IMG/VR virus record: IMGVR_UViG_2545824644_000012
Coordinates: 1 to 15,261 of that record
Length of the DNA stretch: 15,261 nt
Reading direction: 5' to 3' (one strand)
Source: a virus
Taxonomy: Duplodnaviria; Heunggongvirae; Uroviricota; Caudoviricetes
A program made the translations under genes and the position numbers. The notes below the pieces were generated by a model. That model ran no database searches, was not told where the DNA came from, and saw only the letters and a program-made list of their open reading frames with translations. Below, in pieces: positions 1 through 15,261 of the stretch. How positions within the stretch are numbered: position 1 is the first letter of the stretch; every line of letters begins with the position of its first letter.

Positions 1-1131
1 TCAAATGACCAGTTTTTTCCATTCCTTACCACGTGCGTCGTTGTAAATATCGGTCATTTTTTGATTCGAATGTCCCAGCAAAATTTTGGTATCAATTCCC
101 TGTTCTCTGAACAATCGTTCTGATAAAGATCTCTGCTCATGGAAAGAGGGTGGGGTGCCATTAGCACGCCAGTTGTAATCCACAGAATCCCGGGCTTTTT
201 TAAATGCAACGGTTAACGTTGCTGGCTTAACCATCCCGCCGCGCTTAGCTGTCCCTTTAGCATGATGGTGGTGCAATAGCCACGGACTAAGAACGCAATC
301 GCGACAGGATGACACCACATCATCCAGGGTGAGATTTAATTTATCGCAACGCAGAGCCAGAGGGATGGCAATCCGGGTTCCTGTTTTTTGCTGTTCGACA
401 TGAAGATAACCATCCCTGATATCCGAAAATTTCATTTTGCAAATATCTGAAAGGCGCTGGCCTGTCATCAGTGCCAGCAGCATACCACGCTGTAAAAAGT
501 AACCATTCTTTTCCGCTGCATTATAAATCATCATCCACTCATCAAAGGTCAGTCGTTGCCGTGATATCCGTACCTGGGGTTTTTTTGCCGATTCTGCAGG
601 GTTAAAGCCTGGCGGGACATCGCCCGTTTGCTGGGCCTCCCGGAAAACATCGATCAGTACTTTCCTGAAAATTTGTCCCATTCTGTTATGTCCTTTTGCC
701 TTGTAATCTTCCAGCACCGATACCACATCTTTTACGGTTATGGCATCTAATGGTCTGGTACCAAAACGTTCATCAAATACTCTGAGAGGGGATGCTTTCT
801 GTTTCAGTGTGTTGAGTTTGATCTCTCCGTTTTCATATCTTTCCTGTTGAATTTTTCGGTAACTATTCAGAAAAGCAGAAACGGTTGATGGACTACCGGT
901 ATCACTAATAATTTTCTCCTGCAGACTGAGCATTTGTTCCATTTGTTGCCTGGCAAGACGGCTGTTCGCTTCTGCTGCAATAGCTTCTGCCTGTTTCTGG
1001 TCAATACTGCCGAGTCCGTGATTTTTTCCTGTTATGGGATGCCTGTAACGCCAGTAAACTTTGTTATTTCTTTTGTCAAAATACGGAGATAATCCCGGAA
1101 CTTCAGTTTTATATTTTCGTGGGCGCGCCAT
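1..1131 (-). CDS. int: Phage tyrosine integrase (lambda Int family), complete
   Basis: 376-aa ORF; C-terminal catalytic-domain motifs resemble lambda Int (HEQRSLSERL, LLGHSNQKMTDIY with the presumed catalytic Tyr); stop codon at window positions 1-3; 23-nt overlap with the upstream excisionase, as in lambda xis-int. Confidence 0.9.
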   Translation of the reverse strand: MARPRKYKTEVPGLSPYFDKRNNKVYWRYRHPITGKNHGLGSIDQKQAEAIAAEANSRLARQQMEQMLSLQEKIISDTGSPSTVSAFLNSYRKIQQERYENGEIKLNTLKQKASPLRVFDERFGTRPLDAITVKDVVSVLEDYKAKGHNRMGQIFRKVLIDVFREAQQTGDVPPGFNPAESAKKPQVRISRQRLTFDEWMMIYNAAEKNGYFLQRGMLLALMTGQRLSDICKMKFSDIRDGYLHVEQQKTGTRIAIPLALRCDKLNLTLDDVVSSCRDCVLSPWLLHHHHAKGTAKRGGMVKPATLTVAFKKARDSVDYNWRANGTPPSFHEQRSLSERLFREQGIDTKILLGHSNQKMTDIYNDARGKEWKKLVI

Positions 1132-1357
1132 CTTCCAGTATCCTCTTCAAAGCAGGGTGATCTGTGGCGATCACTTCCGGCTTGTTTACCATTCCGACAA
1201 AGCGAGCTCGAGGATCCACTCGCCAGTGTCTTCCAACTTTTTTGGGGAGAGGAAATATCATTCCGGCTTTAGCGTATTTACTTAACGTGCCCGGAGTCGG
1301 GACCGGGTCACTGAATTCCTCTTTTGCCCACTCAGTGAGAAGAATAAGTCTTGCCAT
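1109..1357 (-). CDS. xis: Excisionase (lambda Xis-like)
   Basis: 82-aa ORF immediately upstream of and overlapping int; sequence aligns by eye with lambda Xis (LTEWAKE, IFPLPKKVGRHWRV). No strong Shine-Dalgarno seen. Confidence 0.75.
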   Translation of the reverse strand: MARLILLTEWAKEEFSDPVPTPGTLSKYAKAGMIFPLPKKVGRHWRVDPRARFVGMVNKPEVIATDHPALKRILEDGAPTKI

Positions 1358-1421
1358 GAGAGTTGTTCGCTAATCATGGTCGCCGCCACTATAGCTTGCG
1401 GGCGACGACCGGGGTTGAACA

Positions 1422-3893
1422 TTAAAAATCAGCCTGACTCGGGAGCAGTTTTTGCCAGATGGCTGAAACGTATTTTGCCTGGTAACGAGCATCGTGCAGC
1501 GCGTTATGGCGTTCACCTTCGAATGGAATAGTCGTTCTTGCGTCGAAATCCATCACCAGTCCCAGAGCAACCATCGTTCTTACATCGCGATCATTGGTGA
1601 AACGCCACGGGCAGGGGAGCCCCTGTCGTTCATATGAACGGCGTAAAATCACGTTGTCGAAAGTTGCACCGTTACCCCAGACCTGAACAAAAAATTCACC
1701 GGAGTTTTCGTCGATAAATTCCCGTAGTTGCAGCAGTGCATCATCCAACGGGATTTCATCGGTCAGAATGGCGGATTGTGCTTCGCGTGACTGTTTCAGC
1801 CACCACTTAATGGTGTCCCGATCGATGACCCCGCCTGCGGTTTCCAGATCGATAGTTTTGCTGAATTCTGGCCCCATCTCTCCGGTTGCCGGATCAAAAA
1901 ACTTACCGGCTATAGCGTTTATTGGCGCATCAGGATTTTTTCCCATTGTTTCAAGGTCAATCATCAGATGGTGCCACAACCTGCTGGTGGATGTGATTTC
2001 ATGATGACCGTTCACTTTAATTAAGGGATTTGCTGTCTCGCCAGTTTTATTATCGCTGGCGTGATACTGATCGCTGCCAGTGTTCTCCTTGTGCAGATGT
2101 TCAGTGCCTTCCATTTCCTCCGGAGCATTTTCCTGAGCTTCAGCCTGATTCTCTTCATCGAATGTTTCCTGGTAGGTTGCGTTCCCCATCACCGCACCAC
2201 AGTCAGGACAGTTGCCGCCACCGGTCTGACCGCATGCGGTGCAAACTTTTTCCAGTTCCTGTTGCACTGCTGGTTCTGGTTGTTGTTCTTCTGGCCCGTT
2301 TTGTTGCGTATCCGGGCTGTTTTGTTCCGCTTCTGGCTCATTTTGTTTCACGTTGGGCTGATTCAGGTCCTCAGCGTCGCGACTCTGGATCCCTTTCACC
2401 CATTTCGGATCATCCGGGTCGCTAATCCCTTCAACAAATTCACCACGTGATGCAGCAAGCAATTTATCGGCGTCAGGCTGGCTGATATTGGCTGCCTGCA
2501 TAATTTTGTTTACTTCGTCAGCGGTAACTTTTACCGGCTCTGGTTGTTCGGAATCTTCAGTGCTATCCACATTTTGCGGTAAGCCCGTGTATGTGCCATT
2601 TTTTCGGGCAAAATATTCTTCTTTTGAGATTTCGGTACCGCCGGCAGCCAGCGCCCTGTCCAGACCAGAAAGTTTGTTTGCCCTGCCGTATTTTTCCCCG
2701 CCCTTATCGGTAAAGACGAAATAAAATGGTCCTTCACGCTCTACAGATGGTTCAGCTTCCACCAGGATTTCATTTTTTTGAGTATCGGATTCTGCCGTCT
2801 CCACTGGAGCAGTTTGTGCTGCTGACTGCTGGAGAGCATTAGCAGAGCTCTGGTCTGTTTCTTCATGTTCAAACACGCCCTTTGTCGTCAGGTATTCGCT
2901 GATATATTTGTTCAGTGCAACGGGATCTTTGTGAATATCGATCGGACGTTCGCGAACAAGGCCAAAAATAGTCTGACGGTCATAGGCAAGTGCTTCGGGC
3001 TGTTTGCGCATTGATGCTGAGATACGCTTCCAGTCTTCGCGATCCTTGTCGATAACCTCATTTGTCGCCCAGCGATGGATGGTACCGTCAATGTTTCCTG
3101 CATCCACATCACCGGGCCAGAGGGCGCAGGCCAGTTCATTGTCGAGTGTTTTCCATGTCTGTTTGTATTCGCGGCGAATGGCAACAGTGACAGCCCCGGT
3201 TTTTTCAGCAGCGTTTTCAGTGTTCTGTTGGTTGACTCTGGCGCGGGCGAGATCAACAACAGACGTGTATTTTCCGGTTTCCTTGCGTTCACCTTCGCGA
3301 CGTTTTTTCCAGATGCGCATCTCTGCCTGAATTTCAGGCCATTTAGCGCCAGGCTCACATTTATTCTTAACCCACCCGATGGCATGCAGTTTAAGTTCAG
3401 GATACATGGCGTTAACTTCTGGCATTTTCATCAACGCTTCAACGATATGTCCGCCGAATGTTGCCATGTCTTCCTGTAGTAATTCCTGTGCGCTAATCAC
3501 CATATCAACGGTGATGTTTTCGCATGTGTCGAATTTAACCAGGACTGCGTTCTGTACTTCAGGGGACAGCTTGTCAAAATTGACGTTCATCGGATCGGAT
3601 TCGGGTTCGACCGGGACAAAGGACGCAGACTCCTCATCCCAGCGGTTTTCCTGCATATATTCGGTATCCCAGGAATCGAGGGCAGGGCGGGGTATGCCGG
3701 GTTTATCCTCGCAGACAATAAATTTATAAGCGCAGTCCTGAGCTGCCGGGAATTGCTCCAGAAATTGCCAGTGAAATTTTGCGCGTGCGCGACGCTCATC
3801 ACCGGCTTCAATGGCAGTGGCCACCGCAACAGCGCTATCTTCTTCTATGGCCTGCTCGTCAGGAATAGCAGCGCAAATAAAGATTTTATTCAT
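1422..3893 (-). CDS. Large RecE-like exonuclease (exodeoxyribonuclease VIII-like) with C-terminal DEDDh 3'-5' exonuclease domain
   Basis: 823-aa ORF. C-terminal ~180 aa carry DnaQ/RNase T-type motifs ([34 protein letters not shown]). Central acidic Q/E/P-rich low-complexity stretch with a CxxC-x8-CxxC zinc-ribbon ([16 protein letters not shown]). Sits where lambdoid phages carry exo/recE, upstream of xis-int. GAGG about 11 nt before the ATG. Confidence 0.7.
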
Positions 3894-3988
3894 TGTGTTT
3901 TAACCTCATTACAGATTTCAGGGTGAACGAATCCCTGCCATTGCTGGCATTTTTAATCCGTTGGTATGGCGTTAATATGGCTGGCGGG

Positions 3989-4177
3989 TTATCCAGCCGG
4001 TGTTTCGTTATTCAGGTACAGCGATACTTTTTTTACCGGGAGGCATTCACCGGGGATTTTTTGTTCGTCCCTTACCTGAATGCAGGATGACTTACTGTCA
4101 TAAATTCCGGTAATCACATTCTGCGGCTCACCCGTTATAAGAAAAACGGTCATCACCAGTGCAAATGCTGAAGTCAT
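3989..4177 (-). CDS. ydfD: YdfD-like small lysis protein (Qin ydfD homologue)
   Basis: 62-aa ORF with hydrophobic N-terminus (MTSAFALVMTVFLITGEP) and EQKIPG.C.PV.KV pattern recalled from Qin YdfD; GGAG 7 nt upstream; ATG overlaps the dicB stop (ATGA). Confidence 0.6.
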   Translation of the reverse strand: MTSAFALVMTVFLITGEPQNVITGIYDSKSSCIQVRDEQKIPGECLPVKKVSLYLNNETPAG

Positions 4178-4362
4178 TGACGTTCTCCGAAAATACCAAG
4201 TTTAATAAGGGCAATTCGGGAAAGAATGGAATTATCATTGAGCAGATAAGGCTCATATTTCCGCATATTAATGGCATCCTCAGTAAACGCTTTATTACTG
4301 AGCAGAACACCAATATCAAAACAACCTTCAGACGTATTAACGTTTGGTAATAACGTTTCCAT
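4174..4362 (-). CDS. dicB: Cell-division inhibitor DicB homologue
   Basis: 62-aa ORF; N-terminus METLLPNVNTSEGCFDIGV..FTEDAIN.RK matches recalled K-12 DicB (MKTLLPNVNTSEGCFEIGV...FTEDAINKRK); GAGGA 7 nt upstream of the ATG; same length as DicB. Confidence 0.75.
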   Translation of the reverse strand: METLLPNVNTSEGCFDIGVLLSNKAFTEDAINMRKYEPYLLNDNSILSRIALIKLGIFGERQ

Positions 4363-4379
4363 TATCGCGTCCTCAACAA

Positions 4380-4535
4380 TGAATTTTGTGATGCAGTGCC
4401 TGGTGCCTCCAGGTGACGTTAACCAGTTAACAATTAACGCCGGATTGTTAGTTGATGTCTGTTACGCAAGTAAAAGACCGCTTGTTTTAACTGTTCCGCG
4501 TGCGCATAGCCGCATTCACCGCATCACAAAATTCA
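4380..4535. repeat. Near-perfect 19-bp inverted repeat pair (tGAATTTTGTGATGC(a/g)GTG) separated by about 118 bp
   Basis: Plus strand 4380-4398 tgaattttgtgatgcagtg; reverse complement of 4517-4535 is tgaattttgtgatgcggtg (18/19 identical). Lies between the DicF-like element and the dicB ribosome-binding site. Confidence 0.8.
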
Positions 4536-4539
4536 CTTT

Positions 4540-4579
4540 AAAAAGGGCGGATATCCATTTCCGCCGAATCACCAGAAAA
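4540..4579 (-). ncRNA. dicF: DicF-like small RNA (shortened variant) with intrinsic-terminator 3' end
   Basis: Minus strand reads UUUCUGGUGAUUCGGCGGAAAUGGAUAUCCGCCCUUUUU. The 5' UUUCUGGUGA and the GGCGG...CCGCCC stem plus U-run resemble recalled DicF (UUUCUGGUGACGUUUGGCGG...GCCGCCC). Position immediately upstream of dicB matches Qin gene order. Boundaries approximate. Confidence 0.45.
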
Positions 4580-4941
4580 GTGATAACAGAGGTTGTTGTG
4601 GCTGGGGTGTCACTTAAGCGTATGGTCAACCTGACAACCCGGTGTCCTCAACGGGGGAAGGAATAACCCCGCCATACTTACCGCCGCGCCATTTCGCGGA
4701 TTACCACAACCGGAAGCGCACGATCGAATTAAATTTAACGACGACCTATACAGAGAGACGAACTTCGCCGTGCGCTTTCGTGTTGTGTGCCTGCTTTAAC
4801 CACGTCAGGCGAGGTGGACTCGTTATTCCCCAACAACAAGGATCTTGTTAATCTGGATATCCACAACAAGAATAAGAGTATTCAGAGTGATCGCTGAATT
4901 AACGGCAGCAATGGCGGCTATTCCTTAATTACCAGGCATCA

Positions 4942-5094
4942 TTAGTCAGAGTTTCTTGCTAACCAGCGATGCGCGCCAGCTTCGGTTTTAAACGTTTTAC
5001 TTTTGGTATACGTCATCGCGGTAAACGTGCCGTCCTGGTTGGGGAAGACGCCGCACACCAGAGATTCATTGTTGCCAAGATTGAGCATATCCAT
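4942..5094 (-). CDS. DUF1391-like small protein (YdfA/YdaF family)
   Basis: 50-aa ORF below the track length cutoff: MDMLNLGNNESLVCGVFPNQDGTFTAMTYTKSKTFKTEAGAHRWLARNSD; GAGG 4 nt before the ATG; first gene downstream of the leftward promoter, as ydfA is in the Qin dicB operon. Family assignment from memory. Confidence 0.55.
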   Translation of the reverse strand: MDMLNLGNNESLVCGVFPNQDGTFTAMTYTKSKTFKTEAGAHRWLARNSD

Positions 5095-5272
5095 GTTGAC
5101 CTCATTTACCCTTAACGCCGGGTCGCGGAACTAAAAACCTGCTGCGCTGTTATACAAAGTGTTCCCGCCGTCATGTTCATACGCCTCGGGCTGGCTACTT
5201 AACCCCTGACCACTGCCTGGTAACTCGAAGTATTGCCCTGCGTTCTGTGGGGCGGGGTGGGTTGATGAATAT

Positions 5273-5310
5273 AATCTACAAGTAAAAACTGTTTGATGTC
5301 AACAATAAAT
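5273..5310 (-). promoter_or_regulatory. Leftward sigma70-type promoter (-35 TTGACA, 18-bp spacer, -10 TAGATT) overlapped by a repressor operator
   Basis: Minus strand: TTGACA is the reverse complement of 5297-5302 and TAGATT of 5273-5278. Plus strand 5283-5310 contains aaaaaCTGTT-N7-AACAAtaaat, the same half-site pattern as the palindrome in the repressor/cro intergenic region. Confidence 0.5.
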
Positions 5311-5366
5311 AACTGTCATTTTGGACGAAGAAAACTCCCTCATCAGTGGGAGCAAAAGCGGTGGGC

Positions 5367-5654
5367 TTAAAGATTAGCGGGGAATTGTCGACGGGCGTGA
5401 ACCACGTTTACAATTTCAATACCTGAAGTTGTCACCCGGTACAAAATTATGTAATTGGGGTGAGCCACAATCTCGCGCAAACCTGGCACTCTGTCGCTTG
5501 GCGGATATAAATACGGATGTTCGGATAACGGCAGGACGCAAGCTCTTAAGCGTTGCCATAAGCGTTCTGCCGCATCTATGTCGAAACGGGCAATATAACT
5601 AGTTATATCATCCAGATCGGTATCTGCGCTTTCAAGCCATAACACGGGTAACAT
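5367..5654 (-). CDS. parE2: ParE/RelE-family type II toxin (ParE2-like)
   Basis: 95-aa ORF starting directly after the antitoxin stop (TAA-ATG); RelE/ParE-like size and sequence; partner of a PaaA2-like antitoxin. Confidence 0.8.
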   Translation of the reverse strand: MLPVLWLESADTDLDDITSYIARFDIDAAERLWQRLRACVLPLSEHPYLYPPSDRVPGLREIVAHPNYIILYRVTTSGIEIVNVVHARRQFPANL

Positions 5655-5846
5655 TTACTGCTCTCTCCGTTCCTTGCGAATTTTGGCAAAGCGTTCTGCC
5701 ATTCTGCGCTCAACTTCATCATGTGGAATAGCAGGACGTGGATCAGCAAGGCTTGCGGCTACTTTTGCGCGTAACCATTCGTTATAACTGTTTTCTTGCT
5801 CAACGGTTTCAAATTCAGAAACCATTGGTGAAAGGGCTGTATTCAT
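5655..5846 (-). CDS. paaA2: PaaA2-like antitoxin (63 aa)
   Basis: Using the internal Met gives MNTALSPMVSEFETVEQENSYNEWLRAKVAASLADPRPAIPHDEVERRMAERFAKIRKERREQ, near-identical to the recalled E. coli O157 PaaA2. AGGAGG 6 nt upstream of this ATG; the longer track ORF (to 5909) would overlap the repressor gene. Confidence 0.85.
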   Translation of the reverse strand: MNTALSPMVSEFETVEQENSYNEWLRAKVAASLADPRPAIPHDEVERRMAERFAKIRKERREQ

Positions 5847-5875
5847 GACATACCTCCTCTTACAGGTGGTAGAGA

Positions 5876-6277
5876 TTACGCTCGGTGCCCCTTTTGGGCT
5901 GCGATCCACCGAGCAACAGTTTCTTCCATTGACTTTTTCTTATTTTTTATTTCCTGAAGCATTTTTTCTTGGTCTTCATCGGGAAATGCACTAAAAGCTT
6001 GGAGCAATTCACGTTGGCGAGGGCCAATTTTCATCGTGTCAGGAGTAAAAATTTGCTCTCCCTCTTCTGGAGGTAATAAAAACCAATGTAGTGGATGCCC
6101 TGTAACCTCGACCAACTTATCTAAGCTGGAGGCTTTAGGTGTGGCTTTTCCACTGACCCATTGCTGAACAGTTTGCTGTGTCACACCGACTCTACGAGCA
6201 AGTTCAGCTTGGCTCCATCCTGTTTCTTTGAGGAGCCTGCTAATTCTGTACATAGATACTTCTAGGGCCTTCATCAT
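5876..6277 (-). CDS. paaR2: HTH (XRE-family) repressor, DicA/PaaR2-like; probable prophage repressor
   Basis: 133-aa ORF with helix-turn-helix (SQAELARRVGVTQQTVQQW); divergent from a Cro-like gene across an operator-containing intergenic region; immediately upstream of the PaaA2/ParE2 pair on the same strand. No Shine-Dalgarno upstream, so possibly leaderless like lambda cI. Confidence 0.7.
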   Translation of the reverse strand: MMKALEVSMYRISRLLKETGWSQAELARRVGVTQQTVQQWVSGKATPKASSLDKLVEVTGHPLHWFLLPPEEGEQIFTPDTMKIGPRQRELLQAFSAFPDEDQEKMLQEIKNKKKSMEETVARWIAAQKGHRA

Positions 6278-6288
6278 TATTCGATTTT

Positions 6289-6347
6289 ACAGGTAAATAC
6301 TGTTAAAAGCACCACAATAAAAAACTGTTGATCATGAACAGTTTTTT
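6289..6347. promoter_or_regulatory. Operator region between divergent repressor and cro-like genes
   Basis: 6319-6347 aaaaaaCTGTTgatcatgAACAGtttttt has perfect 11-bp inverted arms around a 7-bp spacer; a second ACAG-N7-CTGT element lies at 6289-6303. Divergent promoters were not resolved confidently. Confidence 0.5.
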
Positions 6348-6385
6348 ATTGTAGCCTTTATCTATGAACTTCAGAGGAGGGCAAC

Positions 6386-6646
6386 ATGCTCAATAGCACC
6401 CGTGAAAAAATTAAGCAGAAATACACACAGGCTGAAATAGGACGCTATATGGGAGTAACCCAACAAACTGTTTGGCAATGGTTTAGCTTGGGTATTCCTC
6501 CCAAACAGGTAATCCCTTTATGCCAACTAATGCAGTGGGGGGTTACTCCTCACGAACTCCGACCTGATATTTATCCTAACCCAACAGACGGCTTGCCTGC
6601 TGAGTTTCAGACTAGCACACAGCCAGCGACGGGAGTTGATTCATGA
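6386..6646 (+). CDS. Cro-like HTH regulator (YdaS family)
   Basis: 86-aa ORF; GAGGAGGG Shine-Dalgarno; motif GVTQQTVWQW..GIPP...ELRPD typical of YdaS/Cro-like proteins; divergent from the repressor. Confidence 0.7.
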   Translation: MLNSTREKIKQKYTQAEIGRYMGVTQQTVWQWFSLGIPPKQVIPLCQLMQWGVTPHELRPDIYPNPTDGLPAEFQTSTQPATGVDS

Positions 6647-7068
6647 AAATCAAGCATGAGCACATCCGCATGGCGATGAATGCCTGGGCATATCCTGACG
6701 GTGAGAAAGTTCCCGCAGCTGAAATAGCCCGGACTTATTTCGAACTGGGGATGACGTTCCCGGAACTGTACGACGACACTCATCCTGAGGCCCTGGCTCG
6801 TAATACCCAGAAAATTTTCCGTTGGCTGGATAAAGACACCCATGATGCTGTTGAAAAAATTCAGGCTCTGTTACCGGCGATCGAAAAGGCGATGCCGCCT
6901 TTGCTGGTGGCCCGTATGCGCAGTCACAGTTCTGAGTACTACCGGGAGATTGTCGAACGGCGGGATCGGCTGGTGAAGGATGTCGACGATTTTGTTGCGT
7001 CAGCGGTCGTTTTGTATGACCAGATAAATCGCGGCGGCCCGGCAGGGAATGCTGTGGTGATGCACTAA
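6643..7068 (+). CDS. YdaT-family protein (CII-like regulator / putative toxin)
   Basis: 141-aa ORF beginning MKIKHEHI, as recalled for Rac YdaT; ATG overlaps the cro-like stop (ATGA), matching the ydaS-ydaT arrangement. Confidence 0.6.
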   Translation: MKIKHEHIRMAMNAWAYPDGEKVPAAEIARTYFELGMTFPELYDDTHPEALARNTQKIFRWLDKDTHDAVEKIQALLPAIEKAMPPLLVARMRSHSSEYYREIVERRDRLVKDVDDFVASAVVLYDQINRGGPAGNAVVMH

Positions 7069-7090
7069 AAGCACGGTGTTCGGGGGTTTT

Positions 7091-8059
7091 ATGAGCAGCA
7101 AGCTTCATGGTCTTGTCTGGGAAGGATGCGCCTTCACTGGCATGATCTTATCAAGGGTGGCAGTAATGGCCCGTCTTGCAGATTACAGCAATGACGAGGG
7201 GGTGTCATGGCCTGCTATGGAAACGATCCGGCGTCAGATCGGTGCCAGAAGTGAATCCACCGTGAAATCTGCGATTGCAGAACTGGCGAAAGAGGGCTGG
7301 CTGACGAAGGAAGAGCGTAAGATCGGTGGGCGTAACGTAAGCAATATCTATCGGCTTAATGTGGAAAAACTCGAAGCAGCGGCAGCGGCGGCGCGTGAGG
7401 CATATAAACCGAAAAGAAAAATTAGCCCGGCAAAAAATGACCCGTTAACAGTTGACCCGTCAAATATTGACCCCTCAACGGTTGACCCGTCAAATTCTGA
7501 GGGGTCAACCATTGATAAAAAACAGCCGATTAGGGGGGCGATGATTGACCCCGATCCGTCAGTATTAAAACCTGATCCGTCAGATAAAAGATCTTCTTGT
7601 CCGGACGTTTCACTTCCGGACGAAAAAAAATCATCTCCGGTTGAACGCTTTCTGGATAAACACCCTGATGCGCATACGTGGAATGTGCCGAAGCGACAGT
7701 GGGGAACCCGTGATGATATTACCTGTGCGCAGTGGATCTGGGGGCGTGTTGTTGCGCTGTATGAACACGCAGCCAGTGATGATGGTGAGGTTTCTCGCCC
7801 CAGAGAGCCAAACTGGACGACATGGGCTAACGATGTCCGGATGATGCGCATGCTGGATGGCCGCAGTCACCGGCAGATTTGTGAAATGTTCAGTCGGGTG
7901 CAGCGGGATCCGTTCTGGGTAAAAAATATCATGAGTCCGGCAAAACTGCGCGAAAAATGGGATGAACTGGTCATTCGTCTTGGGCGTGGGCCTGCGCAGA
8001 GTTGCGTGAATCATATTTCTGAACCGGACACTGAAATTCCACCGGGTTTCAGGGGGTAA
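7091..8059 (+). CDS. Replication initiator (lambda O-like / YdaU-like, N-terminal winged-helix)
   Basis: ORF upstream of the DnaC-like gene; N-terminal winged-helix region (VSWPAMETIRRQIGARSESTVKSAIAELAKEGWLT); iteron repeats lie inside the gene. Start placed at ATG 7091 (GGGGG 4 nt upstream); the track's GTG 7076 has no ribosome-binding site. Confidence 0.7.
   Translation: MSSKLHGLVWEGCAFTGMILSRVAVMARLADYSNDEGVSWPAMETIRRQIGARSESTVKSAIAELAKEGWLTKEERKIGGRNVSNIYRLNVEKLEAAAAAAREAYKPKRKISPAKNDPLTVDPSNIDPSTVDPSNSEGSTIDKKQPIRGAMIDPDPSVLKPDPSDKRSSCPDVSLPDEKKSSPVERFLDKHPDAHTWNVPKRQWGTRDDITCAQWIWGRVVALYEHAASDDGEVSRPREPNWTTWANDVRMMRMLDGRSHRQICEMFSRVQRDPFWVKNIMSPAKLREKWDELVIRLGRGPAQSCVNHISEPDTEIPPGFRG
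7438..7585. repeat. Iteron-like repeats inside the initiator gene; candidate origin of replication
   Basis: TTGACCC direct repeats at 7452, 7467 and 7482 (15-bp period), an inverted copy GGGTCAA at 7502-7508, another TTGACCC at 7545, an A-rich segment at 7511-7525, and two GATCCGTCAG repeats at 7553 and 7574. Analogous to ori-lambda inside gene O. Confidence 0.45.
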
Positions 8060-8065
8060 CTGACC

Positions 8066-8818
8066 ATGAAAGATATCGCGACAGTTGCAGTTGGTGTTCT
8101 GGAACGCATCCGCAGACTGGCTCCTGAGCACGTTCCCGTGCCGTACAGTACGACGGAGGAGTGGCGCGAGTGGCAACTTGCCGAAGGCCGGAAATACTGC
8201 GAGGAGATTAACCGCCGGAATCGTCAGTTGCGGGTGGAAAAAATCCTGAACCGTTCGGGCATCCAGCCGCTGCACCGCAAATGTTCGTTCGCGAATTACC
8301 AGGTGCGGAACGACGGGCAGAAACATGCGCTGAGCCAGGCTAAATCCATCGCTGAGGAAATGATGACCGGTTATACAAACTTCGTGTTCAGCGGGAATCC
8401 GGGAACCGGAAAAAATCATCTGGCGGCGGCTGTGGGTAATCGTCTGCTGAAGGCTGGTAAATCCGTGATAGTGGTCACCGTGGCGGATGTGATGAGCGCG
8501 TTACATGCCAGCTATGACGACGGGCTGTCAGGGGAAAAATTTTTGCGTGAACTGTGCGAAGTGGACCTCCTGGTTCTTGACGAAATTGGCATCCAGCGTG
8601 AGACGAAAAACGAGCAGGTGGTACTGCACCAGATTGTTGACCGCCGGACGGCATCACTGTGCAGTGTCGGGATGCTGACAAACCTGAATCATGCCGCAAT
8701 GAGCACGCTTCTTGGTGAGAGGATTATGGACAGGATGACCATGAACGGTGGTCGCTGGGTGAGTTTTAACTGGGAAAGCTGGCGTCCCAATGTCAGCCAT
8801 CTGAGAGTATTGAAGTAA
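8066..8818 (+). CDS. DnaC-like helicase loader (IstB-like AAA+ ATPase)
   Basis: 250-aa ORF; Walker [16 protein letters not shown] and Walker [10 protein letters not shown]; overall very similar to recalled E. coli DnaC ([13 protein letters not shown]..., MLTN..., LGERVMDRM). Confidence 0.9.
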
Positions 8819-8840
8819 TTTTTATCCGGAGGAAATTTTA

Positions 8841-9557
8841 ATGGAAACCGTTTTTGACGCACTGAAAGCACTGAAAAGAGCCTCTTCACAGGTAGTGGCG
8901 GCCCGCCTTGGAATCAGCCGTGAAGATGCGGTCAACGAACTGTGGAAACTGAAGCGCCGTGGTGAAGCGGATAACAAGGGGTCGATGTGGTGGCTGATTC
9001 AGGCTGGTGAAAGTGAACCTGTGTCACAGGTACCGAAAGTGACAGCGCAAATGCTGACTGAGGCGATTGAACAACATGGCCCACAAACGGCGGATGAACT
9101 GGCACTGATGTTCGGAATTACCTCCCGCCGGGCGAATTCATCGCTGGCGATGGCAATCAGCAAAGGGCGTCTGATTCGCGTGAATCAGGGCGGTAAATTT
9201 CGTTACTGCATACCGGGCGCTGATTTACCGGCAGAGCCGGAAGCTGCATCCGTAGCGGAAACGGATGGTAAAGCCTTTCCTCAGCCAGCAGGAGTTGCGT
9301 TACCGGTACAGGAAGCGGCGACACAGGAAGAAATTAAAACAGATACTGTGGCGGACATTGTGCAGTCGCTGCCATCGTTTACCGAAACGAAAGCAGATGA
9401 CCTGATTCTACCATCGCTGAATGTGGCTAACCGCGAGCTGCGCCGGGCGAAAAGTCATGTCCAGAAGTGGGAGCGTGTCTGTGCCGCGCTGCGGGAACTG
9501 AACAAACACAGGGATATTCTCCGGGATATTACCACCACCAGAGAGCAGCAACAGTGA
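8841..9557 (+). CDS. Hypothetical protein with two winged-helix-like segments and a C-terminal coiled-coil (possibly DUF1627-like)
   Basis: 238-aa ORF with GGAGG Shine-Dalgarno; two HTH-like segments ([17 protein letters not shown] and [26 protein letters not shown]); function unknown. Confidence 0.6.
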
Positions 9558-9871
9558 GTGGCTGGAAGACGTGGTGCCGGGCGGAAATCCTGATACTCCG
9601 GCAGTGTGCGGGAACAATGACGGTGGAATGCATCGGGATGCTTATTGGTCGTAGTGAGGCTGCGGTCAGAACGAAAGCGCGGGAACTGGGTATTAGTATG
9701 ATGTTACGGGGTGATTATCACCAGTCAGCAAAATATCCGCAGAGTGATATTGAGCTGGCGCGACAGCAGCATCAGCGTGGCGTGTCGAGGAGAGAAATCG
9801 CCAGAAAATTCGGAATGCCGTTGCGCACAGTGAATAACTACGTTTATTTCGACAGGAGGGTGTCTGCGTGA
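9554..9871 (+). CDS. Small HTH protein, NinH-like C-terminus
   Basis: GTG start overlapping the upstream stop (GTGA); alternative ATG at 9617. C-terminal [21 protein letters not shown] resembles lambda NinH (EVARRLKCSRGTVRKYV). Confidence 0.5.
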
Positions 9872-10095
9872 AAATCCTGTATCAGGATTACGGCCCGGTG
9901 GGGCAGGTGCTTATCAGCAGTACTGTAATGGAGTTCCGGAAGCATAACCGTGTGGTGGATTCTGTGCTGTTAACCTGTCCGGGGATATCGGCGAGTCGTG
10001 CAGGTGTGTTTATTATGAAGACGAAATTATATGGCAGTAAGGCGTGGATAAAGAAGGCGTATCGTGTAGCGTTGCAGGAGGTTAACAGTGAGTGA
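9868..10095 (+). CDS. Hypothetical 75-aa protein
   Basis: GTG start overlapping the upstream stop; AGGAGGG 7 nt upstream; no recognisable domain. Confidence 0.45.
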   Translation: MKILYQDYGPVGQVLISSTVMEFRKHNRVVDSVLLTCPGISASRAGVFIMKTKLYGSKAWIKKAYRVALQEVNSE

Positions 10096-10399
10096 AATTA
10101 AAGAAATGCCGGTAGTTCGTGACGAATATGGCTACTGGACACATCCTGAATATGAAAAATTCTGTGATGGTCGGGAGAATATTTCAACGGAAGAATTTAA
10201 CGCGTGGATGGAGGCAAATAATCTTCAGTGGACTATCTGCACTATGGATGAAGATGATTTTAACCTGGACGCAGATGGCCCTGATATTTCAGCATGGGAA
10301 CCGGAACGACCAGAGGGCGATGGCTGGTTTATTGGTTCCATTCATGATACGGAAGATGGCCCGGTTTGTGTCTGGTTGCGAAATAAGGCTGAAGCATAA
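10088..10399 (+). CDS. Hypothetical strongly acidic 103-aa protein
   Basis: GTG start with AGGAGG 6 nt upstream, overlapping the upstream stop. Roughly 29 Asp/Glu against about 7 Lys/Arg; several conserved-looking Trp residues. Confidence 0.55.
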   Translation: MSEIKEMPVVRDEYGYWTHPEYEKFCDGRENISTEEFNAWMEANNLQWTICTMDEDDFNLDADGPDISAWEPERPEGDGWFIGSIHDTEDGPVCVWLRNKAEA

Positions 10400-10745
10400 A
10401 GGAGATAAACCAACTAACAACTAAATACTGAAGATTTAAATCAGAAACGATTTTTATTAAATCCTTAACCGGAGGGATTCCTGCACCCTCAGAATATCAG
10501 GAGGCCGCCCGAAAGGGCGGTAAGAAATGAAACATTATTTAGAAAAAATTACCCACGAAAGAGCAGAACAACAGAGTTTCTGTTTTTCATTCTGTTTATA
10601 GTGTTGATGATACCGATATCCCCGCTATTACTGGTCTGGATAATTGGAAGGACATTTGAACCAGTTATTGAGCTATATACCGATGTGACATGGGAATCAT
10701 TCAGCGCACTGCACAATAAAATTAATCCGTATAAGGAAAACTGAT

Positions 10746-11303
10746 ATGAGCACTATTACCAGAGAACGCGCGGAGATTAAATCATACATCACAGGCTTCC
10801 TGAGCGACTCGGCGCACGATAACAAGTCTTCAGACAGCCTGCTGGCTAATGTGTTTCGTATCGCGCTGGCATCACTGGAAGCAGAGCCGATAGCAATGGT
10901 AGTGCCTGATGAAATGGATTTGCTTACCTGCCATCTCGACGGTGTAACTAAAACATATGCTGATGGCTGGAACGTCTGCCGCGTCGCCATGCTTCAGGCC
11001 GGAAACTTTCGGGAAAATAAGAATTCGTCAACCAACAATTTTCGGGAAATCTCGGAAACGTCAACCAGATCTCCGATAACTCCGGATGGCTGGATAAGCT
11101 GTACTGAGCGAATGCCTGAAAAGAGCCAGAACGTGCTTATTTCGATGAATATCGATAGCGAGGCAGGGCCATTAATATATTCCGCACGCTATCTCGGAGG
11201 CACGTTCCGGCGCGGAGGTATAGCAGTTAGTCCGGGTAATGATCTTAGGCAAGCAACCCACTGGATGCCGCTACCAGAACCGCCGCAGGAGGTGAATCAA
11301 TGA
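10746..11303 (+). CDS. DUF551-like phage protein
   Basis: 185-aa ORF with AAGGA Shine-Dalgarno; C-terminal pattern W.S..ERMPE...HWMPLPEPP recalled as typical of DUF551 proteins. Confidence 0.6.
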   Translation: MSTITRERAEIKSYITGFLSDSAHDNKSSDSLLANVFRIALASLEAEPIAMVVPDEMDLLTCHLDGVTKTYADGWNVCRVAMLQAGNFRENKNSSTNNFREISETSTRSPITPDGWISCTERMPEKSQNVLISMNIDSEAGPLIYSARYLGGTFRRGGIAVSPGNDLRQATHWMPLPEPPQEVNQ

Positions 11304-11383
11304 CCTGGCCTGAAGCATTCACAACGGTAGGAATTGCGATGGCGGTGGCGCTGGTGGTGTATTCGATTTGCCGCTGGGGATAA
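11300..11383 (+). CDS. Small hydrophobic peptide (27 aa), putative membrane protein
   Basis: MTWPEAFTTVGIAMAVALVVYSICRWG; ATG overlaps the DUF551 stop (ATGA) with GGAGGTG 7 nt upstream; below the track length cutoff. Confidence 0.35.
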   Translation: MTWPEAFTTVGIAMAVALVVYSICRWG

Positions 11384-11390
11384 AAACGGT

Positions 11391-11418
11391 TTGCGGGAAA
11401 AGGATAGTTAAGTAGAAT
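11391..11418 (+). promoter_or_regulatory. Candidate hok mRNA promoter (-35 TTGCGG, 16-bp spacer, -10 TAGAAT)
   Basis: Hexamers at 11391-11396 and 11413-11418; the predicted transcript 5' end (about 11420) coincides with a sequence complementary to the region downstream of hok. Confidence 0.4.
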
Positions 11419-11593
11419 TGCAGCGGGTGCTTGAGGCTATCTGCCTCGGGCATGAACACCAACGGCAGATAGAGAAAAGCCCCAGTTAACATTACGCGTC
11501 CTGCAAGACGCTTAACATTAATCTGAGGCTCAATCCATGCTGAACACATGTAGGTTAGCCTCTTACGTGCCGAAAGGCAAGGAGAAGCAGGCT

Positions 11594-11749
11594 ATGAAGC
11601 AGCAAAAGGCGATGTTAATCGCCCTGATCGTCATCTGTTTAACCGTCATAGTGACGGCACTGGTAACGAGGAAAGACCTCTGCGAGGTGCGAATCCGAAC
11701 CGGTCAGACGGAGGTCGCTGTCTTCGTAGACTACGAATCTGAGAAGTAA
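11594..11749 (+). CDS. hok: Hok/Gef-family type I toxin (HokD/RelF-like)
   Basis: 51-aa ORF MKQQKAMLIALIVICLTVIVTALVTRKDLCEVRIRTGQTEVAVFVDYESEK with the Hok signature; AAGGAG upstream. The in-frame upstream ATG at 11537 (track ORF) would add a 19-aa extension. Confidence 0.85.
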   Translation: MKQQKAMLIALIVICLTVIVTALVTRKDLCEVRIRTGQTEVAVFVDYESEK

Positions 11750-11756
11750 GAGACCT

Positions 11757-11816
11757 GGCGGGGGAGTAATCTCCCGCCACCTCTGATGTGTCAGGCATCC
11801 TCAACGCACCCGCGCT
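11757..11816 (+). other. hok mRNA 3' element: hairpin plus fold-back sequence complementary to the mRNA 5' end
   Basis: Hairpin GGCGGGGGAG-taat-CTCCCGCC at 11757-11778; 11799-11816 CCTCAACGCACCCGCGCT is complementary (one bulge) to 11420-11436 GCAGCGGGTGCTTGAGG, about 380 nt upstream. Confidence 0.5.
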
Positions 11817-11868
11817 TTACCATACTGAAAATGCTGTTTGAATGTTCATCTCTGAAAGAGGACTATGA

Positions 11869-12213
11869 ATGAAAAAGGTATTGATTGCAGCACTTATTTC
11901 CGGTGTGTCTTTTGGCGCTTTTGCACAGCAGGGTGGTTTCCAGGGGCCAGAAGCAGAGCGTTCAACAGTAGCGCAGGCAAAAGAACTGAAGGATGATGCA
12001 TGGGTTATCCTTGAAGGGAGCATCGTTAAAAAAGTGGGTGATGAACGTTATGAGTTTCGTGACAATAGCGGGACAATTGTCACGGATATTGATGACAGCG
12101 TATGGGCCGGGCAGAATGTTTCTCCTAAAGACAAAGTAAGAATTGAGGGTGAAATTGATAAAGACCTGAGCAGTGTTGAAGTTGATGTAAAGGCACTGAA
12201 ATTATTAAAGTAA
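11869..12213 (+). CDS. YgiW/YdeI (BOF) family periplasmic OB-fold stress protein, with signal peptide
   Basis: 114-aa ORF; signal peptide MKKVLIAALISGVSFGAFA; AGAGGA Shine-Dalgarno; recognisable BOF-family sequence; followed by an intrinsic terminator, i.e. moron-like. Confidence 0.8.
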   Translation: MKKVLIAALISGVSFGAFAQQGGFQGPEAERSTVAQAKELKDDAWVILEGSIVKKVGDERYEFRDNSGTIVTDIDDSVWAGQNVSPKDKVRIEGEIDKDLSSVEVDVKALKLLK

Positions 12214-12231
12214 CCGCCCCTGCTTGTTAAG

Positions 12232-12258
12232 CCCGTCTTACTGACGGGTTTTCTGTTT
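12232..12258 (+). terminator. Rho-independent terminator
   Basis: CCCGTC-ttact-GACGGG stem-loop followed by TTTTCTGTTT, directly after the YgiW-like gene stop. Confidence 0.55.
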
Positions 12259-12285
12259 GTACATTCCGGCGTATTGCCTTACAAT
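12257..12285 (+). promoter_or_regulatory. Candidate sigma70 promoter (-35 TTGTAC, 17-bp spacer, -10 TACAAT)
   Basis: Hexamers at 12257-12262 and 12280-12285, upstream of the 12335 gene and the DUF968-rusA-Q operon; a TGACA-N5-TGTCA palindrome follows at about 12308-12322. Confidence 0.4.
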
Positions 12286-12334
12286 TCGCGCAGTCAGCCT
12301 GAACAACTGACACCTGCTGTCACCGGAGAATCCG

Positions 12335-12607
12335 ATGACACAACACATAAAATCCCACAATTCTGAAGCCGACCCGGAAATTAAGCAGGGGAGGCGTTTT
12401 CGTGCGCCTCAGTATGGCTGGTTTCACTATCTGTTCTGTACGATCGATGAGGCAGATATGCTTCAAGAGGCGTATCTGCGTCGCGGTGTCCGTGTGGAGC
12501 GGAGTCTGAACGCTGATCGTCTGACCTGGACCGTTTCTGTATATCTTCCTGTTCGTGCACATCTGCCACGGACACATGCCTGCTACCGTCAGCGCGTCTG
12601 GAGGTAA
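12335..12607 (+). CDS. Hypothetical 90-aa protein (occupies the position of rem in Qin)
   Basis: ORF with GGAG 7 nt upstream; its stop TAA lies inside the ribosome-binding site of the next gene (GGAGGTAATGTG), indicating translational coupling; no recognisable domain. Confidence 0.5.
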   Translation: MTQHIKSHNSEADPEIKQGRRFRAPQYGWFHYLFCTIDEADMLQEAYLRRGVRVERSLNADRLTWTVSVYLPVRAHLPRTHACYRQRVWR

Positions 12608-12608
12608 T

Positions 12609-13658
12609 GTGCGGGTATTACTTCGACCTGTTCTGGTTCCGGAACTCGGGCTGGTGGTCCTTAAGCCCGGTCGTGAATCATTGCCAGTTTTTCATCGCGG
12701 CAGGGTGCTGGTGGAGCCGGAACCGAAAAACATGCGCGGTCTGCCGTCCGGAGTCGTTCCTGCCGTTCGCCAGCCGCTGGCAGAGGATAAAACATTACTG
12801 CCATTTTTCAGCGATGAGCGGGTTATTCGTGCAGCAGGTGGTGCAGGTGCACTGTCTGACTGGTTATTACGTCACGTGAAATCCTGCCAGTGGCCACACG
12901 GCGATTATCATCACAGCGAAACCGTCATTCACCGTTACGGTACCGGCGCGATGGTGTTGTGCTGGCACTGTGACAACCAGCTGCGCGACCAGACATCAGA
13001 ATCACTCGATCAACTTGCTCAGCAGAATCTGGTTGCCTGGATGATTGACGTCATCCGTCACGCAATAAGCGGTACGCAGGAGAGGGAGTTATCGCTGGCC
13101 GAATTATCCTGGTGGGCGGCCTGCAGTCAGGTGGTGGATGCACTACCTGAGGCAGTAGCGCGTCGTTCGCTGGGATTACCAGCGGAAAAAATCCGCTCCG
13201 TATACCGTGAGAGTGACATCGTACCGGGAGAACAGACAGCCATCAGCATACTGAAGCAGCGCACAAAAAATATTGCGCTGCCACTTCACGTCCACCAGCA
13301 ACAAAATCCACCACAGAAAAAAACGGTTGTCAGTATCGCCGTTGATCCGGAGTCTCCTGAATCGTTCATGAGGCGGCCTAAACGTCGCCGTTGGGTTAAT
13401 GAGAAATACACGCGCTGGGTAAAGACACAGCCGTGTGCGTGTTGTGGTAAGCCTGCTGACGATCCGCATCACCTGATTGGTCATGGTCAGGGGGGAATGG
13501 GGACAAAGGCCCACGATATTTTCACGCTACCGTTGTGCCGGGAGCACCACAACGAACTTCATGCAGACCCGCTGGAGTTTGAGAAAAAGTACGGCTCTCA
13601 GATTGAGTTAATTTTTCGTTTTCTTGATCACGCCTTTGCGACTGGCGTGCTCGGGTAA
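12609..13658 (+). CDS. DUF968-like protein (YdfU family) with C-terminal HNH-like Cys/His motif
   Basis: GTG start at 12609 (GGAGG 4 nt upstream) gives 349 aa; C-terminal CACCGKPADDPHHLIGHG...CREHHNELH resembles an HNH/zinc-binding nuclease motif. The track start at 12555 lacks a ribosome-binding site and overlaps the upstream gene. Confidence 0.65.
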   Translation: MRVLLRPVLVPELGLVVLKPGRESLPVFHRGRVLVEPEPKNMRGLPSGVVPAVRQPLAEDKTLLPFFSDERVIRAAGGAGALSDWLLRHVKSCQWPHGDYHHSETVIHRYGTGAMVLCWHCDNQLRDQTSESLDQLAQQNLVAWMIDVIRHAISGTQERELSLAELSWWAACSQVVDALPEAVARRSLGLPAEKIRSVYRESDIVPGEQTAISILKQRTKNIALPLHVHQQQNPPQKKTVVSIAVDPESPESFMRRPKRRRWVNEKYTRWVKTQPCACCGKPADDPHHLIGHGQGGMGTKAHDIFTLPLCREHHNELHADPLEFEKKYGSQIELIFRFLDHAFATGVLG

Positions 13659-13670
13659 AAGAGGTGACTG

Positions 13671-14044
13671 ATGCTCATAGATTTGGTTTTACCTTACCCG
13701 CCGACGGTGAACACTTACTGGAGACGCCGTGGCAGCACATATTTTGTATCAAAAGCAGGGGAGCGTTATCGCCGGCAGTGGCGCTTATTGTTCGCCAGCA
13801 GCGACTGAAATTAAGCCTGTCCGGACGGCTGGCAATAAAAATTATTGCAGAGCCACCGGATAAGCGTCGTCGCGACCTGGACAATATTCTGAAAGCACCG
13901 CTGGATGCGCTGACGCATGCGGGAGTGCTTATTGATGACGAGCAGTTTGATGAAATCAATATTGTACGTGGTCAGCCAGTATCTGGTGGACGTCTGGGGG
14001 TGAAGATTTACCCCATAATGCTTGAAGGGCAGGTCAAAAAATGA
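13671..14044 (+). pseudogene. rusA: rusA Holliday-junction resolvase, apparently disrupted by a -1 frameshift
   Basis: From ATG 13671 (AAGAGG 6 nt upstream) the frame reads MLIDLVLPYPPTVNTYWRRRGSTYFVSKAGERYRR, matching the RusA N-terminus, then stops at 13806-13808. The RusA C-terminus (AVALIV...PDKRRRDLDN...) continues in the -1 frame to 14044. The shift maps to the G-run near 13774-13776. Confidence 0.65.
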
Positions 14045-14862
14045 AACTGGAAGATTTACCGAAATACTACTCCCCAAAATCCCCCGGCCTGACTGATGCA
14101 TCGGCCTCAACGTCAAAAGATGCGCTGAGTATCACTGATGTGATGGCCGCGCAGGGCATGACACAGAATCGGGCTGAGATGGGGTTTTCTGCGTTCCTTG
14201 GGAAAATGGGCATTAGTATGAATGACAGAGAGCGGGCAACAGAATTGCTGACAGAATATGCACTCAGTCGGTGTGATCGCGTGGCGGCGTTAAGAAAACT
14301 CCCGGCAGAAATAAAACCGGCAGTGATGCGAATTATGGCTTCGTATGCGTTTGAAGATTATGCCCGTAGCGCGGCGAGCAAAAAACAGTGCCCCTGCTGT
14401 CACGGAAAAAAATTTATTGAAAGCGAGGTTTTTACAAACAAGATCCAGTATCCGGATGGTAAGCCGCCAGTGTGGGCAAAGTGCACAAAAGGCGTGTATC
14501 CGTCTTACTGGGAGGAATGGAAAAAAGTCAGGGAGGTGGTAAAAGTTGCCTGTCCGGAGTGTGGCGGAAAGGGGGAGGTTTCCACCGCCTGTAAAGATTG
14601 TCGTGGGCGCGGTGTTGCCATTCATCGTGAAGAGTCGGAAAAACAGGGTGTGCCGGTTTTCAGAAACTGCCAGCGTTGTGGTGGGCGTGGCTATGAAAGA
14701 TTACCTTCAACGGAGGCATTTAATGCCATATGTAATGTAACCGATGCCATATCTCTTGATACATGGAAAAAAACAGTTAAACGTTTTTACGATACGCTGG
14801 TGGTGCAGTTTGATATTGAAGAAGCATGGGCAGAACAACAACTGAAAAAGGTGACCAGATAG
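14041..14862 (+). CDS. Putative Q-type late antiterminator (QuuQ-like) with DnaJ-type CxxCxGxG zinc-finger repeats
   Basis: 273-aa ORF; ATG overlaps the rusA stop (ATGA). Cys motifs CPCCHGKK, CPECGGKG, CKDCRGRG, CQRCGGRG. Position between rusA and a downstream promoter-like region matches lambdoid Q. Confidence 0.55.
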   Translation: MKLEDLPKYYSPKSPGLTDASASTSKDALSITDVMAAQGMTQNRAEMGFSAFLGKMGISMNDRERATELLTEYALSRCDRVAALRKLPAEIKPAVMRIMASYAFEDYARSAASKKQCPCCHGKKFIESEVFTNKIQYPDGKPPVWAKCTKGVYPSYWEEWKKVREVVKVACPECGGKGEVSTACKDCRGRGVAIHREESEKQGVPVFRNCQRCGGRGYERLPSTEAFNAICNVTDAISLDTWKKTVKRFYDTLVVQFDIEEAWAEQQLKKVTR

Positions 14863-14867
14863 CTTTG

Positions 14868-14895
14868 TTGATTTTTCCCGAATCTGTGGTAAATT
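14868..14895 (+). promoter_or_regulatory. Candidate late (pR'-like) promoter downstream of the Q-like gene
   Basis: -35 TTGATT (14868-14873), 16-bp spacer, -10 TAAATT (14890-14895), immediately after the Q-like stop. Confidence 0.35.
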
Positions 14896-15087
14896 TGCCC
14901 TAACGATGGGCGTTTTATGCCTGACGTTAGAAGATTTTTACACCCGTCGCCAGGCGGTTTTTTTTATGACTGAAATCACGCCAGTACAGTAAACGCGCTG
15001 GTGGCGGTGAATACCGGTCTTTCAGCTTGCTGGCTTTTTTGACAAGAGTTATTGGTGTGTCACGTTAACCGGAAAAGGGAAAAAGAC

Positions 15088-15261
15088 ATGCTGAAACAGC
15101 AGGATATGACCGAAACTGCCAGAGTGGTGTTTAATGAATTAAGCGTCACCGAACCGGCGACAGTCGGGGAGATTGCGCAGAATACTTACCTTTCACGCGA
15201 ACGCTGCCAGTTAATACTGACCCAGCTTGTTATGGCGGGTCTGGCAGACTATCAGTGCGGT
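15088..15261 (+). CDS. Partial ORF (N-terminal 58 aa), continues beyond the window
   Basis: ATG at 15088 with a weak ribosome-binding site; open to the window end (MLKQQDMTETARVVFNELSVTEPATVGEIAQNTYLSRERCQLILTQLVMAGLADYQCG); possible winged-helix. Confidence 0.35.
   Translation, partial: MLKQQDMTETARVVFNELSVTEPATVGEIAQNTYLSRERCQLILTQLVMAGLADYQCG

Follow-up and report, generated by a model that had tools for sequence, protein, structure and literature searches.

YgiW of Escherichia coli (b3024, PDB 1NNX; VisP in Salmonella) belongs to the BOF family, as do the periplasmic proteins YdeI/OmdA of E. coli and Salmonella and SipA of Vibrio cholerae, which are the source of functional inference for the protein considered here. 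YdeI/OmdA and SipA have been associated with tolerance of polymyxin, antimicrobial peptides, H2O2 and Cd, and with porin and peptide binding (PMC6370654). Morons of lambdoid phages, such as lambda bor and lom, are compositionally distinct extra DNA that lies among conserved phage genes and is expressed from a repressed prophage. Loci of the hok/sok type, such as R1 hok/sok and chromosomal hokD/relF, have a promoter, a tac/fbi fold-back, mok and hok reading frames and a sok antisense region, and in their canonical form a terminator lies right behind the fold-back. The hok mRNA is believed to be activated when its 3' end is trimmed back as far as the fold-back element, and the C-terminus of Hok faces the periplasm.

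We analysed a 15,261-nt stretch of DNA (the window) comprising the early half of a lambdoid prophage, with 100% identity to one inserted next to ompW in an E. coli strain of bovine origin. Its genes are ordered integrase, excisionase, exonuclease, dicB, relBE, repressor-type regulators, replication genes, DUF551, hok, a YgiW-like gene (here the BOF gene), a 90-aa ORF, DUF968, RusA and the Q antiterminator. The RusA-like ORF (126 aa, GTG start, 13664-14044, + strand) has an identical counterpart that RefSeq annotates as a frameshifted pseudogene. A RelE/RelB type II toxin-antitoxin pair is located in the immunity-proximal region (5367-5909, - strand), so that with hok/sok the prophage carries two toxin-antitoxin systems. 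The features of the hok-BOF region are listed in Table 1. We favor the reading, to which we assign a probability of roughly 0.6, that BOF forms the distal cistron in the hok/sok unit, is expressed in lysogens and provides them with a second, short periplasmic protein of the YgiW type.

Table 1. Positions of features in the hok-BOF region of the window.
Feature	Position	Strand	Details
Mobile block (small ORF, hok/sok, BOF, terminator)	11285-12260	+	~975 bp; common to phage 933W
Small hydrophobic ORF, 27 aa	11300-11383	+	MTWPEAFTTVGIAMAVALVVYSICRWG; ATG overlaps DUF551 stop (ATGA); putative gene
hok promoter and mRNA start	11391-11425	+	TTGCGG 11391-11396, 16-nt spacer, TAGAAT 11413-11418; start 11425
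hok mRNA leader/sok-complementary region	11425-11599	+	Rfam RF01794, 113.5 bits, E 1.6e-26
sokW antisense RNA	~11475-11545	-	Coordinates transferred from 933W annotation
mok reading frame, hok inside	11537-11749	+	Annotated mokW/hokW in 933W
hok toxin gene, 51 aa	11594-11749	+	Pfam HOK_GEF, E 4.3e-23
Two weak starts in hok 3' end	11737, 11751	+	EDL933 1901860, 1901874; assigned to BOF gene (PMC10469882)
hok mRNA 3' fold-back element (fbi)	11793-11811	+	Pairs with 5' end (tac); RNA fold
BOF-allele-specific leader	11822-11868	+	Holds Shine-Dalgarno; hokD-type loci without BOF homologous only to ~11821-11825
Shine-Dalgarno	11855-11862	+	AAAGAGGA; 7 nt ahead of BOF ATG
BOF/YgiW-family gene, 114 aa	11869-12213	+	ATG start; signal peptide and OB-fold barrel
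Intrinsic terminator	12229-12258	+	AAGCCCGTC-TTACT-GACGGGTTT and T-run; sole terminator downstream of hok promoter

The BOF gene product exceeds the curated cut-offs for its family. It matches Pfam PF04076 (BOF) with 115.1 bits (E 1.9e-33) against a cut-off of 25.8, TIGR00156 with 112.3 bits against 108.15, and NCBIfam NF033674 (NirD/YgiW/YdeI) with 136.8 bits against 35, which places it in the BOF family. By sequence it matches PDB 1NNX (E 3.5e-29), and the AlphaFold model, with a pLDDT of 83.9 and values above 90 over barrel residues 31-114, forms a single OB-fold beta-barrel (approximately residues 30-113) for which 1NNX is again the best PDB match (E 1.4e-11, target-normalised TM 0.91), followed by other OB folds. 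An earlier sequence-only reading had named the gene as a YgiW/BOF-family member with an OB fold and a signal peptide, and both the homology search and the model bear this out. The Sec-type signal peptide is read as MKKVLIAALISGVSFGAFA followed by QQGGF, and occupies residues 1-19 (11869-11925) with an MKK n-region, a hydrophobic core and a cleavage site between AFA and QQ. The mean Kyte-Doolittle hydropathy is 2.21 over residues 4-19 and -0.59 over the remainder. In the alignment with 1NNX, the start predicted for the mature protein coincides with the beginning of the YgiW chain. We therefore infer from these sequence features a periplasmic location for the protein.

Within the family, the protein falls below the threshold of the YdeI equivalog NF007471 (64.8 bits, with a cut-off of 179). 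Several properties of a YgiW orthologue are likewise missing, as there is no qseBC synteny, the length is 114 rather than about 130 aa, and the linker repeat is absent. Judged by sequence, it is a short-form YgiW paralogue and not an orthologue. Divergent BOF alleles have a dN/dS of 0.16-0.23 with dS up to 0.58, which indicates a protein-coding gene under purifying selection.

The locus upstream of BOF has the attributes of a hok/sok type I toxin-antitoxin system, with a Hok peptide, a sok/leader RNA, a 5'-3' fold-back and a constitutive hok promoter. The promoter hexamers were read from the sequence, and the mRNA start coincides with the beginning of the Rfam sok/hok-leader match. In a fold of positions 11425-11825 (-162.8 kcal/mol, z = -6.15) the first bases pair with the fold-back element. 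In the window and in all BOF-carrying alleles examined there is no terminator right behind this element, whereas one is present in hokD loci without BOF. Synonymous divergence between the same allele pairs is 0.06-0.07 in hok and 0.39-0.58 in BOF; the uniformity of hok could reflect either RNA-structure constraint, gene conversion, or recombination breakpoints between hok and BOF.

Comparison with a prophage of ETEC H10407 identifies the DNA that distinguishes these loci. This prophage is otherwise collinear with the window, and in it hok is located directly before the 90-aa ORF, DUF968 and RusA, with no BOF gene; its homology to the window extends to ~11825 and resumes just past 12260. In H10407 and in hok loci without BOF, the hok terminator (AACCCGCTTCGGCGGGTT-TTGTTTTT) directly follows the fold-back element, at the place where the window has a BOF segment of ~440 bp consisting of leader, ribosome-binding site, ORF and terminator. 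The G+C content of this insert is 43.5%, compared with 50-54% in the flanks. Because the insert stands where the hok terminator would be, a single terminator serves both hok and BOF, a GC-rich 9-bp stem (12229-12251) followed by TTTTCTGTTTG. It also bounds the shared block on the right in both 933W and the chromosomal allele. This terminator, a candidate for the original hok terminator, aligns loosely with that of H10407 hok, the alignment being gappy within the hairpin. A 14-nt direct repeat (11834-47/12253-66) was considered as a sign of a decayed duplicate hok terminator upstream of BOF and was rejected as not significant, since an equal or higher score was reached by 651 of 2000 shuffles and by 178 of 394 genomic controls. 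A search for a donor of the insert identified none among the matches listed; of these, the best from outside the prophage clade have 55-68% protein identity, and the nearest species-representative genomes (Ewingella, Rahnella) ~50%.

Transcript starts for this region can be taken from the orthologous locus of EDL933, at which the Hok, BOF and 90-aa proteins are identical to those of the window (window coordinates are the record coordinates minus 1,890,123). All expression data discussed here derive from the EDL933, 933W and Sp5 copies and not from the window itself, and EDL933 has at least two near-identical copies. Cappable-seq of EDL933 detected the hok promoter start (1901548, corresponding to window 11425) in 8/8 conditions, and a further 5' end at window 11536 (+), 1 nt before the mok ATG, also in 8/8 conditions (PMC10469882). 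The 5' end at 11536 is strong, lies inside the sok-complementary region and has no convincing promoter that we could read; it could arise by processing or mark a second start for hok. Starts within the BOF ORF at 12124/12126 were present in 7/8 conditions (PMC10469882), and a plausible TTGATG-17-CAGAAT promoter is located in the same region (12089-12126, +); they would give a ~130-nt RNA to the terminator, or a second start for downstream genes. Past the terminator, a start at window 12292 (EDL933 1902415) was observed in 8/8 conditions (PMC10469882), such that the 90-aa ORF/DUF968/RusA/Q region appears to be constitutively started in uninduced cells. A TGTACA-16-TACAAT promoter match lies directly after the terminator (12258-12292, +).

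These data bear on how BOF itself is transcribed. The sequence-only reading had proposed a self-contained moron between hok and the following operon, with its own ribosome-binding site and terminator, and in the classical form of this account the segment would also have its own promoter and be expressed independently of hok. Much of the description stood. The segment is extra DNA of atypical G+C content, absent between the same genes where they adjoin in the related H10407 prophage; it has its own Shine-Dalgarno and a hairpin and T-run behind the gene; it lies between hok and the 90-aa ORF/DUF968/RusA/Q genes; and published data on Z1498, the 933W copy of BOF in EDL933, show expression from the uninduced prophage, at an RPKM above that of the upstream neighbors. 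The claim that it is self-contained did not stand. A scan for sigma-70 promoters between hok and the BOF ATG gave no match, no convincing sigma-E-like or extended -10 promoter was seen by eye in the insert-specific leader, and none of the listed plus-strand Cappable-seq starts (PMC10469882) falls within this leader. The nearest mapped starts are within hok sequence. The authors of that study assigned two of them, 118 and 132 nt upstream, to BOF, but both are in hok sequence that is also found in loci without BOF, and they were detected in only 2/8 conditions, stationary LB and stationary acid (PMC10469882). An independent BOF promoter is thus possible only by way of these weak, stationary-phase-only starts. 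The terminator, moreover, is shared with hok, nearly every copy of the gene is accompanied by hok, and the block common to different genomic contexts comprises the small ORF, hok/sok and BOF rather than BOF alone. We therefore regard expression from a self-contained BOF unit as unlikely.

Both scanning and folding of the interval from the end of the fold-back element (11811) to the BOF ATG showed weak structure and no terminator, and the same terminator-less, promoter-less gap is found in alleles that are 17-19% divergent in protein sequence. As there is neither a terminator between hok and BOF nor a listed start in the insert-specific leader, we infer that the two are probably co-transcribed, drawing on this anatomy together with the published start-site and RNA-seq data.

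Published data show expression of the orthologous copies in lysogens. The protein encoded by Z1498 is identical to 933W L0136 (via UniProt A0A4P8BAV1), and strand-specific RNA-seq gave the gene an RPKM of 207 in LB, a value that may suffer from multi-mapping because EDL933 holds at least two near-identical copies; the neighboring late genes Z1493-Z1495 have RPKM values of 12-17, and Z1500-Z1503 on the other side 27-59 (PMC4048457). With trimethoprim/sulfamethoxazole the logFC of Z1498 was 0.4, compared with 5.1-7.2 for the 933W genes Z1433, Z1434, Z1441 and Z1501 (PMC4048457). In an Sp5 lysogen, hokW mRNA was seen prior to induction (PMC8621323). The Z1498 protein was found by mass spectrometry in EHEC supernatants and has SignalP class SPI (PMC12962677), although spontaneously induced cells could be its source, since these supernatants also contained Stx2B and late proteins of 933W. 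The sequence-only reading had held that a lack of expression in lysogens would count against a lysogenic-conversion gene, and such a lack is contradicted by the uninduced transcription of the near-identical 933W copy.

Taken as a distal cistron of hok/sok, BOF would be cargo embedded in a type I toxin-antitoxin locus and not an independent unit, the low-G+C ~440-bp segment having taken the place of hok's own terminator. Transcripts from the constitutive hok promoter, starting at 11425, would read through BOF and end at 12258 to give an RNA of ~834 nt, and the stationary-phase starts at 11737/11751 would add shorter BOF transcripts. Such read-through would make BOF in the repressed prophage, independently of induction. 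The protein would be exported via Sec, be cleaved after Ala19 and adopt the OB-barrel fold of YgiW in the periplasm; its ligands there, as for YgiW, YdeI and SipA, would be outer-membrane porins and/or cationic peptides. By homology with these proteins, a second, short-form YgiW would raise the tolerance of the lysogen to envelope, peroxide, metal or antimicrobial-peptide stress. The 450-nt 3' extension sits awkwardly with the 3'-trimming model of hok mRNA activation, and because of this poor fit most hok transcripts may be processed or end before BOF.

The unit shared among genomes is the larger block. Homology to 933W starts ~15 nt before the small-ORF ATG and stops exactly after the terminator T-run (12260/12261), and both 933W and Sakai prophage Sp5 carry the block with 98% DNA and 99.1% BOF protein identity. 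In 933W and Sp5 it is located at the attR-proximal end, at the other end of the genome beyond the tail genes, whereas in the window it is in the nin region. The 27-aa small ORF has no Pfam or PHROG match and no RefSeq annotation, and other hok-BOF alleles have a different 34-aa ORF at this position. Alleles with 81-83% protein identity keep the gene order and the single terminator, either in the nin region of another prophage or at a non-phage chromosomal site, so that the hok-BOF pair occurs in three contexts: the nin region, near attR (933W/Sp5), and the non-phage chromosomal site. At this last site, in E. coli drafts (L029-L032; ~3200-3850 in L029), a block of small ORF, hok and BOF with 81% protein identity lies between the cytochrome c peroxidase/cytochrome b562 pair and mrp-metG.

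The BOF gene is carried by 570 of 5426 complete E. coli genomes, and hok is contiguous with it in 551 of the 553 near-full-match BOF records from this species. This hok type is present without BOF in ~4,700 genomes. As hok is common without BOF and BOF almost never occurs without hok, loci with BOF of this type are a subset of hok loci, and the mobile unit is hok/sok plus its cargo.

The constancy of this arrangement raises the question of whether hok/sok and BOF form a functional three-part device, in which BOF has a part in killing or lysis timing and is neither a stress protein nor mere cargo. One form of this idea has the 450-nt BOF cistron alter the 3' maturation that arms the hok mRNA; in the other, BOF in the periplasm modulates Hok at the face exposed there, or acts on the envelope in Hok-assisted lysis. 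Across alleles with dS of 0.39-0.58, and in all three contexts, hok and BOF keep the same order and spacing and a single terminator. In addition, the hokW-sokW deletion in the literature (made with primers YO-351 and YO-352) retains the hok promoter and separates it from BOF by a kanamycin cassette, so the halved phage release reported for this deletion (PMC8621323) could partly reflect altered BOF expression. However, in the ~4,700 genomes noted above this hok type functions and is maintained with no BOF beside it, cloned hokW-sokW acts as a toxin-antitoxin pair without BOF, and hok is nearly invariant while BOF diverges, which gives no sign of co-evolution. Co-transcription and hitch-hiking suffice for the linkage, and we consider a three-part device to be quite improbable; if it were true, part of the hokW-sokW phage-release phenotype would belong to BOF. 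Under the distal-cistron reading, too, hokW-sokW deletion phenotypes in the literature may be confounded by BOF effects.

More distant BOF genes are found on other mobile elements. In E. coli VTB97432v (L039, 2847-3239) one is located at the end of a different prophage, past the tail-fibre genes and adjoining zinT, and another lies beside zitB on plasmid NZ_CP062843.1 (L038, 2376-2726); BOF genes are also present in Salmonella, Acinetobacter and Pseudomonas phage records. This suggests that the family has been captured repeatedly by mobile elements. These captures, together with the porin binding of the family (YgiW-OmpF, YdeI-OmpD and SipA-OmpA; PMC6370654), are consistent with a role in conflict between phages, in which the periplasmic protein would bind an outer-membrane protein used in infection and hinder superinfecting phages. 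Against this, the PADLOC defence models gave no match, a periplasmic binder is ill placed to block adsorption, and the literature search gave no experimental hint, such that the idea seems highly improbable to us.

A neutral passenger that hitch-hikes with hok/sok and Stx phages could likewise account for the linkage. A genome-wide association study linked 'ygiW_2' and a mokC-like gene to HUS (PMC11950266); these are probably a single hok-BOF block that marks stx2a phages, and linkage to those phages is the simplest explanation of the association. In one strain, E. coli RM10410 (L005, 3070-4639), IS1414 has inserted into BOF near its 3' end and truncates it, the final residues being replaced. 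Neutrality is nonetheless difficult to reconcile with the purifying selection on the coding sequence (dN/dS 0.16-0.23 over dS up to 0.58), with an ORF that is intact and 99-100% conserved in ~550 genomes, and with a gene that is expressed and translated, and we give it a very slight chance.

The preferred reading, that of a lysogen-expressed distal cistron of hok/sok, concerns a gene present in about one tenth of complete E. coli genomes, mostly of Shiga-toxin-producing lineages, and carried by the main Stx1 and Stx2 phages. BOF is among the few prophage genes with housekeeping-like transcription in uninduced cells, which makes it a reasonable candidate for a lysogenic-conversion trait, conceivably in envelope or antimicrobial-peptide tolerance in the gut. 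The gene itself is already known: it belongs to a well-known family, has been annotated since the 933W record, where L0136 is 'similar to hypothetical YgiW and YdeI', has been named by NCBI, and is L0136 in 933W, ECs1244 in Sakai Sp5, Z1498 in EDL933 and phrog_1230 ('unknown function'). Literature searches on the prophage copy (L0136, ECs1244, or ygiW with Stx, lysogen or prophage) yielded no functional test of it, the sole hits being the genome-wide association study and a secretome paper, and a phi24B transcriptome paper does not mention hok, mok or toxin-antitoxin. In the searchable literature we found no description of this gene's placement within hok/sok, at the spot where the hok terminator would otherwise be.

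Of the described proteins, YgiW is 47% identical to the prophage BOF overall and ~57% over the OB domain. The two share the Pfam/NCBIfam family, the fold (TM 0.91) and a signal peptide followed by a GGFxGP motif. They differ in length (130 aa for YgiW and 114 aa for the prophage protein, which lacks the 16-residue N-terminal linker bearing a second GGF repeat) and in context, as ygiW adjoins qseB/qseBC in K-12 whereas the prophage gene follows hok; the prophage DNA is too diverged to match chromosomal ygiW. YdeI is 37% identical, with the prophage protein below the YdeI equivalog cut-off, and the genes for YdeI and SipA are regulated by two-component systems whereas the prophage gene is apparently driven by hok-locus promoters. 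L0136 of 933W, ECs1244 of Sp5 and Z1498 of EDL933 are essentially the same gene in the same hokW/sokW-BOF block, and differ in location.

The hok/sok part of the window corresponds to R1 hok/sok and chromosomal hokD/relF in its promoter, tac/fbi fold-back, mok and hok frames and sok antisense region. It departs from the canonical arrangement in that a 345-nt ORF is interposed behind the fold-back and the terminator comes after this ORF. With lambda bor and lom the BOF segment shares the character of compositionally distinct extra DNA expressed from a repressed prophage; unlike those morons it has no demonstrable promoter of its own and rides on another accessory element. The hok-BOF locus is not a new kind of system, and BOF is an ordinary expressed accessory gene with a modest architectural twist.

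Follow-up and report, generated by a model that had tools for sequence, protein, structure and literature searches.

The locus considered here raises two questions, namely what kind of protein is encoded by a DUF968 gene that lies shortly before the antiterminator gene of an Escherichia coli prophage, and at which codon its translation begins. The window, meaning the whole stretch of DNA that was analysed, is 15,261 nt long and is a lambdoid prophage integrated beside ompW in E. coli; positions 12300 to 13800 are 99.9% identical to E. coli strain OkiPb01678. The original prediction had described the product as bearing an HNH-like Cys/His cluster in a protein family without a defined function. 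Jablonska et al. (2017) had placed DUF968, together with DUF1364 (YbcO), in His-Me finger group 7 and named YdfU among its members; they noted RusA and Q as neighbours and proposed a role in recombination or repair, like that of NinG and the RecA-dependent nucleases (PMC5714182). A zinc-finger HNH motif was also described in "DUF968" proteins of Gram-positive origin whose N-terminus is Orf-like (Curtis et al. 2014, PMC4118853), and RefSeq labels the homologues in SfII and mEp390 "HNH endonuclease". The literature on DUF968, ydfU, and PdcB yielded no functional study of the enterobacterial YdfU subfamily, and YdfU appears there only in lists. For this subfamily the phrase "without a defined function" still holds biochemically, but the fold assignment has been in print since 2017. 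The window gene is an ordinary, already annotated member of a known family, and the HNH reading is correct and not new.

The gene, its neighbours, and its start codon

The RefSeq gene order in this region is hok/gef, a ydeI-like OB-fold gene, a 90-aa hypothetical gene, the DUF968 coding sequence, a frameshifted rusA, and the antiterminator Q. The features needed for the argument are as follows.

5367-5846, minus strand: relE/relB (RefSeq annotation of a near-identical record)
11594-11749, plus strand: hok/gef-family gene (RefSeq annotation of a near-identical record)
12335-12607, plus strand: upstream gene of 90 aa and unknown function (phrog_1212, E = 1.5e-34; RefSeq WP_000191872.1)
12600-12604, plus strand: Shine-Dalgarno GGAGG, read from the sequence and part of the conserved junction CTGGAGGTAA(C/T)GTG
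12609-13658, plus strand: DUF968/YdfU-family coding sequence of 349 aa, GTG start, TAA stop at 13656-13658 (PGAP WP_021499165.1, same coordinates)
13671-14044, plus strand: rusA (Holliday-junction resolvase), ordinarily the partner of the DUF968 gene and here a pseudogene (three-frame translation against intact RusA, DNA alignment, PGAP "frameshifted", partial Pfam RusA match)
14041-14862, plus strand: late-gene antiterminator Q (Pfam Antiterm, E = 5.3e-52; RefSeq "antitermination protein")

Membership of the DUF968/YdfU family is established by a whole-model match to Pfam DUF968 (PF06147), in which residues 160 to 346 cover model positions 1 to 171 of 171 with E = 6.6e-77 and 257.8 bits against a gathering cut-off of 27.8. 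PHROG 96, annotated as HNH endonuclease, matches over residues 1 to 348 with E = 7.3e-174; NCBIfam has no match to the protein. Among 1.84 billion cluster representatives, searched exhaustively, there were 3200 relatives at E <= 0.001, and 31 representatives align end to end with the window protein in the YdfU manner, the N-terminal module included. The gene is an intact copy of ydfU, a common prophage gene of E. coli, and DNA resembling it is found in 4547 of 5426 complete E. coli genomes, often in several copies per genome. YdfU of the Qin prophage in E. coli K-12 has the same two-module architecture and the same length of 349 aa, and its gene is about 83% identical in DNA to the window gene, with which it shares the GTG start junction and the position before Q. 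The differences between the two genes are allelic only, although the prophage with the window copy lies beside ompW and carries a frameshifted rusA, a gene that Qin lacks between ydfU and ydfT.

Two oddities of annotation were met among the homologues. Some GenBank records name them "antitermination protein Q", labels that look like annotation spill-over from the adjoining gene. There are also long "fusion" proteins (P0145, P0185, P0186, P0239, P0126, and P0034) that join the N-terminal part of DUF968 to tail-fibre, tip-attachment J, portal, or Q domains; these were discarded as true architectures and are probably products of prophage deletion or assembly chimeras.

The position of the gene is likewise established as a conserved one. 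DUF968 adjoins RusA, just before Q, in E. coli prophages, in SfII, in mEp390, and in Hafnia phage yong2, and Q marks the end of the delayed-early (nin) region. In the window itself, rusA has lost 1 nt from a G run between 13773 and 13774 (intact CGCCGGGC, here CGCCGGC), so that its frame shifts after residue 35 and the listed ORF at 13664-14044 is the shifted remainder. The same 1-nt lesion is present in the 99.9%-identical RefSeq record. A partnership between the DUF968 product and RusA therefore cannot operate in this prophage, although the DUF968 gene is itself intact. A ydaS-like helix-turn-helix gene (6386-6659, plus strand), 5' of ydaT, is likewise marked as frameshifted in the near-identical RefSeq record and, together with the frameshifted rusA, suggests prophage decay. 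According to the same annotation the prophage carries two loci of toxin-antitoxin type, relE/relB and the hok/gef-family gene, the latter a few hundred bases 5' of the DUF968 operon segment.

The open frame that contains the gene runs from 12525, and the longest ORF begins at 12555. The original prediction had preferred GTG 12609, coupled to the upstream gene, over an "ATG at 12555"; the codon at 12555 is in fact GTG, and the sole in-frame upstream ATG is at 12576. GTG 12609 is in frame, stands 4 nt past GGAGG, and follows by 1 nt the TAA of the upstream gene (12605-12607), whose last codons contain the Shine-Dalgarno of the DUF968 gene. This junction of Shine-Dalgarno, upstream stop, one base, and GTG is kept in all six loci compared, with only the C/T position varying, while the 60 nt on its 5' side are strongly diverged among them; it is a translational-coupling arrangement with the upstream 90-aa gene. 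PGAP and RefSeq begin the gene at GTG 12609 in the 99.9%-identical record and use the corresponding codon in five diverged E. coli loci, and all 31 relatives begin with M-[R/K]-x-L-L at aligned residue 1. The DNA and protein comparisons thus support GTG 12609 as the true start, in agreement with the choice made at the outset.

Translation from GTG 12555 or ATG 12576 would give a product of 360 to 367 aa overlapping the upstream gene, and the open frame and the two start codons do exist in the window. Yet in four of the five diverged loci the frame contains no start codon on the 5' side of the GTG, and by megablast the homology of many alleles to the window begins only at about 12590 to 12597. 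Conservation at the protein level is lacking in the extension but reaches the last residue of the upstream product (...QR[VI]WR* in the five diverged loci, at 31-39% identity), so that this DNA is read in the frame of the upstream gene. With the relatives and PGAP also starting at 12609, we give the longer product next to no chance. A coupled start at the out-of-frame ATG 12607 (TAATG) was considered and rejected, because its frame is not that of the gene and because five other loci carry C where the window has T at 12608. The 90-aa ORF that it opens (12607-12879) is most likely spurious because this ATG is not conserved.

The C-terminal HNH domain and its nearest relatives

An AlphaFold2 model of the window protein was built on an alignment of the protein with the 31 full-length relatives (32 sequences, relatives at 26-81% identity) and has a mean pLDDT of 86.9. 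It consists of two modules joined by a linker of low confidence, and among the relatives the linker region carries large indels (alignment columns 230-340).

12609-13274, plus strand: N-terminal module, residues 1-222 (AlphaFold2 models, pLDDT 86.9 and 88.7)
13275-13343, plus strand: length-variable linker of low confidence, residues 223-245 (pLDDT below 50 at 226-240)
13344-13655, plus strand: C-terminal HNH (His-Me finger) domain, residues 246-349, with a conserved basic lead-in (D246, P257, K258)
13434-13436, 13443-13445, 13536-13538, and 13545-13547, plus strand: putative zinc ligands C276, C279, C310, and H313
13470-13472, plus strand: putative general base H288
13548-13550 and 13560-13562, plus strand: putative catalytic-metal ligands H314 and H318

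The translation contains the Cys/His cluster that had been predicted, made up of C276, C278, C279, H287, H288, H292, H302, C310, H313, H314, and H318; this is 11 such residues within 43, compared with 26 in all 349. In the alignment C276 is invariant, and the other principal positions are conserved in most of the 32 sequences (C279 in 26, H288 in 29, C310 in 27, H314 in 28, and H318 in 28). The cluster is not a chance pattern because it lies within a whole-model DUF968 match and is conserved in the aligned relatives. In the model the C-terminal domain has strands at 285-288 and 306-309 followed by a helix at 311-319, and this arrangement supports a beta-beta-alpha-metal (HNH) fold. H288 would then sit at the end of strand 1, with H314 and H318 on the helix, in the places of the catalytic histidine and the metal ligands of an HNH enzyme. 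C276, C279, C310, and H313 match the CxxC ... CxxH/C pattern of a structural zinc site and would assign the domain to the zinc-finger HNH subclass.

The best structural match to the model is Ref of phage P1, with further matches to the HNH domains of McrA, TagI, GVE2, Cas9, and ZRANB3. Searches of PDB sequences found nothing relevant by phmmer, only chance C2H2 zinc-finger matches at E of about 1, and zero matches by profile (hmmsearch), so the link to the fold rests on the predicted model. That model, the PHROG 96 annotation, and the published His-Me finger classification agree in supporting the zinc-stabilised HNH-type fold that had been proposed, and structure prediction, the check suggested for it, did return an HNH-like fold.

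The relative that is most informative about individual residues is Gp16 of the staphylococcal phage PhiNM1, reported to be an early nickase that interacts with host RecA (NAR 2026, PMC12817073). Its effects on the host are inhibition of growth and replication and condensation of the nucleoid; the growth inhibition needs host RecA, and RecA enhances cleavage by Gp16 in vitro (PMC12817073). Its gene is expressed early and lies near ssb, replication genes, and rusA. The HNH core of Gp16 is 41% identical to that of the window protein (E = 5e-10), with C-x2-C-G-K-P...H...LCREHHNE.HA in common, and the LCREHHNE.HA motif is identical in the window protein apart from one residue. Gp16 residues C145, C148, C181, and H184 align with C276, C279, C310, and H313, and H157, H185, and H189 of the nuclease centre align with H288, H314, and H318. 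The published mutations cover the zinc ligands C148, C181, and H184 and the nuclease-centre residues H157, H185, and H189, and it is from the alignment to these mutated residues that we infer the zinc and metal ligand roles in the window protein.

The resemblance of the window protein to Ref and Gp16 is not membership of their families, since both Pfam thresholds are missed and the N-terminal module differs. Gp16 belongs to HNHc_6 (PF16784) and passes the DUF968 threshold as well, whereas the window protein reaches 23.1 of the 26.6 bits needed for HNHc_6, and only over model positions 123-175, the HNH core. Ref (PDB 3PLW; Pfam PF16786) is related over 106 aa by BLASTP at E = 2e-5, but the window protein has no match to the corresponding RecA_dep_nuc model in Pfam at E <= 0.01. 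Ref has 186 aa and a disordered basic N-terminus where the window protein has a folded module of about 220 residues, and its gene adjoins cre/mat in P1, a different position from that of the window gene. NinG/Rap of lambda (PF05766) was not matched either, the Pfam list at E <= 0.01 holding DUF968 and HNHc_6 only. YbcO (DLP12/phage 82; DUF1364; PDB 3G27) is a single small domain in an 81-residue chain, 20% identical and without the N-terminal module.

Homologues over the full length exist in P1 PdcB and P7 Upf95.7, which are 26% identical over 91% of the query and match the Pfam family at E = 5e-50. Unlike the window protein, they have other residues in place of the catalytic histidines, though the Cys ligands are still present. 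P1 pdcB is on record as non-essential and of unknown function. P7 upf95.7 (L009 2405-3448) stands directly 5' of the late promoter activator gene lpa, a placement that mirrors the position before Q in lambdoid phages.

The N-terminal module

The N-terminal module opens with a short stretch rich in beta structure, and its helical body includes a tight beta-hairpin and helix at 105-125. Residues 1-159 belong to no Pfam family; a scan of 27 N-terminal halves gave only the first 60 or so positions of DUF968, from residue 160 onwards. The one profile in this part, phrog_11007, has no assigned function and covers residues 2-135. A NinB match is absent, and the NinB/Orf-like N-terminal domain of Gp16 is unlike this module. 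The AlphaFold2 models place on the hairpin and helix a second conserved cluster.

12885-12977, plus strand: second conserved Cys/His cluster (C93, H101, C118, W119, C121, D122, N123)

C93 and C118 are invariant among the 32 sequences, and W119 and D122 nearly so. Position 101 is Cys in 18 of 32 and either Cys or His in 30 of 32, and position 121 is His in 24 of 32 and His or Cys in all 32. Foldseek gave nothing significant for the module, and what resemblance there is to HNH folds is weak. An hhalign comparison of the two modules as an internal duplication was not significant (E = 0.13, probability 0.5%), though its register is the one to be expected, setting the C93 region opposite the CxxC region and LCWHHDN opposite PLCRxxHxxLH. 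A BLAST sub-alignment pairs residues 93-118 with the HNH of Gp16 at E = 0.087. In the 32-sequence alignment there is no conserved histidine at the end of strand 1 of the module, H108 being variable. The conserved cluster and its hairpin-and-helix setting suggest, at most, a second, probably degenerate HNH-like zinc module in the N-terminal half, which is plausible; the Foldseek and hhalign results and the variable H108 speak against it.

Taken further, proteins of the YdfU type may be tandem HNH proteins, in which a degenerate N-terminal module (C93, C/H101, C118, H/C121, W119, D122) would recognise branched DNA or a RecA filament and direct the C-terminal HNH to nick D-loops. We regard this extended proposal as tentative and rather doubtful.

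Proposed role and its significance

We consider it probable, with some reserve, that the window holds a lambdoid-prophage gene of the ydfU type, coupled through its GTG, whose product is a two-module zinc-stabilised HNH nuclease likely acting on recombination or replication intermediates. The gene, lying in the nin region between the small gene of unknown function and rusA-Q, would be translated from GTG 12609 by coupling. The C-terminal 100 or so residues would form the zinc-stabilised beta-beta-alpha-metal nuclease, in which C276, C279, C310, and H313 would hold the structural zinc, H288 at the end of strand 1 would serve as the general base, and H314 and H318 on the helix would hold a catalytic divalent metal. 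The N-terminal 220 or so residues could supply recognition of the substrate or of a partner. The activity may consist of nicking or cleaving recombination and replication intermediates, such as D-loops and branched DNA, during lytic growth, and the enzyme may act together with RusA and perhaps need RecA filaments, like P1 Ref and Gp16. On our best reading the DUF968 product would be an accessory HNH enzyme of the delayed-early phase, either a nickase or a nuclease directed by DNA structure; its nuclease activity, substrate, RecA dependence, and N-terminal function are what we infer. P1 Ref cleaves only RecA-bound DNA (PMC4330346), and RecA dependence is a reasonable extrapolation from Ref and Gp16, but it may not transfer because the N-terminal module resembles neither that of Gp16, which is NinB-like, nor the basic, disordered tail of Ref.

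The protein could instead be a non-catalytic DNA-binding or regulatory protein, with the HNH and zinc modules serving as zinc fingers that act on late-gene control or on replication and recombination proteins. The DUF968 family can persist without catalysis, since the subclade of P1 PdcB and P7 Upf95.7, together with P0195, P0218, and P0254, has lost the equivalents of H288, H314, and H318 and kept the cysteines. The gene always directly precedes a late regulator, either Q or Lpa, and some homologues bear the "Q" labels mentioned above. In Gp16, moreover, the strongest phenotype came from mutations in the zinc finger, and mutations of the catalytic histidines did no more than weaken it (PMC12817073). 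Against this, the complete catalytic set is kept in the window protein and in 28 to 29 of 32 relatives. The protein has no similarity to Q, the Pfam Antiterm match belonging to the separate gene at 14041-14862, and the "Q" labels look like spill-over from that neighbour. We therefore hold a non-catalytic role in the window protein to be unlikely.

A nuclease engaged in host takeover or conflict, either a toxin-like effector that damages or condenses the DNA of the host or a factor for exclusion or anti-defence, would be an alternative to the recombination accessory. The effects of Gp16 on host growth, replication, and the nucleoid would fit such a role, as would Ref, which is reported to raise ciprofloxacin lethality (PMC4713147), and the accessory genes of the region (hok/gef, the ydeI-like gene, and relBE). 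None of the PADLOC defence-system protein models matched at E <= 0.01, however, and the gene belongs to the conserved nin/RusA/Q backbone and does not occupy a variable cargo slot. Its retention in 84% of complete E. coli genomes, with many copies in cryptic prophages, sits badly with an unregulated toxin, and this role too appears improbable.

A terminase-associated HNH that aids cos or pac cleavage in packaging, as HK97 gp74 does, is very hard to credit, since such proteins are small, single-domain, and beside terminase genes, whereas the window protein has 349 aa in two modules, the terminase genes of the near-identical prophage lie about 9 kb downstream, past Q, tRNAs, and lysis genes, and the top matches are Ref, YbcO, and Gp16 rather than enzymes of the gp74 type.

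The finding as such matters little, as the gene, its start codon, and its HNH class are already in RefSeq, Pfam/PHROG, and the literature. YdfU is nevertheless still an uncharacterised "y-gene" of E. coli K-12, and what interest remains concerns its biochemistry and a possible tandem-HNH architecture. Among characterised proteins, the two nearest to its nuclease core are both RecA-dependent nucleases with effects on the replication of host DNA and on antibiotic lethality. If the tandem-HNH proposal were true, the protein would be an enterobacterial counterpart of Ref and Gp16 carried in most E. coli genomes. Assigning a function to YdfU would cover a family present in thousands of prophages, including the Shiga-toxin-converting phages.

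What the first reader, a model, noticed from the sequence alone, without database searches (positions are those of the whole stretch)
13671..14044. rusA appears frameshifted at a short G-run
The RusA N-terminus (LPYPPTVNTYWRRRG...ERYRR) and C-terminus (AVALIV...PDKRRRDLDN...) are in different frames, joined by what looks like loss of one G near 13774-13776; the first frame stops at 13806. This is either a genuine pseudogene or a homopolymer sequencing error. The downstream Q-like gene start overlaps the stop of the C-terminal frame, so coupling into Q may be affected.
Basis: seen in the sequence. Interest (0 to 1): 0.5.

Follow-up and report, generated by a model that had tools for sequence, protein, structure and literature searches.

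The report
Genuine one-base frameshift in prophage rusA
A prophage copy of the DNA-repair nuclease gene rusA has really lost one G and is a dead gene, inherited by many E. coli isolates; this is ordinary prophage decay that public annotation already flags.

Summary
rusA starts at ATG 13671 and runs in frame for 35 native codons. It has GG at 13774-13775 where intact alleles have GGG, so it shifts frame and stops at TGA 13806-13808. The remaining 89 codons lie in the -1 frame up to 14044. Adding one G gives a 124-aa protein that matches Pfam RusA end to end and exists exactly in other E. coli.

This is not a sequencing error. The window equals the E. coli TW07509 draft. The same junction is in two Nanopore-only closed O104:H7 STEC genomes, three further NCBI drafts, three Logan run assemblies and one IMG/VR contig. 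The junction-spanning ORF product is on record on 35 contigs.

One carrier has the broken allele joined to a different rusA 3' end and a different Q gene, so the allele has survived a recombination event. All catalytic residues lie downstream of the break, so the expected product is an inactive 45-aa peptide. No slippery site supports recoding.

The rusA stop does overlap the Q start (ATGA). However, Q has its own accessible Shine-Dalgarno-like sequence, and a related phage lacks the overlap, so any effect on Q is probably small.

RefSeq (PGAP) already annotates this CDS as a frameshifted pseudogene. Interest is low.

The parts
12609..13658 (+). Upstream gene encoding a DUF968 protein (349 aa, PGAP coordinates). 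Its stop lies 12 nt before the rusA ATG.
   Evidence: Pfam DUF968 PF06147, E 7.6e-77. PGAP CDS WP_021499165.1 in L001 and L002.
13660..13665 (+). Shine-Dalgarno sequence (AGAGGT) of rusA, with an ATG-proximal spacing of about 5 nt.
   Evidence: Duplex with the 16S rRNA 3' end -7.1 kcal/mol. It overlaps GTG 13664, so the 126-aa ORF that gene callers report is not a plausible translation start.
13671..13808 (+). The part of rusA expected to be translated: 35 native codons, then 10 out-of-frame codons, then the TGA stop (45-aa product).
   Evidence: No Pfam match for this piece alone.
13774..13775 (+). Deletion site: GG here, GGG in intact alleles (CGCCGGCAG against CGCCGGGCAG).
   Evidence: Alignment to SS17. 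L017 and L018 carry CCGGGC with identical flanks. All listed non-identical E. coli hits are one base longer.
13806..13808 (+). Premature TGA stop in the N-terminal frame.
13775..14044 (+). Remnant of rusA codons 36-124 in the -1 frame. It carries all the catalytic residues (D69, D71, K75, D89/D90, which are K-12 D70, D72, K76, D90/D91).
   Evidence: Pfam RusA profile positions 31-123. Ungapped alignment to PDB 1q8r and 2h8c. Catalytic residues taken from PMC1636454.
14024..14034 (+). Shine-Dalgarno-like sequence belonging to Q (GAAGGGCAGGT).
   Evidence: Duplex -8.2 kcal/mol, spacing 5. Mean probability of being unpaired 0.37-0.50, with the AUG at 0.65-0.90.
14041..14862 (+). Antitermination protein Q (273 aa). 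Its ATG overlaps the rusA stop as ATGA at 14041-14044.
   Evidence: Pfam Antiterm PF03589, E 5.3e-52. PGAP WP_000762902.1.

Best explanation
This is a genuine, heritable null allele of a prophage rusA gene (RusA-family Holliday junction resolvase).

One G was lost from a GGG run in codon 36. Translation from ATG 13671 therefore leaves the RusA frame after residue 35 and stops 10 codons later. The product is a 45-aa peptide that lacks the catalytic acidic residues and lysine, so no resolvase is made.

The mutation arose in a lambdoid prophage integrated next to ompW and is now fixed in that prophage lineage in E. coli, including O104:H7 STEC. It has also been carried by recombination into a second mosaic prophage with a different Q module.

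Shown here: the deletion, its presence in many independent assemblies, its derived state, and the position of the break relative to the catalytic residues. Inferred: that no active protein is made, that the loss is roughly neutral because rusA lies in the dispensable nin-like region, and that Q translation continues from its own ribosome-binding site.
For: - **Anatomy.** Two frames, GG against GGG, and a repaired 124-aa protein that matches Pfam RusA full length.
- **Independent assemblies.** The window has 0 differences over 4,598 nt from the TW07509 draft contig (L007) and 7 SNPs over 15,261 nt from each of two closed genomes. All of L001, L002 and L004-L010 carry the junction TATCGCCGGCAGTGG. 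The exact 126-aa junction-spanning product is on 35 contigs from NCBI, ENA and Logan, in 55 index blocks.
- **Small differences among carriers.** Most pairs differ by 1-4 substitutions, and some by a 2-base indel, so they are not all copies of one assembly.
- **Derived state.** In 5,426 complete E. coli genomes only the two O104:H7 strains have the deletion. 932 genomes match at least 80% of the 54-nt junction query, and all 28 listed non-identical hits are one base longer. L017 and L018 carry CCGGGC with identical flanks. The repaired protein exists exactly (P0016).
- **Second mosaic context.** L016 has identical nucleotides from 13471 to about 13992, including the deletion. It then has a different rusA 3' end and a PF06323-type Q.
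- **Loss of function.** The alignment to PDB 1q8r is ungapped and places the break at K-12 residue 36. D70, D72, K76 and D90/D91 are critical for cleavage (PMC1636454).
- **Existing annotation.** PGAP marks the CDS as a frameshifted pseudogene in both closed genomes.
Against: - I could not inspect raw reads.
- The two closed genomes are Nanopore-only (PMC12613899).
- I infer, but did not verify, that the draft and Logan assemblies come from short reads.
- All carriers are very similar (0-4 substitutions over up to 6.4 kb), so they represent essentially one prophage lineage plus one recombinant, not many independent events.
- Nothing here measures protein or activity.
Confidence: 0.93

Rival explanations
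1. Homopolymer sequencing or assembly error: the real genome has GGG and an intact 124-aa rusA.
For: The site is a short G run. The only two complete genomes with the deletion were assembled from Nanopore reads alone.
Against: The identical junction is in the TW07509 draft, three other NCBI drafts, three Logan run assemblies and an IMG/VR contig, with 35 contigs on record for the exact product. It also occurs in a second prophage context with a different downstream sequence. A random error would not recur at one base across unrelated projects. A 3-base run is also not a typical error hotspot for short reads (background knowledge).
Confidence: 0.02
2. Programmed recoding: ribosomes shift -1 at or near 13775, or the polymerase slips, so some full-length RusA is made from the broken gene.
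For: A -1 shift at CGG/GCA would restore the native sequence exactly. The two frames overlap with no stop from 13664 to 13808. A small GC-rich inverted repeat surrounds the site.
Against: There is no X XXY YYZ heptamer in frame anywhere in 13671-13808, and no homopolymer longer than 4. The single-ORF form is the norm in about 930 genomes, and the shifted form is a rare derived state. An open overlap of 37 codons is expected by chance about 17% of the time (my own estimate, (61/64)^37).
Confidence: 0.015
3. A C-terminal fragment is expressed and retains some function. This would be either the 126-aa ORF from GTG 13664, as gene callers annotate it, or an 88-aa product from GTG 13778.
For: Both ORFs are called as proteins in public records (P0001 and P0002). 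The fragment holds all the catalytic residues. GGGGAG lies upstream of GTG 13778.
Against: GTG 13664 sits inside the Shine-Dalgarno sequence that serves ATG 13671, and its own upstream match is weak (-3.8 kcal/mol). The GGGGAG lies about 14 nt from GTG 13778, beyond the usual spacing, and that codon is inside a stretch being translated in another frame. The fragment would lack residues 1-36. In K-12 RusA these include the first strand and the flexible loop 15-28 that contacts DNA (PMC1636454).
Confidence: 0.03

Closest known systems
E. coli K-12 RusA (DLP12 prophage; PDB 1q8r, 2h8c, 2h8e)
   Same: The repaired protein aligns without gaps to residues 6-114 of the solved enzyme (E 2e-21). It conserves the RRRDLDN...K...DD catalytic motif (residues from PMC1636454). 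Both genes sit in prophages just upstream of a Q antiterminator gene.
   Different: The K-12 gene is intact but transcriptionally silent until an IS insertion activates it (PMC1636454). The window gene is interrupted by a 1-nt deletion at the equivalent of K-12 residue 36 and cannot encode the enzyme.
Intact rusA alleles in the DUF968-rusA-Q module of E. coli lambdoid prophages and phages (O157:H7 SS17, E2863, 203740, phage mEp460_ev081, Stx2a phage Stx2_EH1910)
   Same: Same gene order and same 4-nt ATGA overlap with Q in the chromosomal alleles. The rusA region is about 93-96% identical in nucleotides.
   Different: They have GGG at the site and a single 124-aa ORF. mEp460 instead has an earlier stop, so its rusA ends 15 nt before Q.
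PGAP/RefSeq annotation of NZ_AP042495.1 and NZ_AP042676.1 (loci ACZ5Q8_RS17520 and ACZ45U_RS17640)
   Same: Same sequence, with coordinates equivalent to window 13671-14044, annotated 'RusA family crossover junction endodeoxyribonuclease, frameshifted'.
   Different: Nothing differs. This is the same feature already recorded as a pseudogene.

Membership tests
RusA Holliday junction resolvase (Pfam PF05866) | Full-length match to the family profile | tested here: met
The real C-frame ORF matches positions 31-123, and the real 45-aa product matches nothing.
RusA Holliday junction resolvase (Pfam PF05866) | Homology to the solved RusA structure | tested here: met
   PDB 1q8r E 2e-21 and 2h8c E 1e-20, ungapped over 109 residues.
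RusA Holliday junction resolvase (Pfam PF05866) | Catalytic residues equivalent to K-12 D70, D72, K76 and D90/D91 are encoded | tested here: met
   RRRDLDNILK and IDDE align to RRRDLDNLQK and LDDA. Residue roles are from PMC1636454. They are encoded only in the frame that is not reached from the start codon.
RusA Holliday junction resolvase (Pfam PF05866) | One uninterrupted ORF of about 120 aa from a start codon with a ribosome-binding site, that is, a functional gene | tested here: not met
   The frame from ATG 13671 stops at 13806-13808 after 45 codons. It is a pseudogene of the family, not a functional member.
RusA Holliday junction resolvase (Pfam PF05866) | Mg2+-dependent cleavage of Holliday junctions; suppression of ruv mutations | not testable with these tools
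   Needs biochemistry or genetics.
Programmed -1 ribosomal frameshift site | Slippery heptamer X XXY YYZ in the upstream frame at the shift site | tested here: not met
   None found in frame in 13671-13808, or in any register in 13664-13808.
Programmed -1 ribosomal frameshift site | The two-frame arrangement is conserved among relatives | tested here: not met
   Only 2 of 5,426 complete genomes have it. All 38 and all 28 listed non-identical hits are one base longer.
Phase-variable homopolymer (contingency locus) | A long tract (typically 7 or more bases) whose length varies within a lineage | tested here: not met
   The tract is 2-3 bases long. All 11 carrier sequences examined, including the window, have GG. 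The tract-length criterion is background knowledge.
Lambdoid Q antiterminator (Pfam PF03589) - the downstream gene | Match to the family profile above the gathering score | tested here: met
   E 5.3e-52, 174.4 bits against a cut-off of 26.7.

The most novel reading that the evidence does not exclude
Loss of RusA may be favoured rather than neutral. For example, a resident prophage resolvase could harm the host. Alternatively, 232 nt of untranslated RNA ahead of Q could lower Q expression and stabilise lysogeny. Either would explain why the same broken allele sits in two different mosaic prophages, and why it is recorded on more contigs (35) than its exact intact twin (18).
Probability: 0.06. 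Interest if true: 0.3.

Novelty: already known. Interest (0 to 1): 0.06.

Why it matters
It matters little beyond correct annotation. This locus should be read as a rusA pseudogene, not as the 126-aa or 88-aa 'RusA family' proteins that some gene callers have deposited. The strain should not be assumed to have a prophage-borne backup Holliday junction resolvase from this prophage. The one-base deletion is a handy lineage marker for this ompW-adjacent prophage in O104:H7-type STEC. The recombinant in L016 is a neat small example of lambdoid mosaic exchange with a breakpoint inside the 3' end of rusA.

Tried and rejected
- **Sequencing error.** Rejected because the junction recurs in many unrelated assemblies.
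- **Programmed frameshift or transcriptional slippage.** Rejected because there is no slippery heptamer, no long homopolymer and no conservation.
- **The 126-aa ORF from GTG 13664 as a real gene.** Rejected because the GTG lies inside the Shine-Dalgarno sequence of ATG 13671 and has only a weak one of its own.
- **Strong polarity on Q.** Not supported. Q has its own accessible ribosome-binding site. The untranslated stretch has a C/G ratio of 0.4-1.0, so it is not C-rich as Rho loading sites usually are. No promoter-like site was found in 13300-15261. The only terminator-like match between rusA and Q is the weak hairpin at the deletion site itself.
- **Scanning IMG/VR with the restored-G sequence.** I replaced it with a pattern from the window carrying an optional base, which found two intact alleles.
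- **The 45-aa product.** It is not in the protein collection, probably because gene callers prefer the longer ORF.
- **Literature search for TW07509.** It found nothing, so I could not establish that strain's serotype or sequencing platform.

Full report
**The observation**

The window sequence between 13660 and 14050 reads as the first-stage reader said.

- A Shine-Dalgarno sequence, AGAGGT, lies at 13660-13665 and is followed by ATG 13671.
- That frame encodes MLIDLVLPYPPTVNTYWRRRGSTYFVSKAGERYRR, then ten unrelated residues, then TGA at 13806-13808.
- The rest of a RusA protein (AVALIVRQQ...PDKRRRDLDN...GQVKK) is in the -1 frame and ends at TGA 14042-14044.
- The two frames meet at CGCCGGCAG, with GG at 13774-13775.
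- Inserting one G there gives a 124-aa protein that matches Pfam RusA PF05866 over positions 1-123 of 124 (E 1.9e-16). The real C-frame ORF matches only positions 31-123, and the real 45-aa product matches nothing.
- Q (273 aa, Pfam Antiterm, E 5.3e-52) starts at ATG 14041 and overlaps the rusA stop as ATGA.

**Where the window comes from**

The window is the left part of a lambdoid prophage integrated next to ompW. The gene order is integrase, excisionase, exonuclease, dicB, relBE, repressor-like and YdaS/YdaT genes, replication genes, hok/sok, DUF968, rusA, Q.

It is colinear with two closed E. coli O104:H7 stx2a genomes from cattle in Okinawa, OkiPb01678 and OkiPb01712. It differs from each by 7 substitutions in 15,261 nt and by no indels. 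Over the 4,598 nt that can be compared it is identical to contig AVRH01000032.1 of the E. coli TW07509 draft assembly, which is probably its source.

In both closed genomes PGAP already annotates exactly this CDS as 'RusA family crossover junction endodeoxyribonuclease, frameshifted', marked pseudo.

**Real mutation or sequencing error**

The two closed genomes were assembled from Nanopore R10.4.1 reads alone (PMC12613899). On their own they would not exclude a homopolymer error. Other evidence does.

- The 126-aa ORF that spans the junction can only exist if the G is missing. Its exact product is in the public protein collection on 35 contigs from NCBI, ENA and Logan.
- A look-up of encoding contigs found it in 55 index blocks. 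It returned DNA from four NCBI drafts (GCA_000462285.2, GCA_005392765.1, GCA_022325535.1, GCA_021080885.1) and three Logan assemblies of public runs (ERR4014737, SRR1999968, SRR13442805).
- Every one of these loci carries the junction TATCGCCGGCAGTGG.
- Most pairs of carriers differ by 1-4 substitutions, and some by a 2-base indel, so they are not all copies of one assembly.
- The same junction is also in an IMG/VR contig.

I infer from the contig sizes and dates that most of these are short-read assemblies. I could not verify platforms or see reads.

**Direction of the change**

- A 501-nt query across the gene matched 3,278 of 5,426 complete E. coli genomes. Only the two O104:H7 strains gave a 501-base match, and all 38 other listed hits spanned 502 bases.
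- A 54-nt query centred on the junction gave the same picture. Two exact matches were found, 932 genomes matched at least 80% of the query, and all 28 listed non-identical hits were one base longer.
- A pattern built from the window with an optional extra base at the junction found two IMG/VR contigs, L017 and L018. They have identical flanks and CCGGGC.
- The repaired 124-aa protein exists exactly in other E. coli (P0016, 18 contigs).
The gene is therefore normally under purifying selection.

The GG state is a derived one-base deletion from GGG.

**A second context**

The IMG/VR contig L016 has the same deletion. It is identical to the window in nucleotides from 13471 to about 13992, with only 6 mismatches back to 12371. 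From about 13993 it continues with a different rusA 3' end (...GGRLEIRITEVGVHE) and a different antiterminator, a 231-aa protein of Pfam PF06323 (E 3.7e-83).

The frameshifted 122-aa product of this version is on record on only that one contig. Its repaired 120-aa form also exists in nature (WP_123129561.1).

The simplest reading is one origin of the deletion followed by a modular exchange with a breakpoint inside the 3' end of rusA. Two independent deletions at the same GGG cannot be excluded. Either way, a second sequence background carrying the same missing base is further evidence that the deletion is real.

**Consequence for the protein**

The repaired protein aligns without gaps to E. 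coli K-12 RusA (PDB 1q8r, E 2e-21), with query residue n matching K-12 residue n+1. The break therefore falls at K-12 residue 36.

The residues critical for cleavage (D70, D72, K76, D90/D91) and the DNA-binding R69 all lie downstream of the break (PMC1636454). The 45-aa product has none of them.

The C-terminal part is unlikely to be made.

- GTG 13664 lies inside the Shine-Dalgarno sequence of ATG 13671 and has only a weak upstream match (-3.8 kcal/mol).
- The only other in-frame start is GTG 13778. It is about 14 nt from a GGGGAG and lies inside RNA being translated in another frame.
- Such a fragment would lack the first strand and the flexible loop 15-28 that contacts DNA.

I conclude that this is a null allele. 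That conclusion is inferred, not measured.

**Recoding**

A -1 shift at CGG/GCA would restore the native sequence. However, there is no X XXY YYZ heptamer in frame anywhere in 13671-13808, and no homopolymer longer than four bases. The two-frame layout is also not conserved. A small GC-rich inverted repeat (CGCC...GGCG) brackets the site and was picked up by the terminator scan. It might have favoured slippage during replication, but that is speculation.

**Effect on Q**

With the frameshift, ribosomes stop 232 nt before the Q start, so any termination-reinitiation coupling at ATGA is lost. Four observations suggest the effect is small.

- Q has its own Shine-Dalgarno-like sequence (-8.2 kcal/mol, spacing 5), at least as good as that of rusA (-7.1).
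- In three folding contexts its mean probability of being unpaired is 0.37-0.50, and the AUG is at 0.65-0.90. The rusA Shine-Dalgarno sequence scores 0.25.
- The untranslated stretch has a C/G ratio of 0.4-1.0, so it is not C-rich as Rho loading sites usually are.
- In phage mEp460_ev081 an earlier stop ends rusA 15 nt before Q, so the overlap is not a fixed feature of the module.

All four points are predictions or comparisons. Only reporter fusions would settle it.

**Comparison with what is known, and verdict**

The feature is a pseudogene of the RusA family. It meets the sequence, structure-homology and catalytic-motif criteria only in its repaired form, and it fails the criterion of a single open reading frame.

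rusA lies in the nin-like region just upstream of Q. In lambda that region is dispensable for lytic growth (background knowledge). K-12's own rusA is normally silent (PMC1636454). Loss of this gene is therefore expected to cost little.

Frameshifted genes in resident prophages are commonplace, and public annotation already records this one. It is a correct observation with a correct interpretation, now resolved in favour of a real mutation. It is of low interest.

Noticed in passing
L016:7439-8482 (IMGVR_UViG_2548876865_000009), equivalent to window 13671 onward: The same frameshifted rusA allele is joined, from about window 13993, to a different rusA 3' end and a different Q antiterminator family (PF06323 instead of PF03589). 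This points to a lambdoid mosaic breakpoint inside the 3' end of rusA.
   Followed up: partly
window 6386-6659, with the indel near 6636: PGAP marks the YdaS-family (Cro-position) gene as frameshifted. Against an intact relative that is only 84% identical, the window has one extra T. This changes only the last ~7 codons, in the stretch that overlaps the YdaT start (86 aa against 90 aa). It may be harmless variation rather than inactivation.
   Followed up: partly
window 14944-14965: A GC-rich hairpin (CCGTCGCCAGGCGG) followed by eight T's lies about 80 nt downstream of the Q stop. That is the position expected for the terminator on which Q acts (tR'-like). It is a consensus match only.
   Followed up: no
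window 11425-11749: Rfam sok antitoxin match (113.5 bits, E 1.1e-25) lies next to a Hok/Gef toxin ORF. The prophage also carries relBE (5367-5846) and dicB (4174-4362).
   Followed up: no
window 13770-13783: The deleted G lies within a short GC-rich inverted repeat (CGCC GGCAGT GGCG) that the terminator scan flagged. It could have promoted replication slippage, and there is no evidence that it has a function.
   Followed up: no
L001:20250-20808 (outside the window, lysis region of the same prophage): A further CDS in this prophage is annotated as frameshifted in both Nanopore-only closed genomes. I did not check it against other assemblies.
   Followed up: no
L014:1572-1928 (phage mEp460_ev081): rusA in this phage ends at a stop six codons earlier than in the E. 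coli prophage alleles, so it does not overlap the Q start codon.
   Followed up: partly
public records for window 13664-14044 and 13778-14044: The out-of-frame 126-aa ORF (for example ERC60746.1, GDN98294.1) and an 88-aa internal-start ORF (for example EEC7775478.1) are deposited as 'RusA family' proteins. These are gene-caller artefacts of the pseudogene.
   Followed up: yes

What the first reader, a model, noticed from the sequence alone, without database searches (positions are those of the whole stretch)
14041..15087. Q-like protein with DnaJ-type zinc-finger repeats and an unusual downstream late region
Three canonical CxxCxGxG repeats and one variant sit in a protein at the Q position. 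A promoter-like element (TTGATT-16-TAAATT) follows within 10 bp of its stop. The next 190 bp contain T8 and T6 runs without convincing upstream stems, so the Q-utilisation site and terminator could not be defined. The first late-region ORF (15088) looks like a winged-helix protein, not a lysis gene.
Basis: partly seen in the sequence, partly recalled or inferred. Interest (0 to 1): 0.4.

Follow-up and report, generated by a model that had tools for sequence, protein, structure and literature searches.

The report
Ordinary lambda-type Q antiterminator cassette
This is a standard late-gene switch of a lambda-like E. coli prophage: a lambda-family Q antiterminator with an extra zinc-binding insert, followed by its own promoter, pause signal and a slightly damaged terminator. 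It is already annotated in thousands of genomes.

Summary
ORF 14041-14862 (273 aa) is a full-length lambda-Q-family antiterminator (Pfam PF03589, E 5e-52; colinear with PDB 7UBM lambda Q). A 68-aa insertion at the body/arm junction adds a second Cys4 zinc ribbon, giving four CxxC motifs. This long form is common across Enterobacterales.

From the -10 hexamer through +9 it matches lambda pR' at 18 of 21 bases, including the pause element AACGATGGG at the same 6-nt distance. The same layout recurs downstream of most related Q genes.

The terminator is the hairpin 14944-14957 plus T8 (14958-14965), at the family's usual position. It looks weak because T14958 replaces a G present in every relative compared. 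This drops hairpin stability from -12.0 to -7.4 kcal/mol. The T6 run is not conserved.

The layout that follows is the usual Stx-phage-like late region: small ORF, regulator, tRNAs, nanS, then holin and lysozyme. The window is 99.96% identical to an annotated E. coli prophage at ompW.

Already known; low interest.

The parts
13664..14044 (+). rusA pseudogene (frameshifted). Its stop overlaps the Q start codon (ATGA at 14041-14044).
   Evidence: Pfam RusA hit. The N-terminal 45 aa read from ATG 13671 are in a different frame from the C-terminal part. The 99.96%-identical record annotates the gene as frameshifted.
14041..14862 (+). Q gene: a lambda-family late-gene antiterminator, long form, 273 aa.
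   Evidence: PF03589 E 5.3e-52, 174 bits against a cut-off of 26.7. phmmer to lambda Q (7UBM) E 1.1e-41: residues 1-113 align to lambda Q 1-113 and residues 182-273 to 116-207. Among solved structures at E<=0.001 (8 hits), the predicted fold matches only lambda Q chains. RefSeq calls it 'antitermination protein' WP_000762902.1; a Stx2a phage record calls it quuQ.
14041..14220 (+). Codons 1-60: the N-terminal segment that in lambda Q is disordered and refolds with NusA into the torus/nozzle at the RNA-exit channel.
   Evidence: Conserved with lambda Q, e.g. SPKSP, TDVMAA.GM and G39. Low pLDDT for residues 1-29. The role is taken from PMC9388147.
14380..14583 (+). Codons 114-181: a 68-aa insertion relative to lambda Q at the body/arm junction. 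It carries an extra Cys4 zinc ribbon (C117, C120, C171, C174) with a beta-hairpin of variable length.
   Evidence: It appears as a gap in lambda Q in the alignments. The cysteines are invariant in the 29 long forms. The model shows strands 125-136 and 159-170 flanked by the two CxxC knuckles. The centre of the insert varies in length and sequence.
14584..14694 (+). Codons 182-218: the lambda-type zinc-ribbon arm (C184, C187, C210, C213). Its tip, S199-E200-K201-Q202-G203, corresponds to lambda Q T133-G137, which contacts sigma region 4.
   Evidence: Alignment to lambda Q 116-152. The cysteines and G203 are invariant. The role of the arm tip is taken from PMC9388147.
14868..14873 (+). pR' -35 hexamer, TTGATT.
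   Evidence: It occupies the same position as TTGACT in lambda and TTTACT in 30+ related loci.
14874..14889 (+). Promoter spacer TTTCCCGAATCTGTGG: the candidate Q-binding element. It includes the TGn extended -10 at 14887-14889.
   Evidence: This is the most conserved block in 38 distinct class-A loci from many genera, while the flanks diverge. The spacer class changes with the Q body sequence, giving class A, SfV-type and lambda-type spacers. Lambda Q's binding element lies in the late promoter (PMC9388147). Binding has not been shown here.
14890..14895 (+). pR' -10 hexamer, TAAATT (identical to lambda pR').
14895..14900 (+). TTGCCC: a -35-like element 1 bp upstream of the pause element. It is the counterpart of lambda's TTGACT, where repositioned sigma region 4 binds.
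   Evidence: Read directly from the sequences: 4 of 6 positions match lambda. The role is taken from PMC9388147. This is an inference.
14902..14910 (+). Sigma-dependent pause element AACGAT plus GGG. The inferred transcription start (+1) is A14902, with the pause expected near +16/+17 (14917-14918).
   Evidence: The 9-mer is identical to lambda pR' at the same 6-nt distance from the -10 hexamer. It occurs once in the window against 0.04 expected. It is present downstream of most related Q genes. The start and pause positions are carried over from lambda on my own knowledge and were not measured.
14902..14928 (+). Predicted 5'-terminal stem-loop of the leader RNA. The AACG of the pause element pairs with CGUU at +24..+27, around an inner GGGCGU/AUGCCU helix.
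   Evidence: -9.3 kcal/mol. The outer helix covaries across the family. Its function is unknown.
14944..14965 (+). tR' intrinsic terminator: the CCGUC-GCCA-GGCGG hairpin (14944-14957) plus U8 (14958-14965). It is weakened by the private substitution T14958.
   Evidence: The scan finds it. The stem ends at +56, against a family median of +60 in 53 loci. The homologous hairpin in SfV is annotated as a terminator. Relatives have G at 14958. Stability is -7.4 kcal/mol here against -12.0 for the G allele. Mosaic breakpoints flank it. A phage with an unrelated short Q shares the hairpin and the DNA downstream of it.
15035..15040 (+). T6 run: probably not a terminator.
   Evidence: The stem has only 4 bp. 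The run reads TTTTTC in Stx2_EH1910 and E. albertii and TTTTTA in SfV.
15088..15261 (+). First gene after tR': a 65-aa protein cut off by the window end, with AAGGG 8 nt upstream. It is possibly a small winged-helix protein.
   Evidence: phrog_331, function unknown, E 2e-37. Only sub-threshold wHTH Pfam hits. It is SfV orf47, and some RefSeq records annotate it as a 'TrmB family transcriptional regulator'. It has no similarity to lambda orf-64.

Best explanation
The region is the late-gene switch of a lambdoid E. coli prophage integrated next to ompW. It follows the lambda Q design.

- The 273-aa protein is a lambda-family Q.
- RNA polymerase starts at pR' (TTGATT-16-TAAATT, +1 about 14902).
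- Sigma-70 re-binds the -10-like AACGAT(GGG) at +1 to +9 and pauses the complex at about +16/+17.
- Without Q, transcription ends at the hairpin and U8 at 14944-14965, giving a leader RNA of about 62-64 nt.
- When Q is made from the early-right operon (its start overlaps the rusA stop), it binds the promoter spacer (candidate site TTTCCCGAATCTGTGG). It contacts the paused polymerase and repositioned sigma region 4 through its zinc-ribbon arm.
- With NusA, its N-terminus forms a nozzle on the RNA-exit channel. Polymerase then reads through tR' into the 65-aa ORF, an AraC-type regulator, three tRNAs, nanS, and the lysis and morphogenesis genes.

Two of the four CxxC motifs are lambda Q's own zinc ribbon. 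The other two belong to a 68-aa modular insertion that forms a second zinc ribbon at the base of the arm. This insertion is dispensable for the basic mechanism, since lambda Q lacks it, and its role is unknown.

Shown here: family membership, conservation of the promoter, pause element and terminator, and gene order.
Inferred: Q binding to the spacer, the start and pause positions, two bound zinc ions, and activity in this prophage.
For: Protein:
- PF03589, 174 bits.
- Colinear with lambda Q over both halves.
- Among solved structures, only lambda Q chains match the predicted fold at E<=0.001.
- Arm-tip and N-terminal residues are conserved.

Promoter and pause element:
- 18 of 21 positions match lambda pR' from the -10 hexamer to +9.
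- The composite motif is unique in the window, against 0.04 expected.
- The same geometry (-35, 16 nt, -10, 6 nt, AACGATGG) occurs in most of 62 related loci from many genera. The spacer is the best conserved block.
- The spacer class follows the Q body class.

Terminator:
- A hairpin plus T run lies at a median of +60 in 53 loci. The window's hairpin ends at +56.
- Homologous hairpins keep their pairing with different sequences.
- The SfV counterpart is annotated as a terminator.
- Recombination junctions bracket it.

Context:
- 99.96% identity (4 differences in 10,662 bp) to an annotated prophage.

Mechanism:
- Taken from PMC9388147.
- Constitutive pR' with termination at tR' is taken from PMC7547250.
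Against: - No experiment bears on this allele.
- pR' matches the sigma-70 consensus at only 8 of 12 positions and is missed by a generic scan.
- The window's terminator hairpin is the weakest of the 53 compared (-6.7 kcal/mol by that script, median -12.8). Termination may therefore be leaky.
- The prophage shows decay: rusA is frameshifted, and the near-identical relative has another frameshifted late gene. The switch may no longer be used.
- The structure model is of moderate quality (pLDDT 71.7).
- The Q-binding site is inferred from conservation only.
Confidence: 0.9

Rival explanations
1. The cassette is a decaying relic in a cryptic prophage. The Q gene, promoter and terminator are recognisable but no longer work as a switch, and T14958 is one of the accumulating lesions.
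For: - rusA immediately upstream is frameshifted.
- The nearest relative has a further frameshifted late gene.
- The terminator stem carries a substitution not seen in any relative compared. No exact copy of the 61-mer exists in 5,426 complete E. coli genomes.
Against: - The Q ORF is intact, with every family-invariant residue present.
- The -35, spacer, -10 and pause element are identical to those of relatives, including a Stx2a-converting phage record.
- The window differs from its nearest relative by only 4 substitutions in 10.7 kb, so one falling in the terminator needs no special explanation.
- Holin, lysozyme and terminase genes are present downstream in the relative.
Confidence: 0.2
2. 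The working terminator is not the T8 hairpin. It is the T6 site at 15035-15040, or a site beyond the window, and the T8 element is only a pause or a mosaic scar.
For: The T8 hairpin is weak (5 bp, -7.4 kcal/mol). Lambda's tR' lies much further from the start, near +190.
Against: - The T6 run is not conserved (TTTTTC or TTTTTA in relatives) and follows a 4-bp stem.
- The T8 hairpin is at the family's modal position.
- It is strong in all relatives.
- It is retained next to a Q of a different length class.
Confidence: 0.07
3. The extra zinc ribbon changes the mechanism. It adds a third DNA or RNAP contact, so that long-form Q proteins recognise a longer site than lambda Q's 13-bp site.
For: The conserved block upstream of the -10 in class-A loci is long, about 26 bp (CTATTTACTTTTCCCGAA.CTGTG), and runs through the -35. 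The insertion sits at the hinge of the DNA-contacting arm.
Against: - A Pectobacterium Q (L045) has a body close to lambda Q (clearly closer to lambda Q than to the window's protein in the five-sequence alignment) plus the insertion, yet sits upstream of a lambda-type spacer of normal length. Site class therefore follows the body, not the insertion.
- The centre of the insertion is hypervariable in length and sequence, which is unlike a DNA-reading surface.
- Part of the long conserved block is the -35 hexamer itself.
Confidence: 0.12
4. The protein is a DnaJ-like zinc-finger chaperone or redox protein, not an antiterminator.
For: There are four CxxCxGxG-type motifs. PF00684 gives E 7e-7. One homologue is named 'chaperone protein DnaJ' by a source.
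Against: - PF00684 is below its gathering score (29.8 vs 32.7), and the DnaJ equivalog scores 23 bits against a cut-off of 377.
- There is no J domain.
- Homology and fold match to lambda Q run the full length.
- The gene is at the Q position with a lambda-type qut site.
Confidence: 0.01

Closest known systems
Bacteriophage lambda Q with its pR'-qut-tR' cassette (Pfam PF03589; PDB 4MO1, 7UBJ-7UBN)
   Same: - Colinear homologous protein: about 41% identity, with the N-terminal torus segment, the body and the Cys4 zinc-ribbon arm whose tip is conserved.
- The -10 TAAATT, the 6-nt gap, the AACGATGGG pause element and a TTG-containing -35-like element 1 bp upstream of it.
- An intrinsic terminator downstream.
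- Position at the end of the early-right operon.
   Different: - A 68-aa insertion adds a second Cys4 ribbon at the body/arm junction.
- The promoter spacer (putative Q-binding element) is unrelated in sequence and 16 nt rather than 17 nt long.
- The terminator lies at about +56-64 rather than about +190.
- The leader RNA is therefore about 62-64 nt, against 194 nt for lambda 6S RNA (the 194-nt figure is from my own knowledge).
QuuQ/YdfT-type and SfV-type Q proteins of E. coli and Shigella prophages (250-277 aa lambda-family Q; PHROG 127)
   Same: - Same architecture with four CxxC motifs.
- Same gene neighbourhood: DUF968 (YdfU), RusA, Q, then a 64-65-aa ORF.
- Same pause element, with the terminator at about +50-60.
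- The identical protein is annotated in RefSeq, and a 96%-identical locus is annotated quuQ in a Stx2a phage.
   Different: SfV/Qin-type proteins are only about 40-43% identical, have a shorter insertion and use a different spacer (TTTTCAAAAAATATGGA). The window belongs to the 273-aa subgroup with the TTTCCCGAATCTGTGG spacer.
StxS and lambda 6S RNA (short pR'-tR' leader RNAs; PMC7547250)
   Same: The leader is expected to be made constitutively in lysogens as a by-product of control by antitermination.
   Different: - StxS is 258 nt, processed to 74 nt, and lies downstream of the 144-aa Q type.
- There is no sequence relation to it here and no Rfam match.
- No evidence exists for Hfq binding or a trans-acting function of this leader.
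DnaJ cysteine-rich domain (PF00684) and anti-TRAP
   Same: CxxCxGxG zinc-knuckle motifs, four in a row.
   Different: - The hit is below the family threshold and there is no J domain.
- The spacing of the motifs differs from DnaJ.
- The likely pairing is sequential (1+2, 3+4), because lambda Q has only motifs 3 and 4. DnaJ is interleaved (the DnaJ topology is from my own knowledge).

Membership tests
Lambda-Q family antiterminators (PF03589) | Sequence match above the curated family threshold | tested here: met
   174.4 bits against a cut-off of 26.7, E 5.3e-52. PHROG 127 'anti-termination protein Q-like', E 2e-113.
Lambda-Q family antiterminators (PF03589) | Full-length colinearity with lambda Q: N-terminal torus segment, helical body with HTH, Cys4 zinc-ribbon arm | tested here: met
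   phmmer to 7UBM aligns residues 1-113 and 182-273 with lambda Q 1-113 and 116-207. The four arm cysteines and G203 are invariant. Foldseek finds only lambda Q chains at E<=1e-6; the model pLDDT is 71.7.
Lambda-Q family antiterminators (PF03589) | A cognate late promoter immediately downstream, with a sigma-dependent pause element at +1..+6 | tested here: met
   TAAATT-N6-AACGATGGG is identical in element and spacing to lambda pR' and recurs in most of 62 related loci.
Lambda-Q family antiterminators (PF03589) | A Q-binding element within the promoter | tested here: inconclusive
   The spacer is the most conserved block, and its class follows the Q body class. No binding data exist and there is no sequence similarity to the lambda site.
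Lambda-Q family antiterminators (PF03589) | An intrinsic terminator between the promoter and the late genes | tested here: met
   A hairpin plus U8 at +43..+64, at the family's modal position and homologous to stronger hairpins. It is weakened by T14958.
Lambda-Q family antiterminators (PF03589) | Q- and NusA-dependent read-through of terminators | not testable with these tools
   Needs in vitro transcription or reporter assays.
DnaJ cysteine-rich domain (PF00684) | Match above the gathering score, in the context of J and C-terminal domains | tested here: not met
   29.8 bits against a cut-off of 32.7. TIGR02349 DnaJ scores 23 bits against a cut-off of 377. No J domain was found.
Winged-helix regulators (TrmB/MarR) for the ORF at 15088 | Match above the family threshold | tested here: not met
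   TrmB scores 18.3 bits against 25.6, and MarR_2, DprA_WH and HTH_24 are all below their cut-offs. There is no homologue among solved structures. The overlapping weak hits are compatible with a wHTH fold.
StxS / known RNA families for the pR' leader | Covariance-model match | tested here: not met
   The only hit is a chance-level suhB match at E 0.4.

The most novel reading that the evidence does not exclude
The comparison shows two features of lambda-family Q cassettes that I did not find described in the papers I read.

1. A 5'-terminal RNA stem in which the RNA copy of the pause element (+1 AACG) pairs with +19..+27. It covaries across the family and is also present in lambda.
2. A modular, hypervariable second zinc ribbon in most family members.

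The most novel reading not excluded is that the stem-loop has a function. It might stabilise a constitutive leader RNA of about 62 nt that acts as a regulatory RNA like StxS. Alternatively, it might form outside the Q nozzle and help lock Q onto the transcript. The extra ribbon might be a regulatory or host-interaction module.
Probability: 0.12. Interest if true: 0.5.

Novelty: already known. Interest (0 to 1): 0.15.

Why it matters
It matters little as a discovery. The gene is already annotated as an antitermination protein, and the cassette follows the textbook lambda design. The practical value is a precise map of pR', the pause element, the candidate Q-binding spacer and tR' for the 273-aa Q subgroup. 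That subgroup also sits upstream of stx2 in at least one Stx2a phage record, where terminator strength bears on basal toxin transcription. The private G-to-T change in the terminator stem predicts leakier late transcription in this strain. The comparative set also gives natural experiments: the insertion is present or absent on similar Q bodies, and the spacer class covaries with the body class. Anyone studying Q specificity could use these.

Tried and rejected
- The generic promoter scan found nothing at 14868-14895, which matches only 8 of 12 consensus positions. The promoter call therefore rests on homology with lambda and on conservation.
- An Rfam search of 14500-15261 found no family, only a chance-level suhB hit.
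- The ORF at 15088 shows no similarity to lambda orf-64, which occupies the same position.
- I tested whether the insertion is an internal duplication of the arm. BLASTP found only the 8-residue CxxCxGxG motifs, so duplication is not demonstrated.
- RNAalifold on a MAFFT alignment of the initial transcribed regions predicted no structure, because loop lengths differ and the arms fall out of register. I replaced it with an anchored-helix count with shuffles and class cross-pairing.
It was rerun without them.
- The T6 run and the adjacent TTGACA (15039-15044) were considered as a terminator and a promoter. Neither is conserved in close relatives.
- Two literature queries returned nothing useful.
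- PMC4914094 was opened but is not relevant to terminator distance.
Full report
**What is there**

The window is the left and central part of a lambdoid prophage. It is 99.96% identical (4 substitutions in 10,662 aligned bases) to a prophage of E. coli OkiPb01678 integrated next to ompW. It runs in this order:

- integrase (1-1131, minus strand), excisionase, a 3'-5' exonuclease and dicB;
- relBE, the immunity and replication genes, hok and a DUF968 protein;
- a frameshifted rusA, the ORF of the finding, and the start of a 65-aa ORF.

Similar DNA is found in 3,304 of 5,426 complete E. coli genomes.

**The observation**

- The four cysteine motifs are CPCCHGKK (117-124), CPECGGKG (171-178), CKDCRGRG (184-191) and CQRCGGRG (210-217).
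- The stop codon is at 14860-14862.
- TTGATT (14868-14873), 16 nt and TAAATT (14890-14895) follow 5 nt later, preceded by a TGn extended -10.
- T8 is 14958-14965 and T6 is 15035-15040.

The generic promoter scan does not report the promoter, which matches 8 of 12 consensus positions. It does report the hairpin before T8.

**The protein**

It is a member of the lambda Q family, not just Q-like.

- Pfam PF03589 scores 174 bits against a cut-off of 26.7.
- phmmer against solved structures aligns residues 1-113 with lambda Q 1-113 and residues 182-273 with lambda Q 116-207 (7UBM, E 1e-41).
- An AlphaFold model (pLDDT 71.7) matches only lambda Q chains among solved structures at E<=0.001 (8 hits, E 2e-12 to 2e-6).

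PMC9388147 describes the parts of lambda Q:

- a disordered N-terminus (1-60) that refolds with NusA into a torus on the RNA-exit channel;
- a helical body with an HTH motif (61-113 and 153-207);
- a zinc-ribbon arm (114-152) whose tip (133-137) touches repositioned sigma region 4.

All of these are recognisable here. The N-terminus is strongly conserved. C184/C187/C210/C213 are lambda Q's C118/C121/C144/C147. The arm tip SEKQG corresponds to lambda's TELWG, with G203 invariant.

The difference is a 68-residue insertion (114-181) exactly at the body/arm junction.

- It starts and ends with the two extra CxxC motifs.
- It is modelled as a long beta-hairpin between them, that is, a second zinc ribbon.
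- The four extra cysteines are invariant in 29 long-form proteins, but the middle of the insertion varies in sequence and length (260-277 aa forms).

Long forms are the rule rather than the exception. The database search returned hundreds, from Escherichia, Salmonella, Klebsiella, Enterobacter, Citrobacter, Serratia, Pantoea and others. The SfV/Qin-type 250-aa Q proteins also have four CxxC motifs.

The DnaJ likeness is at motif level only. PF00684 is below its threshold and no J domain is present.

A Pectobacterium protein (L045) has a body close to lambda Q (clearly closer to lambda Q than to the window's protein in the alignment) and also carries the insertion. It sits upstream of a lambda-type promoter spacer. 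The insertion therefore behaves as a modular cassette that does not set DNA-site specificity.

**The Q-utilisation site**

The lambda record reads TTGACT-TATTGAATAAAATTGGG-TAAATT-TGACTC-AACGATGGG. The window reads TTGATT-TTTCCCGAATCTGTGG-TAAATT-TGCCCT-AACGATGGG.

- From the -10 hexamer to +9, 18 of 21 positions are identical.
- The shared features are the hexamer, the 6-nt gap, the -10-like pause element AACGAT with its GGG, and a TTG-containing -35-like element 1 bp upstream of it.
- The composite motif occurs once in the window, against 0.04 expected by chance.

I fetched 61 loci from one genome per species that encode relatives of the protein.

- Most show the same geometry directly after the Q stop codon.
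- In 38 distinct class-A sequences, information content peaks over CTATTTAC-TTTTCCCGAA.CTGTG and over TAACGATGGG, while the flanks diverge.
- The spacer class changes with the Q body class: class A, SfV-type TTTTCAAAAAATATGG, and lambda-type.

This is what is expected if the spacer holds the Q-binding element, as in lambda. Binding itself was not shown. By homology, the start is A14902 and the pause is near 14917-14918.

**The terminator**

In 53 loci with a recognisable pause element, a GC-rich hairpin followed by a T run lies at a median of +60, with a median stability of -12.8 kcal/mol. The window's hairpin (14944-14957, then T8) ends at +56 but is the weakest of the set.

The reason is a single base. 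The window has T at 14958, where the nearest relative and the Stx2a phage Stx2_EH1910 have G. E. albertii and a phage with a different Q likewise close the stem with GGG before the T run. No complete E. coli genome has the window's exact 61-mer.

- With G the stem has 7 pairs (-12.0 kcal/mol).
- With T it has 5 pairs, one of them G.U (-7.4 kcal/mol).

Homologous hairpins differ in sequence but keep their pairing:

- CCCGUC/GGCGGG
- CCCGCC/GGCGGG
- CCCGC/GCGGG with varied loops

The SfV counterpart is annotated as a rho-independent terminator.

BLAST breakpoints at about 14938, about 14965 and about 14982 show that the Q-qut module and the terminator-late-gene module recombine around this element. 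A Stx2a phage with a 126-aa Q of another type carries the same hairpin and downstream DNA.

The T6 run is not conserved and has no credible stem. The uninduced product should therefore be a leader RNA of about 62-64 nt, and this allele may terminate less efficiently.

**The late region**

In the near-identical genome, the 65-aa ORF is followed by:

- an AraC/YdeO-like regulator;
- tRNA-Ile, tRNA-Arg and tRNA-Arg;
- a nanS-type esterase, DUF1378 and DUF826;
- holin, lysozyme, Rz and terminase.

The Stx2a phage Stx2_EH1910 has the same Q (96% DNA identity), then the same ORF, a methylase, three tRNAs, stx2AB and nanS. SfV has Q, a terminator, orf47, orf48, a terminator, and then S, R and Rz. A non-lysis gene as the first gene after tR' is thus normal for this group of phages.

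The ORF belongs to phrog_331, of unknown function. It gives only sub-threshold, mutually overlapping hits to winged-helix families. It has no solved relative and no similarity to lambda orf-64.

**Side observation**

Searches compare 48 distinct initial transcribed regions, including lambda. In these, the RNA copy of the pause element (+1 AACG/A) can pair with (U)CGUU at about +19..+27, around a variable inner helix. In the window this is 14902-14928 (-9.3 kcal/mol).

- The AACG class has CGTT in 32 of 35 sequences.
- The AACA class has TGTT in 5 of 5 and CGTT in only 1 of 5.
- AATG keeps CGTT, using a U.G pair.
- The anchored helix averages 4.5 bp, against 3.30 +/- 0.18 in 500 shuffles (maximum 3.94).

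The sequences are related, so this is suggestive rather than proof. I did not find it discussed in the papers I read. PMC7547250 shows that such terminated pR' leaders can be functional small RNAs (StxS), but that RNA is unrelated to this one.

**Verdict**

The finding is a correctly spotted but ordinary lambda-family Q cassette, already annotated in public records.

- the promoter;
- the pause element;
- the candidate Q-binding site;
- the terminator.

The apparent oddities are a private point mutation in the terminator stem and a widespread, uncharacterised second zinc ribbon.

Noticed in passing
window 14958: T here is a private substitution. The nearest relative (4 differences in 10.7 kb) and the Stx2a phage Stx2_EH1910 have G at this position, and E. 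albertii and a phage with a different Q likewise close the terminator stem with GGG before the T run. No complete E. coli genome contains the exact 61-mer. It removes the bottom pairs of the tR' hairpin (-12.0 to -7.4 kcal/mol) and lengthens the U tract from 7 to 8.
   Followed up: yes
window 14902-14928, and the corresponding +1..+27 in L006-L067, lambda (L003 about 786-812) and SfV (L004): A conserved 5'-terminal stem-loop of the pR' leader RNA. The RNA copy of the sigma-dependent pause element pairs with +19..+27, and the pairing covaries (AACG/CGUU, AACA/UGUU, AACAA/UUGUU). Its function is unknown, and I found no description of it in the papers read.
   Followed up: partly
L045:2501-3313 and its downstream 120 nt (Pectobacterium polonicum): A Q protein whose body is close to lambda Q (closer to lambda Q than to the window's protein) but which carries the 66-aa second zinc ribbon. 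It sits upstream of a lambda-type promoter spacer (TTGACA-AGTTGAATAACATTGGG-TAAATT). The insertion is therefore a modular cassette, and lambda Q looks like a form that lacks it.
   Followed up: partly
window about 14938, about 14965 and about 14982: Mosaic junctions. DNA upstream of about 14965 travels with this Q type (mEp460_ev081, Evi, vB_EcoS-640R1). DNA downstream of about 14938 or about 14982 travels with the 65-aa ORF behind other Q types (Stx2a, Stx2c, phiP27, cdtI and mEp460 phages).
   Followed up: partly
window 13664-14044: rusA is a frameshifted pseudogene. The N-terminal 45 codons from ATG 13671 are in a different frame from the C-terminal RusA domain. Its stop overlaps the Q start (ATGA).
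   Followed up: yes
L008-L042, between the Q stop and the -35 hexamer: In genera other than Escherichia, a perfect inverted repeat (for example ATAGCTCAC-N9-GTGAGCTAT) sits just upstream of the -35 of pR'. It could be a terminator for the early operon or an operator. It is absent from the window, where the -35 follows the stop codon by 5 nt.
   Followed up: no
L069-L084 (genome-contig hits): Contigs in assemblies labelled Pseudomonas, Shewanella, Oceanobacillus, Neobacillus, Kitasatospora, Bradyrhizobium, Tardiphaga, Leeuwenhoekiella, Chromatium, Segatella and others are mostly 99.6-100% identical to phage lambda over up to 1.8 kb (two, L078 and L082, about 96% over shorter stretches). This is most likely lambda control or vector DNA contaminating those assemblies.
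   Followed up: partly
window 1-13600: Prophage context. Integrase is at 1-1131 (minus strand), next to ompW in the relative. An 823-aa 3'-5' exonuclease is at 1422-3893 (minus strand). The window also holds dicB, a relBE toxin-antitoxin pair, YdaS/YdaT, a hok/gef gene and a YgiW-like stress protein, which are cargo typical of Rac/Qin-like cryptic prophages.
   Followed up: no
window 15039-15044: A perfect TTGACA overlaps the T6 run upstream of the 65-aa ORF. It reads TCGACA or TAGACA in close relatives and has no good -10 partner, so it is probably fortuitous.
   Followed up: partly
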